The notes under the pieces: generated by a model
What the model was told of the DNA's origin: nothing
What the model saw: only the letters and a program-made list of their open reading frames with translations
Database searches by the model: none
Source of the DNA: a virus
Length of the DNA stretch: 62,384 nucleotides
IMG/VR virus record: IMGVR_UViG_3300045988_062316
Strand: one strand, 5' to 3'
Position numbers and translations under genes: made by a program
Part shown: positions 1 through 62,384 of the stretch, in pieces
Position numbering within the stretch: the first letter of the stretch is position 1
How the letters are laid out: the number at the start of each line of letters is the position of its first letter

Positions 1-77
1 ATCGTTCCAAGGGATATTCTATCAGACTTTCTAACTGTTAATCGGACGGTCACTGGTTCAAGCCCAGTCGCAGGAGC
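1..77. repeat. Terminal direct repeat: bases 1-77 identical to 62308-62384
   Basis: Read directly: the window starts and ends with the same 77-mer (atcgttccaaggg...cgcaggagc). Unique length is 62,307 bp. Confidence 0.95.
33..77 (+). other. attP core: 3' half of a tRNA-Asn(GUU)-like sequence (second copy at 62340-62384)
   Basis: Anticodon-loop-like CTGTTAA (35-41), stem strand TCGGA, 5-nt variable region, T-arm ACTGG/TTCAAGC/CCAGT (52-68), acceptor strand CGCAGGA plus G76. It closely resembles my recollection of the E. coli tRNA-Asn 3' half. Bases 1-32 cannot form an acceptor or D arm. Confidence 0.7.
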
Positions 78-163
78 TTAGGCTTTCAGCCCTTTTGACA
101 GTAGGGTTGAGGGCGTTTTGGACGGTGGCGTTCGAGGGGTTGCCGCGAATGGCGTTCTCTCCG

Positions 164-220
164 ATTCTCAGACAAACTTGGGATATGACGCTGGAAAACG
201 CCTTCCAGACGCCTTCCAGA
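164..220 (+). repeat. Putative integrase arm-type sites: ATTCTCAGAC (164-173) and tandem CGCCTTCCAGA x2 (199-220)
   Basis: ATTCTCAGAC also occurs twice in tandem at 62212-62231, with a variant at 16-27. These copies flank the tRNA-like core. Confidence 0.45.
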
Positions 221-695
221 ACGGTTTTCGGCGTGTTTCCGCAGTGTTCCGTAGTTGTTGTGGTGGGACTGTCGATAGGCCGTCAGAAACGCCGTGGAAC
301 ACGTTTCAGGGGCATGGAGAGAATACGGTGTGAACGGGAGAGAACGTTCCGGCACGCCGTAGCGGCATCGCGTGTTCCAACCATGAACCAATCCGACCAA
401 ACAATGCCGTCCGCCGTATGCGGACGGGCAGCGTCCATCGGCATGGATGCCCCGTGTTCTCTCCTCGGCTTGGGAGAGACGGGCGTGCGGATATGAGAAA
501 GCCAGCCGTCTTGGACCGAATCTGTTGGTTGACGGCTGGCTTGTAGACATGAATGGCTGCGAAGCATCAAACCTGTCGGGCGGGTCCGCCCTTGTTGTTT
601 AATGTCTTTGCGCTTGTAATTTGAACCTATGACGTGGACGATTCGACCGTGATGGTCGAAAGCCGGTCTAAAACCGGTCGAATATATCGAAGCGG

Positions 696-1307
696 CTAGT
701 TGGTTTCGTCGATCATTCCGGCGAAACCGCGAGGTTTGTTTCTCATGCGGTCGATATATGCGAGATGACGTTCAGCTAGACGTTCCACCGTGGCGTTTTC
801 TTCCTGTGTTCCGATCAGCAGTATCCACACGCTGTTGATGTTTTGATATGAGTTCGCTCTACGAACGCATTTGACGATTCCCATCGATTGCAGTTCGCGC
901 AATGCCTTGCCGACTTGTTGGCGACCATGCAAGTACCTGCTTTCGACATATCCATCAAGGTCTCTCTCGCCAGCGAATATCTGTTGCGCGACTGTTTTTG
1001 TTGGTTGAGTTACCCCGAAGTCCTCGGTGATGTTGCCGTATCCGCCGAAATAGTAGCGTGGAGGAATCTCGGACGGGTCATCACTTGCCGCGTCCATGTT
1101 TTTTGTGACGTGCGCGAGGTAGAACAGCAGACTCAGCTTGTAGGAATCCAACGTTCCGATTACTTCTCCCGAATGGCCGGAAGCTCTGGATTTAGTGTCT
1201 TTGACTAGGAGACCCTTGCTTGATACGTTCCTGATTACCGCTTCCATATTGGTGTATCCCATGTCTTCCATGTCTTTCCCTCCACGCCTCGCGGTATGCT
1301 TCTGCAT
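696..1307 (-). CDS. Hypothetical protein on the lysogeny side (possible winged-helix fold)
   Basis: 203-aa ORF next to the repressor module. No family recognised. The start codon could be an internal Met. Confidence 0.55.
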   Translation of the reverse strand: MQKHTARRGGKDMEDMGYTNMEAVIRNVSSKGLLVKDTKSRASGHSGEVIGTLDSYKLSLLFYLAHVTKNMDAASDDPSEIPPRYYFGGYGNITEDFGVTQPTKTVAQQIFAGERDLDGYVESRYLHGRQQVGKALRELQSMGIVKCVRRANSYQNINSVWILLIGTQEENATVERLAERHLAYIDRMRNKPRGFAGMIDETN

Positions 1308-1560
1308 GGAGATTCTAATAGGTTCTCCGTGAGCGTTCCCTTTGGTTTCCAGCTTTTGGGGGACGCTCTTTTTCGTTGCCGGTTCCAGTCTACACTATAA
1401 ATGTCACAAGTATCATTGTCATGAGAGTTGTGAGTATACATAACTAGTTTATTGGACTAAGAAAACATGTATACTTGCAAATCTCCCTAAATAGTATATT
1501 TAATAAGATTAATAATGAAATTATTAATTAAAAAGCAAAAACGGTCAGAAAGAGGGCATG

Positions 1561-1597
1561 AAAAAACCCGCCTGCGACAAACAGACGGGCAAAAAAA
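1561..1597. terminator. Bidirectional rho-independent terminator
   Basis: A6-CCCGCCTG-loop-CAGACGGG-A7. On the minus strand it sits directly after the stop at 1602 and ends in a T-run. Confidence 0.7.
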
Positions 1598-1601
1598 GAA
1601 C

Positions 1602-2078
1602 TCACTCGTAATCGCCTGAATCATAATCCAAATAATCCGAATCATCATCGCTATCAGAATACGAACTATCGGAATCATCATCGCTATCAGACGAATACGA
1701 GCTATCCGAGCCATTCCTATCGGACGAGTCTGAAGAATCAAAACTATACGCAACGGACACGCCTACGAACAAAAGCGCCGAAACCACAATGCCGACAATC
1801 GCCGCGATCAACGCTTTCCACGAACGCGACGAAGTGCGATCATCCACAAACTCCCTCATATGCGACTCAGCGGCATCGCCATACTTTTCACGCAATCCAT
1901 CAATGGACAAGCGTTGAGGATCGCCAGCTTCAAAACGCTCAATCTCATACAACCTATCCAACGGGATAAGCCCCGAACGCCTGATGCCATTCCTTACCGA
2001 AAACTGAATCACCCAAGCCAACAACGCCAATCCAGCGATACCAGCGGCCATGCAAGCCAATCCGATTAGAAAAATCAT
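1602..2078 (-). CDS. Two-TM membrane protein with a Ser/Asp-rich acidic C-terminal tail
   Basis: ATG at 2078 preceded by AAGGAGGG. Hydrophobic segments MIFLIGLACMAAGIAGLALLAW and ALIAAIVGIVVSALLFVGV. Tail reads SSDSSDRNGSDSSYSSDSDDDSD... Confidence 0.7.
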   Translation of the reverse strand: MIFLIGLACMAAGIAGLALLAWVIQFSVRNGIRRSGLIPLDRLYEIERFEAGDPQRLSIDGLREKYGDAAESHMREFVDDRTSSRSWKALIAAIVGIVVSALLFVGVSVAYSFDSSDSSDRNGSDSSYSSDSDDDSDSSYSDSDDDSDYLDYDSGDYE

Positions 2079-2146
2079 GATACCCTCCTTGCTCTCCTGC
2101 AATATGTCTCACCAAGGATTATCCCCCCCAATTGACGGCTGATGAA

Positions 2147-2557
2147 TCATGGGCGTTTCTCAAACAAGCCATCCTTGAGAATCTGCCTGTAATCCGTAAG
2201 AACCTGCATGGTCACGTCCAGCTCCGCCGCCATATGCCAGGTGTCGCCGTCCCACATCCGTTCGGCCATGGCGAACTCGGACGGGCTTATCAGCATCAAC
2301 GCCGTTTCGCGTCGCGCCCTACGCTCGCACTTCACGCCGAACCGCGTGCCGCAGCCAAGATCACGGTACTTCGCGTGCACAAGCTCGTGGCACAGGGTGC
2401 AGAGCCTCTGCCGGTCGTTCAACCAATCCGCAAGCCATATCGTGTTCAACCGGTCGCAATACAATCCGCAGGTAGTGCCGGGAATATCGGATTCCAAAAC
2501 CTTCAAACCCATGGCTTCGGCCTGACGTTCCAAAACGTCGATGGTGATTCGTGACAT
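2147..2557 (-). CDS. ImmA/IrrE-type zinc metalloprotease (anti-repressor protease)
   Basis: HELVHAKY (HExxH) motif. Lies immediately downstream of the CI-like repressor. ATG at 2557 follows GAAGGGAA. Confidence 0.75.
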   Translation of the reverse strand: MSRITIDVLERQAEAMGLKVLESDIPGTTCGLYCDRLNTIWLADWLNDRQRLCTLCHELVHAKYRDLGCGTRFGVKCERRARRETALMLISPSEFAMAERMWDGDTWHMAAELDVTMQVLTDYRQILKDGLFEKRP

Positions 2558-2623
2558 TGTTCCCTTCGCATTATTAGGCGGCGGCATCATGATTGAATAC
2601 CGCCGCCATATTCATTGCCGTTG

Positions 2624-3037
2624 TCAGTCTTCCGGTGTTTCGGCTTCGAGTCTCGCGTTCGGGTCGTCGTTCGCGGCCATGTCGAATTCGTCGCGGTAGA
2701 TGATCGGGCTGTTAATCCAGTCGGCGTCCGCGTTTTCCTTGAGTCGGCGCGCGAGTTCCTGAAGCAGCTCGTCATTCGAAGCGTCATGTAGTATTCCGGT
2801 GATTTCTCCGTGCTTAGCTTCGTCGTTGGTAAGGAATCCAAACTGGACGAGAGCTTCGACGGGGCTGGCGTTATACGCTCGGGCAATGATAATAATGGCT
2901 TCGGCGGTGAAGTCGCAGCCTTTATTGTATTGCCTCCAAAGCGTTGAGACGCTGAGGCCGGTCTTGACGCTGATTTCGTTGATTGCCGCGTCTCCTGTTA
3001 ACTGTTTGAAATAGGTTATCTTATCCATGCTTTTCAT
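2624..3037 (-). CDS. CI-like HTH repressor (XRE/Cro-CI family)
   Basis: N-terminal HTH-like INEISVKTGLSVSTLWRQYNKG. Divergent from a Cro-like gene and paired with the ImmA-like protease. Confidence 0.75.
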   Translation of the reverse strand: MKSMDKITYFKQLTGDAAINEISVKTGLSVSTLWRQYNKGCDFTAEAIIIIARAYNASPVEALVQFGFLTNDEAKHGEITGILHDASNDELLQELARRLKENADADWINSPIIYRDEFDMAANDDPNARLEAETPED

Positions 3038-3161
3038 TATGAAATAAAAACTCTTTCATGTCAACACGCCGTGTGGCGTTTTGAGTTGAAAAAAAGTCTT
3101 TCATTGTGGTATATTCATTTTCAGGTTGAAAAACAAAATGCTTCAAAATGAAAGGAATGTG
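3038..3161. promoter_or_regulatory. Divergent promoter/operator region of the genetic switch
   Basis: TTGAAA (3086-3091), 18-nt spacer, TATATT (3110-3115). The motif TCTTTCAT is repeated twice. Confidence 0.5.
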
Positions 3162-3404
3162 ATGGCGGACTACAAGATGCTTTTCCGAGACGGCTTCCTA
3201 GACAGAGCCAAGCGCATGAGCGGGCTTAAAACCGACGAAGCCTTCGCCGGAGCAATCGGAGTCAGCGAAAGCGTGCTTGCCCGAGCGAAGAAGACCAATG
3301 AATGCACACCGCTCATGATGGTCGGCCTGTATAAAGCATTCGGCTTCCAGCCCGGCGAAGTCAGCCAAATCAAACCAGTCGAAAACATGGGAAAAACAGC
3401 GTAA
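3162..3404 (+). CDS. Cro-like HTH regulator
   Basis: ATG at 3162 after GAAAGGAA. HTH-like segment EAFAGAIGVSESVLARAKK. Confidence 0.65.
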   Translation: MADYKMLFRDGFLDRAKRMSGLKTDEAFAGAIGVSESVLARAKKTNECTPLMMVGLYKAFGFQPGEVSQIKPVENMGKTA

Positions 3405-3485
3405 TCCTGTTTTTCCATTCCAAAACCTTTTTCCTGACCTCAAGGAACAAGGCTCACACCCCAAACAAGCAAAGGAACACCAATC

Positions 3486-3944
3486 ATGAAACTCAAAGAC
3501 AAAGTAGTGGAAGCACTCAAAGAAGACGCCGAATCCGACTCTGGTTTCCTTAGCGGGTTCTCCAAATTAGACCTCTGCTTCAACGATAGCTTCGTCACCA
3601 TCAACGGAGAAACCGAGGTAGGCCATGTCAGATACTCGCAAATCGCCAACGTCATGCTCGAAACCCTCAACCTCAACCCCGACGACGAGTACGAGGAACC
3701 GGAACTTCTGAACCCTCCGGCACCGCCGAAACGGGAAAAGCCGGAAGACGCAACGGCCTTCCTCGAACAGCTGACAAAACTAAACGAGCAAGGCGAGGAA
3801 CTGCTTGAGCGATTCGCTGAAAAAGAAGGCTCCGAAACCAGCGAAGACGCCAAAAACCTGAGAAGACTGTTAATCGGAGCCACCAGCCAGCTCGTGGTGT
3901 TCGGCATGGTCATCTGCTTCAAGGAACGCTCCGCGGAGAAATGA
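3486..3944 (+). CDS. Hypothetical acidic protein
   Basis: 152-aa ORF at the head of the rightward early operon. Confidence 0.6.
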   Translation: MKLKDKVVEALKEDAESDSGFLSGFSKLDLCFNDSFVTINGETEVGHVRYSQIANVMLETLNLNPDDEYEEPELLNPPAPPKREKPEDATAFLEQLTKLNEQGEELLERFAEKEGSETSEDAKNLRRLLIGATSQLVVFGMVICFKERSAEK

Positions 3945-3989
3945 AAGGCAGAAGCAAGAGAAAACGGCATAAGCCGGAAGGAGAACACC

Positions 3990-4196
3990 GTGAATGGACT
4001 GCTTAACCCGCCAAAACCGCCATACGAGGAACCAATCGACAACGCCGGACGATACAAGTTCCTCATCAACGAAAATAACGGTGCAACCCTCGTGGAAGCC
4101 AACGGAACCGAAACAATCACACTCGCACGCATCAGCGAAGGCCGGTTGGAAGACCTCTCGCACAGACTCTCGGAACGTCTGGGACAAACACGATAG
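3990..4196 (+). CDS. Hypothetical protein
   Basis: 68-aa ORF (GTG start) packed tightly between neighbouring genes. Confidence 0.45.
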   Translation: MNGLLNPPKPPYEEPIDNAGRYKFLINENNGATLVEANGTETITLARISEGRLEDLSHRLSERLGQTR

Positions 4197-4206
4197 GAGG
4201 CACATC

Positions 4207-4395
4207 TTGACAGACAGGCAAATCGTTGTGGAAGAAGAAATCCTCAACAAGGAGGAAGCCGCAAGATTCCTCAACATCGGAATCGACAAGTTCCTTGAAC
4301 TCTACGGGGTATGCGCCGACCGTCAAGGCGGCAAAACAACCACCTACAAGAAATCAGTGATCCTCGACCGATACGACGCACTCTGCAACCGATAA
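4207..4395 (+). CDS. Excisionase/MerR-like small HTH DNA-binding protein
   Basis: TTG start 7 nt after AGGAGG. Segment EEAARFLNIGIDKFLEL resembles Xis/AlpA-type HTH. Confidence 0.5.
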   Translation: MTDRQIVVEEEILNKEEAARFLNIGIDKFLELYGVCADRQGGKTTTYKKSVILDRYDALCNR

Positions 4396-4433
4396 AACAA
4401 ACCCCCACCTGCAAACATCCAAGGAAGCATCCA

Positions 4434-4673
4434 ATGACAACACGTCCACTACCAAAACCAGTGAAACCCAACGTCAAACACCAGCATGAACAGTACGGCA
4501 CGCTCACCGCCGTCGCCACGATCTGCATAACAGGCACGCTCCTGTTCAGCTGGTCGGTACCGCAACACAGCTGGCAGGCCGTCATCTGCGCACTGCTCAT
4601 GCTCGCAAGCGTCCTCTATCTAGGCGTCATCGACGCACGCCATTACACCCTCGACTGCGAGGACTTGGAATAA
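4434..4673 (+). CDS. Small membrane protein
   Basis: ATG after AAGGAAG. Two hydrophobic helices (LTAVATICITGTLLF and AVICALLMLASVLYLGVI). Confidence 0.6.
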   Translation: MTTRPLPKPVKPNVKHQHEQYGTLTAVATICITGTLLFSWSVPQHSWQAVICALLMLASVLYLGVIDARHYTLDCEDLE

Positions 4674-5166
4674 AAGACTTCCCACCAGCCGGCAGTCCAA
4701 CAAACAAACCAAATTAGGGATGTTTTTCGCGGACATCCACGTTCACCATGTCGGCTGGCGGGGAACACATATAACTGAATATCGATTATTATCCACGCGC
4801 CGACCGCATCTTGCTTCACATACACTGTCGGCGCACTCGGTTGGGCGACGGTTCGCCCGTCCACGGATTCCAATCTTCTCCTGTCTAAATCTATGCAGGC
4901 ACTCCGGTGCTTGCAGGTCCTTTCCTTTCTTACTATGCCTGACGGCTTCAATCACAGTCGGCCACGCCACCGGCCGTGAACGCGTTCAGGTCGCGTTCCA
5001 ACGGTCAAAGGGGCGTTCAGGAATCCAAGGACGGCATCGGTCCGACTCCGATGCCAGCCACTCAGCTCCATCCACTCGTCAGGACGGGGCACACAACCTA
5101 ACCAAGCAAAAGGAAAACAATGAGCGACAACCTCGACCGCATCAACGCACGCATCGGAGGTGAAGC

Positions 5167-6096
5167 ATGAGCACGATACGCTACATCAGCCTGTTCAGCG
5201 GAATCGAAGCCGCCACCGTCGCATGGCACCAGCTCGGGTGGAAGCCAATCGCATACGCGGAAATCGAACCATTCCCAAAAGCCGTGCTCAGACAACACTA
5301 TCCGGAAGTGCCAGATTTAGGAGACATGACCAAAGTTGACTGGAAACAATACCACCATGCGGCAGATGTCGTTGTGGGAGGAAGCCCCTGCCAGGCATTC
5401 AGCATCGCCGGACTCAGGAAGGCTCTGGACGATCCACGCGGCCAGCTCATGCTCGAATATCTCCGAGCTTGCGCAGAAATTGATCCGGAATGGATCGTCT
5501 GGGAGAACGTGCCCGGAGTGCTGTCGGCTGAACGCGGACGGGCTTTCCGGTCGCTCCTTGAAGCCGTGGCCGAACTCTGGCCTGATGGGGGGGGTGCATG
5601 GCGAGTGCTGGACGCTCAGTTCTTCGGTGTGGCCCAACGCCGCGAACGTGTGTTCCTTGTCGTCAACACTAGAGACTGGCGACGTGCCGCCCCGGTACTT
5701 TTTGAGCGCGAAAGCCTGTGCTGGGATCATCAGTCGAGCCGAGAGAAGAGGAAAAGCCTTGCCGGAGGAACTGCTGGCGGCGTTGGAAACGCAGATCCAG
5801 GCATTGGAAACTTGACCCACGGTGAGAACCAGTCTCGGAGAGTGTACTCGTCTGACGGAATCGCCCCGGCATTGCAGTCTCGTGAGAATGGTGGGCAGGA
5901 TCAGTCGGCTGTCATGTTGGACTTCCACCAGCAGGATGGAAGGTTCAAGGTGAAATCGAGAGAGAGAAGTGATGTGCAGTGCAGTGCGGACAGTCAATCG
6001 AACGCGGCACGGTGCTTTAATCTCGCGCCGACATTGATGGCGCATGCGGGGAAAGACGCCCCATTCATCTATCCGACAGCCGATGGGAGAGACTAA
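5167..6096 (+). CDS. C5 cytosine DNA methyltransferase, N-terminal part (motifs I-VIII plus part of the TRD)
   Basis: FSGIEAA (motif I), GGSPCQAFSIAG (IV), ENVPGVLS (VI), QRRERVFLV (VIII). Its TAA stop overlaps the next ATG as TAATG. Confidence 0.85.
   Translation: MSTIRYISLFSGIEAATVAWHQLGWKPIAYAEIEPFPKAVLRQHYPEVPDLGDMTKVDWKQYHHAADVVVGGSPCQAFSIAGLRKALDDPRGQLMLEYLRACAEIDPEWIVWENVPGVLSAERGRAFRSLLEAVAELWPDGGGAWRVLDAQFFGVAQRRERVFLVVNTRDWRRAAPVLFERESLCWDHQSSREKRKSLAGGTAGGVGNADPGIGNLTHGENQSRRVYSSDGIAPALQSRENGGQDQSAVMLDFHQQDGRFKVKSRERSDVQCSADSQSNAARCFNLAPTLMAHAGKDAPFIYPTADGRD
5587..5594 (+). repeat. G8 homopolymer inside the methyltransferase ORF
   Basis: gat-ggg-ggg-ggt encodes D-G-G-G. Position confirmed against the ORF frame. 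Confidence 0.9.
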
Positions 6097-6449
6097 TGGC
6101 CCTTACCTTCAAGATACGCGGCGGCGGAACGGGGGGGGGTAAGGGATTCCTGGGACAGGAAGAGCTTTCCGCCACACTCAGCACGCACAACGACCAGTCC
6201 CTATACATGGAAGAGGATTCGATGAAAGGTTTAACAGTTCGCAGGCTCACCCCGTTGGAATGCGAACGGCTCCAAGGATTCCCTGATGGGTGGACTGACA
6301 TTCAATGGCGCGGCAGGGAGCACGCGCCGGACGGGCCACGATACAAGGCGTTGGGGAATTCAATGGCCGTTCCGGTCATGAGATGGATCGGTGAAGGAAT
6401 TCAACTCGTTGAAGACAACAAGGAACTTTTCAAGAAGGAAACCAAATGA
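6096..6449 (+). CDS. C5 cytosine DNA methyltransferase, C-terminal part (TRD remainder, motifs IX-X)
   Basis: RRLTPLECERLQGFPDGWT (motif IX) and GNSMAVPVMRWIG (motif X). Confidence 0.85.
   Translation: MALTFKIRGGGTGGGKGFLGQEELSATLSTHNDQSLYMEEDSMKGLTVRRLTPLECERLQGFPDGWTDIQWRGREHAPDGPRYKALGNSMAVPVMRWIGEGIQLVEDNKELFKKETK
6131..6139 (+). repeat. G9 homopolymer inside the methyltransferase C-terminal ORF
   Basis: acg-ggg-ggg-ggt encodes T-G-G-G. Position confirmed against the ORF frame. Confidence 0.9.
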
Positions 6450-6613
6450 GTAACGTAACGCAGTCCGATGATTCGATTCGTGAATGGCCCGACCGGGAGA
6501 TCAACGAACTCCTGGACGAACAGCCCGCAGGATGCCACTTCCACCTAATCGCGTTCAACGACGCGGGCGAAGTGATGAACCTCAAACCAGTCAACATGCC
6601 ACCCAAGGCATGA
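6446..6613 (+). CDS. Small hypothetical protein (55 aa)
   Basis: ATGA start/stop overlap with the methyltransferase gene. Too short for the supplied ORF track. Confidence 0.45.
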   Translation: MSNVTQSDDSIREWPDREINELLDEQPAGCHFHLIAFNDAGEVMNLKPVNMPPKA

Positions 6614-6665
6614 CACAAAAACAAATGCTTCCCATGCGCTTAGTGCGATTGGCGCATGGGACTTC

Positions 6666-6798
6666 GGGTGGAACGGCACAACAGGAACCGTCCACCGGCA
6701 TCGTATGGGCTTTTTGAAGCCCCTTTCCCATACGACAGCCGGAAACTTGGGATAACAGGCACGGTACCGACCGGTGGGTTCGACTCCCACGCCACCCA
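6666..6798 (+). other. Structured non-coding element with a tRNA-like T-arm and acceptor end
   Basis: GTGGG-TTCGACT-CCCAC (6774-6790) is identical to the T-arm of the phage tRNA-Leu. GCCACCC (6791-6797) pairs with GGGTGG (6666-6671). A long interrupted hairpin spans 6695-6742. No anticodon arm was found. Confidence 0.35.
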
Positions 6799-6827
6799 CG
6801 CAAACCATCAACAGATCGGAGAACACC

Positions 6828-7151
6828 ATGGAAGACAACAGTCCAGAACGTCTTGATAAGAGCCTCACACGCTTGGAAATGGCGCACCAGTTAAGCGAAA
6901 CGGTAGGACTCATACTCGCCGACGTGAACAAGCTCGTCGCATACCTCGCCAGCGTTGACGCCAACGGCGATGGCATAGTCGATGAAGCGGTGAACTTCAC
7001 ATTGAAAGGCGCCGGCAAGATCAGAAAACATGCGACCGCTATCAGGTATGGAATCTCAAACGCGCTTGAGAACGCCGACGCACACGAAAGCAACGAAGAA
7101 CGCAAACGGAGATTCGTAGACAACCTCCTCAACGGTTTGGGCGGTGAGTGA
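6828..7151 (+). CDS. Hypothetical protein
   Basis: ATG after GGAGAA. 107 aa, helical-looking. Confidence 0.6.
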   Translation: MEDNSPERLDKSLTRLEMAHQLSETVGLILADVNKLVAYLASVDANGDGIVDEAVNFTLKGAGKIRKHATAIRYGISNALENADAHESNEERKRRFVDNLLNGLGGE

Positions 7152-7348
7152 ACGTGGACGGGCGGACGATCCGACAAGCCATATTGGACACGCGGTTCAG
7201 AGGCTATGACGTCGGCCAAGTGGACGAACTGTTGGAGAAAATCGCGCACGCCATGGACGTGCTTGACGCGGCGAACCGTGAACTATGGCGGAAAAACAAG
7301 GAACTGGAACACCGATTGACAAGACCGGAGCATCCAACCAATGAGTGA
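7148..7348 (+). CDS. DivIVA-domain protein
   Basis: FRGYDVGQVDELLEKI matches the DivIVA N-terminal signature and is followed by a coiled-coil-like segment. Confidence 0.6.
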   Translation: MNVDGRTIRQAILDTRFRGYDVGQVDELLEKIAHAMDVLDAANRELWRKNKELEHRLTRPEHPTNE

Positions 7349-8264
7349 ACTTGCCACACGAACGAACTGGCGGCAGCCCATCACCGGATACAAGTCCAAC
7401 AGTGGTGGACGCAAAGGCCGGAAACAAGCCGAAAAACCCACATTGACCGAACAGGGAATCGACGTTGACGAGTTCATCCGCGAAAACCACGCCCGCATAC
7501 AGCGGCTACGCGAAACCACGCCACGCAACCGTAAACCCGAACCCACATACCGGAAAGTCTACGAAACATGGCTGGAACAATCCAAAACAGGCCATCCATC
7601 AGAACGCAGCATAGCGAAAGCGTTGGGAAAAAGCGTCTCCACCATCCACCATCACGTCACGAACCTTGTACGTGACGGATACCTCGCCAAAGACACGATC
7701 CGCGAACGGGAATACGTGCTGACCGGCAAACCATTCAACCCCATCGGACAGGGAAAAGCGAAGCAATCACCGGACACGCTGGCCAGAATCCGTGAGGAAA
7801 CAGTCAGACTCCAAAACGAAGGCGTCGCATTCGACCCGGCTGAATACGCGCGGATCATCAGCGGACGTGTCGGCAAATCCAAGAAAACGGTACGCAACAA
7901 TTTCGCCACGCTCCGCAAGGAAGGCATACTGCCACCTGCTGAGAACCCGTTCGCCAGCCAACGGAAACCAAAACCAGAACCAGAACCGAAACCAGCCGCC
8001 AACAAGGAGGAACCAATGAGCCAGACAACCACACCGAAAATCACCCCGCGCGACATCACCACCACGGAAGTGGTACCGGAAAAACATTACGAGAATCCAC
8101 GCGCCATCATCGCGAACGCGCTGGTCGGCATCTACGACTCCATCTCCGCACTGCAACGCGCCGCATACCAAGCCAACGACAAAGTCGTTTACGGATTCGC
8201 CACAAAACTCATGAACGGCGAATTGATGGACATCAAGGCCAACTACAGCAAGGACACGAAATGA
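7341..8264 (+). CDS. Putative DNA-binding protein with two winged-helix-like segments
   Basis: Segments SIAKALGKSVSTIHHHVTNLVRDGYL and KKTVRNNFATLRKEGIL. 307 aa. Confidence 0.55.
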   Translation: MSELATRTNWRQPITGYKSNSGGRKGRKQAEKPTLTEQGIDVDEFIRENHARIQRLRETTPRNRKPEPTYRKVYETWLEQSKTGHPSERSIAKALGKSVSTIHHHVTNLVRDGYLAKDTIREREYVLTGKPFNPIGQGKAKQSPDTLARIREETVRLQNEGVAFDPAEYARIISGRVGKSKKTVRNNFATLRKEGILPPAENPFASQRKPKPEPEPKPAANKEEPMSQTTTPKITPRDITTTEVVPEKHYENPRAIIANALVGIYDSISALQRAAYQANDKVVYGFATKLMNGELMDIKANYSKDTK

Positions 8265-8419
8265 GACTCGATTTCAACAGCAAGGATGGCGTTTTCGCCA
8301 TCAAAGCCGAAAACGAAGAGGAAAAAACCCAGCTCAAAATGTCGGTGCCCGCCATCTGCGATCTCATCATCGATTTTTTCGATGCTGAAGTCCAGGAAAT
8401 GAAGGCGGCGAAGGAATGA
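8261..8419 (+). CDS. Small hypothetical protein (52 aa) flanked by a 39-bp imperfect duplication
   Basis: ATGA overlap with the upstream stop. Flanking copies lie at 8226-8264 and 8451-8489. Confidence 0.45.
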   Translation: MRLDFNSKDGVFAIKAENEEEKTQLKMSVPAICDLIIDFFDAEVQEMKAAKE

Positions 8420-8488
8420 AACGCATCCCACTCAAGGACACGGCGAACTCATGGATCTGAAAGCCAGCTACAGCAAGGAAAACAAGTA

Positions 8489-9046
8489 ATGGACAAGAAA
8501 ACCCTCAACGAAATCACCGAAAAATACGACAACACCAGTCCAGACCAACTCCGCGCCGACCTCGCCGTATTGACTGCGATCAACAAACGCAGCGGCGAAA
8601 TCCTCAAAATCATCAAAACCGCATGGGAACACGACCACGATGGTGGAGACAAGGAAACCGTCAACATCGCAGGCGTCGAAGCCGGAGAAATCAGCCTCGG
8701 CAAAGGCGGCAACGGCAAATACACGGTAACCGACGAACGCGCATACGGCGCATTATTGCACGACAACGATTTCATGATTCCAGGCGGACAGCCGGCAGCC
8801 GAACAAGTCTGGATGCCAAGACGTGAAGCAATGGACGCGAAATACCTCGAAGACATGATCCGCGACCACGACGGCGAACTGCCGGACGGCGTGGAATGGA
8901 AGACGGGAAGGCCGGGCGTGGTCACGTTCCGCAGCACGCGCGGCTTCGTGGACAAACTGTTCAGCGCGGAACTCGCACCAACCGTCATGCGCCTACTGCT
9001 CACTGACGGATCGAAAAACAACACCGGTAAGGAAACCAAGGAATGA
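8489..9046 (+). CDS. Hypothetical protein upstream of RecT (possibly Gp157-like)
   Basis: 185-aa ORF translationally coupled to recT. The family call is a weak recollection. Confidence 0.5.
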   Translation: MDKKTLNEITEKYDNTSPDQLRADLAVLTAINKRSGEILKIIKTAWEHDHDGGDKETVNIAGVEAGEISLGKGGNGKYTVTDERAYGALLHDNDFMIPGGQPAAEQVWMPRREAMDAKYLEDMIRDHDGELPDGVEWKTGRPGVVTFRSTRGFVDKLFSAELAPTVMRLLLTDGSKNNTGKETKE

Positions 9047-10035
9047 GCAACGAACTCACCATCCAAGACAATCAGGACGTATTCACGCAACGGCAACTGG
9101 CGGCGTTGGCTCAGATCGGCGTACAGGGAGCCACACCAGCCGACCTTGCCGTGTTCCTCCACCAATGCCAGCGCACCGGCCTTGACCCGTTCAACCGCCA
9201 GATCTACATGATAAACCGCCGTCAAAAAGACCAGAACGGCAATTATATGCTGAAGCAGACCATCCAAGTCGGCATCGATGGTTTCCGTACCATCGCGCGT
9301 CGCGCGGCGGACCGTAACCACGAGCTGTTCAGCGAGCCGGAAACCCTCTGGTGCGGCGAGGATGGCGTCTGGCATGACGTGTGGATTGCGCCGACCCCTC
9401 CGGTCGCAGCGAAGGTCACAGTCCGCCGTGGCGAAGGCGAGTTCACCGGCGTGGCTCTCTACCGCGAATACGTCGGAACTCGGTTCGACAAGTCAACTCA
9501 ACGTTATGTGCCGAACAGCATGTGGGCTTCTAAACCAGCCACGATGATTGCGAAATGCGCGGAAGCGTTGGCATTGCGCAAGGCATTCCCACAGGATTTG
9601 AGTGGCCTGTACACGGCTGACGAAACCGACATGGACGCCGTGCAGGCTGAGATCGTGGAAGAGGAAACCGCAGTCAGAAAAAGCTATGGCAGTCGCGCTA
9701 GACAGCGGAATCACGACGAACAGGCCGAGCGGCAGCCGCAGTCTTGCACGCCTGAACAGGCTGACGCCATTTTCACCATGCTGCGTGATTGCGGTGTCGC
9801 GTCGAACGAGGAAGCCGAGCAAGTGCTGTACCGGCTGACCGGCAAGCATGGATTGACGCCACGACAGGTCGGCCGGCAGGACGCGGACAATCTGCTCGTC
9901 GCGGCCCCTGATTTCGTTAAACGGAAAATCATGCAGGCATTGCAGGAAATCCGCAAACCACAGCGGGAACAGGTGGAAGTCGTTGACACGACCACCGCCG
10001 AACAGGAAAACACTGATAGCAAGGAGGCCGAGTGA
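9043..10035 (+). CDS. recT: RecT-family single-strand annealing recombinase
   Basis: [12 protein letters not shown] and [31 protein letters not shown] are typical RecT segments. Confidence 0.8.
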
Positions 10036-10565
10036 TGGCCGGTGAGACCGTTATCACGATCATTGGGAATCTGACCGCCGATCCGGAATTGCGCACGACG
10101 TCCGCTGGCGCGCAGGTCGCGTCGTTCACGATCGCCAGCACGCCGCGCTCCTGGAACCGTAATACGGGCCAGTTTGAAGATGGTCAGGCTTTGTTCATGC
10201 GCTGTAGCGCGTGGCGTGATCTGGCTGAGCATTGTGCCAACAGTCTTGCGAAGGGCATGCGTGTGATAGCGCAGGGCAGGCTTACGCAACGTTCCTACGA
10301 GGCGAAGGATGGCGCGCAGCGCACGGTCGTGGAATTGCAGGTTGACGAGATCGGCCCATCGCTCAAGTATGCGACGGCGCAGGTGCAGAAGATGCAGTCA
10401 GGCGGATACCAGGGCGGCAACACCAATGGCGGTTTCGGCGGGAATGGCTATCAGCAGCCGCAGCAGGCACAGCAGCAGCCGCAGGGAGCCGACCCGTGGG
10501 CTGCGCCAACCGGCACGCCTGACAGTTTCGGCGGTTTCGGCGGAGCGCCGGAACCGGAGTTCTAA
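10032..10565 (+). CDS. ssb: Single-stranded DNA-binding protein
   Basis: OB-fold N-terminus [16 protein letters not shown]...FMRCSAWR. Gly/Gln-rich linker and acidic tip PEPEF. Confidence 0.85.
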
Positions 10566-10712
10566 ATGGTGCCATTGGCAGGATACGACCCGCCAGCATG
10601 GTGCGAACGGCATGAGTGCCCCTACTACGGACGATCATGCCCCGAATGCGAGACGGAAACGGAAGACTACTACGCGGACATCGGCGACGCCAATGTCTGG
10701 GATTTGGAGTGA
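10566..10712 (+). CDS. Small Cys-rich protein (48 aa)
   Basis: The ORF fills the ssb-rusA gap. Contains CERHECPYYGRSCPEC. Confidence 0.4.
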   Translation: MVPLAGYDPPAWCERHECPYYGRSCPECETETEDYYADIGDANVWDLE

Positions 10713-10715
10713 ACA

Positions 10716-11228
10716 TTGTTCGATTTCGACGTTTACGGGGAACCGGTCGCGAAAGGCCGTCCAAGATTCTTCGGCACGCACGCCGTCACACCGGAACGCA
10801 CACGCACGCAGGAAGAACTGGTCGCAAGCGAATTCCTACGACACTACCCACAGGCGCAACCGTTGAAAGGCGAAGTCATGATGACAATCGTCTTCTACAA
10901 AAGCCGCCACGGCAAACCCGACTTGGACAATCTGGAAAAACTCGTCAAGGACGCGTTGAACGGACTCGCCTACACGGACGACCAGCAGATCAAACTCACC
11001 CTGTGCGCCATGCTCGAACCCGACCGCATGGCATTGGGCAAACGTGTGATCGGACTGGTGAAACGACGGCAGGGAATGCCATTGACATACGGCGGCATCG
11101 AATACGAGCCACACACGGGAATCCACATCGAACCATTGGGCGGAACCATCCACGACGGCATACGCCATGCCACGGAAAGCATGAAAGGACTATTGCATGA
11201 CGCGGGCAACGATGCGCGATATCGATGA
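10716..11228 (+). CDS. rusA: RusA-family Holliday junction resolvase
   Basis: GEPVAKGRPRF and PDLDNLEKLVKDALNGLAYTDDQQI. Confidence 0.8.
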   Translation: MFDFDVYGEPVAKGRPRFFGTHAVTPERTRTQEELVASEFLRHYPQAQPLKGEVMMTIVFYKSRHGKPDLDNLEKLVKDALNGLAYTDDQQIKLTLCAMLEPDRMALGKRVIGLVKRRQGMPLTYGGIEYEPHTGIHIEPLGGTIHDGIRHATESMKGLLHDAGNDARYR

Positions 11229-11649
11229 AATGGATTTCAACATCCAAGTCTGGGATTACATGAACTGGGCTTTGGGAGACAGGAACCTTGGTTTCGACAG
11301 GCGGTTGCATTGGATGGGCGAACCGGTCAACGTCACCACGTTCAAAAACGCGGACAAGCCGGTGTTGGAAATGTTGGACGAAGCCCGCACTGTCGCCGCG
11401 GACAACGACATGCGCGTCTGGGTTGTAGTCCAACACGTCACCGGCATGGATGTCACGGGAAGCCTCGTGCTGATTCCACCGGAAGCATGGACGCGACTCA
11501 GCCAACTCGACACAAACCGGGAACTCGACGGAATCCACTTTATCCAACTGGCTGTCGGCAACGGGCTGGGAGTGGTCAGCCTCTACCAGTTCGCACTGCT
11601 CATGAACCATTTCCAACCGCTCGGACCGGACGAATCGAAGGAGGTTTGA
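11197..11649 (+). CDS. Hypothetical protein
   Basis: 150-aa ORF in the early operon. Confidence 0.55.
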   Translation: MTRATMRDIDEMDFNIQVWDYMNWALGDRNLGFDRRLHWMGEPVNVTTFKNADKPVLEMLDEARTVAADNDMRVWVVVQHVTGMDVTGSLVLIPPEAWTRLSQLDTNRELDGIHFIQLAVGNGLGVVSLYQFALLMNHFQPLGPDESKEV

Positions 11650-11650
11650 C

Positions 11651-12019
11651 ATGGTTGAAATCCGCCAATCCTCCTACATGTGGCAGAACGTGAAACTCAA
11701 CCGCATACAAGCCGTCCTGCTGGTGGCATTGGTGCGTGACGGACGATTGCCGGACGTGGACTGCGAATGGTCGAAACAGTATCGGACGATCGACGCTTTG
11801 GAGGCGCGCGGACTGCTTGTCAAGCATGATGACGGACTGGTGGAGCCTACCGGTTTCGGACGTGAATACGTTGACCACATCCTCACGCCGGTGGAGACGC
11901 ATAGCACGGCGACATCCAAAAGATTCAACAAGTACTGGAACGACCAGTACGCGCATCCGAAAACATACCACTACAAGCCGGAACGGTTGCGCGTGGTGTG
12001 CGCTAGGGGAGCGGAATGA
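11651..12019 (+). CDS. Hypothetical winged-helix-like protein
   Basis: 122 aa. Segment IDALEARGLLVKHDDGLVEPT. Confidence 0.5.
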   Translation: MVEIRQSSYMWQNVKLNRIQAVLLVALVRDGRLPDVDCEWSKQYRTIDALEARGLLVKHDDGLVEPTGFGREYVDHILTPVETHSTATSKRFNKYWNDQYAHPKTYHYKPERLRVVCARGAE

Positions 12020-12053
12020 GACATCAGCAAACCATCATCGACAAGGACAGATC

Positions 12054-12203
12054 ATGAAACACAACGAACCGGAAACCATGTGCAGCCTGGAATGGTTGGA
12101 ACACGAACGCCGCAAAGCATGGCAGGAAGGCTACGCGGCCGGATGGAAAGACCAGGAATGCGACTTCCCGCAATATACAAGCGAAAACCCATACAAGGAG
12201 TAG
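12054..12203 (+). CDS. Small hypothetical protein (49 aa)
   Basis: ATG-initiated tail of ORF 11736..12203. Confidence 0.4.
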   Translation: MKHNEPETMCSLEWLEHERRKAWQEGYAAGWKDQECDFPQYTSENPYKE

Positions 12204-12207
12204 GCAA

Positions 12208-12351
12208 ATGAAGAAAATCCTCGAAAACATGATCATCAAATGGCATCAGGCGGGATACGCGCTCGACGAGATCGCGCCACTCGTGCCACAAGTGCCCAAA
12301 GCCGAAATCGCGGCCATCATCCACCAGTGCGATAAGGAGAACGTCGAATGA
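12208..12351 (+). CDS. Small hypothetical protein (47 aa)
   Basis: ORF found by reading (MKKILENMIIKWHQAGY...). Tightly packed between neighbours. Confidence 0.4.
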   Translation: MKKILENMIIKWHQAGYALDEIAPLVPQVPKAEIAAIIHQCDKENVE

Positions 12352-12437
12352 AATACAACCCGTTTGGAATCGTGTTCGGCATCGTGTTGACGGTCTGCCT
12401 GTGTGTCGCACCGATCATCATATTCGCAATCAGTTAA
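12348..12437 (+). CDS. Tiny membrane peptide (29 aa)
   Basis: ATGA overlap with the upstream gene. Hydrophobic FGIVFGIVLTVCLCVAPIIIFAI. Confidence 0.3.
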   Translation: MKYNPFGIVFGIVLTVCLCVAPIIIFAIS

Positions 12438-12449
12438 GGAGTCCTAAAA

Positions 12450-12818
12450 ATGAGTGACAACGTCAATCATCCAAAGCATTACGAGAGCGGCCCGTTCGAA
12501 TGCATCGAACTGACCCGCCTGTTGAGTTTCGACTGGGGCAACGTGGTCAAATACTGCTACCGCTGGCAGTCTAAGAACGGCATCGAAGACTTGAGGAAGG
12601 CGCTCTGGTATGCGAACGATGCGGTGATACACGGCATACCGCTCTATGCCGACACCAATCTGTCCGGCCTGTGCAATGCATTGTTCTCCGCTCTCGTGAA
12701 CGTCGATTGGGCAGGACTCAGATGCGTTTGGTGGGCATTCGCGAACAACTGTCCGAAGCGAGACATTCTAACGGCCATCAAGAACAAGATCAACGAAATT
12801 GAAAAGGAAGGAAAGTAA
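12450..12818 (+). CDS. DUF3310-family phage protein
   Basis: NHPKHYESGPFECIELTR...NVVKYCYRWQSKNG matches my recollection of DUF3310. Confidence 0.65.
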   Translation: MSDNVNHPKHYESGPFECIELTRLLSFDWGNVVKYCYRWQSKNGIEDLRKALWYANDAVIHGIPLYADTNLSGLCNALFSALVNVDWAGLRCVWWAFANNCPKRDILTAIKNKINEIEKEGK

Positions 12819-12820
12819 TC

Positions 12821-13132
12821 ATGGAACACATCGTGCAGTTCGCCATCGGCATTGACGACAAGGCCATTCAGAACCGCATCGAGGAACACGCCTACGCGGA
12901 CGTGCTCGCCAAGCTCACCAAAAACGCCGTGGACAGTGTTTTCGCGCACACGAACGCGTATTCGCGGAACATCATGTGGAAGACCTTGATGGAGGACGCT
13001 TTGCAAAGCTTCCTCGAAGAACGCAAGGACGAGATTATCGACAAGGCCGCGAACATGCTCGCAGACCGGTTCCAACGGACGAAGAAGTATCGGGAAGCCA
13101 TGGGTGCTGTCATCGAAAAGGACGGTGAATGA
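12821..13132 (+). CDS. Hypothetical protein
   Basis: 103-aa ORF. Confidence 0.55.
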   Translation: MEHIVQFAIGIDDKAIQNRIEEHAYADVLAKLTKNAVDSVFAHTNAYSRNIMWKTLMEDALQSFLEERKDEIIDKAANMLADRFQRTKKYREAMGAVIEKDGE

Positions 13133-13350
13133 TGGGCGGATTGGGCGAGGTTGATAAAGCTCTGATTGTCGCGTTCGCGGTGGTCATCGCCATAGCCCTT
13201 TTGTCTGGACTCGGCCTCTACGCGTCTTGGTATACAGCCACGTATCACGATTACGGCATGACGACGGTCAAGACCGGCGACGTGACATGGGTCTGTCTGA
13301 CTGACCGTGGCACGACCATCGGCTGCGACACGGTGGAGGAATACCGGTGA
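13129..13350 (+). CDS. Small membrane protein
   Basis: Hydrophobic ALIVAFAVVIAIALLSGLGLY. ATGA overlap with the upstream gene. Confidence 0.5.
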   Translation: MMGGLGEVDKALIVAFAVVIAIALLSGLGLYASWYTATYHDYGMTTVKTGDVTWVCLTDRGTTIGCDTVEEYR

Positions 13351-13664
13351 ACGGCATGGGCGTTGGGTACAAGCATCTTGACCAGTTGCGTGATCTCGCG
13401 CAGAACGAAGGAGATAAAAGTAGTCGAATTCGACCACTTTTAGACGGCATGGGCACGTTGCATACAAGCATCTTGACCGGCTACATCATCTGGCCGAAAG
13501 GTGACATGAGACTGCACACATGCCGAGTGTACAAGACGCTCCAAGAGGCATCGGATGCGGCACAGGAGCACGCCGACTTCCACCACAGGCCGTACGAGGT
13601 GCGCGTAACCTGCGATACTTCGCAGCGGATTATTAAGACCTTCGAGCCAAGGAAAAGCAAGTGA
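13347..13664 (+). CDS. Hypothetical protein
   Basis: 105-aa ORF (GTG start) with overlapping coupling. Confidence 0.5.
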   Translation: MNGMGVGYKHLDQLRDLAQNEGDKSSRIRPLLDGMGTLHTSILTGYIIWPKGDMRLHTCRVYKTLQEASDAAQEHADFHHRPYEVRVTCDTSQRIIKTFEPRKSK

Positions 13665-13876
13665 GCGTCAACAGTGAGGAAAAGAAGTACTGGCAATGGG
13701 TGTCCTCCCTCATGCTTGACATGGCTGAAGATCAGAGAATCTACCGGCAGGCGCGCATCAAATCGTCTGGAGCATTGAACCAGACCATCAAACGCATCGG
13801 AAGGGAGAATCTGCCCGACTGGATGCTGGAGAAATACATGGAGCAACCACCGAACCAAGGAGACGGTAATGAATGA
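13661..13876 (+). CDS. Hypothetical protein
   Basis: 71-aa ORF. Confidence 0.45.
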   Translation: MSVNSEEKKYWQWVSSLMLDMAEDQRIYRQARIKSSGALNQTIKRIGRENLPDWMLEKYMEQPPNQGDGNE

Positions 13877-14135
13877 AGAAATACGAGTGGGAACCACCCG
13901 TATCACACTCCATGTGACGGCGTTCTACCCGCCGATGGATATTGCGGAAGCTCGTGTGGACGTACCGATCTACGTGACCACCGGCGAAACGATTGGAAAC
14001 CACGGAAAAGGCAGCGTCCCAGCCCACGTGCAGCAGGATTTCGACAAGAAGGTGGAGCACGCATTGCAAGTGTTCGCCGACACGTTGGAAGCATCATTCA
14101 AGGAGGAGTCCACGAATGTTCAACAGAAAGCATAG
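13869..14135 (+). CDS. Hypothetical protein
   Basis: 88-aa ORF. Confidence 0.5.
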   Translation: MNEEIRVGTTRITLHVTAFYPPMDIAEARVDVPIYVTTGETIGNHGKGSVPAHVQQDFDKKVEHALQVFADTLEASFKEESTNVQQKA

Positions 14136-14385
14136 GAAAGTCCGATACGTCAAATGCCCATACTGCGGCAAAAGCCCAGTCATCATAGAAGGCCGCAGCA
14201 TCACGGACAAGAACAAGATCGTCATGCACTACGAGTGCCCAAACAACCATCTGGCCACCGGCGACACGCCATATCCAAGCGAAGCATTGAACCTTTGGCT
14301 TCTCGCAGTCGGCAAGGTGCTGAAAGTCGATGACGTGATATGTGACTACTTCGCCAAACAGCAAAAGAAGGAGACAGGACGATGA
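14116..14385 (+). CDS. Lar-like restriction-alleviation zinc-ribbon protein
   Basis: ATG after AAGGAGGAG. CPYCG...HYECPNNH...ALNLW follows the Lar-family pattern (CPxCG ... C..C ... W). Confidence 0.45.
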   Translation: MFNRKHRKVRYVKCPYCGKSPVIIEGRSITDKNKIVMHYECPNNHLATGDTPYPSEALNLWLLAVGKVLKVDDVICDYFAKQQKKETGR

Positions 14386-14648
14386 CCGAGCATGAGGAAT
14401 ACTGCGTGAGCATCCGCAAATCCTACATAATGCCCGACCACACGCTGGAAGGATACACGGTGACGTTATGGAGGTGGAACAGTCCCGACGAAACATGGTG
14501 GTATGCGGCTATACGCGACTACCTGTTCGCGGACTACAACGGCAACCGCAGGAAGACGTTGCGGCAGGCGAGACGGGACGCTAGAAAACTCGCCGGAATA
14601 TTCAACTGCACCAACCATGACACCAACGAGGAAGGAATGTGGCAATGA
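14382..14648 (+). CDS. Hypothetical protein
   Basis: 88-aa ORF. Confidence 0.5.
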   Translation: MTEHEEYCVSIRKSYIMPDHTLEGYTVTLWRWNSPDETWWYAAIRDYLFADYNGNRRKTLRQARRDARKLAGIFNCTNHDTNEEGMWQ

Positions 14649-15151
14649 GCGTGCTATACCACGGTGGGGTTCCAGACCTGAAACCCGGCGACACCATCGA
14701 ACCGGGGCACAGTCGAGACAATTACGACGATTGCCCCATCTGCCGCGCCAGACGCGAAAAAGGCGCGTCGGCCATCGAAGGCACCGGCCACCCGGAACAG
14801 GTGTACTGCACCAGATACCGCGACTACGCCGCATTCTACGCGTCAATGTACGGCAAAGGCGACGTGTATCAAGTGCGTCCGGTCGGAGAACTCGAAGCCT
14901 CCATCGACGAGGATTTCGACGGCTGCTACCGATGCGACAGGCTGGTGGTTGTCAGGGCCGTCGAAAGACACGTCACCCTCACTCCGAAACGTCGCCGGAA
15001 GGTCATCCGGCTCATGCAGCGTTTGGAGGGTGGCATATGCCTGAACCCGCTGCCACGAAACGCCACCCCGGAAATGATCGAACGTTGGGCGGCACGAGAA
15101 TACGCCGACATGCGGCACATCATGCGCGAAGCCGAAAGGAGCATCAAATGA
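14645..15151 (+). CDS. Arr-like (rifampin ADP-ribosyltransferase fold) protein with an inserted CPIC zinc-ribbon-like segment
   Basis: LYHGG.PDLKPGDTIEPG, VYCT...AAFYA and GKGDVYQVRPVGELE...YRC..LVVVRAVE align by eye with M. smegmatis Arr motifs (YHGT..L..GD, IYF, IYIVEPTGPFE, YRT..LRIVG). Confidence 0.55.
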   Translation: MSVLYHGGVPDLKPGDTIEPGHSRDNYDDCPICRARREKGASAIEGTGHPEQVYCTRYRDYAAFYASMYGKGDVYQVRPVGELEASIDEDFDGCYRCDRLVVVRAVERHVTLTPKRRRKVIRLMQRLEGGICLNPLPRNATPEMIERWAAREYADMRHIMREAERSIK

Positions 15152-15294
15152 GCATAAGAGTGGGAACAACCTACTTGGCGATATGCGACTATCCGGGCTG
15201 TTACCTGGGGTACGAATTCTGGGAACCAACCAAGAAAGCCGCAATCAGTGACATTATCGACGATGACGAATACAAGGGGAATGATACGAAATGA
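15148..15294 (+). CDS. Small hypothetical protein (48 aa)
   Basis: ATGA overlap with the upstream gene. It is the C-terminal part of an otherwise spurious 263-aa ORF. Confidence 0.4.
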   Translation: MSIRVGTTYLAICDYPGCYLGYEFWEPTKKAAISDIIDDDEYKGNDTK

Positions 15295-15836
15295 GCAGTC
15301 AATACAAGGTTCGCGCGCTGTATTGGAGTTACCACGACGGCTACTATCTCTTAAAACACCAGGGGGAGCTTGAAGATTTACTGAACGATGGTTGGGAGAT
15401 TTCACGGGTGGATGCCATATCGCCAACGAATTTTCCATCTGGCGCATTCGGCGCCACGAACGTCTACGTTCTCGAAAAGCAAAGCGAGGAAAAGCAAAGC
15501 GAGGACACGAAAAAGAGCAGTGTGTCAGAATTCCCCCCGCATGACATGGGTCTACGTGTGGGAATCCTCCCGCATGACATGGGTCTACGTGTGGAACTCG
15601 ACACGAACGGAACATACTACCTGAAAAGCGGATGGAAAGAACACTGCGACTGGATTTATGGGCTTGCTTGGAGGTATACGGATGGTTCCGGCATCGTATC
15701 CGCTTCACGGCCTGACAATCCTGTTCCCATCGCAATCATGAATAGCCACGTGAGGCTAGCAACCTCATTCGATGAACACGAAACCGGAACCACCAAGCAA
15801 AGCGAGGACACGAACATGAAGGAGACAAATCGATGA
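15291..15836 (+). CDS. Hypothetical protein with internal in-frame repeats
   Basis: 181 aa. Contains EKQSE x2, PHDMGLRV x2 and a third KQSEDT. Confidence 0.6.
   Translation: MSSQYKVRALYWSYHDGYYLLKHQGELEDLLNDGWEISRVDAISPTNFPSGAFGATNVYVLEKQSEEKQSEDTKKSSVSEFPPHDMGLRVGILPHDMGLRVELDTNGTYYLKSGWKEHCDWIYGLAWRYTDGSGIVSASRPDNPVPIAIMNSHVRLATSFDEHETGTTKQSEDTNMKETNR
15537..15602 (+). repeat. 33-bp in-frame tandem repeat x2
   Basis: ccgcatgacatgggtctacgtgtgg occurs at 15537 and 15570 (26 identical nt). Confidence 0.9.
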
Positions 15837-16147
15837 ACGGCGATAAGCAGCATGCGGTGTGGCGTGAAAGCATCGAGAAATACGGCAAGGAGACGCAAAG
15901 CATCGTCTGCATGGAAGAATGCTCCGAACTCATCCAAGCCGTCAGCAAGCGTCTTCGAGGCAAGCCCGGTGCTACCGACAATCTTGCGGAGGAAATGGCC
16001 GACGTGATCATCTGCCTGTACCTGCTCAAGGAAATGTACGACATCACCGACGAGCAGTTAAATGAATGGATCGCACGCAAGACGGCAAGGCAATCCAAGC
16101 GAATGCAAGCCGATGACCCATTCCTGGAAGGCAAGGACGCGGAATGA
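15833..16147 (+). CDS. MazG-like nucleotide pyrophosphohydrolase
   Basis: EECSELIQAVSKRLRGK...LAEEMADVIICL follows the EExxE...ExxD pattern. Confidence 0.7.
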   Translation: MNGDKQHAVWRESIEKYGKETQSIVCMEECSELIQAVSKRLRGKPGATDNLAEEMADVIICLYLLKEMYDITDEQLNEWIARKTARQSKRMQADDPFLEGKDAE

Positions 16148-16629
16148 GCGCGTACCAACCTGTTCTTGACCCTGCTTGCGGCGGGCGAATGTTCTGGTTC
16201 GACAAGTCAGACAGCCGTGTGCTCTTCGGTGACGTGCGCGACGAAAGTTGGGAACTATGTGACGGACGCAGATTCGAAGTCAAGCCGGACATGCTGATGG
16301 ACTACCGCGATCTGCCGTTCCCGGATGAGACGTTCCGTATGGTCGTGCTCGACCCACCACACTTGCGCAATGCGGGAGAGACGAGCTACATGGCGCAGAA
16401 ATACGGATGCCTCGACCAAGAGACATGGAAAAACGACCTTAAGACCATGTTCAGCGAATGCTTTCGCGTATTGCAGCCTTGCGGAACGCTGATTTTCAAG
16501 TGGAATGAGACGCAGATACCCGTCTCTCAGATTCTCAAGCTCACTGACCATAAGCCGCTCTTCGGCAACAAACAGCCGAACCGCACCGGAACACATTGGA
16601 TCGTCTTCATTAAGGAGGATACGGAATGA
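16144..16629 (+). CDS. Small SAM-dependent DNA methyltransferase (DPPH motif; N6-A or N4-C type)
   Basis: VLDPACGGRMF (motif I-like) and MVVLDPPH (motif IV). Confidence 0.6.
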   Translation: MSAYQPVLDPACGGRMFWFDKSDSRVLFGDVRDESWELCDGRRFEVKPDMLMDYRDLPFPDETFRMVVLDPPHLRNAGETSYMAQKYGCLDQETWKNDLKTMFSECFRVLQPCGTLIFKWNETQIPVSQILKLTDHKPLFGNKQPNRTGTHWIVFIKEDTE

Positions 16630-17105
16630 GCAGGGCTGAAACTACCGCCATGCTGTCCAAGCTGGTTGAGAAGCGTCTGAAGAACCGCGTCAGCTTCTGG
16701 GCAAGCGAGGTGAATTTCGACTTGGGCACCTCGAAAAACAGACGAATCGACTTCATGGGATTCAAGCCGTTCACGCCCGGCTATGTGCTCATGCCGGCAA
16801 GTGTGGAACTTGGCGAGTTCTCCTGTTACGAAGTCAAATCCTGCATGGCGGATTTCAAATCAGGCCATGGGTTGACGTTCTACGGGGACGTGAACTACCT
16901 CGTGACCACAAGGGAACTGGCCGAGGAACTGCGAGTCAACTACCTGCTGCCACACAATATCAATCAAGTGCTCACACCATCGAAAAAAGGCGACAAGCTC
17001 GTACCGCTTTTCGACGTGTCCGGCAAGTGCCCATCCTACAGGTGCCGCGCCGCAAGCGAAATGCTGTACGCGATGATCGAAGCGAACGGGAAGAGGACAA
17101 ATTGA
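16626..17105 (+). CDS. PD-(D/E)xK nuclease-like protein (MmcB-like)
   Basis: RIDFMGF ... CYEVKSCMADFKSG fits a D...E.K pattern. Confidence 0.4.
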   Translation: MSRAETTAMLSKLVEKRLKNRVSFWASEVNFDLGTSKNRRIDFMGFKPFTPGYVLMPASVELGEFSCYEVKSCMADFKSGHGLTFYGDVNYLVTTRELAEELRVNYLLPHNINQVLTPSKKGDKLVPLFDVSGKCPSYRCRAASEMLYAMIEANGKRTN

Positions 17106-17419
17106 GCATCGCGGATGATGAAGCTGAGAAGGTATATCCGACCCGCTACTGGAGTGGAACGCGTGTCAAGGAACAGTTTTCCTGCGACACGGACGATTTG
17201 CAGGAAGCGTACCTGCGCGGACGCAACGCGCCACCGGCTGACGCCGAGGTCGAAGCCGTGGCGAGAAAACTGATGTGGTGGGACATGGCACCAGCCTGGG
17301 AAGACGTCATGCCAAGTGAGGACTGCTTCTGGACTCTGGCCGAGCCGGAGGTGCGCGCCAATTACATCAGGGACGCTCGGGAAATGCTCGAAATCGCACG
17401 GAAGGCGGCAAACGAATGA
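17102..17419 (+). CDS. Hypothetical protein
   Basis: TTG start overlaps the upstream stop. There is no in-frame ATG near the 5' end. Confidence 0.4.
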   Translation: MSIADDEAEKVYPTRYWSGTRVKEQFSCDTDDLQEAYLRGRNAPPADAEVEAVARKLMWWDMAPAWEDVMPSEDCFWTLAEPEVRANYIRDAREMLEIARKAANE

Positions 17420-17628
17420 GCATCGAGGACAGGGCTGAAACCATCGCCGTCGCCGTCGCGGTAATGTTCTTCGTCATATTCATCGCCTTCATCGGCTATA
17501 TCTGCTGGGCTGAAGCGACGGCGGACACCATCATCCTCCGTGATGACGGACAATCATACGCATGTCAGACCAGCAGAATATCCCCAGCGCCACACAACTG
17601 CAAACCGGTCAAGGAGAAACGATCATGA
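17416..17628 (+). CDS. Small membrane protein
   Basis: Hydrophobic IAVAVAVMFFVIFIAFIGYICW. Confidence 0.5.
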   Translation: MSIEDRAETIAVAVAVMFFVIFIAFIGYICWAEATADTIILRDDGQSYACQTSRISPAPHNCKPVKEKRS

Positions 17629-17795
17629 GCATCAGATACGTGGAATGCGCTCACTGTTGCGAGGTTGTCGGCACATATTACGTGACCTGCCCGTACTGCG
17701 GATACAAGTTGGCCGTGCGCAGGCCGACAACTGGCATGGATCCTCTGTATGGCATGACCGACGACGAATTCTACCGAGAGCTCGGGAGCATGTGA
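17625..17795 (+). CDS. Small zinc-ribbon protein (56 aa)
   Basis: ATGA overlap with the upstream gene and AAGGAG upstream. Contains CAHCC...CPYCG. Confidence 0.5.
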   Translation: MSIRYVECAHCCEVVGTYYVTCPYCGYKLAVRRPTTGMDPLYGMTDDEFYRELGSM

Positions 17796-17899
17796 TGGAA
17801 GATGTTGGAATTCTTCCTTGGCCCCCACCAAGCTTGGCGGAACTCGAAGAAGCTTTGGATTCGATGGACCACGACGGAACCACAAGAGGAGATTAGGCG

Positions 17900-18712
17900 A
17901 TGGCTAGACGCGGCTACGTGCAGCTCGTGAACGGCTTCTACGACAACGACAAGATACGTGACCTCGTGCGCATGGGCCGCGCCGATTCCGTTGGCGTGTA
18001 CTGCATGGCCCTCTCGCTATGCGGCGACAGGCTCACAGACGGTTTCGTACCACGTCGCGCCATGCTCTCCAACATCGGAGCGACACCGGAACAAGTGAGG
18101 GCGCTCGTGGACGAGGGAATGCTTGAAGAGGTCGAAGGAGGCTGGCTGATCCACGACTACACCGCGCACAATCGCACCAGAGAGCAGGTATTGCACGCCC
18201 GCGCCGACGCCAAGGAACGCAAAAGCAAATCCCGATGTCACAGCAGTGTCACAGCAGTGTCACAGCGTGACATGTGTGTGACATCGGGACAAACACCAGA
18301 ACACCAGAACACCAGAACACCAAAGAAAGAGAAAGAAGAATATTCTTCTTCTTTCTCCAAAGAAATCGGCGTGAAGGATTTCGGCGATTCGCAAGAGTGC
18401 GGCGAAACGGACAGGACGCTGGCTGTGGAATATCCGAACCTCGACCTCGAATCCGCATGGCTCGCCTTCGCGGACCGCCACCAAGACGAAACACGCACGA
18501 TAGCCGACTGGACGCGCCTATGGAAAGGCTGGTGCCAACGCAGGGCCAACATGAGCGGCATACCACAAAAAACGCCACATACGCACACATGGGCGTGCGA
18601 ACACACGCTGAAACGCCTTGGCATTAAATCACGCGACGACGTGCAAGACATGACCAAAGCACAGCAAACGGCAAACCAGCTCAACAAGGAAGACCGAAAT
18701 GGAAGAACCTGA
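17900..18712 (+). CDS. Putative replication initiation/organiser protein with an internal ori-like repeat block
   Basis: N-terminal winged-helix-like domain (GFYDNDKIRDL...VYCMALSLCGDRLTDGFVP). A low-complexity linker is encoded by iterons. Confidence 0.5.
   Translation: MARRGYVQLVNGFYDNDKIRDLVRMGRADSVGVYCMALSLCGDRLTDGFVPRRAMLSNIGATPEQVRALVDEGMLEEVEGGWLIHDYTAHNRTREQVLHARADAKERKSKSRCHSSVTAVSQRDMCVTSGQTPEHQNTRTPKKEKEEYSSSFSKEIGVKDFGDSQECGETDRTLAVEYPNLDLESAWLAFADRHQDETRTIADWTRLWKGWCQRRANMSGIPQKTPHTHTWACEHTLKRLGIKSRDDVQDMTKAQQTANQLNKEDRNGRT
18236..18350. repeat. ori-like cluster: TGTCACAGC(A)G x3 plus an inverted copy, ACACCAGA x3.9, and an 18-bp AT-rich palindrome
   Basis: TGTCACAGC(A)G repeats at 18236-18267, TGTGTGACA at 18275-18283, the 8-bp repeat at 18293-18324, and AAGAAGAATATTCTTCTT at 18333-18350. 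Confidence 0.6.
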
Positions 18713-18914
18713 ACTCACCGAACAACAAAAAACAGCCCTCAGAAAAGCAATCGGCGACATCATTGGAGACTACACGCCGTGGGTGCTGATCGTGGAAACC
18801 ACGCCACTTGGAGAAACAGCCACGGCATACTCCGAAAGCGTGACCGACACGCATTCCAGCGCGTTCACCATCATCGGACTGTTGGACAACGAACTAGCCC
18901 AACGACTCAGCTAG
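18699..18914 (+). CDS. Hypothetical protein
   Basis: 71-aa ORF. Confidence 0.5.
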   Translation: MEEPELTEQQKTALRKAIGDIIGDYTPWVLIVETTPLGETATAYSESVTDTHSSAFTIIGLLDNELAQRLS

Positions 18915-19016
18915 GTTGCGTTCAAAGGTGCATGGTAGAATCATCCAAGCCGGTTCAATCGCACGCCATAAGGCACTGGCCTAGGAAAACCATACCCAAC
19001 GAAAGGCCAAAAGCGA

Positions 19017-19868
19017 TTGCCGGAATGCAAAACCCGCTCATGCTGGCGTGAGCGGAACCCCGAACGCCAACTATGCCCCAACTGTGAAACCCGTCTCACC
19101 GACGACCTGACATGGCTGGCGAAACACCTGCCATCATTGGAAAACGGGAAACTCAACCGCATCAACAAAAACAGGGACATGAACGGCAACGGCGGAAGCG
19201 GATACTCCGCAACCCCGCCACTACGCGAAACCATCTACGATCTCCTATACGAGCGTGACGAACACGGACTGGACGGCGTGCAGCCCACCCTCCAGGCATT
19301 CGCCACATGCCTAGGAATCCAATGGATGCACGTCACGCCACTGTCCGACCTCGCCAAACGAATCCTCGACACGAAAACAGGACACACCCACTACCTGCTC
19401 TCCACGGCAACACCCGTATACGCGGAACAAATACGCATCCTAGTCAAGGAATGCTCACGCATCCTCAACCAAGGACACGCCGTCAACCTCGGCACATGCC
19501 CCAACACCGACTGCAACACGCCACTGACAGCCGACGAAACGGCGACCACGGTCAAATGCCGCGGATGCAAGAACACGTGGAACATCAACTACCTAAGAAG
19601 CATCATGAACCAGAAAATACTCGAATCAGACTACACGGGCACCATGCGCCAGATCATCAACCTACTCGCACAATCCACCGGACAGATCGTCAACACGAAC
19701 ACGTTCAAAAGCTGGGTGCACCGCAACCAACTAAAACCAGCGGGTGGAATCCACGGCCACCCCACATACCGCATCGCGGACGTATATCGGCTCCTGATCC
19801 GGCTCCAACAGGCCGGACAGACAACCGACAGCGTATGGCAGCTGCTCTCCAAACAGAAAGCAGAATAA
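19017..19868 (+). CDS. Hypothetical protein with two zinc-ribbon-like motifs
   Basis: CPNCE and CPNTDC...CRGC. Preceded by TGgTAGAAT (18933-18941), an extended -10-like sequence. Confidence 0.55.
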   Translation: MPECKTRSCWRERNPERQLCPNCETRLTDDLTWLAKHLPSLENGKLNRINKNRDMNGNGGSGYSATPPLRETIYDLLYERDEHGLDGVQPTLQAFATCLGIQWMHVTPLSDLAKRILDTKTGHTHYLLSTATPVYAEQIRILVKECSRILNQGHAVNLGTCPNTDCNTPLTADETATTVKCRGCKNTWNINYLRSIMNQKILESDYTGTMRQIINLLAQSTGQIVNTNTFKSWVHRNQLKPAGGIHGHPTYRIADVYRLLIRLQQAGQTTDSVWQLLSKQKAE

Positions 19869-20041
19869 TGGCACGAATCATCATCGAAGACAACGGACAC
19901 ACGATCACATACGAGAACGTGTCCAACATCCACGACCGGCAAGACCGGAGCGCCACCACCACAAACATATTCCGCAACACGGCAGAACGCACCCTGCATA
20001 CGCTCACATTCCTCACGCCAACGGCAAACAGCATCCTCTGA
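19868..20041 (+). CDS. Small hypothetical protein (57 aa)
   Basis: TAATG overlap with the upstream gene. Confidence 0.4.
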   Translation: MARIIIEDNGHTITYENVSNIHDRQDRSATTTNIFRNTAERTLHTLTFLTPTANSIL

Positions 20042-20055
20042 AAGAAAGGCAAAAA

Positions 20056-20484
20056 ATGAGCGAAATCATGCAAATCACCGGCAACACCGACAACATCGCA
20101 TACCAGCATCCACACGACGCCGGAGCCGACCTGAAATCATGCGAGGACACCATCATCCCCGCCAACGGGCGCACGCTCGTGCACACCGGCGTATACGCGG
20201 CAATCCCTCACAATCACGTGGGCCTCGTATGCCCACGAAGCGGCCTCGCGCTGAACCAAGGCTTGACCGTGCTGAACGCGCCTGGAATCATCGACAGCAA
20301 CTATCGCGGCGAACTATGCGTGATCCTGCACAACACCAGCGAAAGAGCCGTCACAATCACGGCGGGACAGCGCATAGCGCAACTTGTCATAACGCCCGTC
20401 GCGCACGTGAAAATCATTCCGGAAAGCCAACTGCCGGAAAACACGGAACGAGGCGAAAACGGATTCGGCAGCACCGGCGAATAA
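20056..20484 (+). CDS. dut: dUTP pyrophosphatase (trimeric dUTPase)
   Basis: GAGADL, GIIDSNYRGEL and GFGSTG motifs. Confidence 0.85.
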   Translation: MSEIMQITGNTDNIAYQHPHDAGADLKSCEDTIIPANGRTLVHTGVYAAIPHNHVGLVCPRSGLALNQGLTVLNAPGIIDSNYRGELCVILHNTSERAVTITAGQRIAQLVITPVAHVKIIPESQLPENTERGENGFGSTGE

Positions 20485-20535
20485 GCCGACAACACTCGTA
20501 AAACAGACACTCGACAACCCTGGACAGGAACAATC

Positions 20536-20814
20536 ATGAGAATCCACATCGTCACCGCTGACGTGCAAGACAAGGACAGATACAGGGATTACACGACCCT
20601 CCCACCGGAAAAGTATCCTTATCTGCCAACTGTTCGCGAGGATACGGAAGTCAAGTATGGCGAGTTCGTCAGCATCATGGGTGTTTACGGTTCGCGTGAC
20701 CGGGCAGAACATCGCGTGGATGAACTTGTTCGCGAAGGCTTCACTGTTTTCCCGATCGTCGAATGCGTTGTGGACGCGAACTGTTGGAAATACATAGGAG
20801 GCCACGCGGAATGA
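20536..20814 (+). CDS. Hypothetical protein, paralog of 21286..21570
   Basis: Shares MRI.IV.A..QD...Y, (E/G)FVSIMGVY..R..AE.RV..L.RE.F and D..CW..(I/V)GG. Confidence 0.6.
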   Translation: MRIHIVTADVQDKDRYRDYTTLPPEKYPYLPTVREDTEVKYGEFVSIMGVYGSRDRAEHRVDELVREGFTVFPIVECVVDANCWKYIGGHAE

Positions 20815-20857
20815 GCGTCGCCGACACGACACAGGACAACACCACCAAGGAGGCGCA

Positions 20858-21232
20858 ATGAAAGCACTCGACTTCACCAAGAAGAAAAGCAAACTGGTAG
20901 ACAAGCTGGTAAAACTCGGATTCCATTATCAAAGCACCGACACGGAAAAGCCAGATGGTCTGCGAAAACCCTCACGACTGATAACCACATGGGCGAACGT
21001 CATGAATGGCGTGACCCTGCAAATCATCGATGCGTATGACGAACGCCATGGCGAAAACTACGAACTGATTACAACGAAGCGCAAATACGTCAGGATAACG
21101 GATGATTGCACTAACATAAGCGTCACCATGTCGTTCGAAGAGTTCATGGAATTGGAAGAGATCACGAACAGCAAGGGCAGCACATTCCCACGCCCGGAAA
21201 CATCCTTCAAAAGAATTACTAACGAGAACTAG
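20858..21232 (+). CDS. Hypothetical protein
   Basis: 124-aa ORF with lower GC by eye. Confidence 0.55.
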   Translation: MKALDFTKKKSKLVDKLVKLGFHYQSTDTEKPDGLRKPSRLITTWANVMNGVTLQIIDAYDERHGENYELITTKRKYVRITDDCTNISVTMSFEEFMELEEITNSKGSTFPRPETSFKRITNEN

Positions 21233-21285
21233 GGGGATACGTGAAATGAGCGAGACAATCAAAATCAGTGGAAAGTGAGCGCGTC

Positions 21286-21570
21286 ATGCGAATCTACCTA
21301 GTAATCGCGAACGCACAGGATCACAACGAATACATCGAGTACCGGGATCAACCATATAATCCCGATTCGTTCACTGACACCCCAATGCACATGGGCGAAA
21401 CATCATACACCGCAGGATTTGTAAGCATCATGGGCGTTTACACGACACGCGAACAAGCGGAAACACGCGTAAACAAGCTCACCCGCGAGAAATTCCCGGA
21501 CTTGCGAATCATCGAGATTGAAGCGGACTCGGACTGTTGGCAGTTCGTCGGGGGAGGTTGGCTCTGGTGA
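21286..21570 (+). CDS. Hypothetical protein, paralog of 20536..20814
   Basis: See 20536..20814. ATG at 21286. Confidence 0.6.
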   Translation: MRIYLVIANAQDHNEYIEYRDQPYNPDSFTDTPMHMGETSYTAGFVSIMGVYTTREQAETRVNKLTREKFPDLRIIEIEADSDCWQFVGGGWLW

Positions 21571-21911
21571 ACAAGCAAATAATCACAGCGGACCATCTGA
21601 ACGCCACGCACTTGGGCAAGCGAATCACCATCAACAGCTTGCATGGCACCGTCATGTCAGGCAAGCTGAAAGAAATCAGCGCCGACTACGCCATCATGCC
21701 CAGTTTGGCGTCTTACTTCCCCTACAAAGAAAACAAAACATTGGAGTACAGTAAGGACGTTCACATCATCCTGCACTTGTCGAACCAAGTCAACGACGAT
21801 ATCAAAGCAACCGTACGCGAGGACACGGAACTACAGGTAGAAGACGAACAGGTAGACCATTTTGTTAACGTCTTCGGCAAAATGGTCAGACTCGAAAAGG
21901 AGACACAATGA
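21567..21911 (+). CDS. Hypothetical protein
   Basis: GTGA overlap start. Confidence 0.5.
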   Translation: MNKQIITADHLNATHLGKRITINSLHGTVMSGKLKEISADYAIMPSLASYFPYKENKTLEYSKDVHIILHLSNQVNDDIKATVREDTELQVEDEQVDHFVNVFGKMVRLEKETQ

Positions 21912-22201
21912 CGTCACCAACCACCAAAGAACTGCTCATGCGCGTGATCGCCGTGGAATCACCGAAACTGTTCGACGGGTCAGACAACGAGCCAATCGAA
22001 GTGACCTCCTACTCCTATCAAGAAGAAGGAACGCGTCTCTGCGATACATGCGACTATCCAGAATTACTTCTCATAGGATACCGGACACGCGGCGGAAAAA
22101 CGAAACATCTAAAGTATGAATACTTCGACCTACCAAACCTGCTCGAAACATTGGACAAGTGGGACAGGCAACACGACGATACGAGGAAGTCAGACGCATG
22201 A
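21908..22201 (+). CDS. Hypothetical protein
   Basis: 97-aa ORF. Confidence 0.5.
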   Translation: MTSPTTKELLMRVIAVESPKLFDGSDNEPIEVTSYSYQEEGTRLCDTCDYPELLLIGYRTRGGKTKHLKYEYFDLPNLLETLDKWDRQHDDTRKSDA

Positions 22202-22915
22202 AATGGTTCACCAGCGACCTGCATTTCGCACACCCATTCGTGGCCGCGCTACGCGGTTACGCGCTACCCGGATACGCTCGCGACGAATCAATCAAACAAC
22301 AGGCCGAACACGACGGCAGACAGCTCAAGGATTGCGTTGACTGGCGGAAACACGACGCCGACATCGTACAAGCGATAAACACATACGTCGGCAGGGAAGA
22401 CGAACTCTACATCCTAGGAGACATCAGTTCCGGCAGCACGTGGAGCGTAGACCAGGCGATAATGCGCATCCAGAATCTACAGGTTCCACGCAAACGCAGA
22501 CACCTGATTCTCGGCAACCACGAACTCTACGCATCCAGCCGCACGCTGGAAAAGTTGGCAAGCGTGTTCGGGGAAGTCGGAAGAGTCGGCATCACCGAAA
22601 TCAGAGACGGGCGGGGCAACAATCCACACACGGTATTTTTTAAGCCACTTCCAATGGCGTGAGGACTTCAAAGAAGCGAAACCAAAATATCAATTCTCAA
22701 CCAACTGGAATGACCCAAATCTAGCCAAATACGCGCTACCATACGTGAACAACACGCTGCTCCTGCACGGACATACGCACGCGCATGACCCGCTTGAGTT
22801 CGGCAGGCATCACAATGAGATCAACGTCGGATTGGACGCATGGTGTTTCGAGCCAGTCAACGAAGCCGAATTGGTAGACAATTGGCTACACACTGCGTTA
22901 AACGTAACCGAGTGA
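22198..22915 (+). pseudogene. Metallophosphoesterase interrupted by a frameshift at a T6 run (22636-22641)
   Basis: N-terminal part has SDLHFAHP, ILGDISSG and ILGNHE. The C-terminal part, with LLLHGHTHAHD, continues in another frame once one T is removed (reading ...HTVFLSHFQWRE...). Confidence 0.7.
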
Positions 22916-22934
22916 TCTACAATGGCACATGAAT

Positions 22935-22965
22935 GGGGGCGGATTCAAACCACCCCCACTATTTT
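22935..22965. terminator. Bidirectional terminator between convergent genes
   Basis: GGGGGCGG-attcaaa-CCACCCCC followed by a T-run. Confidence 0.6.
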
Positions 22966-23463
22966 TCAGTAATCAACACCCTTGGATTTCAATTCCTCCA
23001 AAAAATCATCCCACTGCTCTCTCGTCGGAATACTCAACCCTGATTCTGGATGCCAACGCGCATACCAGCCAATCAAACAATCTCCCTGCGCACGTTGGAA
23101 AAATCCATCAAGCCAAGACGGATCGTCCGCTTCCCTACGCGCAAGTTCCAAAGCCTCCCTGCAAGCCGGTTCCATATGATCTTCAAACCACTCAACATCC
23201 GCATCCGTGCTTGAATAAATGGCGCGATAGATAGCTTCCGGGTTAACACGGAGCGACACCAACATCTCAGCCTTCACACGTGTCTTAAATTCTTCACGCC
23301 TGTCCCAATCGTACATTCCGTCAGCAATCAGCTGCTTAACATACGGGTCACAATGTTCAGCCAAAAACCACGCACGGTCTGTGATATCTCTAAGCGTTTG
23401 GAACAAACACCTCACATCGTCGGAAAGCGGGCCGACCCGTCGAGGGAAATCACTCAATCTCAT
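22966..23463 (-). CDS. Hypothetical protein (last gene of the leftward island)
   Basis: 165-aa ORF. Confidence 0.6.
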   Translation of the reverse strand: MRLSDFPRRVGPLSDDVRCLFQTLRDITDRAWFLAEHCDPYVKQLIADGMYDWDRREEFKTRVKAEMLVSLRVNPEAIYRAIYSSTDADVEWFEDHMEPACREALELARREADDPSWLDGFFQRAQGDCLIGWYARWHPESGLSIPTREQWDDFLEELKSKGVDY

Positions 23464-23489
23464 TTGTCAATCCTTGTATTATCAGTGTT

Positions 23490-24389
23490 TTAACGAGTGT
23501 TCGCAAGTCGCTGGAATCCGGTTTCGTCATCCTCCTTGCCCAGGTAATCCTGCAATCCATCGCCAGCCCTGCCATCCAGCCCGCGACGGGACATGTCGTA
23601 ATAGTCGAGCATCTGCGGACTGCTCCACCCGCCTGCGGCCATGATGTCCCTGTCCGGCACGCCAGCGTCACGGGAGAGCGTGCAGAACGTTCGCCGCAAT
23701 GAATGCGGCGAGATTCCAGGCACGCCGACCCGCAATGCCACGGACGATACGATGCCCACGGCGGTCTGCTGTCGCAGACGCGCGCCGGAATCCTCACGGA
23801 ACACCGCACCGTGCCTACGCCCGCCAATGAGTCGTGCGAGAGCCTCGGACGCCTCGGAGGGAATGGCCACACGCTGGGACCAGTCGCCCTTGCGGTCGAA
23901 CCGCACCCACGGACGCCCGTCATCCAGATGACAGTCTTCGACATCCAATCCGAGCGCCTCGCTGACCCTCGCACCGGTAAGCAGCAGCAGACTGCACAGG
24001 GCATCCGTCCGCGCATCCATGCCACGCGCTTCGGCCAGAAAAAGCCTAGCCTGCTCGCGGGTGAGGTACGAGCCATCCGAATGGCCGTACATTTTCGGCC
24101 TGCGCACATGCTCGCCCGGATCGCAGTCGATATACCCCTCCTCGCAGAGGTAGCGGTAGAGGCCGCATACGACGCTCAGAGTCTTGTACACCGTGTTTTT
24201 CGCTGCTGGCCGCATGCCGTCGCCATAGGCGGCGAACACCTCGATATGGGTGCGCTTCGCCCGTAGCATGTCGATGCCATTATCCGCACACCAGCGGAGC
24301 CATCGCGATATGATGCTCCGGTACCCCGCCCTTGTACCCGGCGTCAGGCCGACGAGAAAACCGGCGATCATGTCGCTCACCGTTTCCAT
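23490..24389 (-). CDS. XerC/D-like tyrosine recombinase (third recombinase in this genome)
   Basis: TGARVSEALGL, HSLRRTFCT, AAGGWSS and DYY resemble an R..HxxR..Y catalytic layout. No long arm-binding N-terminus. Confidence 0.75.
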   Translation of the reverse strand: METVSDMIAGFLVGLTPGTRAGYRSIISRWLRWCADNGIDMLRAKRTHIEVFAAYGDGMRPAAKNTVYKTLSVVCGLYRYLCEEGYIDCDPGEHVRRPKMYGHSDGSYLTREQARLFLAEARGMDARTDALCSLLLLTGARVSEALGLDVEDCHLDDGRPWVRFDRKGDWSQRVAIPSEASEALARLIGGRRHGAVFREDSGARLRQQTAVGIVSSVALRVGVPGISPHSLRRTFCTLSRDAGVPDRDIMAAGGWSSPQMLDYYDMSRRGLDGRAGDGLQDYLGKEDDETGFQRLANTR

Positions 24390-25237
24390 ATGCGCACCGT
24401 CTCCTTGCAGATCAAAGGCTTGTCGGCCGGACCTTTGACGAATGGCGGTATCCACTGCCTACGCCTCAGCGAATGATTCGGGCCATACGCCTGATCCCTC
24501 CAGAAGCCGCGCACGATGAAACGGTGCGAATACTCACGTCGCACCCGCTCGTCATCATCGGCGCTTCCGCCCGGACGATGCAGGTTCTCACGCAGCACCA
24601 GCATCTTGACTTTGCGTATTTCCGGGTCGAAACGCTGCGGCAGGGGATGCGCCATATCGGGTTTCGCTGGTTTTGCCTCGCAGATATGCGGTTCCGCGCT
24701 CAACGCCCACACCGCGTGCAGCAGGCCGCAGAGCCACTGGAAGCTCCCGTCGTTCTCGCGGACGACGGGAGGGGCGAGCGAGACGATGGGGAGGCCGAAT
24801 GAATCGGCGTGCATCTCCTTGATCCCCACGGGATTGTCGGTAAACACCGATATCTTGACGCTCTCGCGCCCCGCATCCTGCCATAGGATCGCGGCTACGC
24901 GAGTTTCGCCGAACCCGTCGTTATCGAGGTGGAATGAGATGTGCTGCACGTCGCCCTCGAAAAATATCATCCCGCATTGCGCCGGCGGATCGGGTTCCGG
25001 AAAATCTCCGGCCTGCACGGTGTCCTCGGCCAGACGCGTCATATCTCGGCTGACCCACCACAATTGCGCGGTTCTGATCTGATCGGTCATGCTCCAGGCG
25101 TTGGCCATCATAGCCTCGTATTGAGTTTGCGAGCCGAGTTTCCTAAGCCTGTATTGGGCGAAGTCGGCGAGTTTGTCGCGGATGAGCGGAAGGTGTGATG
25201 GGATGAGGCGAAGTCGCTTGTTTTTTCCGCGCGTCAT
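24377..25237 (-). CDS. Hypothetical 286-aa protein translationally coupled to the recombinase
   Basis: 13-nt overlap with the recombinase start. C-terminus reads HRFIVRGFWRDQAYGPNHSLRRRQWIPPFVKGP. Confidence 0.6.
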   Translation of the reverse strand: MTRGKNKRLRLIPSHLPLIRDKLADFAQYRLRKLGSQTQYEAMMANAWSMTDQIRTAQLWWVSRDMTRLAEDTVQAGDFPEPDPPAQCGMIFFEGDVQHISFHLDNDGFGETRVAAILWQDAGRESVKISVFTDNPVGIKEMHADSFGLPIVSLAPPVVRENDGSFQWLCGLLHAVWALSAEPHICEAKPAKPDMAHPLPQRFDPEIRKVKMLVLRENLHRPGGSADDDERVRREYSHRFIVRGFWRDQAYGPNHSLRRRQWIPPFVKGPADKPLICKETVRIWKR

Positions 25238-25238
25238 G

Positions 25239-25559
25239 TCAGGCCTCGACTAGCGTGTAACGGTCTCCGGTCTTCTCGTCGAAGTCGCCGAGCTTAAAAC
25301 CATATTCCGCAAGCTTCGCGTTTGCCGCGGCCTCCCATTCTTCTTCGTCTGCGCCGTACACGTCTTCGATTTTGTCGGCGTCGTGGTCGAGGTCTCCGTC
25401 TTCCGGGTCGGTATACCACTGGTAGTCGAAACCCCTCCAGATGCCCTTGCCGGTATTCGCGTCGGCAAGGAGGAGAACGTCAAATGCGTCACTCTGGTAG
25501 ATTGCGATTGGTTTGATGGAGATGTTCTCGTTGGTGTTGATGTCGATTGCGGTGGTCAT
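25239..25559 (-). CDS. Small highly acidic protein
   Basis: 106 aa rich in D/E (DPEDGDLDHDADKIEDVYGADEEEWE). Confidence 0.6.
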   Translation of the reverse strand: MTTAIDINTNENISIKPIAIYQSDAFDVLLLADANTGKGIWRGFDYQWYTDPEDGDLDHDADKIEDVYGADEEEWEAAANAKLAEYGFKLGDFDEKTGDRYTLVEA

Positions 25560-25641
25560 TTTGTTTGTCCTTTCTTTTTGCTGACATGATTTTTATTAGA
25601 GTGGAGTAATAAACGAGTCGGGTGTATCGAACAGGCTGATA

Positions 25642-25845
25642 TCAAAAAACATGCCCGACCGCGCATGATCGTTGCACATCCACCTGCGAACCCTCCAAAC
25701 CGGCATCATGAATAAGCCACGCCTCCAACTCCACGTCAGGAATCACACTGGAATGACCGTAAGCATACAAGAAGCCAGTCGGAGTCGTGAGTTCAAGCCG
25801 ATACCCGCCACCAGAGATCCGGTAATATCGCAGCCGCCACATCAC
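25642..25845 (-). CDS. Small hypothetical protein
   Basis: 67-aa ORF overlapping the next gene by 4 nt. Confidence 0.45.
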   Translation of the reverse strand: MMWRLRYYRISGGGYRLELTTPTGFLYAYGHSSVIPDVELEAWLIHDAGLEGSQVDVQRSCAVGHVF

Positions 25846-26081
25846 GGCACCTCGATCTCGTCACGCCACGACAGCATGTCGCGCGTAATCATATCCCCGG
25901 ACGACACCTGCACGTAAAGCCACGCACGATAACCCAACCGCGCCTCACGATCACGTTCCAGCCACGCGGACAACCATTCCACCCACAACGAAACAGGCGA
26001 ACGATACCGCCACACATCACAACCACGCACGCGATCATGACAAACAAAACGATAAACCGGCATAACAAACACCCCTCTCAC
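25842..26081 (-). CDS. Small hypothetical protein
   Basis: 79-aa ORF with 4-nt overlaps on both sides. Confidence 0.45.
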   Translation of the reverse strand: MRGVFVMPVYRFVCHDRVRGCDVWRYRSPVSLWVEWLSAWLERDREARLGYRAWLYVQVSSGDMITRDMLSWRDEIEVP

Positions 26082-26605
26082 TTAAGCCCATCGAACATGC
26101 GCGAGTAAGCCACCTGAACATTCCCAAGCCCACTGCGGTACGCAGTCATACGATCCGCCGCCTTATCCGACACGGCAAGCCGCAACCGCCTATCATCCGG
26201 AAACGCAACCTCACGCAACATTTCACCCTCGCTCACCGAACGCATCACGACATGCTGCGGAAACATCGCATCGAACACGCATACGCACAACCCGAAAGCA
26301 ATCAACTCGGTTTCATCGGACACGTAGCGAAAATCCTGCCGGGCACGCTCCAAAACATGCACGCGATCAAAAGACGACGAATCCAACAATCCAGCGAACT
26401 CACGAATAGTGTCATCATCCAAGCCGCCGCACAGCGGCTCAAACTGCACCACATCGATCAAATCATCCCGCATGTCGGGAATCAAACCGCCCGAACCAAC
26501 GTCAGGCGTGTAACAATCATTGAAACGTGCCCACCATTGACCGACAACCCGAACGACATAGCCGACAATCTCGGACGGCAACGAAACATTATTAGAAACT
26601 TCCAT
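26078..26605 (-). CDS. Hypothetical protein
   Basis: ATG at 26605 after AAGGAG. Confidence 0.55.
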   Translation of the reverse strand: MEVSNNVSLPSEIVGYVVRVVGQWWARFNDCYTPDVGSGGLIPDMRDDLIDVVQFEPLCGGLDDDTIREFAGLLDSSSFDRVHVLERARQDFRYVSDETELIAFGLCVCVFDAMFPQHVVMRSVSEGEMLREVAFPDDRRLRLAVSDKAADRMTAYRSGLGNVQVAYSRMFDGLK

Positions 26606-26701
26606 GATAGAATCTCCTTTGCAATTGCTCACACAAACTGATTGATTGCAGTGGGGGAGCGGCCTTCACCCGCACTCCCGCACACTCTTTTGCTCAGGTG
26701 T

Positions 26702-27049
26702 TCAGGCGTGCCACTGCACCACACTCACACCGTCAACAAGCACATACGACGTGCCGTCACCATTACCAGCCGTCGAAGCATCCCACTTGCACACATGCTG
26801 ATAGGCGGAACCCCCATCGACCGAGACGGAACCATCCTCGACGAAACAAGCCGGAATATCCGCCCAAGGAAACGCGGAAGCGACGGAACCAGGATTATCA
26901 CGACGCCACGCATTCCAAGACTCGACCGTCTCAGCAGACGCGCTACCCAACGCCTGGGCTTGATCCACGGATTCCAAACGACCGCCAGCACAAACGGCTG
27001 CGACAATCACCGCAATGAGAAAAACGTTACGAACCTTATTCATTAGCAT
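26702..27049 (-). CDS. Small secreted or membrane-anchored protein
   Basis: N-terminal MNKVRNVFLIAVIVAAVCAGG is signal-like. Confidence 0.55.
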   Translation of the reverse strand: MLMNKVRNVFLIAVIVAAVCAGGRLESVDQAQALGSASAETVESWNAWRRDNPGSVASAFPWADIPACFVEDGSVSVDGGSAYQHVCKWDASTAGNGDGTSYVLVDGVSVVQWHA

Positions 27050-27156
27050 GGTTTGCTTCTTTCCGGCAGACCATGTAAACTATGATCTGCCTGATTATTT
27101 TTGTTGAGAGGTAATTAAGGCGCCGCCACCGCTCAGAACAGTGGCGGCAAATTCTT

Positions 27157-27990
27157 TTATGCGGCAAGCTTCAGATTATGGCTCGCGAGATAGCTGGCAA
27201 TCTGCTCTTCAAGCCGCGCGTCAACGTCCGTGTAATAGTCGCGATACGCGATCACACCGCCCGTACCGTCGAACGTGACATACGCGACGCGACGGCCTTT
27301 GGAATCACGGAAGCCACGAGGCTTATGCACGTAAGCGCCGAATACGTCGGCTAGTTCCTTGACTGATTTTCCACCTGGAATAGTCACTTTGCGCACTATG
27401 ATCGTGCTGGAAGTCCTGACAACCTCATGCGGTTCCGTTTGCGGTGGAACTTCGGGAATCTCAGCCGTGACCGGCTCCGGTTCGACAACCTCAACCGACT
27501 GTGCGACAGGCGCCACCGGTTCGACAACAGGCAGATCATCATAAGTCTCACACATCTCAGGATGATCCTGCTCCATTGGAGTCAGAAACGACACGTCACG
27601 CGACACAACCATGCCGCCATGCTCCCACGACAACACCCAGCCACGTTCATGGTCAACATCAGGAAGACTCAACCCGTGAGCCGTATAATCCCCGCAATCA
27701 TCGGACGCAATCAGGCCGCCACGTTCCACGATTGACGGCACGTCACCAATCTCACGCATCGCCTGCGCATAATCCGCTCCATTAGGGTCAAGCCACACAC
27801 CACCCTCGGCACGATACGCGGCGGCAACACCACGCACCGCCTGAGCATTCACGACACCTGGAACCATACGCCACGACTCGACGTTATCCGACATGCCGAA
27901 ACGCCACACGCTCGGACTGTCAACCGAATTGAAAAACATGAAAACACCATCGGAATTGACGGCCCACAAACCGTTAACCTTATTAGACAT
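27157..27990 (-). CDS. Hypothetical protein with a Pro/Glu/Val-rich linker
   Basis: ATG at 27990 after AAGGGG. Linker reads VVEPVAPVAQSVEVVEPEPVTAEIPEVPPQTEP. Confidence 0.55.
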   Translation of the reverse strand: MSNKVNGLWAVNSDGVFMFFNSVDSPSVWRFGMSDNVESWRMVPGVVNAQAVRGVAAAYRAEGGVWLDPNGADYAQAMREIGDVPSIVERGGLIASDDCGDYTAHGLSLPDVDHERGWVLSWEHGGMVVSRDVSFLTPMEQDHPEMCETYDDLPVVEPVAPVAQSVEVVEPEPVTAEIPEVPPQTEPHEVVRTSSTIIVRKVTIPGGKSVKELADVFGAYVHKPRGFRDSKGRRVAYVTFDGTGGVIAYRDYYTDVDARLEEQIASYLASHNLKLAA

Positions 27991-28082
27991 TTCAAACCCC
28001 TTAAAAAGAAAACGTTGAAAACAAAGGGCGCGGCACCACCGCCACGCCCCGAAACTAAGCAACCGAAACCCAGCAGACGCAA

Positions 28083-28655
28083 CTAGCGCAACCCGCCGCA
28101 AATATCCTTCACGCCGGTGAGATAATCCAACTCGCCCTCGAAATCATGGCAATCCGTCGAAAGCTCACCATCATGACAACTTTCATCCGCATAATACGAG
28201 AAATTGACGCAAAGAGGGAAATCAGGATCGATACCCACACAGCATGCTGAACCATCCATGAAAACCACCTTGATAGTGTCCTCGGGACACATGCCGGATA
28301 CGATTTCCGTATTCTTGACATTCAACCCGTGATTGTAGATCTCACTGGAAAGCTGATAAAGATCAATTTCACAGATTGGGTATGCGCTCCGGTCGAGTTC
28401 CGTCACATCCACGAACGTATTCGGCTGCGGGCCGTATTCTGCGAAGTCTCCCTCACCGGCCACCATGTCGTTCGCCTGTTCGATGCAGTAATCGACGTCT
28501 TCCACGATGTAGGCGAGATCCGGTACATCGACGGTTTTCAGCCCTCCGACCTCGAAGAAGTCAGCCGACCAGTCGGGGCTGTATTGCGTGTTTTCCTCGT
28601 CCCAATCGCGGATAGAGATTTCCACTGCCTTGCTGTTGTCAATAAGCCTAATCAT
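28083..28655 (-). CDS. Acidic, Cys-rich hypothetical protein
   Basis: 190-aa ORF, D/E-rich. Confidence 0.55.
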   Translation of the reverse strand: MIRLIDNSKAVEISIRDWDEENTQYSPDWSADFFEVGGLKTVDVPDLAYIVEDVDYCIEQANDMVAGEGDFAEYGPQPNTFVDVTELDRSAYPICEIDLYQLSSEIYNHGLNVKNTEIVSGMCPEDTIKVVFMDGSACCVGIDPDFPLCVNFSYYADESCHDGELSTDCHDFEGELDYLTGVKDICGGLR

Positions 28656-28737
28656 TTTGTTTTATCCTTATCTTTTGATAATCGACGGTGATTGATGGGC
28701 GTGATTGATAGGCTCACGCCCGAAAGCCTGGAATAAG

Positions 28738-29043
28738 TCAGCGCATACGCTTGCGATTAGGACAATTGGGATATTCGATGGCCTCGCATTGCAAGGCGCT
28801 CTCCAATTCCAACCGTCGTGCATTGCTGCACAAGAAACACGCCTCATCACTCTTGCGACACGATTCACGCCACAAGGCGTCGGCGCGTTTCGGATTATCG
28901 CAGTCGCTTTCCGCGATGAAACAGCGTAAGGCGCTCTTACGGCAACGTTCAGCCTCATTCCTCAGCCTGCTGGATTCAGGCGTTACCGGTAGGCCATAAT
29001 ACGGATAACGATCCGCATAACCGCACTTGCTGCACATCGTCAC
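28738..29043 (-). CDS. Cys-rich small protein
   Basis: 101 aa with about 10 Cys (CSKCG...). Confidence 0.5.
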   Translation of the reverse strand: MTMCSKCGYADRYPYYGLPVTPESSRLRNEAERCRKSALRCFIAESDCDNPKRADALWRESCRKSDEACFLCSNARRLELESALQCEAIEYPNCPNRKRMR

Positions 29044-29348
29044 GCCTCACTCTCGCAATAGGATTCAAGCCGCGCCACGCACGACTCATCGCCCGGAACC
29101 CGGTGCATATCAAGCCATTGTTCAGCAGTGACCACGGTATAACGCTCACCCAGTTCGCCGTTGCGCTTGACATTGCGGCTGACCACATACACCACGCCAT
29201 CAATCCACCTGACAGCGACGTTATTCCATGCCACCTCACAAGGCTCAAGACCATGCTCACGGCCAAAATCCCACGCCCTATTACGCCGGCTGACCTGATC
29301 GGAACACCTATCCTTGAACCATTGCACAAGATCGCCATAAGCAAACAT
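29040..29348 (-). CDS. Hypothetical protein
   Basis: ATG at 29348. Confidence 0.5.
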   Translation of the reverse strand: MFAYGDLVQWFKDRCSDQVSRRNRAWDFGREHGLEPCEVAWNNVAVRWIDGVVYVVSRNVKRNGELGERYTVVTAEQWLDMHRVPGDESCVARLESYCESEA

Positions 29349-29356
29349 GATGCACC

Positions 29357-29716
29357 TCACTCAGCAAGCAGTTCGGAAACCGCATTGCCAAACTCTTCAG
29401 AGAAAAGCCAAGTACGGTAGAAAACCTCAAGTTCTTCAGGATTATCAAGGGGCGCGTCATGCGCGTAATCGCTAGCGATAAACCCACTCCAATCATCCGA
29501 GAACATGACGTTCTGCATATTCTCGGAACTCTTGCTAGCGTTGCACGTCCAGGAACCGTTATCGTTGCCGGTAACCGGAAGCTCAACGTCGTCATACTGT
29601 CCCCAGCACCATTGCTCAGTTGGCGTAATGCCGTCCGCATAATCCTTAAGGGTTTCAACAATTTCATCCCGCAAGTCGGAACGATATGCCGTTGCAAAAG
29701 TATTTTCATCACACAT
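29357..29716 (-). CDS. Acidic small protein
   Basis: ATG at 29716. D/E-rich, 119 aa. Confidence 0.5.
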   Translation of the reverse strand: MCDENTFATAYRSDLRDEIVETLKDYADGITPTEQWCWGQYDDVELPVTGNDNGSWTCNASKSSENMQNVMFSDDWSGFIASDYAHDAPLDNPEELEVFYRTWLFSEEFGNAVSELLAE

Positions 29717-29877
29717 TTTTGACACTCCATTCCAGCCCCCTTGCTAAAATGAGAGGGCTCTAGTCAGATTGGTTAATGATTACTGAGCAATTGAGCCGGA
29801 TAGTTGCAGCTATCCGGCTCTACTCATTCGTGAGCTAGCCACGTCATAAAGACACGTCTAGCCCTGGCGGATTACAT

Positions 29878-30093
29878 TCAATCCGCCGAAGTTTCAGAAT
29901 CAGAATCAAGTAGCTTACGTGGATTAGCTACGCGCAAAGCGTCACACAAGCGCAAGGCAGTATCAAGCGACAACGTGCGCACGTTTCGTTTCCTCGTCTC
30001 AATCTGAGCAATTTCGACGTAATGCACGCCGCTTTTATCTGCTAACTGCCGTTGCGTTAAACCGCGTTTCGTTCTTAATTCTTTTAATCCCAT
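29878..30093 (-). CDS. XRE-family HTH regulator, first gene of the leftward island
   Basis: ATG at 30093 after GAAGGGAG. HTH segment LTQRQLADKSGVHYVEIAQIETRKRN. Confidence 0.75.
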   Translation of the reverse strand: MGLKELRTKRGLTQRQLADKSGVHYVEIAQIETRKRNVRTLSLDTALRLCDALRVANPRKLLDSDSETSAD

Positions 30094-30121
30094 GGCCTTG
30101 CTCCCTTCTTGGGTTAGGGCC

Positions 30122-30171
30122 ATCGTAGACCACTCAGACAGCGCTGGGCAATTCCATGCCGGAGACAGCGC
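30122..30171 (-). promoter_or_regulatory. Putative island promoter with two GCGCTGTCT operator-like repeats
   Basis: On the minus strand: TTGCCC (30146-30151), 18-nt spacer, TACGAT (30122-30127). AGACAGCGC lies at 30136-30144 and 30163-30171. Confidence 0.4.
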
Positions 30172-30494
30172 CACGTTAGCGACTCAACGACGGTTCAGCC
30201 TTGCATAATGTGAGGGTGCATCATGCCTAGTCGCATTCCGCCGCGTCATTGTCGCGTCCACTCTTCAGTTGTCAAACGTCCATGCCGCCGATTCTTCGGG
30301 GCTTCCGGGTTGCCGTCCCGGTCTGCGTATCCGCTGCTGTATCTTTCCTTTCTCTTCGTTGTCGTTTGCTTGATGGCTCTCACTATACACGCTATCCAGT
30401 CAGATAGCAAACCAAGACAACACAGACACCACATAAACCATTGCAAACACTAGCATTCATCGGCGTGTCGCAACCACATGACGGCAACGAAAAA

Positions 30495-30570
30495 CCACGT
30501 CGCCACGTCACGGCCACGACGGGCACGACGTCCAGGGCACGACGTGGCCACGACATGCACGGCCACGATC
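30495..30570. repeat. Iteron-like cluster of seven CACG(A/T)(C/T) motifs
   Basis: CACGTC x2, CACGAC x4 and CACGAT x1, often written as GGCCACGA or GGCACGACG, within 76 bp of non-coding DNA. Confidence 0.8.
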
Positions 30571-30818
30571 GCATACAAAGGAACGTGCCCGCGCGATACC
30601 ACACGACACGCCAAAACACAATCATACAAACGTTCCAATGTTGCACCATGCAACAAACACCCCCGTGGGGGAGCCTCCCGCCCGGCCCTTCTGCTGGGGC
30701 CGGTGGGACAATAGCAGAAATAGTGCGCGGGTTTTTGAAAAGTTCGCGCACAAAACGTGACGCCTGCAACCTCTCGTCTCGCTCTGCGTATGGATTGAAA
30801 GCGTTTCAAAATCAAGTT

Positions 30819-30855
30819 GTGCAACCGTTGTTGCACCCGTTTTGCTGAGTATAAT
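30819..30855 (+). promoter_or_regulatory. Putative rightward promoter overlapped by a GTGCAAC/GTTGCAC palindrome
   Basis: TTGTTG (30828-30833), 16-nt spacer, TATAAT (30850-30855). Palindrome at 30819-30836. A related palindrome, GTTGCA-cca-TGCAAC, lies at 30640-30654. Confidence 0.4.
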
Positions 30856-30930
30856 CATCATTAGATGATTTTGGCTGGTGCGGCATTGGCGTGCTGGCTT
30901 TGCAATTCTGTTGGCACAGCCTTTCGGTTG

Positions 30931-30955
30931 TCGGGTTCGATTCCCGAGGTTTGCT
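30931..30955 (+). other. Orphan tRNA-like T-arm plus acceptor strand (not a complete tRNA)
   Basis: TCGGG-TTCGATT-CCCGA followed by GGTTTGC-T. No matching 5' acceptor strand or anticodon arm within 100 nt upstream. Confidence 0.4.
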
Positions 30956-31183
30956 CTAGGTTTCATGGGGGTAGCTGCCTGTGAGACTGATGGTATTGCT
31001 CGAATATCCCTGCTGGAACATGTGGGGGACAAGAGGCTCCCTGCCTTAATCAGGCGGTTGATGACCGAAGGGGAGGCACGGCCAAACGGGTGCACATGTA
31101 TGCATGTTCCTTGCCGTTGGTGGTAAAAACCATTCCACCATGCCGAACGTCTTTCCGACTTGGACGTTAACTAGGTCGGGTAT

Positions 31184-31255
31184 ATGGCATTGGTGCAACC
31201 GGTAGCATGGCGGTCTCCAAAACCGTCGATGTTGGTTCGAGTCCAACATGCTGTG
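31184..31255 (+). tRNA. tRNA-Trp: tRNA-Trp (anticodon CCA)
   Basis: Manual fold. Acceptor ATGGCAT/ATGCTGT (two G-U pairs), D stem GTGC/GCAT, anticodon stem GCGGT/ACCGT with loop CTCCAAA, T-arm GTTGG-TTCGAGT-CCAAC. Confidence 0.75.
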
Positions 31256-31377
31256 CTCAGCCTACCCACAGGTTGTGGGAGAGGTCTTCGGAGTCGTCTT
31301 GTGGCGGCTCTAGTTTTAGTTGACCCGCCTAGTCTGCGGGAACAGTCTCCTGAGTCGTTGCGGCGGCTCTTGCTTTT

Positions 31378-31462
31378 GGATGCTTGGCAGAGTGGCTTAT
31401 TGCACCACCTCGCTAAGGTGGCGACCGGGAACGGTCCGGGGGTTCGACTCCCTCAGCATCCG
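31378..31462 (+). tRNA. tRNA-Ser: Type II tRNA-Ser(GCU)-like with a non-canonical anticodon loop (C at position 33)
   Basis: Acceptor GGATGCT/AGCATCC, anticodon stem CCACC/GGTGG with loop TCGCTAA, variable arm GACCG-ggaa-CGGTC, T-arm GGGGG-TTCGACT-CCCTC. Confidence 0.6.
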
Positions 31463-31584
31463 CGCGCCGTGGCTGGCGGTAAAAAGCCATTTTTGCCATT
31501 GGATTTCCTTTTGGCGGTTTGGGTTAGATGACGGGCAGCCCCCATGTTTTTGGTGAGTGTGGCGTGGGAGTTGTCTGTTCTTTT

Positions 31585-31666
31585 GCTTTGGTGGCGGAAT
31601 GGGTAGACGCGGCGCACTCAGAATGCGTTGTCTTGTGACGTGTGGGTTCGACTCCCACCTGAAGCA
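31585..31666 (+). tRNA. tRNA-Leu: tRNA-Leu (anticodon CAG), type II
   Basis: Acceptor GCTTTGG/CTGAAGC, D region GCGGAATGGGTAGACGC, anticodon stem GCGCA/TGCGT with loop CTCAGAA, T-arm GTGGG-TTCGACT-CCCAC. Confidence 0.75.
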
Positions 31667-31772
31667 CTTGGGTTGGCTGATCTGAGAACTTTTCCTGCTG
31701 GGTTGTTTCCCCTTTGGTTTGATTTCTCCTGCTCAGCACCGGCCAGCCCTGTTTTTTCTTTGTGGGGTTCGT

Positions 31773-32096
31773 ATGGTTTGGCTTGGTGAGCGTAAGGGTC
31801 GGTTCAATCCTGATTGGCCTAGGGTTCGCGCCTTCATATTGGATCGTGACGGGCATAGGTGCCAGTGGCCTGTTGAGGATGATTACGGGCGTGTGCGATT
31901 GTGCGGTGCCTATGCGAATCAGGTGGACCATAAGAAGCGTGATCCTGTGTGTGATGATGATTCGCCGGAGAATCTTTGGGCGTTGTGTGACAGGCATCAT
32001 TCTTACAAGACTGAGCTTGAGGCCGCTGAGCAGCGTCGTGAGAACCGTCGCAGGAGGGCGGAGGCGAAGTGGTACAGGCATCCGGCGTTTCATTAG
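31773..32096 (+). CDS. HNH endonuclease
   Basis: DRDGHRCQ...NQVDHKKR...NLWALCDRHHSYKT. Confidence 0.75.
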   Translation: MVWLGERKGRFNPDWPRVRAFILDRDGHRCQWPVEDDYGRVRLCGAYANQVDHKKRDPVCDDDSPENLWALCDRHHSYKTELEAAEQRRENRRRRAEAKWYRHPAFH

Positions 32097-32605
32097 ACGA
32101 TGGTGCATGCTGCATCAACGGCTGTTCGCGTGACGTTCATGCGCGCGGCATGTGCAGGATGCATTACGACCGGTGGCGTCGTGGTGGCATGGGTGCGCGT
32201 AAGAAGCGTATGAGCCGTGCATGCATCCAGTGCGGAAGGTTTTTCGAGACTGAGCGCAGGGATAAGAAGACGTGTTCCGACAGGTGTCGGAAGGCGTGGA
32301 ACAGGAAATGCCGCAGGTCTCCGGTTCGTTTGGATTCCAAGCCGAATCCGTTGAAGTCGGTGTTGTGGGAGCCGAGGGCTAATGCTCACGTCGATGTGCC
32401 GGTTCCTGTTGCCAAGTCTTTCTGGACGCGCGATGACGAGTGGAACTCGTGTTCTCACACGTGTCCTAGGTGCGGGCTGGCGCTTGACCGGTCCGCTGAT
32501 GTTATGAGTGGCGATTATCCGGTTGGCGCGTGGAAGGTGCCTTTGGAGCAGGGGGGAGAGAACAGCCTGCGCAACCGTGTTCTTGTCCATCGCAAATGCG
32601 CGTGA
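32069..32605 (+). CDS. Second HNH-type endonuclease or zinc-finger protein
   Basis: CINGC..HARGMCRMHYDRW, multiple CxxC pairs, and C-terminal GGENSLRNRVLVHRKC. Confidence 0.55.
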   Translation: MVQASGVSLDDGACCINGCSRDVHARGMCRMHYDRWRRGGMGARKKRMSRACIQCGRFFETERRDKKTCSDRCRKAWNRKCRRSPVRLDSKPNPLKSVLWEPRANAHVDVPVPVAKSFWTRDDEWNSCSHTCPRCGLALDRSADVMSGDYPVGAWKVPLEQGGENSLRNRVLVHRKCA

Positions 32606-32650
32606 TGCCGGAACGGCTTTCGCGCTGATGCCCGGAATGGGTGTGCGGAG

Positions 32651-33079
32651 GTGGTTTCTATGGCGGCTAAGAAGCAGTCCAATCAGATTCTTGAGGTTCC
32701 CGATGGGAAGCTTGGACCTGATCTGCCTGATGCGAGCTTCATGTTTCCGAAGGGTGGCGAATGGTCGCCTCTGGTGGAGCATTGGTATGAGGAGTTCAGG
32801 AAAAGTCCGAACGCGTCCATGCTTCGCACGGCACCCGCGTGGATGGCGGTGCAGTTGGGTTTCGCCACCATCAACGAGATGATCTGGTCGAAACGCTACG
32901 CGACGCTGATGCCGGTCGTGCGTCAGCTGTTCGACGAGTTGGGTTGGACTCCGGCTTCGTTGCGCGCTTTGAAGTTCGATGTTCCCGAAAGCAATGACCA
33001 TGCGGCCACCGATGGTTCGAATCATGCTGTCATTCAGGATATCGACGCGTGGCGCAGGAAGTTGGAAGCTGCCCGCTGA
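32651..33079 (+). CDS. Terminase small subunit
   Basis: 142-aa ORF directly upstream of, and overlapping, the large terminase. Call is by position. Confidence 0.6.
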   Translation: MVSMAAKKQSNQILEVPDGKLGPDLPDASFMFPKGGEWSPLVEHWYEEFRKSPNASMLRTAPAWMAVQLGFATINEMIWSKRYATLMPVVRQLFDELGWTPASLRALKFDVPESNDHAATDGSNHAVIQDIDAWRRKLEAAR

Positions 33080-35019
33080 TGCATGTCATGATTCCAAAGC
33101 TGTCCTATGAGGACAGGTGCCGGAGTCTGGGCGCGTTGTTCCTTTGGTGGACGGAGACGTTCGTGCTTATCGGGCGTGGTGACGCCACTGGTAAGCATGT
33201 GACTCATTCGCCGGAGTATATACAGTTCGCGTTGAACGCGTATGCGCTTGACAAGAATGGTCGGCGTAGGTTCGACCGTTGTTCGCTGTGGCGTCCGAAA
33301 GGCTGCAATAAGAGCGGCCTTGGCTGCGAGTTCGGCTTGTTCGAGGCTTTGGGGCCTTGCAGGTTCGATCATTGGGCGGTGGCTGGCGAATACTACGAGT
33401 TCCTTGGTCAACGGTACTACTATCTGCCGGGCGAGCCTGTTGGTCGTCCGGTTCAGCGTCCTGAGATTCTGTGCCTTGCCACCAGCGAGGACCAGACGGG
33501 AAACATCTTCGATTCGATCCACTACAACTGCAAGGAAGGGCCTTTGTCCCAGTTGCAGGGCGAAGGCATGGTCGTGACGAAGACCGGCATCTCCCTTCCG
33601 GAGGGCGGGGGAATAGTGCCGTCCACTTCAGGTGATTCATCCAAGGACGGCGGCTTGGAGACGTTTGTTCTTGCCGACGAGATTCACTTGTACAAGCTGC
33701 CGCGTCATATCAGCATGTACAAGACGGTCCAGCGTAATCTGCCGAAGCGTTCCCTTGAGGCTGACCCGTGGCTGTTGGAGATGACGACGTATTATCGTCC
33801 TGGCGAGAACAGTGTGGCGGAATCCGTCGAGCAGATCGCGCACGATATGCTTTCCGGCAGGTCGAAGCATTATAAGGGCCTGTATTTCGACTATCGGTAT
33901 TCGACGCTTCCTCTTGAGGAGTTCTCGAATGAGAAGAAGCTTGAGCACGCGTTGTACGAGTCGTATGGTTCCGCAGCTCATTCGGCTGACGGCAAGGATT
34001 ATGTGATTTTGCCGGATGGCCGTATCGAACCGGTGGATGATGACGGGTATACGGTCGAGGGTTTCTCATTGAAGGATGATGGCGTGGAGCCGGGGCCGTC
34101 CATGAACGGGTGGGTCAACATCCGTGGTCTGATGAATCAGATTTACCAGCCTGATTCGGACGTGAACGATTCCATCCGCTATTATCTGAACTCCCGTGCG
34201 TCCAGTGAGGATTCGTGGCTTACCGAACCGGCCATTCAGTCGCATGTCGCGTACAAGCAGCTTGTGGACGACTGCATCGAGGCGAACATTGGCCTCGATG
34301 ATGTGTGGAAACGGGTGGTCAAGCCGGATGACGAGATCACGTTGGGTTTCGACGGTTCGATTCGCAACGATTCCACGGCGATTGTCGGATGCAGGGTGTC
34401 GGATGGCCTGTTGTTCATTGTCAGGTTGGAGCAGAAGCCGGACAATCCGCTTCCTGACTGGCGTGTGAACCGTGACGCGTTCGACGCGGCCATGCGCAGG
34501 ATGCTTGACGGGTACAACGTGATCGGAGTGTTTGCGGACCCGCATTTCTTCGAGTCGATGATCGGCGCTTGGGAATCCGAATACGGGCGTGACATGAAGG
34601 TGTTCGCCAGAGGCCAGTCTTCGATCATGAAGTTCTGGACGAACAATTGGGGTGTTGACATGTATCACGCCACACAGAACGCGCATACCGGATTCGAATA
34701 TGATCCCGAGCCTGTGGTGGATGGCAAGCCGAATCCTGAGAGCATCAGACTGTTGGCCGACCCAAGGCTTATAGGGCATTTCAGGAACGCGCGGCGCAGG
34801 GACAATGCATACGGTTACGCGATCTACAAGGAGACTCCGAAGTCTCCGAAGAAGATAGATGCGTGCATCGCCGGAATCCTCGCGTATGCGGCGCGAAGCA
34901 AGTATCTGAGCCAGTTGAAGGAAGAAGAGAAGGCTCGTACCACCGTGGAGCGTGTCTCCGACGCTTCCGGTGCGACGCTTCGAGGTCCGGCCTACAAGAG
35001 GCTGCAAAGAGCGAATTGA
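33079..35019 (+). CDS. Terminase large subunit
   Basis: About 646 aa. Walker-B-like FVLADEIHLY, nuclease-half motifs, and position upstream of the portal gene. Confidence 0.8.
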   Translation: MHVMIPKLSYEDRCRSLGALFLWWTETFVLIGRGDATGKHVTHSPEYIQFALNAYALDKNGRRRFDRCSLWRPKGCNKSGLGCEFGLFEALGPCRFDHWAVAGEYYEFLGQRYYYLPGEPVGRPVQRPEILCLATSEDQTGNIFDSIHYNCKEGPLSQLQGEGMVVTKTGISLPEGGGIVPSTSGDSSKDGGLETFVLADEIHLYKLPRHISMYKTVQRNLPKRSLEADPWLLEMTTYYRPGENSVAESVEQIAHDMLSGRSKHYKGLYFDYRYSTLPLEEFSNEKKLEHALYESYGSAAHSADGKDYVILPDGRIEPVDDDGYTVEGFSLKDDGVEPGPSMNGWVNIRGLMNQIYQPDSDVNDSIRYYLNSRASSEDSWLTEPAIQSHVAYKQLVDDCIEANIGLDDVWKRVVKPDDEITLGFDGSIRNDSTAIVGCRVSDGLLFIVRLEQKPDNPLPDWRVNRDAFDAAMRRMLDGYNVIGVFADPHFFESMIGAWESEYGRDMKVFARGQSSIMKFWTNNWGVDMYHATQNAHTGFEYDPEPVVDGKPNPESIRLLADPRLIGHFRNARRRDNAYGYAIYKETPKSPKKIDACIAGILAYAARSKYLSQLKEEEKARTTVERVSDASGATLRGPAYKRLQRAN

Positions 35020-35030
35020 GGTGTGTTTGA

Positions 35031-36647
35031 ATGGCAAACAAGGTCAACAGCCTTGTACCGGGCGATGAAGAGCCGGGCGGCGACGGTCTGATATTGACCC
35101 GTCTCGCCACGCGCCTACAGAACCGAAACCCGCAGTTGTGCACGTTGAAGACGTTCTATGACGGTCGTGAGACCATTCCGACCAAGAGCGTGCCGAAAAA
35201 CATGGATGTCACGTCCACGAGCGTGTACAAGCGTTTCGTGGACATGTGCCCCATGAACCTTGCCTCCACCATCGCCAATGCGGTGATAACCTCGCAGCAT
35301 CCGACAGGTTTCAGGCTCGTGTCCGACAAGACGATGCGTAGCACCGACGCGGATGACATGTGGAACAGTAGCGGCATGAACGTCCGCGCGTTGAACATGT
35401 TCATGGATGCGGCGATCTATGGGTGCTCGTATGCGCAGGTGTGGCCGAAGGCGAACCCGTCCTACATTTCACGGCTCAGCCCGTGGACGACTTGCTTGTC
35501 CGATGATAAGGATTCGGCGGTTGTTTACGGGTTCGACGAGGATGCGGGCGTCGAGTATCTGACGTTGTATCGTCTCGTCCGTGATGATGACGGCGTGGTG
35601 CAGCGAGTTTATTCGCGTACCGCCAAGCAGGAGGTGGAGTCTCGCACCCTGTATTCCGATTCCGTTGATGACGAGGATAGCGTGTACTCGCTTGCCAACG
35701 ACGATACGGTGAAACGCCCGCGGTTCAAGGCGCAGTTCGAGTGGGATGGCGGTGTTAACGACGATTGGGATTTCGCGGTCAAATGCGGTTGCCTTCCGAT
35801 AGTCCGCTACCAGACGCCAACCGGCAAGGGGTGGTTCGAGTCGTCGCTAAGGACGCTTGGAGCCATCGACCAGCAGCGTTATCAGAGGTTCTGCATCCAG
35901 GAGATGCAGGCGTTCAAACAACGCTGGATCAGCGGTGATCTTCCCGAGTATTACAAGGAGTCCGATCCGGCTGTCAAATATGGTGATGCGCAGGCCGGTC
36001 AGAAAGTCGATTATTCCACGCTGTTCCAGATGGGGCCTGCGGCGTTGTGGCTCATGCCGAAGGGTGCGACGGTGGGGGAGTCCGGCACTACCGATATCAC
36101 GCCGATTCTCACGGCTGCCTCGCAGGACATCAAGCAGCTTGCCGGTGCGACCGGCACTCCGTTGTCGATTCTTTCTCCTGATGTTGCAGGCAGTGCCGAG
36201 GGTGCGAAGCTGACCACGCGAATGCTGCGCCTGAAGGTTCAGGATATGAACATGCGTGCGAATGATGCGTTTGTTCTCCTGCTGAAGATGGCGCTCACCG
36301 CGGATGGTGGAAGCGACGCCTATGAGGAGAGGTTCGAGACGACGTGGGAGCCCGTGGAGCTTCCTTCCGAACTTGAACAGACTCAGGCGTTCGCCAATGT
36401 CGCGGGGCGGCTTCCGTTGAAGACCGCTGCGAGACGTTACCTGCACATGACCGAGACTGAGATCGCGGAGATGGTGCAGGACGCTCAGGATACGAGTTTC
36501 AGCACGGTGTTGGCGCAGCAGCAGTCCTCTCTTGCTGATTCATCCAAGACGGTTGATGATGCTATGGGCGCATCCTACTTGGATGGTTCCGATGGTCTGA
36601 CCGGAGATACGGCGGTGGATGATGGCGACGTTTCAGACGGTCTCTGA
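35031..36647 (+). CDS. Portal protein
   Basis: 538 aa, immediately after the terminase. Acidic C-terminus. Confidence 0.75.
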   Translation: MANKVNSLVPGDEEPGGDGLILTRLATRLQNRNPQLCTLKTFYDGRETIPTKSVPKNMDVTSTSVYKRFVDMCPMNLASTIANAVITSQHPTGFRLVSDKTMRSTDADDMWNSSGMNVRALNMFMDAAIYGCSYAQVWPKANPSYISRLSPWTTCLSDDKDSAVVYGFDEDAGVEYLTLYRLVRDDDGVVQRVYSRTAKQEVESRTLYSDSVDDEDSVYSLANDDTVKRPRFKAQFEWDGGVNDDWDFAVKCGCLPIVRYQTPTGKGWFESSLRTLGAIDQQRYQRFCIQEMQAFKQRWISGDLPEYYKESDPAVKYGDAQAGQKVDYSTLFQMGPAALWLMPKGATVGESGTTDITPILTAASQDIKQLAGATGTPLSILSPDVAGSAEGAKLTTRMLRLKVQDMNMRANDAFVLLLKMALTADGGSDAYEERFETTWEPVELPSELEQTQAFANVAGRLPLKTAARRYLHMTETEIAEMVQDAQDTSFSTVLAQQQSSLADSSKTVDDAMGASYLDGSDGLTGDTAVDDGDVSDGL

Positions 36648-37710
36648 GGCTTTGGACGCGCAGCGTAACGCACTTGTCAACGAGTATGTGAGCAGGGCTT
36701 GGCGCATGTGGCGGTCGCTCACCCCCGCCGATTTCTGGAATGATGCCGTCACTCAGGGTGTTTCGGCTTACATCACGCAACAGCAGATCGCGTTCGTGAA
36801 GCAGATGCGCCGTCTTGGCATCTCGTATGCGAACACCATGCTCGGCATGGTCGGAGTGACGGGCAGGACGGCGCAGGTTCCCGAATATGTGGTGGTCAGG
36901 GATAACACCGACCCTTGGAAGGTGTCGGCGCGTCCAGCCGACGCGTACAGGAGCTTCGCGGTGAAAACGCCGGACATTCGCCCTCACGGTTGGGATGATT
37001 TGAACGATGCCGTGTATGAGACCGTCCAATCATGGCTGGATGCTGCGGAACGACAGTTGTCCGACAACGCTCTCACCGATGGCGTTGCTGCCCAGAACCG
37101 TGCGAGCGAGGAGTATTTCAAGGCTTCGGGCATAAAAAGGTTCCGCAGGGTCATACATCCCGAACTGTCCAAGACGGGCACATGCGGCCTATGTGTAGTC
37201 GCTGCCACCAACGTGTTCTCCCGCTCCGACCTGATGCCCCTACACAACAGGTGCAAGTGCACCGTCGCGCCGATCAGGGACAACATCGACCCCGGTCTGA
37301 AGCTGAATTCGGATGACTTGCAGAAGATATACGACGCCGCTTCCAAGGCCGGTGGTGGTGGCAGTGGCACAGCTGCGCGGAACCTCACGCAGTTGAGGGT
37401 GAGCGTGCGCAACGATTCGGAACTTGGCCCCATTCTCACCAGAAGCGACTGGAAGCAGAATGACGAGGCTCCGAAATGGCGTATGCCGGACACGATCATG
37501 ACGCAACAGCAGATGCGACGCATGTACGAGCGTGCGACGGTGTTCAACGCCAAATACGCGGAGCTTCTTAACGGTTCCGACAATTCATTGAGCTTTCACT
37601 ATGACGGTCGTTCCTACACGTTCAGGAAGGGCGCTCATGTGAAACAGGCATGGGATTATGTGAGGTCCATGCTTTCCTATTCGCGCGGTTGGCTTGGGCT
37701 GGCCGCTTAG
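36619..37710 (+). CDS. Head morphogenesis/minor capsid protein (SPP1 gp7 / Mu F-like)
   Basis: Lies after the portal gene. Contains GTCGLCVVAATNVF...HNRCKCTVAPI. Confidence 0.65.
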   Translation: MMATFQTVSEALDAQRNALVNEYVSRAWRMWRSLTPADFWNDAVTQGVSAYITQQQIAFVKQMRRLGISYANTMLGMVGVTGRTAQVPEYVVVRDNTDPWKVSARPADAYRSFAVKTPDIRPHGWDDLNDAVYETVQSWLDAAERQLSDNALTDGVAAQNRASEEYFKASGIKRFRRVIHPELSKTGTCGLCVVAATNVFSRSDLMPLHNRCKCTVAPIRDNIDPGLKLNSDDLQKIYDAASKAGGGGSGTAARNLTQLRVSVRNDSELGPILTRSDWKQNDEAPKWRMPDTIMTQQQMRRMYERATVFNAKYAELLNGSDNSLSFHYDGRSYTFRKGAHVKQAWDYVRSMLSYSRGWLGLAA

Positions 37711-37730
37711 ATTTATTAAGGAGATCAAGG

Positions 37731-38297
37731 GTGGCTGACCCTGAGGAAAAGAAGACTGCGCCCGAAACGGAGCAGCAGAACAGTGAACCCGAAACGGGTG
37801 CGGAGTCCGCTCAGGAGCCGAACACCCAGAGCGTCGAACCGGATACGAAGACCGTCAAGCCGGAGGATTCCGGCGAGGACAAGTCCTCCGAACCGGACGA
37901 TGCGGCCAAATGGAAGGCCATGAGCCGTAAGAACGAGGACAATGCGAAGGCGAACCTCAAACGCGCGGAACACGCGGAAACGGAACGCGATTCGCTTCGT
38001 ACCGAGAACGCGCGGCTCAAGGTGCGGATGCAGTATCCGCAGATCAACGACGATGCCCTTTCCCTGTGTTCCGAAACGGAACCGGAGAAGATTCAGGAGT
38101 GGGCGGATAAGTACGCGAAGCTGAACCCGCTCGACACCGAGCCGGCGAAGCGTGATGTTCGCGAGGACGCCTTGGCACGCAGGGTATCCACTCTGGCCGA
38201 GTATCCGCAGGGCTCAGTCAATCCGAAGGCCGCTAAGGGCGACGCCTACCGGCGTCATATGGAACGCCAGAGGAACGCCCGACGCAAGAAGAACTAA
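37731..38297 (+). CDS. Scaffolding protein
   Basis: GTG after AAGGAG. Highly charged and helical, located upstream of the capsid genes. Confidence 0.6.
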   Translation: MADPEEKKTAPETEQQNSEPETGAESAQEPNTQSVEPDTKTVKPEDSGEDKSSEPDDAAKWKAMSRKNEDNAKANLKRAEHAETERDSLRTENARLKVRMQYPQINDDALSLCSETEPEKIQEWADKYAKLNPLDTEPAKRDVREDALARRVSTLAEYPQGSVNPKAAKGDAYRRHMERQRNARRKKN

Positions 38298-38322
38298 CCA
38301 ACAAGATTTAAGGAGTTGAACC

Positions 38323-38937
38323 TTGACTATTGAAATGGTTAAAACGTCCGGTGTCGTAATCCACGAGGTTGACGATTCTTGGCGTTACGGAGAGAAGAAC
38401 AGCAACGATTCCGTTTCCGTTGTCATCGTCCCGGAACTGTTCAAGACCACTGACAGCAAGTATCTGACAGGTGTGGGGCCGAAGGCCACCACCGTGTACA
38501 TCCGAAGCGGCATCCCGCTGGCGAAGATCACCAGCGGAACCAACAAGGACATGTACGGCCCTTATGACAAGACGGCCACCGATGGCCGTCAGACCGCGAT
38601 CGCTGGATTGTTGGAGTCCGAAGTGGCCGTGAACATCACGCTATCCGGCTGGGATGCCGGTGATCCCACCGTTGGCATGACGTATCGAGGTGACATCGTG
38701 AAGTCCAAGCTTCCGGTCGTGCCCGAGGAGGGCGCCGTGTGGGACTGCGATCTCTATGACGTTGAGAACGATTCCATCACCCGTCTTGCCGGTGTCGCGT
38801 CCGGTTCGGCCGCGTCCTATGTCCTTCCGGCCGCAACCAGCAATGCTCTCGGCGGCGTGAAGAAGGTCGCGGCTCCGTCCGAAGACACTGTTGCCGCTTT
38901 GAAGACGGCCCTTAAGAGCGCCGGCATCTTAGCCTGA
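38323..38937 (+). CDS. Head decoration or fibre-like protein
   Basis: TTG start 7 nt after AAGGAG. The C-terminal YVLPAATSNALGGVKK motif is shared with the tail protein at 50198..51745. Confidence 0.5.
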   Translation: MTIEMVKTSGVVIHEVDDSWRYGEKNSNDSVSVVIVPELFKTTDSKYLTGVGPKATTVYIRSGIPLAKITSGTNKDMYGPYDKTATDGRQTAIAGLLESEVAVNITLSGWDAGDPTVGMTYRGDIVKSKLPVVPEEGAVWDCDLYDVENDSITRLAGVASGSAASYVLPAATSNALGGVKKVAAPSEDTVAALKTALKSAGILA

Positions 38938-38965
38938 CGCGCGTTACCTAAGAAACATTCTAAAA

Positions 38966-38991
38966 ACCCGCCCATCGTGGCGGGTTTTCTT
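38966..38991 (+). terminator. Rho-independent terminator
   Basis: ACCCGCC-catcgt-GGCGGGT followed by TTTT. Confidence 0.7.
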
Positions 38992-39008
38992 ATATGTAAG
39001 GAGATTCG

Positions 39009-40088
39009 ATGGCACTTGATAAGACCATCATTCCGCCGAGCGAGGCCACCGAGATCGCTCAGGCAGGTTTCGATTTCGTGAACGACCTACTGCCGTTCGC
39101 GCAGATGTTCCCTATGAAGTCCAACGAGGGCGACTGGACTGTCACTTGGACTCCGAACCTTCCGGTCGTCAAGACACGCGCCATGCAGCGTCGTGCCTTG
39201 GATGCCGAGGTTCCGCACGTCAAAAGCACCGAGGTTTCCGCCGAGAAGCACACCGGACTGCTCCCATTGTCCGGCATGGGGCACATCACGGAACGAGAGG
39301 TGGCGAAGGCTTCCAAGCAGAAGAGCGCCACCGACTACGTGCACGACAAGGCCGAGAAGCTGTTTGAGCAGATGGGCCGCGAAGCCGCAGTCACCTTGGA
39401 GCTTGAACGCATTCAGGCGATGATGGACGCGACCATCAAGATCAAGGAGGGCGATGATCGCGCAAGCGAACTCGTCACCTATTCGTTCGGCCGTCCAACC
39501 AACCAGCAGAATGTCGTTCCGACCGTCAAGTGGAGCGACCCGAAGGCGGACGTGTTCGCCGACCTGAAGAAGTGGGTCAAGCTCATGCGTACCGCACGCG
39601 GACGCGCGCCGCACGCGGTGCTGACCACCTCAGCGGTCATCGATGCGCTGACCGCCAACGAGCAGATGCGTACCGCGTTCTCGAAGGTGGATCTGGAGCA
39701 TTCACCGGTCCGCCTGTTCCGCACCGATGTTGAGAACATCCTTCGTGAGAAGTTCCAGCTGACCGACATCCGCTACATCGATGAACTGTACGAGTCCCTG
39801 TCGTTGGACAACAACTTCGAGATGAACGTGGACACCAACACGCTCATTCCGGATTCCACGTTCATCCTGTTCCCGTCCTACAACGACGATTCTCTCGGTT
39901 TCACCGCGGACGGTCCGACTGCGGAAGGCCAGGATGCGGAGTTCGAGTTGGGCAAGAATGTCAACAAAGGTCTCGTTGCGTACATGATGCACCATTACGC
40001 TCCGGCCAACTATGACCTGTGGGTGAACGGCACCGCGTTGCCGGTGTTGCAGGATGCCGTATCGACCTTCAAGGCGAAGGTTCTGTAG
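39009..40088 (+). CDS. Major capsid protein
   Basis: 359 aa, strong RBS, position after the scaffold and decoration genes. Confidence 0.75.
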   Translation: MALDKTIIPPSEATEIAQAGFDFVNDLLPFAQMFPMKSNEGDWTVTWTPNLPVVKTRAMQRRALDAEVPHVKSTEVSAEKHTGLLPLSGMGHITEREVAKASKQKSATDYVHDKAEKLFEQMGREAAVTLELERIQAMMDATIKIKEGDDRASELVTYSFGRPTNQQNVVPTVKWSDPKADVFADLKKWVKLMRTARGRAPHAVLTTSAVIDALTANEQMRTAFSKVDLEHSPVRLFRTDVENILREKFQLTDIRYIDELYESLSLDNNFEMNVDTNTLIPDSTFILFPSYNDDSLGFTADGPTAEGQDAEFELGKNVNKGLVAYMMHHYAPANYDLWVNGTALPVLQDAVSTFKAKVL

Positions 40089-40104
40089 CCTGTAGGAGGT
40101 TCCC

Positions 40105-40539
40105 GTGTCCAGCAGCATCGCGTCCGGTATCGACTGGAAGAAGTACATGCAGTTGGAGTTGGTCGATGACAGGCGTCTCGCCGACCGGTATTCGAACGAG
40201 TGGGTTATCCACAAGTGCCGTGTCGCTGCGAACATGGCGCTGGCATGCAGTCCGAACGTGGAGCCGCGCCTGAACAACGGCTATCTGGATGAGGAGACGT
40301 TCGCCTATGTCGTCTGCCAGATGGTCATTCGCGTGATGCGATGGACCGATCTGAAGTCGGAGACGAACGGCTCCTACACGTATGAGAATCGCAGTCCGCA
40401 GGACAATCCGCCATCCTATGACGCTTCCCCGAACCTGTACGTGAGCAAACGCGAAAAGCAGCTGCTTCTCGGTTACGAGGAGGGGAACGGTCCAATAGGA
40501 ACGGTGTTCGTCGGCGTCAACAGAATCTGGGGGCTTTGA
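40105..40539 (+). CDS. Head-tail connector/adaptor protein
   Basis: GTG after AGGAGG. Call is by position. Confidence 0.5.
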   Translation: MSSSIASGIDWKKYMQLELVDDRRLADRYSNEWVIHKCRVAANMALACSPNVEPRLNNGYLDEETFAYVVCQMVIRVMRWTDLKSETNGSYTYENRSPQDNPPSYDASPNLYVSKREKQLLLGYEEGNGPIGTVFVGVNRIWGL

Positions 40540-41180
40540 TGGAGGGCGAAACGCTTGACACAGGGCATCTCTTCGATGGTGTCGATGCCGACGAAATAGG
40601 CGGCGGACATCTGTTCGACGAGGTTGATGCCAAAAAGCATGTTTTTAATAATCTGCTTCATCGCGACGTGATCGTCTACGAGGGCATGGTTCCGTGGGTG
40701 ACGTGTCATGGGAGCACGACTATCCCAAAGTATTTGGATGCGGATGGTAGGGTTCTTGACCCGGCCACGGTTTCCAATGTGGTTCGTGCGGGTGGTTTCG
40801 TGCCGTCTATCACCAGTGGCGGAGTCTCGTATACCGCGGATGTTCACGAGGTTTACTGTTGCGTGGTCGGACGCACCCAGAAGAACAGCGTCATGAGTGA
40901 GAATTGGGCGCAGGATACGACTCCGCAGGAGTTTGGCGGTAATCGTGAGATGAATCAGGTGAAGGTTCTCGCGCCGGAATGGCATGGGGACTTCTATTCA
41001 CGGTTCTGGTTCAACGGCTCATGCTATGAGGTTGACGGTTCGCCGGTTTTTCTTCCTCATTCGTCCGATATGGCTAGGCATTACGAGTTTCCGGCTCGCC
41101 GCGTGTATGCGGCCGAGTTGGCTCATAACCGTATCGTTCCGCCCGTTCCACCGAAGGGGGCTGAAACATGGGGTATGTGA
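40536..41180 (+). CDS. Head-tail joining protein
   Basis: Overlapping coupled ORF, 214 aa. Confidence 0.5.
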   Translation: MMEGETLDTGHLFDGVDADEIGGGHLFDEVDAKKHVFNNLLHRDVIVYEGMVPWVTCHGSTTIPKYLDADGRVLDPATVSNVVRAGGFVPSITSGGVSYTADVHEVYCCVVGRTQKNSVMSENWAQDTTPQEFGGNREMNQVKVLAPEWHGDFYSRFWFNGSCYEVDGSPVFLPHSSDMARHYEFPARRVYAAELAHNRIVPPVPPKGAETWGM

Positions 41181-41485
41181 AGCTTTACCCTGATTTGAAT
41201 GCGAGGGTCGCGGAAACGTTCGGCGGCAAGGTCACTCGCCCCCACGCTTTGAAGGTTCAGGCTCGCGCGAAGGCATTGGCCGACATGCGGGCCAAGCATT
41301 CGAGCGTCGCCGACCGTATCAACATTAACGTTCACGCTCACGGCTCGCATACGAGCGTGGTCATGAGCGTGACCGGCCGTGACGGCTCGCAGATCGCATC
41401 CTATTTGGAGTACGGGTATTTCAATCTGCGTGCGCAACGTCACCTGCCGGGCATGTACGTGATGAGCGAGGCAAAGTATGGCTGA
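41168..41485 (+). CDS. Head-tail joining protein (HK97 gp10-like)
   Basis: Call is by size, position and N-terminal pattern. Confidence 0.45.
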   Translation: MGYVKLYPDLNARVAETFGGKVTRPHALKVQARAKALADMRAKHSSVADRININVHAHGSHTSVVMSVTGRDGSQIASYLEYGYFNLRAQRHLPGMYVMSEAKYG

Positions 41486-41933
41486 TCTGAGCGTACGTGC
41501 CCCGTTAGATGCCGAGGGATTGATCGATGCGCTGTTCAAGCGTGTCGATTTCCGTAAGGCCGGTTTCGATAACGTCGTGGTGTTGCCGCGCGATGTCGCG
41601 GATACGGATTCGTATGCGTTTGACCATGACGTGGTGATCTGGCATTGTGGCGCTCCGTTCCAGCCGGATTGGAATGTGAAGGCGTGGGTTTGGCGGTTCG
41701 CGTTGTCGCTGACCGTGGTGAACCGTGATCCTGACATCAGTTCCAGCCTGTGCTCGTTTCTGCATGAGACGATTTCCCGTTGGCCTTATGGCGAGCCTAC
41801 CGATTTTGGCCGTGTCGGCGCGATTCCCGACAATCCAGCGTTCGAGCAGGTCGCCATTGGCGATGTGGTGACTACGAAGACCGCTGTCGTGCGTTCCTGC
41901 ACAAAGCTGGTGCAGGCGGGTTCCGTCCGCTGA
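41478..41933 (+). CDS. Tail completion/neck protein
   Basis: Positioned before the major tail gene. Confidence 0.45.
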   Translation: MADLSVRAPLDAEGLIDALFKRVDFRKAGFDNVVVLPRDVADTDSYAFDHDVVIWHCGAPFQPDWNVKAWVWRFALSLTVVNRDPDISSSLCSFLHETISRWPYGEPTDFGRVGAIPDNPAFEQVAIGDVVTTKTAVVRSCTKLVQAGSVR

Positions 41934-41964
41934 TTTTCCCAATAATCCAAAGATTCTGATTTTA

Positions 41965-41998
41965 AAGCCCTGTCCGCTTGCGGATGGGGCTTTCTTGT
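41965..41998 (+). terminator. Rho-independent terminator/attenuator upstream of the major tail gene
   Basis: AGCCC..TCCG-cttg-CGGA..GGGCT followed by TTTCTTGTT. Confidence 0.6.
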
Positions 41999-42015
41999 TA
42001 AGGAGGGCCATTCAT

Positions 42016-42618
42016 ATGGCTATGAACGATAAATCTGTGTTTACCAGTGTTCGCGGTGCAGCGTTTCTTGCCGATGCCAATACTGCTTTGCCGAGTCTGA
42101 AACTGTTTGGTTTGGAGGCGGCGACCGTTGGCGAGACCACCAAGAAGTATACGAACATGGGTAATTTGAGCGTGTCCGACCTGCCGTCTTTCGAGACGAG
42201 CGGCGGCGACGCGACAACCAAGGATACTTGGAACAAGAGCAAGTTCCGCACCACTTACGATTCCGTCACCGGCAAGGTCACGATTTCCAGCGTCCAGGGC
42301 GACAAGGAAACGTTCAAACTGATGTTCGACGCTGCCGAAATCACCGGTGGCGGCACCGCAGTCGCCTTGGACAAGGTCGAGCAGCCGAAGGCGCTGTTCA
42401 TCTACGTCGAGGACACGAACACCGGTGCGAAGTTCGGCATTTGGATTCCGAACATGAGCCTCGCCTATAGCGAGCTTCCGTCCTTGGCTCAGGATGATTT
42501 CAACACGTTCAAGCTGGAAGGCAACATCATGACTTCCACTATTCTTCCGAAGACCAAGAGCGGCAAGGCTTCCAGCATCGCTTTCTACGATCCTGACGAT
42601 TTCGCCAAGGCCGCGTGA
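42016..42618 (+). CDS. Major tail protein
   Basis: ATG after AAGGAGG. 200 aa, upstream of the chaperone pair and tape measure gene. Confidence 0.7.
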   Translation: MAMNDKSVFTSVRGAAFLADANTALPSLKLFGLEAATVGETTKKYTNMGNLSVSDLPSFETSGGDATTKDTWNKSKFRTTYDSVTGKVTISSVQGDKETFKLMFDAAEITGGGTAVALDKVEQPKALFIYVEDTNTGAKFGIWIPNMSLAYSELPSLAQDDFNTFKLEGNIMTSTILPKTKSGKASSIAFYDPDDFAKAA

Positions 42619-42640
42619 GGCTGAGGGTTTTTTGATTCTT

Positions 42641-42690
42641 CCCCTGACGGGTGTTCTTCTCCTGTCTGTCGCCCATCAGGGGATTTTCTT
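42641..42690 (+). terminator. Hairpin/terminator after the major tail gene
   Basis: CCCCTGA...TCAGGGG stem followed by ATTTTCTT. Confidence 0.5.
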
Positions 42691-42736
42691 CTGTATCGCA
42701 GACGGGTGTTGTCTTTTTCACAGATTGGAGTTTGGT

Positions 42737-43171
42737 ATGGCTGAAAACGATGTTGAAGAGAATGTCTTTCCGACTGATTGGGATGGTCTGGCCGGTTATG
42801 ATGATGTGATGGCCGGATTGCCGGAAATGGTGCAGGCGGAATCTTTCTCGCCTTCCCAGACGGCATTGTTCGCTGTGGTCGAACGTCGTTTGAACGAGCG
42901 GCTGCTTGTCATGCGTGACGGCGGCGTGTTTGGCGGCAAGGCGAAGAAAACCGTGTCTGATGATGCTGTCGCCGTTGCCGTGGCCGAATATGTCGAGATC
43001 GCCGACTCGTTCTATAAGGGGCTTGCCGTCAATGCTGACGCTTACGCGGAGTGGACGAAGGGGCGTGGCCTGTTTGACCTGTTGAACATGTTCGCAGCAC
43101 TCACACGCTTCTACGTGGAGCGTTTGGGAAAATCAAGCGCCTCGAAAAAGCAGTCTCGGACTGCCGAGTAG
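42737..43171 (+). CDS. Tail assembly chaperone (G-like)
   Basis: Positioned before the tape measure gene. Acidic, 144 aa. Confidence 0.7.
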   Translation: MAENDVEENVFPTDWDGLAGYDDVMAGLPEMVQAESFSPSQTALFAVVERRLNERLLVMRDGGVFGGKAKKTVSDDAVAVAVAEYVEIADSFYKGLAVNADAYAEWTKGRGLFDLLNMFAALTRFYVERLGKSSASKKQSRTAE

Positions 43172-43590
43172 GGGTTGTCTCCGATTTCCGTCGTTTCTAC
43201 CGGCTGAATCTTCCGGCTGACGTTCACGCGTATGATCCGAATTTTCTTTGCGACCTGTTGGATGGTCTAGAGGCCATTCCCGATTCGCAGTGGCGTGCAT
43301 GGCTGTTGGAGCATGATGGTGCCGGTGGGGGTTCCGGCAGTTCCGAACGGTTGCAGTTGGGGTGGCTTGGTTTCGGCCAGTCCGAGATGCTGTTGCTGCA
43401 ATTGCAGAACACGTTGGATTCGTTGCGTTCGCTGGCTGTTTCTCATTGGAGTGGGAAGAAGGTTGGCTTTGAGCCGATTCTTCCGCCCGGCATTGATGCC
43501 GCGTCTCGTGATGTCAATCGTGTGGATGGTTCGCATGTGACGAGTCTGGCTGACTATATGGCTCGGGTTCGTAGTTGCTTCGGCGGCTGA
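42737..43590 (+). CDS. Tail assembly chaperone -1 frameshift product (GT-like)
   Basis: G-AAA-AAG at 43144-43150 lies near the end of the G ORF. The -1 frame is open from 43144 to 43590 and reads ...FRRFYRLNL... Confidence 0.6.
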
Positions 43591-43687
43591 TTCTGCCGGT
43601 TTTTTGTTTTTGCCCATGTTTCCAAGGGGTCTTTTTCCTCTTTCTTCCCCTCGGATTCGTGGGCGTTTCTTTTAGGAGTGTGCGCGT

Positions 43688-46600
43688 ATGGAGCGTCCTG
43701 CTTTTTCCGCTGGCGAGGTCGGCATTGATGTCGTTCCTCTTACCGACCGGTTTTTTGCAGAACTTAGGGCGAAACTGCATGATCTTCGTGATTTGAAGGT
43801 TCCGGTTGAGTTTGACCCGGATGACATGGCCGCTTCGCGCACGTATGAGAAGTGGAATGGGCGTGATGCTCGCGTCAATGTCTCGTATGACGTTGACATG
43901 TCCGGTTTGCGTGAACTGTCGAAGCAGGATGAACGGTTGCGTAAACGGTATGAGAAGCCCGTCAAACCGGTTTTCGACGGCAGTGGTGTCGTCAAGGGTC
44001 TGGACACGGCGATCGGCCGTGTCGAACAGTTGCGTAAGGTCCAGAAGAACGTCGGCGACGTGTTCACCAAGAATCTTGGCGTGTTCGGGAAAACGGAGAC
44101 GAGCCGGTTGAAGGAGCAGATGCTTCTTCTGGACCAGTCCGAAGAGAGGATGCGCAGGATTCGCGCCGACCGTGACGAGCTTGTTTCGATGCGCGGTGAC
44201 GAGTGGAATCAGCTGAACAGGCAGATTCTTGGCAACATGAGCACGTTGGACGCTTTGCAGAAGCGTTACGACGAGTTGGGTTCCGAGATTTCCAAGGTTA
44301 CCGCGTATCGTGATTCGCTTCGTGGCGGTGGACGCCGCGATGAGGCGAAAGCGCAGACCGTCAGGCTTCGTGAGCTTCGCGCCGAATACCGTGCGACCGC
44401 ACGCAACATGCGCGAGGTCACGAACGAGACGAACAGGCTCGCCAAACAGCAGGACAAGCTGAAGTCCGATAGTGTCGCGAAGTGGATTCACGATTTGGAC
44501 AAGCAGCTTGTCGAATTGGATTCGCATACGAAGTCCGTGCGTAAGACTTTCGACAGCGTGGCCAGCAGCGGGTTCTTCAAATCCTCCGACATGGGCAAGA
44601 CGAACGTTCTTTCCGGCGTGAGCTTTTTCGGCAAGGATCTGAACCGTCAGCTCAATACGGAACGTGCCGCTCGCAGGGAGCAGGAGCGGCTGAACGATTC
44701 GTGGCGTGATGGTGCCGAATGGCAGGGGAACCTGTTGGAAGGCACGGCACGGTATGCGCGGAATCTGAAGACCGCTTCCAACGTGATGAACGCGTACGGC
44801 AAGGACGTGAAAGAGGCGAACCGTCTGCTTGACGAGCAGGAACAACGGTTGACCGGCTTGCAGAGGGCCTTGCGTGGCGTGAACAAGTACGGCAGGTATT
44901 CGGAAGTCAACAAGCAGTTGAACGACCAGCTCGCCGCCGTCAACAGGCTCCGCAAGCAGATCGAATCCAATCCGATCAAGACGAGACTCGTATTGGATGA
45001 CAGTCGGTTCAACCGCAAGTATGCGAACATCACACATCAGGTAGGCGAGTTGACGAAGAAGCTCGAACGTGAGAACGAGCTTAAGATTCGTGTTGATTTC
45101 TGGACTGATACGGCTGATTCGCTTGAAGAGCGTCTGCGTAGGCTTCAGCATGGGCGTATTCAGATTCCTGCGGATATTGTCGTTGACAATAAGAATCTGA
45201 TTGAGCGTGCCCGGCAAGTCGCCGAAGAGGTGAGACGCAATCCAGATCGCAAGGTCGAGCTTGAGGCTGATCTTGATTTGGACATGAAGCGTGCCGAGGA
45301 GCGTATCAAGGATTTCCAGAAGGCCAATGACACGTTCAATATGGACGTGGATTTGGAGACCGCCGCCGCACGCGCCCATCTCGCTTACTTCACGAGACCG
45401 CGTACGGTTGATATTTTCGCGGAGTTCAAAGGCACCGATCTCGGCAAGATCATGAGCGGCATGACCGCTGGCGCTACTGGTGTCCGTGGCGTGCAGAACG
45501 AGTGGCAGAAGCTCGTCAACATGTTCGACAAATTCGATGAGGTCGTGCCGAAGTGGAGTCTGCTGGGCGCGGTGTTCGCGTCCGTTGGCGCTGGCGCGTT
45601 GAACTTGTCCCGCACGGCTGGCAGTGCCGGCGCTTCTCTGGTGATGATGAGCAAGGCGGCTTTGGCCGCTCCGGGCGCTTTGCTCGGGTTGTCCGCGGGC
45701 TATGAGGTCGCGTATGCGGCGGCGAACAAGTTTGGCGCATATGTGGATGTGTCCACCACGAAGCTTGGTGGATTGCATGACAAGCTTGCTGACACGTTCT
45801 GGAAGCAGGCCGCGAACCCCGTCACCGATATGATGAACGCGCTCGGTGACAGCAAGTACGTCGAGAACATGAACGGCGTGGCCGACGCGGAAGGGCGTAT
45901 CGTCGCCAATGCGGCGCGTATCGTCGCGCAGGAACCGTATGTGGATCGTATCAATTCGATTCTCGGCAATACGGTCAAGGGTGTGGACGCGCTTGACCCG
46001 GGCGTTCAGGCTGTCACCACTTCCGTTGTGAGGCTTGGCGATAGGACCAGCTCGTATCTGCCGCGCATGGCTAACTATGTGAGCCGTAACGCGACACTGA
46101 TGGCGCAGTGGGTCGATGAGGCGGAGCGTACCGGCAAGGTCACTCAGGCTATGGAGAAGGCCATCGAGCAGGGTGGCTATCTCATGTCGAGCGTCAAGTC
46201 GGCTGGTGGCATACTCAAGGGCACGTTCGGCACGTTGGCCGAGGGCGAGAATGGCATCGAGAAGTTCTCCGACGCTTTGAGCCGTGCTGACAGGGCCGTG
46301 AACGGCGTGAAGTTCCAAACCACGTTGACCGCGTGGGCCGATGGGGCGAAGCAGGCTTCGGGCAAGTTCCATGATTCGTTCCGTGAGATTGGCGACGCGG
46401 CTTATGAGCTGCGGGATACGACGAAGCAGGCGTTCGTTGACGCCGGCTCCATGGTGTCCACCGGCATCGGCTCGGTGAGCAGTATGCTTGGCAAGTCGAA
46501 GACCGGTATCGCGGATTTCAGCAATGGCGTGTCCGAGGGATTCCAGAAGGTGTTCCGTGCCGTTGATTCCGCCTCCCCGATGTTCGACAGTCTGCTGTCG

Positions 46601-49372
46601 ATGAGCGGCGAATTGTCCGACACGTTCGGTGGAACGTTGGGGAACACGTTGAAGTCGGCGGCTCCGACGATCAAGGTGTTGGCTGACGGCGCTTCCACCA
46701 TGGCCCAGGCTTTCGGCAAGCTGCCTGCGCCCGTTCAGGCGATGGTCGGCATGTATGCGACGTTCGGAAAGGCCGGCATCAGCGCTTACAATTCGTTGAA
46801 GCGTGGCATGTTGCAGAACATCGAATCCACGTTGCAGTATCGGAAGACTTTGAGCCAGTTGGGCATCACCTCGCAGGAGACTGCGATCAGTATGAGCGAG
46901 CTGGTTCGGGCGATGGCTCGTCTGAAGTCCGGTCAGACGGCTGGCGTGCTGACCGGCGAGGTTTCAAATATCCGCCAGATGGGTGCCGCAGCCGACGAGA
47001 CCACTGCGAAGCTGAATCGTATGAATCGTGCGCAGGCGGGTGGTTCCGCCGTCGCTGGCGTTGCCGCTGGCGCTGGTTCCACCGGCTTGGTTCGTGGTGT
47101 CGGCGAGGCGGCTGAGGGTGCCGCCCGCAAGACCGGTTTGCTGAAGACCGCTTTGAGTGGCGTGGTTGATTTCCTTGGCGGGCCTGTCGGCATCGCCATT
47201 GGCGGCGTGACCACGGCGTTGAGTCTGGCGGGCAGTGCGATCAGTTCGTACAATGATGCCGCCGCGCACACGCAATCGGTGAACCGGACTGTCGCCGACT
47301 CGTTCAAGAACGTTCAAAGCGGTGCGGCGGACGCTTCCACGGCTGTTTCCAAAGCCAAGAAGACCGTTTCGAAGAATTGGGCCGACAAGGATTACGGTTG
47401 GACGCTTCCGAACGGCAATGCCGTCGAGAAGCTTTTTAGCGGTGTCACGAAGTGGGTAAGCCCGTTCAAGGATTCGTCCAAGGCGGCTGACGCTCTTGGC
47501 ATCAGCGTCAAACAATTGAATTCCGCCGCGACCGGAACGAACGACGCCTATGACAAGATGCATAAGAAGCTTGAGGCCATCAAGAACGACCAGCAGTGGG
47601 TCATGGGCGCGAATGGTCAGATGGTGAACGCCAACGAGCAGCAGGCCGAAGCCGCCGAACGTCTGCTTGGCGTGCTTGAGGACTCCCACACCGAATGGGT
47701 GAAGGGCATGAAGGTGGCGTCCGATTGGATTGGCAGCGCCGATAGCGTCGCCAACGTTTCGGCGTTGGCCGCCGACAAGCTCAGTCTGCTGTCCGAATCC
47801 CTCGCAGCCAACAACTACGAACTGGAAGGCAGCAGCAAAAACGCCCAGACCAACCGCAAGATGATGGCCGATTACGCGAACAGCGCTTTGCTGGCCGCGA
47901 AGAACATCATCTACGCGGGCAACGGCAGCGCCGAAGCGAACCAGAAAGCCAAGAACGCCGTCTATTCCGCACGTCAGGAAATCATTCAGATGGCCGAACA
48001 ATGCGGCATGTCAGCCGAAGCCGCCACCGCGCTCGCCGACCAGATGGGGCTTATTCCCGATAACGTGTCCACGAAGTTCGATCTGACGAACATGGATTCG
48101 GTGAAGGCTCAGGTTCAGGATTATATCGACCAGCTTGAGTTGACCAAAGGTCAGAAGGAAATCATTCTTGATCTCGTCCAACAGGGTGATATAACGAGTT
48201 TCGACCAGTTGGCCGGTGCCGTGAAGGCGCTCATGGGTGGTGCGAGCAAGAAGGATCTGGTTATTCTTCTTGACGCCCAGGATAACGCTTCCGGTAAAAT
48301 CAAGAACGCTACGGCTTTGGCCAAGGGGTTCGGTCTGACTAAGGCTGAGATCAATATTCTCGCCACTGATGAGGCTGGCCCGAAGTTGGATGCCGTCAAG
48401 CAGAAGCTTCGTGACAGTGGGTTGACTGACGCTCAGATTCAGATTCTCATCGACGCTTTGGATAAGACGCAATCCGGTGTTGATAGTGCGAAGAATAATC
48501 TGCATACCATCGAGCAGACGCCTGTGGATGTTCCTATTACGGCAGCTGATAATACGCAGGGCGGTGTCGCTAGCGCGCAGTTTTCGGTGAACAGTGTCCG
48601 TCAGGGTGCTCCAACGCTGATCGACGCTGTTGATAGGGCTAGTGTTATAGCGCAGATAGCGAAGGGCAATATTGAGAATGTGCCTCGTAATTGGCCTACG
48701 CTTTTCGCTGGTATTGGCAATACGTCTGCTGTGGCGGTTGATGCGAAAAACCAGATTGTCTCCGTGCCTACATGGTGGGGAAGTCGTCTTGACGCTTCCA
48801 CGACCGGATATGATGCTGTTGCAGGTCTCGCTGGGCAGTGGAACAGCATCCAAAGCAAGAGCGTGACGCTTGATGCGTCTGTTGTTGCTAGGGGTATTGC
48901 GAATGCTGGTCATAAGGCTACCGGTGGTCGTATCAGCGGGCCGGGTACTGGCACGTCTGATTCGATTCCGATGTGGTTGTCGAACGGTGAGCATGTTATC
49001 ATGGCTGCTTCCGCGAGCAAGCTTGATCGTACTGTCGGCCCGAATTTCCTGAACGTGTTGAACGCTACCGGTGATCTGGACAGGGCGGTGTCGCAGGCTC
49101 GCACGTCGTATGCGCGTTCCGCGCGTGACATGAGCCGTAACGCCTACGCTTCCGGTGGAAGGGTCCAGAGAATGTTGGATTCGGCCACGTCCATCACGGT
49201 CAGCATTCCTTCACGGGATGATCGTGAACTGGTGTCCGCCGTGAATGATCTGCGTCGTGAGGTTGCGGGCTTCCGTGATGGTATCGGCGGTGAGATCAGT
49301 CGCAATAGCAGTCCTTGGCCTAGCAAGCGTGATTTCGTCCGTGATGTATTGGAGGCCAGTCGTGGCAGGTGA
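43688..49372 (+). CDS. Tape measure protein
   Basis: 1894 aa, coiled-coil and Gly/Ala-rich. C-terminal GGRISGPGTGTSDSIPMWLSNGEHVI motif. Confidence 0.9.
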   Translation: MERPAFSAGEVGIDVVPLTDRFFAELRAKLHDLRDLKVPVEFDPDDMAASRTYEKWNGRDARVNVSYDVDMSGLRELSKQDERLRKRYEKPVKPVFDGSGVVKGLDTAIGRVEQLRKVQKNVGDVFTKNLGVFGKTETSRLKEQMLLLDQSEERMRRIRADRDELVSMRGDEWNQLNRQILGNMSTLDALQKRYDELGSEISKVTAYRDSLRGGGRRDEAKAQTVRLRELRAEYRATARNMREVTNETNRLAKQQDKLKSDSVAKWIHDLDKQLVELDSHTKSVRKTFDSVASSGFFKSSDMGKTNVLSGVSFFGKDLNRQLNTERAARREQERLNDSWRDGAEWQGNLLEGTARYARNLKTASNVMNAYGKDVKEANRLLDEQEQRLTGLQRALRGVNKYGRYSEVNKQLNDQLAAVNRLRKQIESNPIKTRLVLDDSRFNRKYANITHQVGELTKKLERENELKIRVDFWTDTADSLEERLRRLQHGRIQIPADIVVDNKNLIERARQVAEEVRRNPDRKVELEADLDLDMKRAEERIKDFQKANDTFNMDVDLETAAARAHLAYFTRPRTVDIFAEFKGTDLGKIMSGMTAGATGVRGVQNEWQKLVNMFDKFDEVVPKWSLLGAVFASVGAGALNLSRTAGSAGASLVMMSKAALAAPGALLGLSAGYEVAYAAANKFGAYVDVSTTKLGGLHDKLADTFWKQAANPVTDMMNALGDSKYVENMNGVADAEGRIVANAARIVAQEPYVDRINSILGNTVKGVDALDPGVQAVTTSVVRLGDRTSSYLPRMANYVSRNATLMAQWVDEAERTGKVTQAMEKAIEQGGYLMSSVKSAGGILKGTFGTLAEGENGIEKFSDALSRADRAVNGVKFQTTLTAWADGAKQASGKFHDSFREIGDAAYELRDTTKQAFVDAGSMVSTGIGSVSSMLGKSKTGIADFSNGVSEGFQKVFRAVDSASPMFDSLLSMSGELSDTFGGTLGNTLKSAAPTIKVLADGASTMAQAFGKLPAPVQAMVGMYATFGKAGISAYNSLKRGMLQNIESTLQYRKTLSQLGITSQETAISMSELVRAMARLKSGQTAGVLTGEVSNIRQMGAAADETTAKLNRMNRAQAGGSAVAGVAAGAGSTGLVRGVGEAAEGAARKTGLLKTALSGVVDFLGGPVGIAIGGVTTALSLAGSAISSYNDAAAHTQSVNRTVADSFKNVQSGAADASTAVSKAKKTVSKNWADKDYGWTLPNGNAVEKLFSGVTKWVSPFKDSSKAADALGISVKQLNSAATGTNDAYDKMHKKLEAIKNDQQWVMGANGQMVNANEQQAEAAERLLGVLEDSHTEWVKGMKVASDWIGSADSVANVSALAADKLSLLSESLAANNYELEGSSKNAQTNRKMMADYANSALLAAKNIIYAGNGSAEANQKAKNAVYSARQEIIQMAEQCGMSAEAATALADQMGLIPDNVSTKFDLTNMDSVKAQVQDYIDQLELTKGQKEIILDLVQQGDITSFDQLAGAVKALMGGASKKDLVILLDAQDNASGKIKNATALAKGFGLTKAEINILATDEAGPKLDAVKQKLRDSGLTDAQIQILIDALDKTQSGVDSAKNNLHTIEQTPVDVPITAADNTQGGVASAQFSVNSVRQGAPTLIDAVDRASVIAQIAKGNIENVPRNWPTLFAGIGNTSAVAVDAKNQIVSVPTWWGSRLDASTTGYDAVAGLAGQWNSIQSKSVTLDASVVARGIANAGHKATGGRISGPGTGTSDSIPMWLSNGEHVIMAASASKLDRTVGPNFLNVLNATGDLDRAVSQARTSYARSARDMSRNAYASGGRVQRMLDSATSITVSIPSRDDRELVSAVNDLRREVAGFRDGIGGEISRNSSPWPSKRDFVRDVLEASRGR

Positions 49373-50210
49373 GCTTGCGTATGTGAGTGGTTTGACCGGT
49401 AAACGGTTCGACGTGTCGGATTATGAGACCGTTGATTTCGAGGGCGCGTTGGAGTTGCGTGGCCGTGAATGGGATTACACGGTGCGTAACGGTGGGTTGA
49501 CTGGCGTTTCGAGGAAACGTCGGGAGGTTTCCGTTGACGTGCATTATGGTGATGCGGCTGCGTTCGACTCGTTCATGCGGGCTGTTGACGCTGATCTGGC
49601 CGTAGGCAAGCCGGGACGGTTGGAGGCGGTGAATGGTGCGGGGGAGGTTTGGACTCAATCGTGTTATGCGGTGAAGTCCGAGGCTTCCTCGCATCCTGGT
49701 TCTTCCGACCCGGTGTGCGCGCTTTCGTTCATCTTGTTGGATGGCGTGTGGCGGCATGAGGCCGGTACCGTGTCGTATCAGCCTGTGTCCGGGTCTGCAT
49801 CGTCTGGCTTGGATTTGCCGACTGACATGGGTTATGATCTGGCTGTTTCGCGTCCGTCATGCATGGTGTCTAATCGTATGCGTGTTCCGATGCCGTTTCG
49901 TCTGGTCATATATGGGGCTGTTTCGAATCCGTCGTTGACGATTGGCGGGAACGTGTACCGGTTGAATGGTGATGTTCCCGCTGGCGCTTACGTGGTGGTT
50001 GACTCGTTGAAGAAGTCGATCATGCTGCATGGTGCGGATGGTTCTCTGCGGAACGTGTTTTCGTGGGGTGTGCGCGGTTCCGGTTTGAATCGTGGACAGT
50101 ATGTTTTCCAACCTATTCCGGCTGGTTCGAGCGTGGTTGAGTTGGGTTCCGGTTTCGGTTTTGATCTGACGATTGTCGAGGAGAATGGGGACCCGACTTG
50201 GTTGATTTGA
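49362..50210 (+). CDS. Distal tail protein (Dit-like)
   Basis: GTG 7 nt after GGAGG, immediately after the tape measure gene. Confidence 0.6.
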   Translation: MAGELAYVSGLTGKRFDVSDYETVDFEGALELRGREWDYTVRNGGLTGVSRKRREVSVDVHYGDAAAFDSFMRAVDADLAVGKPGRLEAVNGAGEVWTQSCYAVKSEASSHPGSSDPVCALSFILLDGVWRHEAGTVSYQPVSGSASSGLDLPTDMGYDLAVSRPSCMVSNRMRVPMPFRLVIYGAVSNPSLTIGGNVYRLNGDVPAGAYVVVDSLKKSIMLHGADGSLRNVFSWGVRGSGLNRGQYVFQPIPAGSSVVELGSGFGFDLTIVEENGDPTWLI

Positions 50211-51745
50211 TTTGCGCTGACGAGAATGGCGTGCCGTTCCACGCGACTTCCGATTGCGTGTTGGATTGCGCGTGGGGGTCTGGTGAGAATGATTTCGAAC
50301 TGACGTTGTATGACGGTACCGTGCTGCCCGACCGTGGTCTTGTCTATATTGATGGGACCGAGGTTGGCGGCATCGTCGATCATATGAAGGACGAACTGTC
50401 GGATGGCGTGAGTGTGGTCACGTATTCCGGTCGGAGTTGGCATGGCATGTTGGCCGGTAAGGTGTTGCAGCCGGATTCAGGGCAGGATTATCTGAAGGTG
50501 TCCGGCCCTGTGAATCAGGTGTTGTCGAACCTGTTGGCCCGTATTGGCTTGTCTGACGTGTTCAAGGTCCGCGCGGATTCCACGAAAACCATTCCAACGT
50601 TCCAGTTTGACAGGTATTGCACCGCGTATGATGGCATCCGCAGGATGCTGGCAGCGAATGATCTGAAACTCATGTTTCAGGAGGTTGACGGCACGGTATG
50701 GATGTATGCCCAGCCGATTGTCTCCCATGATGATACGGTCGATTCTGATCTGGTTGATTTTTCCATCACGAAGGATTACCGTCGTACCAACCATATGATC
50801 GGCTTGGGCAAGGGTGATTTGAGGAATCGTCTTGTCGTCCACTATTATGCGGATGGTTCCGGCAAGGTGTCCAATACTCGCACGTTCGGTGGTCGTGACG
50901 AAATCGCCGCAGTCTATGATTATTCGTCCGCCGAGAAGGACGAGTTGGACAAGCAGACGAAGAAGCAGTTGCAGGATTTGCAGGGCGCTGGCGCTGTTGA
51001 TGTGACCGTGCATGACGGCTTGTCTTTGGATGTTGGCGATAGGGTCGCGGGCTGCGATCATGTTACCGGCCTGACGGTTACCGCCATCGTGTTGAAGAAG
51101 ATCGTGAAACTGTCTGGCGGCTTGCTGTCCGTATCGTATGAGGTTGGCGACGCGGCTTCCTCGAAGACGGAATATTCGAATTATACGAGTTCCTCTTCCT
51201 CTTCGTCTTCCGGTTCGGCTGGCGGTGGCGTGTCTTTGACGGCTGGCCGTGGCCTGTCGATTTCAGGCGGCACGATCAACGCTGAGGTCGCTTCCGAGGA
51301 TTTGGATTCCGTCAGACAGACTGCCGAGTCGGCTAACAGGACGGCTTCCGGGTTCGCGGCGCAGATCGGCAAGGCGAATCAGACCGCCGAGGATGCGAAG
51401 AACGTCGCCGATGCGGCCAAGAGCGTGGCCGACAGCGCCAAGTCGGGCATGATGACCGATTCCGAACGGTCGAAGCTCGCTTCGGTCGAACGGGGCGCGA
51501 ACGCCTACACGCTGCCGAAGGCGTCCACGGACGTGTTGGGCGGCGTGAAGGTGGACGGTTCCACGATCGTGAGCGTGGATGGCGTCATCAGCGCGCATGT
51601 CGGCGACGGCGCTTCCGGGAAGGCCGTGTTCCCGGTCGGCTATGTGGTGATGAACACGACGGGCGTTGACCCTTCCGTTGATTTCGGCGGCACGTGGAGG
51701 CAGTTGCCTTCGCTTGGTTGTTCCATGTTTGAAAGGATAGGCTAG
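50198..51745 (+). CDS. Tail-associated/baseplate protein (Gp37-like) with fibre-repeat motif
   Basis: 515 aa, Ser-rich linker, YTLPKASTDVLGGVKVDGSTI. Confidence 0.6.
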   Translation: MVDLICADENGVPFHATSDCVLDCAWGSGENDFELTLYDGTVLPDRGLVYIDGTEVGGIVDHMKDELSDGVSVVTYSGRSWHGMLAGKVLQPDSGQDYLKVSGPVNQVLSNLLARIGLSDVFKVRADSTKTIPTFQFDRYCTAYDGIRRMLAANDLKLMFQEVDGTVWMYAQPIVSHDDTVDSDLVDFSITKDYRRTNHMIGLGKGDLRNRLVVHYYADGSGKVSNTRTFGGRDEIAAVYDYSSAEKDELDKQTKKQLQDLQGAGAVDVTVHDGLSLDVGDRVAGCDHVTGLTVTAIVLKKIVKLSGGLLSVSYEVGDAASSKTEYSNYTSSSSSSSSGSAGGGVSLTAGRGLSISGGTINAEVASEDLDSVRQTAESANRTASGFAAQIGKANQTAEDAKNVADAAKSVADSAKSGMMTDSERSKLASVERGANAYTLPKASTDVLGGVKVDGSTIVSVDGVISAHVGDGASGKAVFPVGYVVMNTTGVDPSVDFGGTWRQLPSLGCSMFERIG

Positions 51746-51996
51746 TGAAGTCTGACGGTTACTCGAAGTACGTGTGCGACAAGTGCGGCAAGACCGCCTA
51801 TGTCGCCGCTGGCGATACGGAGGCTCGTGAATGGTACACCGTGCGCCGCTATTCGGCTGGCAAGGCGACCCGCATCGCGGATGATGTGGCACCTGACATC
51901 TACGAATTGTGTTCCCAATGCAATGCGTCGTTCATGACGTTCATGCAGCAGGATGACGCTTCGTTCGAAGCATGGTTGAAGGAGGTCGGACAGTGA
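51745..51996 (+). CDS. Small zinc-ribbon protein
   Basis: CDKCG...CSQC. 83 aa. Confidence 0.5.
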   Translation: MKSDGYSKYVCDKCGKTAYVAAGDTEAREWYTVRRYSAGKATRIADDVAPDIYELCSQCNASFMTFMQQDDASFEAWLKEVGQ

Positions 51997-52808
51997 CCAT
52001 CGAACTGGTTGACGGCAAGGCCGGCACGGCTCATATTTCAAGCGAGGACAAGGCGATCATCCATCAGGCCAAGTTCTCGAAGTCCGACGTGGTGTTCGAC
52101 TGGGGTGACGCGTTCAAGTGCACGATGAGTTCGTCCAACAGGGCGACGATCGGCACCGGCTGCGCGTCGATTCAAGGTTTGGACTGGCATATCACGTCGG
52201 CGGAATCGGTGACGATCTCCAACGGGTCGCAGGGCATGAAACGCAATGACATCATTTGCGCGCATTACAATCGTAACCCCAAGACCGGTAATGAGCTGGT
52301 GGAGTTGGTCGTGTTGAAGGGTTCGCCGAATGCGACTGCTGCCGCTGACCCGAAGGTTCCGTCAGGGAAGATATTGTCCGGCGCGGTTGACGCGTACATG
52401 CCTCTCTGGCGTATTCCGTTGGATGGCATCACGGTCGGTACGCCGGTGCGCCTGTTCACGCCGAGGGGGGCTTTGTGGGATTCCGTAACCCAGATGGATG
52501 ACTGGGTCGTAGTCGCGCGCCCTAGAGGCTATGACGCCTACTGCGCCACGTCCATGATCTTCAAGCCGAACACGAACACGTCAATAGACATCAAGCTGCC
52601 GATCGAAGCGGCAAGCTGGAATTCATACTCCGTCGAATTGCAGTTGATGAACGACAATAAGAACAAAGTGCCGTCGTTCAACAACATTTCGATGATCACG
52701 AACAGTCATTCGGCAAAAGGATTTCAACTTGTCGCATGGAACGCCAGCGGCATGTCGCTGAGCTATCGCATCGCCGTGACTGTCCACGTCTTCGACGCGA
52801 AGCAGTAG
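51993..52808 (+). CDS. Receptor-binding tail protein with a shufflon-variable C-terminus (currently cassette A)
   Basis: GTG 7 nt after AAGGAGG. Recombination core at 52481-52493 lies inside the ORF (codons S-V-T-Q). Confidence 0.7.
   Translation: MTIELVDGKAGTAHISSEDKAIIHQAKFSKSDVVFDWGDAFKCTMSSSNRATIGTGCASIQGLDWHITSAESVTISNGSQGMKRNDIICAHYNRNPKTGNELVELVVLKGSPNATAAADPKVPSGKILSGAVDAYMPLWRIPLDGITVGTPVRLFTPRGALWDSVTQMDDWVVVARPRGYDAYCATSMIFKPNTNTSIDIKLPIEAASWNSYSVELQLMNDNKNKVPSFNNISMITNSHSAKGFQLVAWNASGMSLSYRIAVTVHVFDAKQ
52481..52493 (+). repeat. Shufflon site A (TTCCGTAACCCAG)
   Basis: One of four copies of the core TTCCGTAACCC. Confidence 0.85.
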
Positions 52809-53105
52809 TTTTCCGTAACCCAGCAGTGGAAGCCGCCGTATACGAACGACAGCCTCACTCTGTGTCGGGTCGGACGCATCGTCACGATCAACGGCAACGT
52901 CAAGTTCACTAGCAGTGGACAGCAGAACTACTCGGCGGCGAATGAGACCATCCCTGAAGCGTTCCGTCCGCTCGCCGACATGAGCATCATCGCGTTCCCG
53001 TCCTGCGGTTTCAGCCTGCTTGTCGCGCGTGACGGGAAGGTGCAGATGCTGGGCGACCCGAGATTCGCCTACTCCACGGCGCACGGCTGTTGGTTGGCGG
53101 CCTAG
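52809..53105 (+). other. Silent start-less C-terminal cassette B
   Basis: Begins at site B in the S-V-T frame and reads FSVTQQWKPPYTND...HGCWLAA*. No start codon or RBS. Confidence 0.7.
52811..52823 (+). repeat. Shufflon site B
   Basis: Identical 13-mer. Shares the 18 nt TAGTTTTCCGTAACCCAG with site C. Confidence 0.85.
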
Positions 53106-53458
53106 ACGAATTCCACACCATCAGGCACCGGAATGATCTTCGAGAAGCATTGGACGATATCGGCCGAACCCACGCCTCCGATAAGCGTCACCGACCCGTT
53201 AGTGTTCCACCTCGCCTGTTTGCCATACGCGATGCCAGCCACGTTCGCGACGCACCCAAGACCGACCGTTCTGGAGGGCTTCACGCCCTCTTCGAACAGC
53301 CAGACAGAGTAATCGCCGACTTTCACGGTGCTTCTGAACGAAGACAGGTCCACGAAAATCAGACCGTCTTTGACCGTGATGGTGTTCGAAGCGCCATAAG
53401 AAGCCGGAACGAACGATGCGGTGTCCTGCCATCGCAGTTGGCATGTCTGGGTTACGGA
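53102..53458 (-). other. Silent start-less C-terminal cassette C
   Basis: Reads SVTQTCQLRWQDT...PDGVEFV* from site C. Its stop overlaps the cassette B stop in CTAG (53102-53105). Confidence 0.7.
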
Positions 53459-53459
53459 A
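53447..53459 (-). repeat. Shufflon site C (inverted)
   Basis: CTGGGTTACGGAA is the reverse complement of the site A/B 13-mer. Confidence 0.85.
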
Positions 53460-53467
53460 AACTATCC

Positions 53468-53761
53468 TCATGGGATCGGATAGCAGAGCGAACCGACGCA
53501 ACCCTGATTGCTGCCAGCGGCTCCCATGTTCGCACATCGGATGGTGCCGTTCGGATTAACGACGAGCATTCTTGCCGTTTGCCCGTTCGACACGCACACC
53601 ATCGCATTGACTTCGACCGGAGGGCGCAGTTCGACGGGCAGCACGTATTCGCATTGCACTGAATCCCAACTGCCATTACCGATATTGCCGGCGTATTTGA
53701 CCAGCATCATCATGCCGGTGCGGATGACCGTGAAGCCCTTCGCGTTGTACAGGGTTACGGA
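53468..53761 (-). other. Silent start-less C-terminal cassette D
   Basis: Reads SVTLYNAKGFTVIRTG...SLCYPIP* from site D. Confidence 0.7.
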
Positions 53762-53762
53762 A
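53751..53762 (-). repeat. Shufflon site D (inverted; core GGGTTACGGAA)
   Basis: AGGGTTACGGAA lies 6 nt from the recombinase stop codon. Confidence 0.8.
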
Positions 53763-53767
53763 TGCTA

Positions 53768-54640
53768 TCAGCAGGTCAATATGAGTTTCTGCCACGCTTT
53801 CTGCATGTCCTTGAGGACGCTCAGATCGGGCTTCAAATAATACCGTGCGGTGGTTTGGATGTCGGAGTGTCCGAGCTGCCGTGCGACCACGCTGATGTCG
53901 GTTCCGGCCTTGATCGCCAACGTGCCGAACGTGTGGCGCAGGTTGCGTGGAGGCACGCAGGGGAGTTTCATGCGCCTGCACCAACTGCGGTAGTGGTTTG
54001 CCACTTGGTTCGCGTTCAGACTGCCGACCAGCCGGCCAGTCTTCATGCCGTGGCGTAGTTCCGCCAAGCGTTTGACCGCGAACCGTGGCAATGCGACGGT
54101 ACGTCGGCTCAGATCGGTCTTCGGTTCGGTCACGGTCTCATGGCCCGCGACCCACTGCACCGACCTTTTCACCGTGACGGTGCCGCGACGCAAATCCAAG
54201 TCGCCCCATTCCAAGCCGACCGACTCGCAGCGACGCAATCCCGCACACACGGACACCAATAGCCACGCTTCGAGCGGATGCCCGTAGAAGCCTTTCAATA
54301 GTCGTCGGACTTCCGGCGCGGACAGTACTTGCGGCTCGTAATGCCGTAGATGCGGCAGGCGTATCTCGCGTCTGGTCACGTCATTGTCGGACAAACCGCG
54401 TTTGAACGCGAGTCGCAGTATCGCGCGGAACACCGCGTAGGCCTTGCGTGCCGCTCCCGGCCTGTCGAAGGAGTCCAACCATGATTCGATATCCGCCACG
54501 CTGATCGCGTCCATGTCCCTTCCGCTCCATTGCGGGAGGATATGGCAATTCAGGGCGCTTTCATAGCCTACTTTGGTGCATTCGCGGAGTTTCGCACATG
54601 AGGGTTTCCAAACGGTGGTCACGAATGTGTCGAAAAGCAT
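53768..54640 (-). CDS. Shufflon-associated tyrosine recombinase (Rci/Rin-like)
   Basis: AGLRRCESVGL, LRHTFGTLAIKAG, LGHSDIQTTARYY. ATG at 54640 after GGAAAGGAA. Confidence 0.8.
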   Translation of the reverse strand: MLFDTFVTTVWKPSCAKLRECTKVGYESALNCHILPQWSGRDMDAISVADIESWLDSFDRPGAARKAYAVFRAILRLAFKRGLSDNDVTRREIRLPHLRHYEPQVLSAPEVRRLLKGFYGHPLEAWLLVSVCAGLRRCESVGLEWGDLDLRRGTVTVKRSVQWVAGHETVTEPKTDLSRRTVALPRFAVKRLAELRHGMKTGRLVGSLNANQVANHYRSWCRRMKLPCVPPRNLRHTFGTLAIKAGTDISVVARQLGHSDIQTTARYYLKPDLSVLKDMQKAWQKLILTC

Positions 54641-54752
54641 TGGTTCCTTTCCAATTCTGTTGAATAATCCCACACATCGTCATGTTGCCGTTGGACGGGC
54701 GTGTGTGTGGGTTTTCCCATTGTTCCATATCCCTGTTTTTTAGGAGGATGTT

Positions 54753-55655
54753 TTGACTCAGATCAAATTCGATTTCGGCCATCCAAGCGCGGATGGCGTC
54801 GCGGTTTTGGCCGGAGAGCTGGTGCATGTGGTTCCGACCGGCCGGTTCAAGGTCGGCAAGCGCATCGTCGTGCGCGACTCTTTCGACGTGCGACTGTCGG
54901 AAGACGGCACCGCCACCGTTGACGTTACGCCGACCGACAACACGTTCGCCTACGAGGTGACGGTAGGCGAATCGCCGGATGCCTGGCGTTTCGTCCGCTG
55001 CGTGCAGGTGCCGGACTCGAGCACGCCCGTGGCGTTCGCCGATCTGGTCGATGTGGACTCGAGTACTTTGGCTCCGGCGCTTAACACTGGTGCGGCCTTG
55101 ACCTACCTGCTGGCGTCCAGCTTGCAGGATGCCCAGGCTTTGAGCGCGGCGAATCCGGGTCAGATGGTGTTTTATCCGGAGGGTCAGGCTAAGACGGTGG
55201 CTTCCCAGATTCTGGAGGATCTGACCGGTGCTCGTGCCGTGGTGGAGTCGCAGTCGGCTGCGGCTGCTCAGGCGGCTAATGCGGCGCAGGCTTCGGCTGC
55301 CGGTGCGCAGGCGGCGAGCGTGCAGGCTGCGGATGCCGTGCAGGCTGTGTCGGAGCAGACGGCTCAGGTGTCGGCCAACGCCGCAGCGGTGCAGTCCGTC
55401 GCCGATAGCATCAACGAGTCCAAGACGGTCGTGGAATCCCATGCGACCGAGGCTCTGACCGCGATCGACGAGGCTGTCAGGCAGGTGCAGGACAAGGCTT
55501 CGGATGCGACCGGCGAGGATAAGACAGATGATAAGGCCGGTGGTGATGATAAGGCGTCTGAGGATAAGGCCGACACGGCGGAATCCGCGCCCGATACAGC
55601 GGAGTCCAAGGACGCCACCACGGATGCCGCAGCCAACGGTTCGCAGGAGGCCTGA
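54753..55655 (+). CDS. Tail fibre-like protein with an Ala/Gln-rich coiled coil
   Basis: TTG after AGGAGG. Contains AAAAQAANAAQASAAGAQAASVQAADAVQAV. Confidence 0.6.
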   Translation: MTQIKFDFGHPSADGVAVLAGELVHVVPTGRFKVGKRIVVRDSFDVRLSEDGTATVDVTPTDNTFAYEVTVGESPDAWRFVRCVQVPDSSTPVAFADLVDVDSSTLAPALNTGAALTYLLASSLQDAQALSAANPGQMVFYPEGQAKTVASQILEDLTGARAVVESQSAAAAQAANAAQASAAGAQAASVQAADAVQAVSEQTAQVSANAAAVQSVADSINESKTVVESHATEALTAIDEAVRQVQDKASDATGEDKTDDKAGGDDKASEDKADTAESAPDTAESKDATTDAAANGSQEA

Positions 55656-55657
55656 CA

Positions 55658-56281
55658 ATGGTCGTGCTATTGAACGGCGCGAGAGTTGGCGAACCCGTCA
55701 TCGGCGTGGACGGCCAGCCGGTCTTCTTGAACGCGCTTTACGACGGCGTGCAGGTGTGGCCGCCAGCCGCCGAAACACTTGTGGACGTGTGGCTCAAACC
55801 GGTGGACTTCCAGGCTCAGCCGCTTTACGCCGACCATCCGGAAGTCAAGGTGGCCGCTCAGAAGGTTTTCGCCGACGGTCACATCGAGGACGCCAGTCTG
55901 ACGCTCACCATCGCCGATTCCGCGGTGGCATCGATTTCGAACGGCACGGTGAGCTTCGTGAGCGACACCACGAATTTCCTCACCGTCCTCAAACAGGACG
56001 CGTTCAACGCCTGCCACGTGTCGATCTCCGAAGGCGATAAGGCTTTGGGCGCCAAGCAGATCCTCGTCCAGTCCGACCAGCCCAATACGGCTCCGGTCGG
56101 CAGCCTGTGGTGCCGCACGGAGAAACTGCATAACGGGTTGAAATACTATACGGGGTCGGTCGGGTCGGATGCGAATGTCATGTGCTTCCTGCTCGACCGT
56201 ATCCGCGAGGTGTGGCGCAGGGAATGGGATGATTGGAAGCTTTTGACGGGAAAGGAATTGGAGAATCATGCAGAGGATTAA
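55658..56281 (+). CDS. Hypothetical tail-associated protein
   Basis: 207-aa ORF starting 3 nt after the upstream stop. Confidence 0.55.
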   Translation: MVVLLNGARVGEPVIGVDGQPVFLNALYDGVQVWPPAAETLVDVWLKPVDFQAQPLYADHPEVKVAAQKVFADGHIEDASLTLTIADSAVASISNGTVSFVSDTTNFLTVLKQDAFNACHVSISEGDKALGAKQILVQSDQPNTAPVGSLWCRTEKLHNGLKYYTGSVGSDANVMCFLLDRIREVWRREWDDWKLLTGKELENHAED

Positions 56282-56654
56282 CCGGTATCCGTCACCATTG
56301 ACACCATTGGTCAATGATGGGACAGGCGACATCAGTCACGGCGATTATGATGTCGCAATCGACAATCTTGAGGCTGGCACTTATGTTTTCGCGGCTGACA
56401 TTCAAAACAGTGGGACTCAAACCGGCGTGAATGTAATGTTGTTCGATTCTGACTGGAACCCCCTTTTCTCTTCCAACAAGATTGGTCACGTCCAGACGAC
56501 TTTCACGCTCAAAAAGCCAGACCGTGTTCGCATTCGGCCAAACCAGACCGGTGTGACAATCAGCAATGTCAACGTGGAGCGCGCCGACACGTACGCTCTC
56601 ACTTCGGGGGGGGGTCTCCCGGCTTTCTTCACCAAGGACACGGCAGCATACTGA
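56268..56654 (+). CDS. Paralog P1 of a five-member small tail-distal protein family
   Basis: Starts MQRINR and ends ADTYALTSGGGLPAFFTKDTAAY. Contains a G9 tract. Confidence 0.6.
   Translation: MQRINRYPSPLTPLVNDGTGDISHGDYDVAIDNLEAGTYVFAADIQNSGTQTGVNVMLFDSDWNPLFSSNKIGHVQTTFTLKKPDRVRIRPNQTGVTISNVNVERADTYALTSGGGLPAFFTKDTAAY
56606..56614 (+). repeat. G9 homopolymer in P1
   Basis: tcG-GGG-GGG-GGt encodes S-G-G-G. Coordinates derived from the ORF frame. Confidence 0.85.
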
Positions 56655-56675
56655 CCTCAAGGCTGGTGGTCGGCC

Positions 56676-57086
56676 GTGAGAATCGTGAATCAATGGCTGG
56701 ACCCGCACTGCGCAAACAAGGTCGGCACTTGGAGTTCGATACCGGGAGCTGTCACCATAGCGAAGGACGGCGACCACTGGGAATACACCCTTCCCGAGGG
56801 CTCATCCTTCATCCCGAATCGGAAGTCCGGATGCATGATGATGCGGCTCAGCCCGTCCAGCTCATGGGACTCCATACTGCCGGAGCGGGCGGATACGTTG
56901 CTCATGGAGAGTGGGGTGTGCGTCTTGGACACCACCAAAGAAGAAGCAAGGAATGTTGTTGGCATCCGTGCGGTTGTCGATGCCAAGACCACGGTGACTG
57001 GCATGTGCGCCGTCGATCTGGACGAATGGCCGATACTGCGGGAGGCTGGAGCGCTCGTCTTCGCATCCGACACCGCGCCCTACTAA
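56676..57086 (+). CDS. Paralog P2
   Basis: GTG start. Starts VRIVNQW and ends LVFASDTAPY. Confidence 0.55.
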   Translation: MRIVNQWLDPHCANKVGTWSSIPGAVTIAKDGDHWEYTLPEGSSFIPNRKSGCMMMRLSPSSSWDSILPERADTLLMESGVCVLDTTKEEARNVVGIRAVVDAKTTVTGMCAVDLDEWPILREAGALVFASDTAPY

Positions 57087-57108
57087 ACGATGGTTTGGGG
57101 GTGGCGGC

Positions 57109-57501
57109 ATGAGACGGACGAATCTGTGTGCAAAACCGGCTGAGACAATTGATGCATTGGGCGGCGATCCGTCCAATTGGCGGGACTTCAGAAGCGGAAG
57201 CTCCATGTCTTTGCAGCCGGGACGATACGTCGCCTCATGCGATGTCACGGAGCGCGGAAGCGCAAAAGCGAGAATCCAATACTGGGGTGAGATTCATCAC
57301 GTGCAGTTGGGTGAAGTCTATGGTGCCGTCATCGGCGTCAACGTGATGCGGTTTGACCTTCAGCCCGATGCCGACACATGTCATTTTTCCGTCTGTGACT
57401 GTAGGGTCACGGACTTCATCATCGAATCCGCCGACACTTACGCCACTGCCGCGGGGGGGGGGCTTCCGAGCTTCTTCACCGCGCAGACCGCACCGTACTA
57501 G
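57109..57501 (+). CDS. Paralog P3
   Basis: Starts MRRTNL and ends ADTYATAAGGGLPSFFTAQTAPY. Contains a G10 tract. Confidence 0.6.
   Translation: MRRTNLCAKPAETIDALGGDPSNWRDFRSGSSMSLQPGRYVASCDVTERGSAKARIQYWGEIHHVQLGEVYGAVIGVNVMRFDLQPDADTCHFSVCDCRVTDFIIESADTYATAAGGGLPSFFTAQTAPY
57453..57462 (+). repeat. G10 homopolymer in P3
   Basis: gcG-GGG-GGG-GGG encodes A-G-G-G. Coordinates derived from the ORF frame. Confidence 0.85.
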
Positions 57502-57525
57502 TCCCGTCAAGGCGGGTGGTCGGCG

Positions 57526-57921
57526 ATGATCGTGCGGAATCCGGCGAAGACCACCAAGACCATCCTGTCGAACGGCAATGCATTCCCCGGCACCGTGGAA
57601 GGGCAGACCTACACGGCGACCGAGGACAATCAGCTCTTGCGGTTGTGGGGCAACATCGTCCTTCCACCGCTGACGGGCGGATACATATGTTCGGCTGTCA
57701 TCGAGGATGTGCAGGGGCGTGTGGAGCCGACGAGCAACGATGTCACGTTCAGCGGCGGTCTGGCAACCACGGAGAACAAAAACCTGTGGAGCAAAGGATT
57801 GCTCATGGGCGCCGGTGCGAAGGTCCTGCTCGCATGCCGAGGAATCTTCTCCGCCGACGATTGGACTGTCCTCCAGGCGGTCGGCGTCAACTGCTTCGAC
57901 AAGGATACGGCACCCTATTAG
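57526..57921 (+). CDS. Paralog P4
   Basis: Starts MIVRNP and ends NCFDKDTAPY. Confidence 0.55.
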   Translation: MIVRNPAKTTKTILSNGNAFPGTVEGQTYTATEDNQLLRLWGNIVLPPLTGGYICSAVIEDVQGRVEPTSNDVTFSGGLATTENKNLWSKGLLMGAGAKVLLACRGIFSADDWTVLQAVGVNCFDKDTAPY

Positions 57922-57949
57922 CCCTCGCCCTCAGTTTGGGGGTGGTCGC

Positions 57950-58312
57950 GTGAGAATCAGGAATCTCTACGATCCGCCGACCCTGAAGGACCGTGATCCG
58001 GTTGTTCCGTGGGTGCCGAAGGACATCATGACGGCCAGCGCGAGGATCAGCGACGAGGGGTGTGAGATAACCGTCACCGGCGATGGTGTCGGCTGGCTGT
58101 ACCCGCCGCTGCAGGACGGGCTGGCGAAGGTCGTGTGGGAGAAGGCGGACGGCGGCAACCTGATCGGTATCAGCGACAACGATACGGTGGCCATTTACCC
58201 CGGTGTTACCGTGCTTGTCCGCCTGTGCGGTTACGAGGATGCCTCGCTCGTGACCATGCTCAAAAACCTCGGCCTGCCGCTCGTGTTCGCCGCCTCTGAC
58301 CACCCGTATTAG
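57950..58312 (+). CDS. Paralog P5
   Basis: GTG start. Starts VRIRNLY and ends VFAASDHPY. Confidence 0.5.
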   Translation: MRIRNLYDPPTLKDRDPVVPWVPKDIMTASARISDEGCEITVTGDGVGWLYPPLQDGLAKVVWEKADGGNLIGISDNDTVAIYPGVTVLVRLCGYEDASLVTMLKNLGLPLVFAASDHPY

Positions 58313-58321
58313 ACAAACCAC

Positions 58322-58347
58322 AGCCCCGCCGTGTGCGGGGCTTTCCT
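58322..58347 (+). terminator. Rho-independent terminator ending the tail operon
   Basis: AGCCCCGC-cgtgt-GCGGGGCT followed by TTCCT. Confidence 0.65.
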
Positions 58348-58362
58348 GTAAGGAGATGTAAT

Positions 58363-58752
58363 GTGCTGCAGAATTTTCTAGCCGGTTTTGGCGGTGTGGG
58401 TGGCGCGTGCGCGCTCATCACGCTCGGCCTTAAAGTCTGGCCGGGCGCTTTGGACGCGTTGGCGACTGGCCTGTATTCGCACGTGCAGCCGGAACGCCTG
58501 CCATACGATTCGCCGCTCTCGCAGCATTTCGCCAAAACCAGAATGCTAGGCGAACGCACCGAGAAATTCGACGACCGCATGGACGAACTCTGCCGCGACA
58601 CCATCAAGAACACGATCATCAGCCTGATCTACGGCGACCAGTCGCACGACCATTCAGAGGCCGTCCGATACGAATTGACGAAGCTTGAGAAATTGGACGC
58701 GCGATGCTGGATCGTCAACGCCGCCGAAAAATACTTGGAGGACCGGCAATGA
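58363..58752 (+). CDS. Membrane protein of the lysis cassette (holin-like or accessory)
   Basis: GTG 7 nt after AAGGAG. N-terminal TM segment FLAGFGGVGGACALITLGL. Confidence 0.45.
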   Translation: MLQNFLAGFGGVGGACALITLGLKVWPGALDALATGLYSHVQPERLPYDSPLSQHFAKTRMLGERTEKFDDRMDELCRDTIKNTIISLIYGDQSHDHSEAVRYELTKLEKLDARCWIVNAAEKYLEDRQ

Positions 58753-58835
58753 CGCATCTCACGATCGTAGGCGGCATATACCTGCTGCTGCTCGCGCTCG
58801 TCATCATATTCAATCATGGTGCGCACCGGCATTGA
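58749..58835 (+). CDS. Tiny TM peptide (28 aa)
   Basis: ATGA overlap with the upstream gene. Hydrophobic IVGGIYLLLLALVIIF. Confidence 0.3.
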   Translation: MTHLTIVGGIYLLLLALVIIFNHGAHRH

Positions 58836-58916
58836 TTTTCATATTAGTTTTCAAAGCCATCCCGATTCGGGATGGCTTTTCTATTGCCCCTTGACTTGGG
58901 GCGGGAAGGAGAGGAT

Positions 58917-60155
58917 GTGGGCATCCTCAACAACAAAGGCAAGCCGAAGCACAAGCGTCTGCGTCGGCATATCGGCAAGCCGTTGACCGCGTTGGCGGCG
59001 GTGTTGTGCGTCGCCGTCGCGCCGGTCGCCAGCGCGAATATGAACGTGATCGACGTTTCCGGCTGGCAGTCCGCCGACGTGACGCGCGTGGTGGACGCCG
59101 ACGCGGCCATCGTGAAGATCACGGAGGGTGGCGGCTACGTGAATCCGTCTTGGCGCAGCCAGACCGATTGGGCGCGTCAGACCGGCAAGGCTTGCGGCGG
59201 CTACCATTACGCGGACGGCGGCAACGTCACGGCGGAGGTGAACCATTATCTCAACCAGTTCAACGGTTATGTGGGCCAGTGCGTGCTCGCGTTGGACTGG
59301 GAGTCCAACGGCAACGCCGCTTGGGGCAACGGCGACTGGGTGCGCCAGTGGGTGAACCAGGTGTATTCGCGTACCAAGGTCTGGCCGATCGTGTACGTGC
59401 AGGATTCCGCCGTGTATCAGATTCCGTCCGACGTGCGCGCCCATTGCATGCTGTGGAAGGCTCAGTATGCTTCCATGAACGCGACCGGCTGGCAGTCCAC
59501 TCCGTGGAATGCTGGCAGCAAGGGCGAGGGCATGGTGCAGTATGCTTCCACCGGCTATCTGAACGGTGTCGGCCCGTTGGATTTGAACCTGTTCTTCGGT
59601 GAGCGTGACGCATGGCAGAAGATCGCGAACGGTGATCGTGGCAAGACGAATGCCGAGGTGAGGCATGATCCGGTCAGGCCGCAGGTCACTGCCACGCCGG
59701 ATTACGATGACATGGCCACGAAGGTCATTCGCGGCGTGTATGGCAACGGCAATGAGCGTCGTCAGGCTCTTGGCGGTGCTTATGACAGGGTGATGGCGAT
59801 AGTTAACCAGCGTCTTGGCGGTTCTGGCGTCGCGCCTGCCGCCGTGAATTGCGGCAGCGTATGCGTGACGGTACGCAGTGGCGACACATTGAGTTCCATT
59901 GCGGCCCACAATGGCGGTTCTTGGAACCAATACACGGGATACCGTTCGGGTAATCCGAACGTCATCTACGCTGGCGAGATCGTGTGCCGTCGCACCGGCA
60001 CGGGCACGGTCGCCACCGGTGGACGGTACGTGGTTCGTTCCGGCGACACCCTCGGCGGCATCGCCGCATATTACGGGGTCAACATGTACAGCATCCACGG
60101 GTATCGTTCCGGCAATCCGGCGTTGATCTATCCGGGCGAGACCCTCTACTGGTAA
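58917..60155 (+). CDS. Secreted endolysin: signal peptide, GH25 muramidase domain and two LysM repeats
   Basis: Signal-like KPLTALAAVLCVAVAPVASA, then NMNVIDVSGWQ. LysM repeats VTVRSGDTLSSIAAHNG and YVVRSGDTLGGIAAYYG. Confidence 0.8.
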   Translation: MGILNNKGKPKHKRLRRHIGKPLTALAAVLCVAVAPVASANMNVIDVSGWQSADVTRVVDADAAIVKITEGGGYVNPSWRSQTDWARQTGKACGGYHYADGGNVTAEVNHYLNQFNGYVGQCVLALDWESNGNAAWGNGDWVRQWVNQVYSRTKVWPIVYVQDSAVYQIPSDVRAHCMLWKAQYASMNATGWQSTPWNAGSKGEGMVQYASTGYLNGVGPLDLNLFFGERDAWQKIANGDRGKTNAEVRHDPVRPQVTATPDYDDMATKVIRGVYGNGNERRQALGGAYDRVMAIVNQRLGGSGVAPAAVNCGSVCVTVRSGDTLSSIAAHNGGSWNQYTGYRSGNPNVIYAGEIVCRRTGTGTVATGGRYVVRSGDTLGGIAAYYGVNMYSIHGYRSGNPALIYPGETLYW

Positions 60156-60166
60156 GGAGACTGATT

Positions 60167-60442
60167 ATGGTTGACGGCATCAAGGAGACTAATCATGACG
60201 GCGAAAAGCCGGAAGAGGAAACTGGCGAGGAAAACAAGTACCTCCTGCCGGACAAGGCGTATCAAGCGTTGAAATGGGTCGCGTTGATCGCGTTGCCCGC
60301 TTTGGCCGTGTTCGTGCATGTGGTCGGCCCCGCATGGAACCTTCCATGCGTTGACCAGATCGTGACCACGTTGAACGCTCTGGCCGTGCTGGTTGGCGCG
60401 TTGATCGGTGCCAGCGAGTTGAAGGCCCGGTATTCCGAGTAG
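60167..60442 (+). CDS. Holin (Dp-1-family-like)
   Basis: KYLLPDKAYQALKWVALIALPALAVF...LNALAVLVGALIGAS. Confidence 0.6.
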   Translation: MVDGIKETNHDGEKPEEETGEENKYLLPDKAYQALKWVALIALPALAVFVHVVGPAWNLPCVDQIVTTLNALAVLVGALIGASELKARYSE

Positions 60443-60518
60443 AAACCTTTCATTTCTCTAACATCATGTTGGAGAAGTGTAAGAATATTATGACCTACTC
60501 GTACATTGAGTACGAGTC

Positions 60519-60556
60519 GCCCCTCTCTCAGCATTGCTGGGGGAGGGGCTTTTTCT
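60519..60556. terminator. Bidirectional terminator between the lysis cassette and the int operon
   Basis: GCCCCTC...GAGGGGC followed by TTTTT. A second hairpin, ACTCGTAC/GTACGAGT, lies at 60497-60517. Confidence 0.65.
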
Positions 60557-60558
60557 TG

Positions 60559-60843
60559 TTATTGGATTAGTGTATCGATGTTGTTAAGCGTAATGTACTT
60601 AACCATTAAGTCACACCATTTGTCGGCTAGCTCTTTCGTGTATACGGATGCCCGATAGATTATTTTGCCGTTTTTGGTGAGCGACATGTCACAAGTGGCA
60701 TGGTTTTTCACCACTGCGAAGTTGCTGTTGTCAGACCTGTCAATCCACGAAAGTTTGCCTTCCCGCGCTAAACGCCACGCATATTTTTTCAGCTTGGCCA
60801 CGATGTATTCGCAGAACTGGTCTTCGGTTATTTCAGCCTTCAT
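60559..60843 (-). CDS. Small hypothetical protein co-transcribed downstream of int (moron-like, lower GC by eye)
   Basis: 94 aa. Overlaps the int stop by 11 nt. Confidence 0.55.
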   Translation of the reverse strand: MKAEITEDQFCEYIVAKLKKYAWRLAREGKLSWIDRSDNSNFAVVKNHATCDMSLTKNGKIIYRASVYTKELADKWCDLMVKYITLNNIDTLIQ

Positions 60844-62191
60844 TGTCGCCTAGCTTATACGAGTCGAGTTGCAGTGGCTTGTTCATCGTTTCCATCGCGG
60901 ACAACCGTTCCTTCAATCCGGCATGACGGTAGTGTTCCACCATCAAGCGGCTGGAATGTCCAACAATCTCTTCCACCAATCCATAATCCACGCCCATGCT
61001 CATGAGTATGGTCACGACCGTGTGGCGTGTTTCGTGGCGGCTACGATGTTCCGCATTGGGTACGCCCGCGTTCTCCAAGAGTTGGCGGAAGTTTTCAAGG
61101 TCTTCCTCCGGTTCGATGGGCGTGCCGTCATCATGCCGGAACAGCAATCCATATGGGTTCGGAATATCGTCGGTCGCTTCGAGATATGCTTCGAGCGTTT
61201 GAGCCAATGCCGGGATGATCGGCACTTTCCTGCCGCGCTTCGATTTCGGTGGCGTCAGGCACCATCTGCCTGTCAGTTCGATCATGTCGAAGCCGTCTGG
61301 AATGCGCCACCGCCATTGAGGACATGCGGCTCCGCGCTTGTATCCGCATGGATAGACGCCATGCTTGTCTGGATTGCCGCATCCATGTTCTTTCTTCAGT
61401 TCCTCTAGCTTCCAGTTGACGGCGTATTCGCCGTATGGCACGCCGTTCATTTGGCCTAGTTCGAGGTCTTGGATGGATGCGCCGAGTATTTCGCCCGGAC
61501 GCATGCCGGTGCACAGTCTGAACCATTCCTTTGCGGCGTTTCTCACGCCTAGATCGTTGGCGGCCTTCAGGATGCGTTTGGCTTCGTCCACGGTGAATGC
61601 GGTACGTTCGTTGGCTTCGTTCTTGCGACTGTCCACCAAACTGATGTCCTTGTCCTTCGGGGTTGGGACGCCGCCCATCGGGTTGGTGGGTAGGATGCGG
61701 TCCGACACCGCTGATTTGCATATCTGGTTCAATGTGGTGTGTACCTGCTTGCGTAGGCTGAGGCTGGCTTTTACCCGCTGTTCCTTGCCGTTGACTTTCT
61801 TGGTTATGCGTAGGCCGTTGACGATGCGGTCGCACGCTCCGCTGGTCAGGCTCGCCATTTTCTGCCGGTGGTATGGGAGCAGGTGTTTGCGGACGATTGT
61901 TCGATAGTTGGCGAATGTTTTCGGGTCTGCGTCGCGTTGCCTGCGTTCGAGCCATTGTTCGGCGTATGCTCCGAGTGTGATGGAGCTGTTGTTGGCGCTG
62001 CCGAATCTGGCTCGTTCCTGTAGTAGTTCCGTCAGTCGCTTGTTGGCGTCAACGTATTTTTTGCAGCTGTATGTTTTGCCGTCAACCTTGAACTCGTAGC
62101 TGGCGTAGATTTTTACGGTTCCGTTGGCTAGTCTCTTCTGGCGTTCAACCCGATATGGGTAGACGATGCCGTTTCTTGCTTTGCGCACCAT
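60833..62191 (-). CDS. int: Tyrosine integrase
   Basis: 452 aa. GMRPGEILG, TRHTVVTILMSMG, GHSSRLMVEHYRH. Adjacent to the tRNA-like attP core. Confidence 0.85.
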   Translation of the reverse strand: MVRKARNGIVYPYRVERQKRLANGTVKIYASYEFKVDGKTYSCKKYVDANKRLTELLQERARFGSANNSSITLGAYAEQWLERRQRDADPKTFANYRTIVRKHLLPYHRQKMASLTSGACDRIVNGLRITKKVNGKEQRVKASLSLRKQVHTTLNQICKSAVSDRILPTNPMGGVPTPKDKDISLVDSRKNEANERTAFTVDEAKRILKAANDLGVRNAAKEWFRLCTGMRPGEILGASIQDLELGQMNGVPYGEYAVNWKLEELKKEHGCGNPDKHGVYPCGYKRGAACPQWRWRIPDGFDMIELTGRWCLTPPKSKRGRKVPIIPALAQTLEAYLEATDDIPNPYGLLFRHDDGTPIEPEEDLENFRQLLENAGVPNAEHRSRHETRHTVVTILMSMGVDYGLVEEIVGHSSRLMVEHYRHAGLKERLSAMETMNKPLQLDSYKLGDNEG

Positions 62192-62211
62192 GATTACCTC
62201 CTTGCCTCTAT

Positions 62212-62231
62212 ATTCTCAGACATTCTCAGAC
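62212..62231 (+). repeat. Tandem ATTCTCAGAC x2 (putative arm-type integrase sites)
   Basis: The same decamer occurs at 164-173, with a variant ATTCTATCAGAC inside the 77-mer. Confidence 0.5.
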
Positions 62232-62307
62232 TTCCATTTACCCCTTACTTACGGGTTGAGTACACCTTAAGTACGGTGAAACCGTTGGAATGAAGCCGTT
62301 TTACCCA

Positions 62308-62384
62308 ATCGTTCCAAGGGATATTCTATCAGACTTTCTAACTGTTAATCGGACGGTCACTGGTTCAAGCCCAGTCGCAGGAGC
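62308..62384. repeat. Terminal direct repeat, second copy (identical to 1-77)
   Basis: Read directly from the sequence. Confidence 0.95.

What the first reader, a model, noticed from the sequence alone, without database searches (positions are those of the whole stretch)
22966..30174. 7-kb leftward accessory island of mostly small acidic or Cys-rich proteins led by its own HTH regulator
Thirteen tightly packed minus-strand ORFs sit between the rightward early and late operons. The island is bounded on the left by a bidirectional terminator (22935-22965). On the right it is bounded by an XRE-type regulator with a promoter carrying two GCGCTGTCT repeats.

Most products are small and unrecognisable. 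Several are strongly acidic (25239..25559, 28083..28655, 29357..29716). One is Cys-rich (28738..29043) and one has a signal-like N-terminus (26702..27049).

This composition is typical of phage anti-defence (DNA-mimic, anti-restriction or anti-CRISPR-like) or superinfection-exclusion loci expressed under a dedicated regulator. The distal end of the island carries a recombinase pair, described in a separate finding. None of the proteins matches a family I can name, so it is a good place to look for new counter-defence functions.
Basis: inference. Interest (0 to 1): 0.7.

Follow-up and report, generated by a model that had tools for sequence, protein, structure and literature searches.

The report
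Variable accessory-gene region of a Bifidobacterium phage
This is a real but ordinary kind of feature: a cargo region of a Bifidobacterium prophage whose small genes of unknown function are swapped between near-identical phages, headed by a self-repressing regulator with a conserved folded RNA leader, so it is a fair but unproven place to look for counter-defence genes.

Summary
The 14 minus-strand ORFs at 22966-30174 are real. Codon bias and dN/dS (mostly 0.1-0.4) support them, and the acidic, Cys-rich, signal-bearing and XRE-HTH products are as described.

The region is not one operon. Terminator-like hairpins split it into about five units.

The window is a whole Bifidobacterium prophage (77-nt att-like repeats at both ends). 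Its own integrase and ImmR/ImmA/Cro switch lie elsewhere.

Gene content differs cassette by cassette between phages that are 92-99% identical in their flanks (span 3.2-8.5 kb, about 74 ORF families). It is therefore accessory, not essential.

The "GCGCTGTCT repeats" are the arms of a covarying RNA hairpin inside a conserved two-domain 5' leader (30140-30255). The likely promoter lies upstream (30382-30410). Its spacer palindrome co-varies perfectly with five HTH recognition-helix types, which implies autorepression.

This matches the architecture of Aca-controlled anti-defence operons. However, no cargo protein matched any known defence, anti-defence, replication or structural family, by sequence or, for two proteins, by fold.

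ac106, o286 and a Xer-like recombinase form a separable module. In other species it sits at prophage ends.

An anti-defence role is plausible but unproven.

The parts
22933..22958 (.). Hairpin (8 of 9 bp stem, 7-nt loop) with a T-run on the + strand. It is the terminator shared by the rightward early operon and the leftward island.
   Evidence: Read directly from the sequence. The same hairpin follows the recombinase directly in relatives that lack o165.
22966..23463 (-). o165: 165 aa, pI 4.7, function unknown. Variable cassette, found in 7 of 48 islands.
   Evidence: No hit in Pfam, PADLOC, NCBIfam or PDB sequence search. One weak PHROG hit to an unknown-function family (phrog_36773, E 0.0067).
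23490..24389 (-). Xer-like tyrosine recombinase, 299 aa, with no arm-binding domain. It is a second recombinase, not the prophage integrase.
   Evidence: PF00589 at 1.8e-23. NCBIfam XerD/XerC hits score 68-84 bits, far below the 280-335-bit cut-offs. R (TGARVSE), HxxR (HSLRR) and Y (LDYY) are read from the sequence. It is 84-97% identical across relatives.
24377..25237 (-). o286: 286 aa, basic, unknown fold. Its stop overlaps the recombinase start. It belongs to a large uncharacterised family.
   Evidence: phrog_15934, function unknown, 3.4e-32. All 240 homologues found are hypothetical proteins, and the named ones are from Bifidobacterium. 6587 cluster representatives at E<=1e-3. AF2 pLDDT 73.5, with no PDB fold match at E<0.1.
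25239..25559 (-). ac106: 106 aa, pI 4.05. Homologues sit just upstream of o286 in B. moukalabense (71% identity) and B. panos (31%).
   Evidence: dN/dS 0.25-0.28.
25650..25671 (-). Terminator-like hairpin plus T6, after o67.
25642..26632 (-). o67, o79 and o184: three overlapping small ORFs (67, 79 and 184 aa) of unknown function. o79 and o184 are widespread but diverged (37-98% identity).
26702..27049 (-). sig115: 115 aa with an N-terminal signal or membrane-anchor segment. It is the only membrane or secreted candidate in the island.
   Evidence: Sequence. phrog_19904, function unknown, 1.5e-8. dN/dS 0.21-0.39.
27122..27148 (-). 13-bp-arm hairpin after o314.
27157..27990 (-). o314: 277 aa. N-domain, then a Pro/Glu-rich linker, then a roughly 90-aa C-domain. 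In relatives the same C-domain is fused to a DnaN-like sliding-clamp domain.
   Evidence: dN/dS 0.11-0.17.
28025..28050 (-). Intrinsic-terminator-like hairpin (11 pairs, 8 of them GC) with a T-tract, between ac190 and o314.
28083..28655 (-). ac190: 190 aa, pI 4.05, 9 Cys. It is a gene-sized cassette: 28063-28688 is replaced by another gene in a phage that is 97% identical in the flanks.
   Evidence: AF2 pLDDT 80.1. No PDB match. The N-domain matches only uncharacterised 78-150-aa phage proteins in BFVD.
28738..29716 (-). cys101 (10 Cys, basic), o106 and ac122 (119 aa from ATG 29716, acidic). Variable cassettes of unknown function.
29793..29820 (-). 28-bp near-perfect palindrome or hairpin between the HTH gene and ac122. 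No T-tract.
29878..30093 (-). 71-aa XRE/Cro-type HTH regulator, the predicted autorepressor of P2.
   Evidence: Pfam HTH_3 at 2.2e-11. The recognition-helix type co-varies with the P2 palindrome.
30140..30255 (-). Conserved structured 5' leader RNA. Domain 1 is a 77-nt interrupted hairpin (30255-30179).
   Evidence: 96.6% of cells paired. 16 of 35 pairs carry compensatory changes. 0 of 500 shuffles reach the observed value on any of the five measures, and slid controls give at most 5 such pairs. Single copy in the window (143.9 bits; next best 12.9 bits). No Rfam family matches there.
30382..30410 (-). Promoter-like site P2: TTGCTA-17-TATAGT, with the palindrome CTATCTGACTGGATAG (30392-30407) in the spacer. 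This is the predicted operator of the HTH.
   Evidence: The perfect CTATC-N6-GATAG palindrome occurs only here in the window.

Best explanation
The region is the hypervariable cargo region of a temperate Bifidobacterium siphovirus (B. pseudocatenulatum/adolescentis group). It lies between the end of the rightward early operon and the tRNA/HNH/terminase start of the late operon, on the opposite strand.

It is built from gene-sized cassettes that are exchanged between related phages by recombination in conserved intergenic linkers.

At its head is a 71-aa HTH protein that represses its own promoter P2 by binding a palindrome in the promoter spacer. Transcription then passes through a roughly 280-nt leader holding a conserved two-domain RNA structure before reaching the HTH gene and the cargo genes.

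This burst-then-shut-off design, together with small acidic cytoplasmic cargo proteins of no known family, is most like Aca-controlled anti-defence or host-takeover operons. I therefore take the cargo to be mainly host-interaction (counter-defence) proteins made early after genome entry.

The distal ac106-o286-Xer-like recombinase trio is a separate, independently mobile recombination module that happens to be lodged here.

Shown: the genes are real; the content is variable; the HTH type and the operator co-vary; the RNA pairing co-varies; the recombinase module is separable.

Inferred: autorepression itself; the timing of expression; read-through of the internal terminators; any counter-defence activity.
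For: Context. The window is a complete prophage, with an exact 77-nt terminal repeat. A 452-aa integrase sits beside that repeat, and an ImmA-like protease, a repressor and a Cro-like gene sit at 2147-3404. The island is therefore not the lysogeny module.

Variability.
- In 47 related loci plus the window, the span from HTH to recombinase is 3.2-8.5 kb and holds 74 ORF families.
- An anchor outside the island was also used. Phages 92-99% identical at that anchor protein lack win 22270-26937 (L269/L270), replace ac190 and the recombinase module (L271), or lack o286 and the recombinase (L279).
- Breakpoints fall in intergenic linkers (28062/28063 and 28688/28689).
- GC content varies from 51% to 61.5% along the island.

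Regulator. Thirty distinct relatives fall into five palindrome types that match five recognition-helix types with no exception. The window's perfect palindrome occurs only once in its 62 kb.

Leader RNA. Many G.U pairs fit only the island-sense strand.

Precedent. HTH Aca repressors bind operators in their own operon promoters, and structured 5' UTR motifs occur in such operons (PMC13551039; PMC9410906).

Cargo. Three proteins have pI 4.05. The genes are under purifying selection. Homologues of ac190, ac122 and cys101 also occur in other phage backgrounds, a few kb from an endolysin-like gene.

Relatives' cargo. A Cas7-like gene (Cas_GSU0053, 5e-24) lies just beyond the recombinase in some relatives, and a DUF4160/DUF2442 pair lies within some islands.
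Against: - No cargo protein matches any known anti-defence, defence or DNA-mimic family.
- ac190 and o286 have no fold match in the PDB.
- No Acr or dbAPIS library could be searched.
- Unlike typical acr-aca operons, the HTH is the first gene.
- A hairpin and three terminator-like sites separate it from most of the cargo, and the operator is not repeated upstream of the other units. HTH control of the whole island is therefore unproven.
- The hairpin arms vary independently of HTH type, so the HTH probably does not read the RNA stem, unlike Aca2.
- The leader's folding energy is unremarkable (z = -1.0).
- A second promoter-like site (TTGYCC-18-TACRAT, about 30151-30122) just upstream of the HTH gene cannot be excluded.
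- In relatives the o314 slot can hold a DnaN-like clamp fusion. Part of the region may therefore serve replication.
Confidence: 0.5

Rival explanations
1. A cluster of morons, that is, lysogenic-conversion or prophage-encoded defence and superinfection-exclusion genes. In this reading the units are expressed from the resident prophage. P2 runs at its autoregulated level while the main repressor silences the flanking lytic operons, and the products protect the lysogen from other phages.
For: - The region is on the opposite strand to both lytic operons, and each unit ends in its own terminator-like hairpin.
- In B. moukalabense, B. tsurumiense and a mouse-gut Bifidobacterium, the homologous HTH/o286/recombinase block lies between the lysis genes and the prophage end. 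That is the classic moron position.
- sig115 has a signal or membrane anchor.
- Relatives carry a toxin-antitoxin-like DUF4160/DUF2442 pair.
- The five HTH/operator specificity types resemble the heteroimmunity-like diversification expected if resident copies act on incoming phages.
Against: - PADLOC found nothing in ten cargo proteins.
- Only one of about 12 cargo proteins has a membrane segment.
- The cargo proteins are small, acidic and lack enzyme domains, which fits inhibitors better than defence effectors.
- Clear sigma-70-like promoters were not found upstream of the internal units.
Confidence: 0.25
2. An early host-takeover or replication-accessory region with no role in the defence arms race, analogous to the non-essential leftward early genes of lambda's PL operon. 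It would modulate host replication, recombination or physiology.
For: - It lies directly after the early operon.
- The o314 slot holds a DnaN-like clamp fusion that shares o314's C-terminal domain in relatives.
- One pan-island family hits a RusA-like PHROG.
- o79, o184, sig115 and o314 homologues persist, although diverged, in most islands.
Against: - None of the window's own proteins hits a replication or recombination family, except the recombinase.
- Contigs of near-identical phages lack most of these genes (L269/L270).
Confidence: 0.15
3. A nested mobile element. The HTH...o286-recombinase block would be an integrative element or cassette-capture platform that inserted into the phage, with the Xer-like recombinase moving the cassettes.
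For: - The recombinase is 84-97% identical across relatives, whereas o286 and the HTH range from about 50% to 100%.
- The o286-recombinase block occurs at different genome positions in different phage types.
- The fam8-fam9 gene pair is found on either side of the o286-recombinase pair.
- GC content is 61.5% over 24-25 kb, against 51-55% in the rest of the island.
Against: - No repeated att- or attC-like sites were found between cassettes.
- The similarity shared by the fam8-fam9 pair in its two contexts ends inside a gene, not at a defined site.
- The recombinase's odd C-terminal tail is explained by a simple deletion between microhomologies.
- Islands of the same lineage exist without the recombinase yet are equally variable.
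- The recombinase is co-oriented with the cassettes and downstream of them, unlike an integron.
Confidence: 0.07

Closest known systems
Aca-controlled anti-CRISPR/anti-defence operons (acr-aca loci; PMC9410906, PMC13551039)
   Same: - A small HTH regulator is encoded in the locus.
- A palindromic operator lies inside its own promoter (inferred here from perfect co-variation of operator and recognition helix).
- The 5' UTR holds a structured RNA.
- The neighbouring genes are small, fast-turnover genes of unknown function.
- The locus lies in a (pro)phage.
   Different: - The HTH is the first gene rather than the last.
- No cargo gene is homologous to a known Acr or other anti-defence protein.
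- The RNA stems vary independently of the HTH type, so the HTH probably does not bind them.
- The locus is 7 kb with internal terminators, rather than a compact 1-2-kb operon.
- The host is an actinobacterium.
Morons and lysogenic-conversion cassettes of temperate phages; prophage-mediated defence loci of mycobacteriophages (from my own knowledge of that literature)
   Same: The units are independently terminated and lie on the strand opposite to the lytic operons. Their presence varies between close relatives. In other Bifidobacterium prophages the homologous block lies between the lysis genes and the att site.
   Different: Expression in the lysogen is untested. No toxin, defence or membrane-exclusion homology was found. 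A dedicated autoregulator and a long structured leader are not typical of morons.
DNA-mimic anti-restriction proteins (Ocr, ArdA)
   Same: Three products are small with pI 4.05.
   Different: There is no sequence similarity for any of the three. For ac190 there is also no fold similarity to anything in the PDB. The folds of ac106 and ac122 were not modelled.
Xer-type tyrosine recombinases, and the Rin invertase of bifidoprophages (PMC6109161)
   Same: A short tyrosine recombinase with a SAM-like core-binding domain and a catalytic domain, and no arm-binding domain. It is a second or third recombinase in a bifidobacterial prophage.
   Different: - It scores far below the XerC/XerD equivalog cut-offs.
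- It is not next to tail-fibre genes or invertible repeats, whereas Rin is.
- It is always translationally coupled to the uncharacterised o286 protein.
- Its substrate site is unknown.
Phage HK022 put RNA, a cis-acting processive antiterminator (from my own knowledge)
   Same: Two adjacent stem-loops lie in the leader just downstream of a phage promoter, upstream of several intrinsic terminators.
   Different: There is no sequence or Rfam relationship. The element is single-copy. Antitermination is pure speculation here.

Membership tests
Aca-controlled anti-defence (acr-aca type) operon | A small HTH (or RHH) regulator is encoded within the operon. | tested here: met
   71-aa product of 29878-30093. 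Pfam HTH_3 at 2.2e-11. PHROG transcriptional regulator or repressor families.
Aca-controlled anti-defence (acr-aca type) operon | An inverted-repeat operator lies in the operon's own promoter (autorepression). | tested here: met
   A palindrome sits in the spacer of TTGCTA-17-TATAGT (30382-30410). Five palindrome types pair with five recognition-helix types in 30 distinct relatives, with no exception. The perfect palindrome occurs once in the window. Binding itself cannot be tested with these tools.
Aca-controlled anti-defence (acr-aca type) operon | A structured RNA motif in the 5' UTR is bound by the Aca protein. | tested here: inconclusive
   A covarying two-domain RNA is present. Its stems vary independently of HTH type, which argues against sequence-specific reading by the HTH.
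Aca-controlled anti-defence (acr-aca type) operon | At least one co-transcribed gene is a known or demonstrated anti-defence gene. | tested here: inconclusive
   No hits in Pfam, PHROGs (named families), NCBIfam, PDB sequences or Foldseek. No Acr or dbAPIS library was available. Activity is not testable here.
Moron / lysogenic-conversion cassette | The gene is flanked by its own promoter and terminator. | tested here: inconclusive
   Terminator-like hairpins follow four units. Convincing sigma-70-like promoters were seen only at P2.
Moron / lysogenic-conversion cassette | The gene is present or absent among otherwise closely related phages. | tested here: met
Moron / lysogenic-conversion cassette | The gene is expressed from the repressed prophage. 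| not testable with these tools
   Needs lysogen RNA-seq.
DNA-mimic anti-restriction proteins (Ocr/ArdA type) | A small, strongly acidic protein. | tested here: met
   pI 4.05 for ac106, ac190 and ac122.
DNA-mimic anti-restriction proteins (Ocr/ArdA type) | Sequence or fold similarity to a known mimic. | tested here: not met
   ac190 has no PDB sequence hit below E 0.4 and no Foldseek PDB hit below E 0.26. ac106 and ac122 have no Pfam, PHROG or NCBIfam hit. Their folds were not modelled.
Superinfection-exclusion membrane proteins | Membrane or secreted localisation, and homology to a known Sie protein. | tested here: not met
   Only sig115 has an N-terminal hydrophobic segment. Its only hit is phrog_19904, of unknown function. 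PADLOC gave none.
XerC/XerD chromosome-dimer resolvases | Scores above the curated equivalog cut-off. | tested here: not met
   XerD 82.4 bits against a cut-off of 329.6. XerC 67.9 bits against 335.
Tyrosine recombinase superfamily | PF00589 catalytic domain with the R...HxxR...Y residues. | tested here: met
   PF00589 at 1.8e-23. TGARVSE, HSLRR and LDYY are read from the translation.
Prophage integrase of this phage | Lies next to the attachment site that bounds the prophage. | tested here: not met
   The 77-nt terminal repeat and the 452-aa integrase are at 60833-62384. A relative with the same o286-recombinase pair carries a separate 391-aa integrase.
Integron | intI is divergent from the cassette array at attI, and attC repeats separate the cassettes. 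| tested here: not met
   The recombinase is co-oriented with the cassettes and downstream of them. No repeat family was found between cassettes.

The most novel reading that the evidence does not exclude
The conserved two-domain leader RNA (30140-30255) would be a new class of phage cis-regulatory RNA. It would gate the whole island, for instance by making RNA polymerase resistant to the four internal terminators (put-like), or by being read by a conserved phage or host factor through its invariant CCGGCAUGGAAUUG loop. One HTH-repressed promoter would then deliver a single timed burst of a swappable counter-defence arsenal. Separately, ac106-o286-recombinase would be a previously undescribed three-gene site-specific recombination system of Bifidobacterium prophages.
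Probability: 0.12. Interest if true: 0.75.

Novelty: new member of a known kind. Interest (0 to 1): 0.42.

Why it matters
Bifidobacteria carry unusually many defence systems, and their phages are poorly characterised experimentally. This region gives a concrete, bounded list of about ten small proteins that are under purifying selection, are swapped between near-identical phages, and are invisible to all the profile and structure libraries tried here. That is the kind of list from which new counter-defence (or defence) proteins are usually recovered.

It also gives two directly testable regulatory predictions:
- five HTH/operator specificity pairs;
- a covarying leader RNA with no Rfam match at that position.

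Finally, it flags a widespread uncharacterised partner protein of a Xer-like recombinase. None of this is surprising in kind. The value is as a well-mapped starting point.

Tried and rejected
- Close phage relatives in GenBank. Megablast gave only a 46-nt match.
- PDB sequence search for five ORFs gave nothing meaningful.
- PADLOC and NCBIfam gave nothing, apart from sub-threshold Xer hits for the recombinase.
- AlphaFold plus Foldseek-PDB for o286 and ac190 gave no match at E<0.1. BFVD returned only uncharacterised small phage proteins for the ac190 N-domain.
- Homologue searches for o286, ac190 and o314 returned only "hypothetical protein" entries, and those named are from Bifidobacterium.
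- Direct-repeat operator idea. I considered that the two GCGCTGTCT copies are direct-repeat operators. I rejected it because the direct repeat is not conserved in relatives, whereas the inverted pairing is, with compensatory changes.
- TTGACA-16-GACAAT site at 30275-30248. I rejected it as the conserved promoter because its -10 varies among relatives and it lies inside the conserved leader.
- Island recombinase as the phage integrase. Rejected.
- Site-specific capture of the fam8-fam9 cassette at the recombinase 3' end. I rejected it because shared similarity ends inside fam9, and fam9 carries the same C-terminal tail in a phage that lacks the recombinase.
- A second copy of the leader RNA in the window. 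None was found.
- One viral-contig scan was wasted on a mis-spaced pattern. The bare 14-mer scan returned mostly chance hits.
- Distant o286-family members were checked for a linked recombinase. The contigs were short, or showed arrays of unannotated 250-290-aa genes with no called recombinase, so this was uninformative.

Full report
**What the window is**

The window is bounded by an exact 77-nt direct repeat (1-77 = 62308-62384) that looks like the 3' half of a tRNA. A 452-aa tyrosine integrase (60833-62191) lies beside the right copy. An ImmA-like metalloprotease (2147-2590), an HTH repressor (2624-3037) and a divergent Cro-like gene (3126-3404) lie near the left end. An endolysin is at 58872-60155.

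The large terminase is 75% identical to a human-faecal phage contig and about 35% identical to Gordonia and Streptomyces phages. Island proteins have 93-95% identical homologues in Bifidobacterium pseudocatenulatum and 67% in B. adolescentis.

The window is therefore a complete temperate bifidophage from attL to attR. Its canonical lysogeny functions are not in the region under study.

**Observation check**

Fourteen co-oriented minus-strand ORFs occupy 22966-30174. dN/dS against relatives is mostly 0.1-0.4, and 0.08-0.13 for the Cys-rich ORF.

The acidic (pI 4.05, three proteins), Cys-rich (10 of 101 residues) and signal-bearing products are as described. The last ORF is an XRE-type HTH. The left hairpin (22933-22958) and the two GCGCTGTCT copies are present.

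Start codons need correcting: HTH ATG 30093 (71 aa), o314 ATG 27990 (277 aa), recombinase ATG 24389 (299 aa).

**Internal structure**

The region is not one operon.
- A canonical terminator-like hairpin with a T-tract follows ac190 (28050-28025).
- Further hairpins follow o314 (27148-27122) and o67 (25671-25650, with T6).
- A 28-bp palindrome follows the HTH gene (29793-29820).

The region has 21 terminator-like sites against 10.9 +/- 3.7 in shuffles.

The predicted units are:
1. HTH
2. ac122-o106-cys101-ac190
3. o314
4. sig115-o184-o79-o67
5. ac106-o286-recombinase-o165

**Comparative picture**

Sixty loci were fetched through o286 and eighty through ac190. In 47 relatives plus the window, the distance from HTH to recombinase ranges from 3.2 to 8.5 kb. 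My crude ORF clustering gives 74 families, 49 of them in more than one locus.

Counts over these 48 islands:
- HTH 43
- o314, o79 and o184, 32 each
- sig115 26
- ac190 18
- ac122 17
- ac106 15
- o165 7
- cys101 6
- o67 4
- o106 3

To avoid anchoring inside the island, I also fetched phages through the 178-aa protein next to the HNH gene. Among phages 92-99% identical there:
- L269 and L270 lack window 22270-26937.
- L271 replaces ac190 (28063-28688) with a different 114-aa gene. It also replaces 22927-25556 (ac106-o286-recombinase-o165) with three other genes.
- L279 lacks o286 and the recombinase.

Breakpoints sit in conserved intergenic linkers. GC content ranges from 51% to 61.5% along the island.

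A leftward island is always present at this position, but its content is not conserved.

**Regulation**

The sequence upstream of the HTH gene is conserved for about 300 nt. The two GCGCTGTCT copies are not conserved as a direct repeat. They belong to a 7-bp inverted repeat (30172-30166 with 30146-30140) around a nearly invariant 19-nt loop. Pairing is 100%, 4 of 7 pairs carry compensatory changes, and 0 of 500 shuffles reach the observed score.

Together with a 77-nt interrupted hairpin (30255-30179), it forms a two-domain element. Over 23 distinct sequences, 96.6% of cells pair. Sixteen of 35 pairs carry compensatory changes, against 3.0 +/- 1.4 in shuffles and at most 5 in slid controls. 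One caveat applies: the structure was taken from the window's own fold, which inflates the percentage paired but not the compensatory counts. Frequent G.U pairs fit only the island-sense RNA.

A covariance model finds a single copy in the window (143.9 bits; next best 12.9 bits). It finds copies only in islands headed by the short HTH type, including one in B. panos. Rfam has no match there.

About 230 nt further upstream lies TTGCTA-17-TATAGT (30410-30382). Its spacer holds the palindrome CTATCTGACTGGATAG. In 30 distinct relatives, five palindrome types pair without exception with five HTH recognition-helix types, while the hairpin arms vary independently. The window's perfect palindrome occurs only there.

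I infer that the HTH represses its own promoter, and that the mRNA carries a roughly 280-nt structured leader. A second promoter-like site close to the HTH gene (TTGYCC-18-TACRAT) cannot be excluded.

**Cargo function**

Pfam, PHROGs, NCBIfam, PADLOC and PDB sequence searches gave no informative hit for the unknown ORFs they covered. Each library covered most of the unknown ORFs, and PDB sequence search covered five.

AlphaFold models of o286 (pLDDT 73.5) and ac190 (pLDDT 80.1) have no PDB fold match at E<0.1. The N-domain of ac190 matches only uncharacterised 78-150-aa phage proteins.

A pan-island scan of relatives found the following:
- a DUF4160/DUF2442 pair;
- a DnaN-like clamp domain fused to o314's C-terminal domain;
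- extra HTH proteins;
- just beyond the recombinase in L004 and L005, a Cas7-like protein (Cas_GSU0053, 85.6 bits against a cut-off of 25).

The hotspot therefore collects heterogeneous cargo. Some of it is suggestive of defence or counter-defence, but the window's own proteins remain unassigned.

**The recombinase end**

The 299-aa recombinase has the PF00589 domain and the R/HxxR/Y residues, but it is far below the XerC/XerD cut-offs. It is always translationally coupled to o286. The o286 family is large (6587 cluster representatives at E<=1e-3) and has no Pfam match.

In B. moukalabense, B. tsurumiense and a mouse-gut Bifidobacterium, the o286-recombinase pair lies at a prophage end, between the lysis genes and host DNA. 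It is preceded by small HTH proteins or, in B. moukalabense, by an ac106 homologue. Where the junction of the circular form is visible, the phage carries a separate 391-aa integrase.

Several islands of the window's own lineage lack the pair. It is therefore a separable module of unknown recombination function. It is not the phage integrase, and it is not placed like the Rin invertase described for bifidoprophages (PMC6109161).

The recombinase's odd C-terminal tail (DDETGFQRLANTR) is shared with the fam9 HTH protein of relatives. A deletion explains it.

**Interpretation**

A self-repressing small HTH, a structured 5' UTR and fast-turnover small genes match the regulatory design reported for Aca-controlled anti-defence operons (PMC9410906, PMC13551039). 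That design gives a burst on genome entry followed by shut-off. It is the best-supported working model (confidence about 0.5), but it rests on analogy.

The differences are these:
- The HTH is the first gene.
- The RNA stems do not track HTH type.
- Terminators intervene between the HTH and most of the cargo.
- No cargo gene has known anti-defence homology.

The main rival is a prophage-expressed moron/defence cluster (about 0.25). It is favoured by strand, terminators and the moron-like position of the homologous block in other species. A non-defence early accessory role (about 0.15) and a nested mobile element (about 0.07) are less likely.

**Verdict**

This is a real, well-delimited, ordinary kind of phage feature: a new member of a known kind. 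It has three useful specifics:
- a list of unassigned cassette proteins;
- a five-type HTH/operator system;
- a covarying leader RNA with no Rfam match at that position.

Noticed in passing
window 1-77 and 62308-62384; 60833-62191: An exact 77-nt direct repeat at both window ends resembles the 3' half of a tRNA (GGTTCAAGCCC T-arm). A 452-aa tyrosine integrase lies beside the right copy. The window is therefore probably a whole prophage from attL to attR, or a circular contig with a terminal overlap.
   Followed up: partly
window 2147-3404: The canonical immunity switch lies far from the island: an ImmA-like metalloprotease (phrog_87), an HTH repressor (phrog_16278) and a divergent Cro-like gene (phrog_9103).
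   Followed up: partly
window 30975-31149 (+): Sub-threshold match to the Rfam manA RNA motif (31.7 bits against a gathering score of 55.2; E 3.6e-5). It lies just upstream of the tRNA-Trp/Ser/Leu cluster at 31184-31667.
   Followed up: no
window 30929-30947 and 30490-30575: A T-arm-like sequence (GTCGGGTTCGATTCCCGAG) that is not called as a tRNA, and a run of CACGAC/CACGTC-type repeats. Both lie in the 1-kb ORF-free stretch between the HTH promoter and the tRNA genes. They could be a late promoter, a cos site or an origin.
   Followed up: no
window 22159-22662 and 22745-22915 (+): The metallophosphoesterase at the end of the early operon is split into two ORFs, both hitting phrog_547. The orthologue in the close relative L271 is an intact 237-aa protein. 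The window copy is therefore frameshifted, either a pseudogene or a sequencing error.
   Followed up: partly
L004 and L005, 12162-12887 (+): In two relatives a 241-aa protein with a strong Cas_GSU0053 (type I-G/I-U Cas7) match lies just beyond the recombinase and its terminator (85.6 bits against a cut-off of 25). A phage-borne Cas7 fragment could act as a Cascade decoy.
   Followed up: partly
relatives' islands, e.g. L002 8824-9078, L015 8177-8437, L040 1982-4069: Islands of relatives carry a DUF4160/DUF2442 pair (toxin-antitoxin-like). They also carry a 695-aa protein with a DnaN-like clamp domain fused to the same linker and C-terminal domain as the window's o314.
   Followed up: partly
window 23490-23530; L040 8233-8278; L271 1096-1140: The last 12 residues of the window recombinase (DDETGFQRLANTR) are the native C-terminus of an HTH protein (fam9) in relatives, including a phage that has no recombinase. 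This looks like a scar from deletion of a two-gene cassette between GGAGGAT microhomologies.
   Followed up: yes
L285 (Logan SRR12487008 contig), 771-11616: A distant member of the o286 family (509 aa) sits in a run of about ten unannotated 230-290-aa genes, with no recombinase called nearby. The family (6587 cluster representatives) is broader than its association with the recombinase.
   Followed up: no
L147 14532-15497: The B. tsurumiense relative has a third tyrosine recombinase, embedded among minus-strand genes near the lysis and tail-fibre genes. This is the arrangement described for the Rin shufflon invertase of bifidoprophages.
   Followed up: no
window 15477-15597, 1620-1685, 18230-18289: Short tandem repeats (33-nt units at 15532-15597 and 1620-1685) and a 23-nt-arm inverted repeat with a 14-nt gap (18230-18289) lie in the early region.
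   Followed up: no

What the first reader, a model, noticed from the sequence alone, without database searches (positions are those of the whole stretch)
56268..58312. Tandem array of five paralogous small ORFs downstream of the shufflon, built from a duplicated two-gene unit
Five consecutive ORFs of 120-136 aa each have their own start. All begin with an M/V-(R/Q/I)-(I/R/V)-x-N-type N-terminus: MQRIN, VRIVN, MRRTN, MIVRN and VRIRN. All end in a Tyr-terminal motif: KDTAAY, SDTAPY, AQTAPY, KDTAPY and SDHPY.

P1 and P3 share ADTYA..GGGLP.FFT. The spacers after P1 and P3 share TCAAGGC(T/G)GGTGGTCGGC. The spacers after P2 and P4 share GTTTGGGGGTGG. Together these indicate duplication of a P1-P2 unit.

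The N-terminal R-x-N-(L/W) pattern and the C-terminal aromatic motif remind me of single jelly-roll or carbohydrate-binding modules found at the tips of tail fibres. An array of stand-alone modules located after the RBP, recombinase and fibre genes suggests a set of alternative or accessory adhesins. I do not recognise a described system with this layout.
Basis: partly seen in the sequence, partly recalled or inferred. Interest (0 to 1): 0.7.

Follow-up and report, generated by a model that had tools for sequence, protein, structure and literature searches.

The report
Poly-G-switched tail gene array in bifidophage
Five small genes at the end of the tail module of a Bifidobacterium prophage form a conserved (A-B)n-T array. 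Two of them carry hypermutable runs of G, and all three reading frames after each run end either just before, or exactly on, the start codon of a downstream gene, which looks like a built-in three-way switch for varying the phage's surface proteins.

Summary
The five ORFs, their shared termini and the repeated spacers are real. Only P1/P3 (family A) and P2/P4/P5 (family B) are demonstrably homologous over their cores; A and B share only about 24 C-terminal residues. The layout is A-B-A-B-T.

P1 and P3 each hold a G9 or G10 run just before their last 12 codons.

- **Scale.** I examined 72 such tracts in 52 related loci, all from Bifidobacterium prophages or gut metagenomes.
- **Hypermutability.** Tract length ranges from 7 to 14 and differs between loci with near-identical flanks.
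- **Wiring (70 of 72 tracts).**
  - Frame S gives the conserved tail LPxFFTxxTAPY.
  - Frame M stops on an NTGA that overlaps the next gene's start.
  - Frame L stays open through the whole next gene and stops on the NTGA of the gene after it.
- **Selection.** The bypassed B genes have no stop in that frame in 59 of 59 variants. Terminal genes manage 0 of 36.

The P1 core is predicted to be a beta-sandwich with weak CBM or tail-module resemblance. No family library matches any of the five proteins.

Best reading: a phase-variable array of tail-associated binding modules, set by replication slippage and wired for translational coupling. This is a new variant of phage contingency loci. Function is inferred, not shown.

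The parts
54753..55655 (+). Upstream gene U300: a fibrous, Ala/Gln-rich, minor-tail-like protein that travels with the array.
   Evidence: It matches PHROG 28754 (E 5e-29) and weakly phrog_6614 'minor tail protein'. Homologues precede the array in L001-L008.
55658..56281 (+). Upstream gene U207 (207 aa, no family match). Its end overlaps the P1 start by 14 nt.
   Evidence: Homologues at 79-90% identity lie directly upstream of the array in L001-L008.
56268..56654 (+). P1, an A-type gene of 128 aa, here in the in-frame (S) state. It has an N-terminal MQRIN..P motif, a beta-sandwich core, and the C-terminal tail ADTYALTS-GGG-LPAFFTKDTAAY.
56606..56614 (+). Poly-G tract 1 (G9), encoding the GGG just before the last 12 codons of P1. 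G9 gives frame S, G8 or G11 gives frame M, and G10 gives frame L.
   Evidence: In L007 the flanks are near-identical but the tract is G8, in state M.
56657..56679 (+). Conserved A-to-B spacer with a GGTGG Shine-Dalgarno-like element. It ends in GTGA (56676-56679), where the M-frame stop of P1 overlaps the GTG start of P2.
   Evidence: Repeat D4.
56676..57086 (+). P2, a B-type gene of 136 aa. It has no stop codon in frame +2.
   Evidence: One search observed 0 stops where 4-5 are expected, with P(0) about 0.002.
56615..57112 (+). L-frame path of P1: an alternative frame that stays open from tract 1 through all of P2. It ends at TGA 57110-57112, inside the ATGA that holds the P3 start.
   Evidence: One search lists the ORF 56666-57112. 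One search gives the window's L tail as 165 aa, ending in context ATGA with MRRTNL next.
57093..57125 (+). Conserved B-to-A spacer (GTTTGGGGGTGGCGGC) together with the P3 start ATGA.
   Evidence: Repeat D2.
57109..57501 (+). P3, an A-type gene of 130 aa, in the in-frame (S) state.
   Evidence: z=17 against P1.
57453..57462 (+). Poly-G tract 2 (G10). G10 gives frame S, G9 gives frame M, and G11 or G14 gives frame L.
   Evidence: L007 has G14, in state L, with near-identical flanks.
57507..57529 (+). Conserved A-to-B spacer. It ends in ATGA (57526-57529), where the M-frame stop of P3 overlaps the P4 start.
   Evidence: Repeat D4.
57526..57921 (+). P4, a B-type gene of 131 aa. It has no stop codon in frame +2.
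   Evidence: z=6.7 against P2. One search gives P(0) of about 0.001-0.0015.
57463..57953 (+). L-frame path of P3: an alternative frame that stays open through all of P4. It ends at TGA 57951-57953, inside the GTGA that holds the P5 start.
   Evidence: One search lists the ORF 57516-57953. One search gives an L tail of 162 aa ending in context GTGA with VRIRNL next.
57934..57966 (+). Conserved B-to-T spacer together with the P5 start GTGA.
   Evidence: Repeat D2.
57950..58312 (+). P5, the terminal T-type gene (120 aa, B-like). It has no poly-G tract and 3 stops in frame +2. It is present and well conserved at the end of every complete array.
58322..58342 (+). GC-rich hairpin directly after P5, possibly a weak terminator or attenuator ahead of the lysis genes.
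   Evidence: The folding z-score is only -1.7, so its function is not established.
58363..58752 (+). A 129-aa gene with a hydrophobic N-terminal stretch (membrane association judged by eye only). It has a strong AAGGAG Shine-Dalgarno sequence and follows the array in most complete related loci; in the others the check failed or the contig ended.

Best explanation
The array is a contingency (phase-variable) module of a temperate Bifidobacterium siphophage. It encodes a set of small beta-sandwich proteins with shared N- and C-terminal peptides, most likely docking peptides, and divergent cores. They are most likely tail-tip accessory or receptor-binding modules.

**The switch.** Each A-type gene carries a G7-G14 run that slips during replication of the prophage. 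Tract length modulo 3 selects one of three translational outcomes:
- **S:** full-length A with its conserved tail. The stop lies 21-25 nt before the B start.
- **M:** A with a scrambled tail of about 20 aa. Its stop overlaps the B start codon (NTGA), the classic arrangement for termination-reinitiation coupling.
- **L:** the ribosome runs out of frame through the entire B gene and stops on the NTGA start of the following gene. That couples it to the following gene and probably occludes B.

With two tracts the window can adopt nine expression states, and here both are S. On induction, a lysogen population would release virions with different complements of these proteins. This would be bet-hedging on host range, layered on the neighbouring Rin shufflon.

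**Shown:** the anatomy, the hypermutability between near-identical loci, and selection that maintains the tract, the open L frame and the NTGA overlaps.

**Inferred:** replication slippage as the mechanism, the effect on B and next-gene translation, virion location, and glycan or receptor binding.
For: **Tract variability**
- G9 and G10 lie in P1 and P3.
- Database homologues of family A show C-termini that diverge exactly at the GGG: 128 aa in frame, 136-139 aa in the M frame, 153-185 aa in the L frame, plus GG/GGG/GGGG in-frame variants. Family B lengths are constant.
- The 72 tracts in 52 loci have lengths 7-14. States are S 24, M 18 and L 30.
- Of 27 tract pairs whose 800 nt of flanks differ at 4 or fewer positions, 18 differ in tract length.
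- L003 and L004 are identical over 12.3 kb apart from one G in the tract and a one-base offset at the locus end.

**Selection for the tract**
- 51 of 51 LPxFF..TAPY tails are directly preceded by a pure run of 7 or more G, although GGG makes up only 11% of Gly codons in the late genes.

**Wiring**
- It holds in 70 of 72 tracts.
- Frame +2 is free of stops in 59 of 59 distinct B genes, against 0 of 36 terminal genes and 1 of 47 A bodies (Fisher 5e-27).
- Synonymous-codon shuffles give P(open) of about 0.001-0.0025 for each of P2 and P4. The summed log10 P is -12.3 over eight B representatives below 60% identity.
- The second codon of array genes is AGA or AGG 95 times and CGN once. AGA is 4% and AGG 18% of Arg codons in six large late genes. 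The first gene of an array, which no tract precedes, uses CAG, CGG or AAG.
- In a third A subtype the tract lies after the TAPY motif. The switch there changes only where translation ends, not the core of A.

**Protein nature**
- P1 has a beta-sandwich core with disordered conserved termini.
- It shows weak similarity to CBMs and phage tail modules.
- The array is placed after tail genes and before lysis genes.
- dN/dS is about 0.5, with cassette mosaicism.

**Precedents**
- Intragenic G-tract replication slippage switches pilus genes in B. breve (PMC9187656).
- Poly-G tracts occur in the RBP genes of Campylobacter Fletchervirus phages (Sorensen 2021, Cell Rep 35:109214, as cited in PMC10877375 and in the preprint 10.1101/2025.10.21.683753).
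Against: - There is no experimental or read-level evidence of switching within a clone. All variation is between assemblies, where homopolymer errors are possible. Differences of 3-6 G, and the wiring itself, argue against pure error.
- Each array gene has its own Shine-Dalgarno-like element (GGTGG or GGGGGTGG), so B may be translated independently of the tract state. No RNA structure that would sequester the starts was found (z about 0).
- The open L frame could have been selected only to avoid polarity or mRNA decay, rather than to route ribosomes.
- Structural similarity to CBMs and tail modules is weak (TM 0.5 or below), and the P2 model is unreliable.
- None of the five proteins matches a family annotated as a virion component. 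P2 and U207, the two tested by tblastn, have no relative in 50,697 deposited phage genomes. A structural role therefore rests on gene position and fold alone.
- The near-uniform S/M/L frequencies fit neutral drift in silent prophages as well as selected diversity.
Confidence: 0.6

Rival explanations
1. Recoding rather than heritable switching. RNA-polymerase slippage or ribosomal frameshifting on the G run makes all three products from one template at a set ratio, as with tail-chaperone G/GT frameshifting. On this view the three-frame wiring serves simultaneous synthesis rather than population heterogeneity.
For: - All three frames are accommodated, as expected if all are used.
- Runs of 9-14 identical bases are long enough for slippage (general knowledge; review PMC5009743).
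- Near-uniform S/M/L frequencies at the DNA level would be tolerable if expression averages over frames.
Against: - DNA tract length itself varies strongly between near-identical loci.
- In the host genus, the studied G-tracts switch by replication slippage (PMC9187656).
- No stimulatory RNA structure was detected.
- The two mechanisms are not mutually exclusive.
Confidence: 0.15
2. The proteins are not virion parts. They are phase-variable accessory factors, such as lysogenic-conversion, superinfection-exclusion or anti-defence factors, that happen to be encoded between the tail and lysis genes.
For: - No structural-protein family matches.
- P2 and U207, the two proteins tested by tblastn, have no relative in deposited, characterised phages.
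- Regions next to lysis cassettes often hold moron genes (general knowledge).
- A second pair of G tracts sits in a phage methyltransferase gene in the same window, so contingency tracts in this prophage are not limited to tail genes.
Against: - They are tightly packed, co-oriented and overlap with the preceding tail-like genes U300 and U207, which always accompany them.
- No signal peptide or transmembrane segment is evident in the sequences.
- No PADLOC hit.
- The beta-sandwich fold has its best viral matches in tail and host-recognition proteins.
Confidence: 0.15
3. Nothing is programmed. The G runs are ordinary mutational hotspots or assembly errors in decaying prophages, and the frameshifted copies are pseudogenes.
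For: - Two thirds of the tracts are out of the canonical frame.
- Prophage late genes are silent in lysogens.
- Bifidobacterial G tracts are intrinsically unstable (PMC9187656).
Against: - Decay does not explain the retention of a pure G run in 51 of 51 A genes despite available synonymous codons.
- It does not explain the stop-free overlapping frame in 59 of 59 B genes against 0 of 36 terminal genes.
- It does not explain the conserved NTGA overlaps built on AGA and AGG second codons, of which AGA is rare.
- The rest of each gene stays intact, with dN/dS about 0.5.
Confidence: 0.05
4. The long L-frame product, the A core fused to about 160 residues read from the alternative frame of B, is itself a functional overlapping-gene protein.
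For: The overlapping frame is conserved open across B genes that share only 37-100% identity.
Against: - Synonymous divergence of B is not reduced (dS 0.53 against 0.13 for the neighbouring A gene), so the alternative-frame peptide is free to vary.
- Its composition is Arg/His/Gly-rich and looks like out-of-frame sequence (P0249).
Confidence: 0.05

Closest known systems
Simple-sequence-repeat contingency loci of bacteria, in particular the intragenic G-tract ON/OFF switch of sortase-dependent pilus genes in Bifidobacterium breve (PMC9187656).
   Same: Both have an intragenic G run of about 8-14 nt in the same host genus. Length changes shift the reading frame of a gene for a surface-interaction protein.
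   Different: - Here the tract sits in a prophage late operon, near the 3' end of the gene.
- All three frames have defined, conserved end points on downstream start codons, so this is not a simple ON/OFF truncation.
- Switching within a clone has not been measured here.
Hypermutable poly-G tracts in receptor-binding-protein genes of Campylobacter Fletchervirus phages (Sorensen et al. 2021, Cell Rep 35:109214, cited in PMC10877375), and phage contingency loci in T2 and T4 (preprint 10.1101/2025.10.21.683753).
   Same: Both are phage-borne homopolymer tracts that create heterogeneous progeny and affect host-recognition genes.
   Different: - The phages are unrelated (lytic myoviruses of a Gram-negative host), and no similarity of the proteins here to any described family was found.
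- No multi-gene array, no stop-start wiring and no open overlapping frame is mentioned for them in the passages I read.
- Here the carrier is a temperate actinobacteriophage, so slippage can accumulate during lysogeny.
Three-state translational switches at repeat tracts, for example the lic loci of Haemophilus influenzae, where alternative start codons in different frames give strong, weak or no expression. This comparison is from my own knowledge and was not checked here.
   Same: Repeat number modulo 3 gives three distinct expression outcomes rather than two.
   Different: In lic the repeat is at the 5' end and selects among start codons of one gene. Here it is at the 3' end and selects among termination sites, each placed on a different downstream cistron.
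Translational coupling through overlapping stop and start codons (ATGA or GTGA), as in many bacterial and phage operons and as surveyed in PMC3711429.
   Same: The M and L frames both terminate on an NTGA that contains the next start codon.
   Different: The overlap is used only in two of the three tract states. One path crosses a whole gene out of frame to reach its NTGA.
DNA-inversion tropism switches of phages: the Rin shufflon of dnaJ2-integrated bifidoprophages (PMC6109161), and Gin, Cin and Min.
   Same: Both provide reversible, heritable variation of tail proteins in a prophage, and a Rin-type shufflon lies 2.5 kb upstream in this window.
   Different: The array contains no recombinase sites. 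The array also occurs in loci where no recombinase was called in the 6 kb upstream. The mechanism is slippage rather than inversion.
Carbohydrate-binding-module-like decorations and small receptor-binding proteins of Gram-positive siphophage tails, such as evolved Dit, neck-passage structure, TpeX and BppA/BppL-type proteins.
   Same: Both involve a small beta-sandwich domain encoded in the distal tail region. Foldseek matches of the P1 model include such proteins.
   Different: TM-scores are only 0.35-0.51 and there is no sequence similarity. The stand-alone cistrons here have their own conserved terminal peptides. Binding activity is untested.

Membership tests
SSR-mediated contingency locus (phase variation by slipped-strand mispairing) | A homopolymer or short tandem repeat, long enough to slip (about 7 nt or more), inside a coding region or promoter. 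| tested here: met
   G9 lies at 56606-56614 and G10 at 57453-57462, both inside coding sequence. Homologous tracts of 7-14 G occur at 72 sites.
SSR-mediated contingency locus (phase variation by slipped-strand mispairing) | Repeat length is polymorphic among otherwise near-identical genomes. | tested here: met
   18 of 27 tract pairs with 4 or fewer differences in 800 nt of flanks differ in length. L003 and L004 differ only by one G in the tract and a one-base offset at the locus end.
SSR-mediated contingency locus (phase variation by slipped-strand mispairing) | Length changes alter the reading frame and hence the product. | tested here: met
   Frameshifted C-termini begin exactly at the tract in database proteins. 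The states S, M and L are all observed.
SSR-mediated contingency locus (phase variation by slipped-strand mispairing) | High-frequency, reversible switching within a clonal population, with a phenotypic consequence. | not testable with these tools
   This needs error-corrected deep sequencing of lysogens and virions, plus phenotyping.
Translationally coupled gene pair | The stop codon of the upstream frame overlaps or abuts the start codon of the downstream gene, and this is conserved across homologues. | tested here: met
   NTGA overlaps occur at the ends of both the M and L frames in 70 of 72 tracts. The second codon is biased to AGA or AGG.
Translationally coupled gene pair | Downstream translation depends on upstream translation. 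| not testable with these tools
   Each gene also has a Shine-Dalgarno-like element, and no sequestering RNA structure was found.
Carbohydrate-binding module / jelly-roll receptor-binding domain | A beta-sandwich fold with significant structural similarity to a CBM family or a phage RBP head domain. | tested here: inconclusive
   The P1 model core is confident (pLDDT 77-92). The best matches are 8xmz, a porphyran-binding CBM (E 7e-4, TM 0.49), along with CBM4, 6, 16 and 22, GOLD and TNF-like folds, and phage tail proteins at TM 0.51 or below. The P2 model is unusable.
Carbohydrate-binding module / jelly-roll receptor-binding domain | Sequence membership in a curated CBM or RBP family, or demonstrated ligand binding. 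| tested here: not met
   No hit in Pfam, PHROGs, NCBIfam or the PDB sequence set. Binding is not testable here.
Rin-type shufflon cassette | Flanked by inverted rix crossover sites and rearranged by the adjacent tyrosine invertase. | tested here: not met
   TTCCGTAACCC sites occur only at 52481, 52811, 53449(-) and 53752(-). All array genes are co-oriented, and the array also occurs in loci where no recombinase was called in the 6 kb upstream.
Programmed ribosomal frameshift (tail chaperone G/GT type) | A fixed slippery site with invariant DNA, giving two products at a set ratio. | tested here: not met
   The DNA tract length itself varies from 7 to 14. Product ratios are not testable here.
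Anti-phage defence system component | Match to a known defence-protein model. | tested here: not met
   There is no PADLOC hit for P1-P5 or their neighbours.

The most novel reading that the evidence does not exclude
The poly-G tracts act as three-position ribosome-routing switches. Tract length modulo 3 decides whether terminating ribosomes are released before B, delivered onto the B start codon, or carried out of frame across B (silencing it) and delivered onto the next gene's start.

Two tracts would then encode up to nine heritable, reversible virion surface configurations. An entire gene's overlapping frame would be kept stop-free solely as a ribosome conduit. I found no description of such a logic in the literature I searched.
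Probability: 0.35. Interest if true: 0.9.

Novelty: new variant of a known kind. Interest (0 to 1): 0.78.

Why it matters
**For gene-expression biology.** Contingency loci would not be limited to ON/OFF truncation. Here a homopolymer near the 3' end of a gene has all three frames 'wired' to downstream start codons. One path is a stop-free overlapping frame maintained across a whole gene. That is a compact way to encode combinatorial expression, and a clear case of selection on an alternative frame for passage rather than for its peptide.

**For phage and gut-microbiome biology.** It would add a second, slippage-based diversification layer to Bifidobacterium temperate phages, beside the Rin shufflon. 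This may bear on why permissive hosts for induced bifidophages are hard to find (PMC6109161). It also gives directly testable constructs: tracts locked at G8, G9 or G10.

**For annotation.** These genes are routinely miscalled as fusions of 137-351 aa or as truncated proteins.

Tried and rejected
**Searches that found nothing useful**
- Family searches of all five proteins and their neighbours in Pfam, PHROGs, NCBIfam and PADLOC, and of related A and B subtypes in Pfam only, found nothing for the array genes.
- Profile searches against PDB sequences gave only noise.
- Rfam found nothing on either strand of 54000-59000.
- blastn and tblastn against 50,697 deposited phages gave no relative of the array, P2 or U207. 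Only a 38-nt match near the lysis genes appeared.
- A scan of GTDB species-representative genomes with the family A profile confirmed no relatives.
- An exhaustive profile search of 1.8 billion representatives returned only 37 clusters. The few large multi-domain hits are cupredoxin/SoxE proteins matching a short strand motif, and I treat them as spurious.

**Ideas tested and dropped**
- A and B homologous over their cores: hhalign aligns only the last 24 residues.
- The AlphaFold model of P2 is too poor for fold search.
- The L-frame peptide is a conserved overlapping protein: rejected, because the dS of B is not reduced.
- RNA hairpins sequester B or next-gene starts, or stimulate slippage: the folding energies of the four junctions are no better than shuffles. 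The terminator-like hit at the P1 tract is simply the G run pairing with the downstream CTCCC.
- The array is part of the shufflon: rejected.

**Technical**

Full report
**1. What is there**

The window holds a Bifidobacterium-type temperate siphophage. Its late genes run in this order:
- terminase, portal and an 1894-aa tape-measure-size ORF (roles judged from ORF size and order, not tested), then Dit/Tal-like genes
- a Rin-type shufflon, with four TTCCGTAACCC sites at 52481-53762 and a XerC/D-like tyrosine recombinase at 53768-54673
- two tail-like genes, U300 (54753-55655) and U207 (55658-56281)
- the five small ORFs
- a 129-aa gene with a hydrophobic N-terminal stretch, a lysin, and the integrase

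Homologues come from B. longum, B. pseudocatenulatum and human-gut metagenomes, and all are annotated 'hypothetical'.

**2. Are they paralogues?**

P1 and P3 are clearly related: Smith-Waterman z=17 against shuffles, 36% identity. P2 is related to P4 (z=6.7) and to P5 (z=4.2). No A-versus-B pair exceeds z=2.

Profile-profile comparison of 31 family A and 29 family B sequences aligns only the last 24 residues, ERADTYA..GGGLPxFFtxxTAPY against DLDEWPIL..GALVFAADTAPY.

So the array is A-B-A-B-T. It holds two families sharing an N-terminal M-R-x-x-N..P peptide and a C-terminal helix-plus-tail motif. In 52 related loci the grammar is (A-B)n-T with n=1 or 2. Several A subtypes (128, 130, 167 and about 200 aa) and B subtypes (123-139 aa) are combined mosaically, while the terminal T gene is well conserved.

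**3.

P1 carries G9 (56606-56614) and P3 carries G10 (57453-57462). Each encodes the Gly-Gly-Gly immediately before the last 12 codons.

Database proteins of family A fall into length classes that diverge exactly at this point:
- 128-130 aa in frame
- 136-139 aa ending ..KAGGRP or ..KAGGRR
- 153-185 aa in the third frame
- in-frame GG/GGG/GGGG variants

Family B lengths are constant. In 52 loci I found 72 such tracts with lengths 7-14 and a mode of 10. Of 27 tract pairs whose 800 nt of flanks differ at 4 or fewer positions, 18 differ in tract length. Two 12.3-kb loci, L003 and L004, differ only by one G in the tract and a one-base offset at the locus end.

Every one of 51 canonical A tails is directly preceded by a pure run of 7 or more G, although GGG is only 11% of Gly codons in the late genes. 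The run itself is therefore maintained by selection, and it is hypermutable relative to its surroundings.

**4. Three-frame wiring**

For each tract I followed all three frames downstream.
- **Frame S** gives the conserved 12-aa tail LPxFFTxxTAPY and stops 21-25 nt before the next start.
- **Frame M** gives a tail of about 20 aa whose TGA lies inside the NTGA that contains the start codon of the next (B) gene. In the window these are GTGA at 56676-56679 and ATGA at 57526-57529.
- **Frame L** stays open for 144-177 codons (290 in one locus, L029), through the whole B gene. It stops on the NTGA containing the start of the gene after B. In the window these are ATGA at 57109-57112 and GTGA at 57950-57953.

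This holds for 70 of 72 tracts. The two exceptions are a contig edge and a variant N-motif.

The open frame is not a compositional accident:
- P2 and P4 have 0 stops in frame +2 where 3.6-5.9 are expected. P(0) is about 0.001-0.0025 each under synonymous-codon shuffles. P1, P3, P5, U207, U300 and the downstream gene have 3-13 stops in that frame.
- Eight B representatives below 60% identity are all open, with a summed log10 P of -12.3.
- Across distinct sequences, 59 of 59 B genes are open, against 0 of 36 terminal genes and 1 of 47 A bodies (Fisher 5e-27).

The NTGA overlaps rest on second codons that begin with A. AGA or AGG appears 95 times and CGN once. In six large late genes AGA is 4% and AGG 18% of Arg codons. 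The first gene of an array, which no tract precedes, is free to use CAG, CGG or AAG.

Synonymous divergence of B is not depressed (dS 0.53 against 0.13 for the adjacent A gene; dN/dS about 0.5 for both). The L frame is thus kept open, but its peptide is not conserved. It looks like a conduit rather than a protein.

In a third A subtype the tract lies after the TAPY motif (..FTALTAPYAAVPD-Gn). There the switch changes only where translation ends.

The states S, M and L occur 24, 18 and 30 times. By my own chi-square on the counts (3.0, 2 d.f.) this is not distinguishable from uniform. Seven of the nine two-tract combinations are seen.

**5. What the proteins are**

No curated family matches. 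An exhaustive search of 1.8 billion representatives finds only 37 clusters.

AlphaFold with a 31-sequence alignment gives P1 a confident beta-sandwich core (residues 11-110, pLDDT 77-92). The conserved first 10 and last 18 residues are below 50, as expected for peptides that order only on a partner.

Foldseek matches are weak:
- carbohydrate-binding modules (8xmz, E 7e-4, TM 0.49; also CBM4, 6, 16 and 22)
- the collagen-binding domain, GOLD, and TNF/C1q jelly rolls
- in the viral library, domains of tail fibre, distal tail, neck-passage, TpeX, host-specificity and minor tail proteins

The P2 model is unreliable. The fold, the position after tail-like genes that always accompany the array, the elevated dN/dS and the cassette mosaicism all point to tail-tip accessory or receptor-binding modules. 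This is inference, not demonstration.

**6. Mechanism proposed**

*Shown:* the anatomy, the hypermutability between near-identical loci, and selection for the tract, the open L frame and the NTGA overlaps.

*Inferred:*
- Replication slippage in the lysogen sets each tract to S, M or L. This has been demonstrated for intragenic G tracts in B. breve pilus genes (PMC9187656).
- S makes intact A.
- M makes A with a scrambled tail and delivers terminating ribosomes onto the B start.
- L carries ribosomes across B out of frame and delivers them onto the next start, probably lowering B.
- Induction then yields a mixed virion population.

A weaker version is that the wiring only protects downstream expression from polarity when the tract slips. 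That version explains the open frame but not so readily the exact NTGA overlaps.

**7. Comparison with what is known**

Poly-G contingency tracts in phage genes are known. They occur in Fletchervirus RBP genes (Sorensen 2021, cited in PMC10877375 and in the preprint 10.1101/2025.10.21.683753). The same preprint notes them in a BPP-1 methylase gene and a PB1-like baseplate gene, and describes contingency loci in T2 and T4. G-tract switching is also known in the host genus (PMC9187656).

The paper that described Rin-bearing bifidoprophages does not mention tracts or frameshifts (PMC6109161). Literature searches for the combination of homopolymer switching with stop-start wiring and a conserved open overlapping frame found no equivalent.

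I therefore rate it a new variant of a known kind.

**8. Verdict**

The real interest lies in the poly-G three-frame switch. My confidence by component is:
- about 0.85 that the tracts are selected hypermutable switches
- about 0.8 that all three frames are functionally accommodated
- about 0.55 that the proteins are virion tail or host-recognition modules
- about 0.35-0.4 that the tract state re-routes translation of B and the next gene as proposed

Noticed in passing
window 5167-6448 (+): A C-5 cytosine DNA methyltransferase (Pfam PF00145, E 1e-39) appears split into two ORFs, 5167-6096 and 6096 to about 6448, with a TAATG stop/start overlap. It contains the only other long G runs in the window: G8 at 5587-5594 and G9 at 6131-6139. 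This may be a second contingency locus in the same element. A poly-G tract in a phage methylase gene is mentioned for BPP-1 in the preprint 10.1101/2025.10.21.683753.
   Followed up: partly
window 52481-53762 and 53768-54673 (-): A Rin-type shufflon is present. Four TTCCGTAACCC sites, two on each strand, flank alternative RBP 3' segments next to a XerC/D-like tyrosine recombinase. The core differs by one base from the published rix repeat TTCCCTAACCC (PMC6109161).
   Followed up: partly
window 51745-51996 (+): An 83-aa ORF with two Cys-x-x-Cys pairs (CDKC...CSQC), zinc-ribbon-like by eye, lies between the Tal-like gene and the RBP gene.
   Followed up: no
window 58322-58342: A GC-rich hairpin (AGCCCCGC-CGTGT-GCGGGGCT) lies directly after P5 and before the strongly Shine-Dalgarno-led 129-aa gene with a hydrophobic N-terminal stretch. 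It may be a weak terminator or attenuator separating the array from the lysis cassette. The folding z-score is only -1.7.
   Followed up: partly
L001-L051, array regions: The intergenic spacers (types ..AAGGCNGGTGGTCGGC-NTGA and ..TTGGGGGTGGCGGC-ATGA) appear better conserved (judged by eye from the printed upstream sequences) than the gene cores. A and B cassettes are recombined in many combinations between loci, which suggests the spacers and terminal motifs also serve as recombination joints.
   Followed up: partly
L029 3051 onward: In one locus the L-frame tail is 290 codons long and seems to cross two genes before ending on a GTGA start. I did not examine it further.
   Followed up: no
L002-L005, L008 gene tables: Public gene callers annotate the L- and M-state products as single genes of 162-351 aa, for example 282, 344 and 351 aa. 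Database entries for this family are therefore a mix of true proteins and frame-shifted read-throughs.
   Followed up: yes
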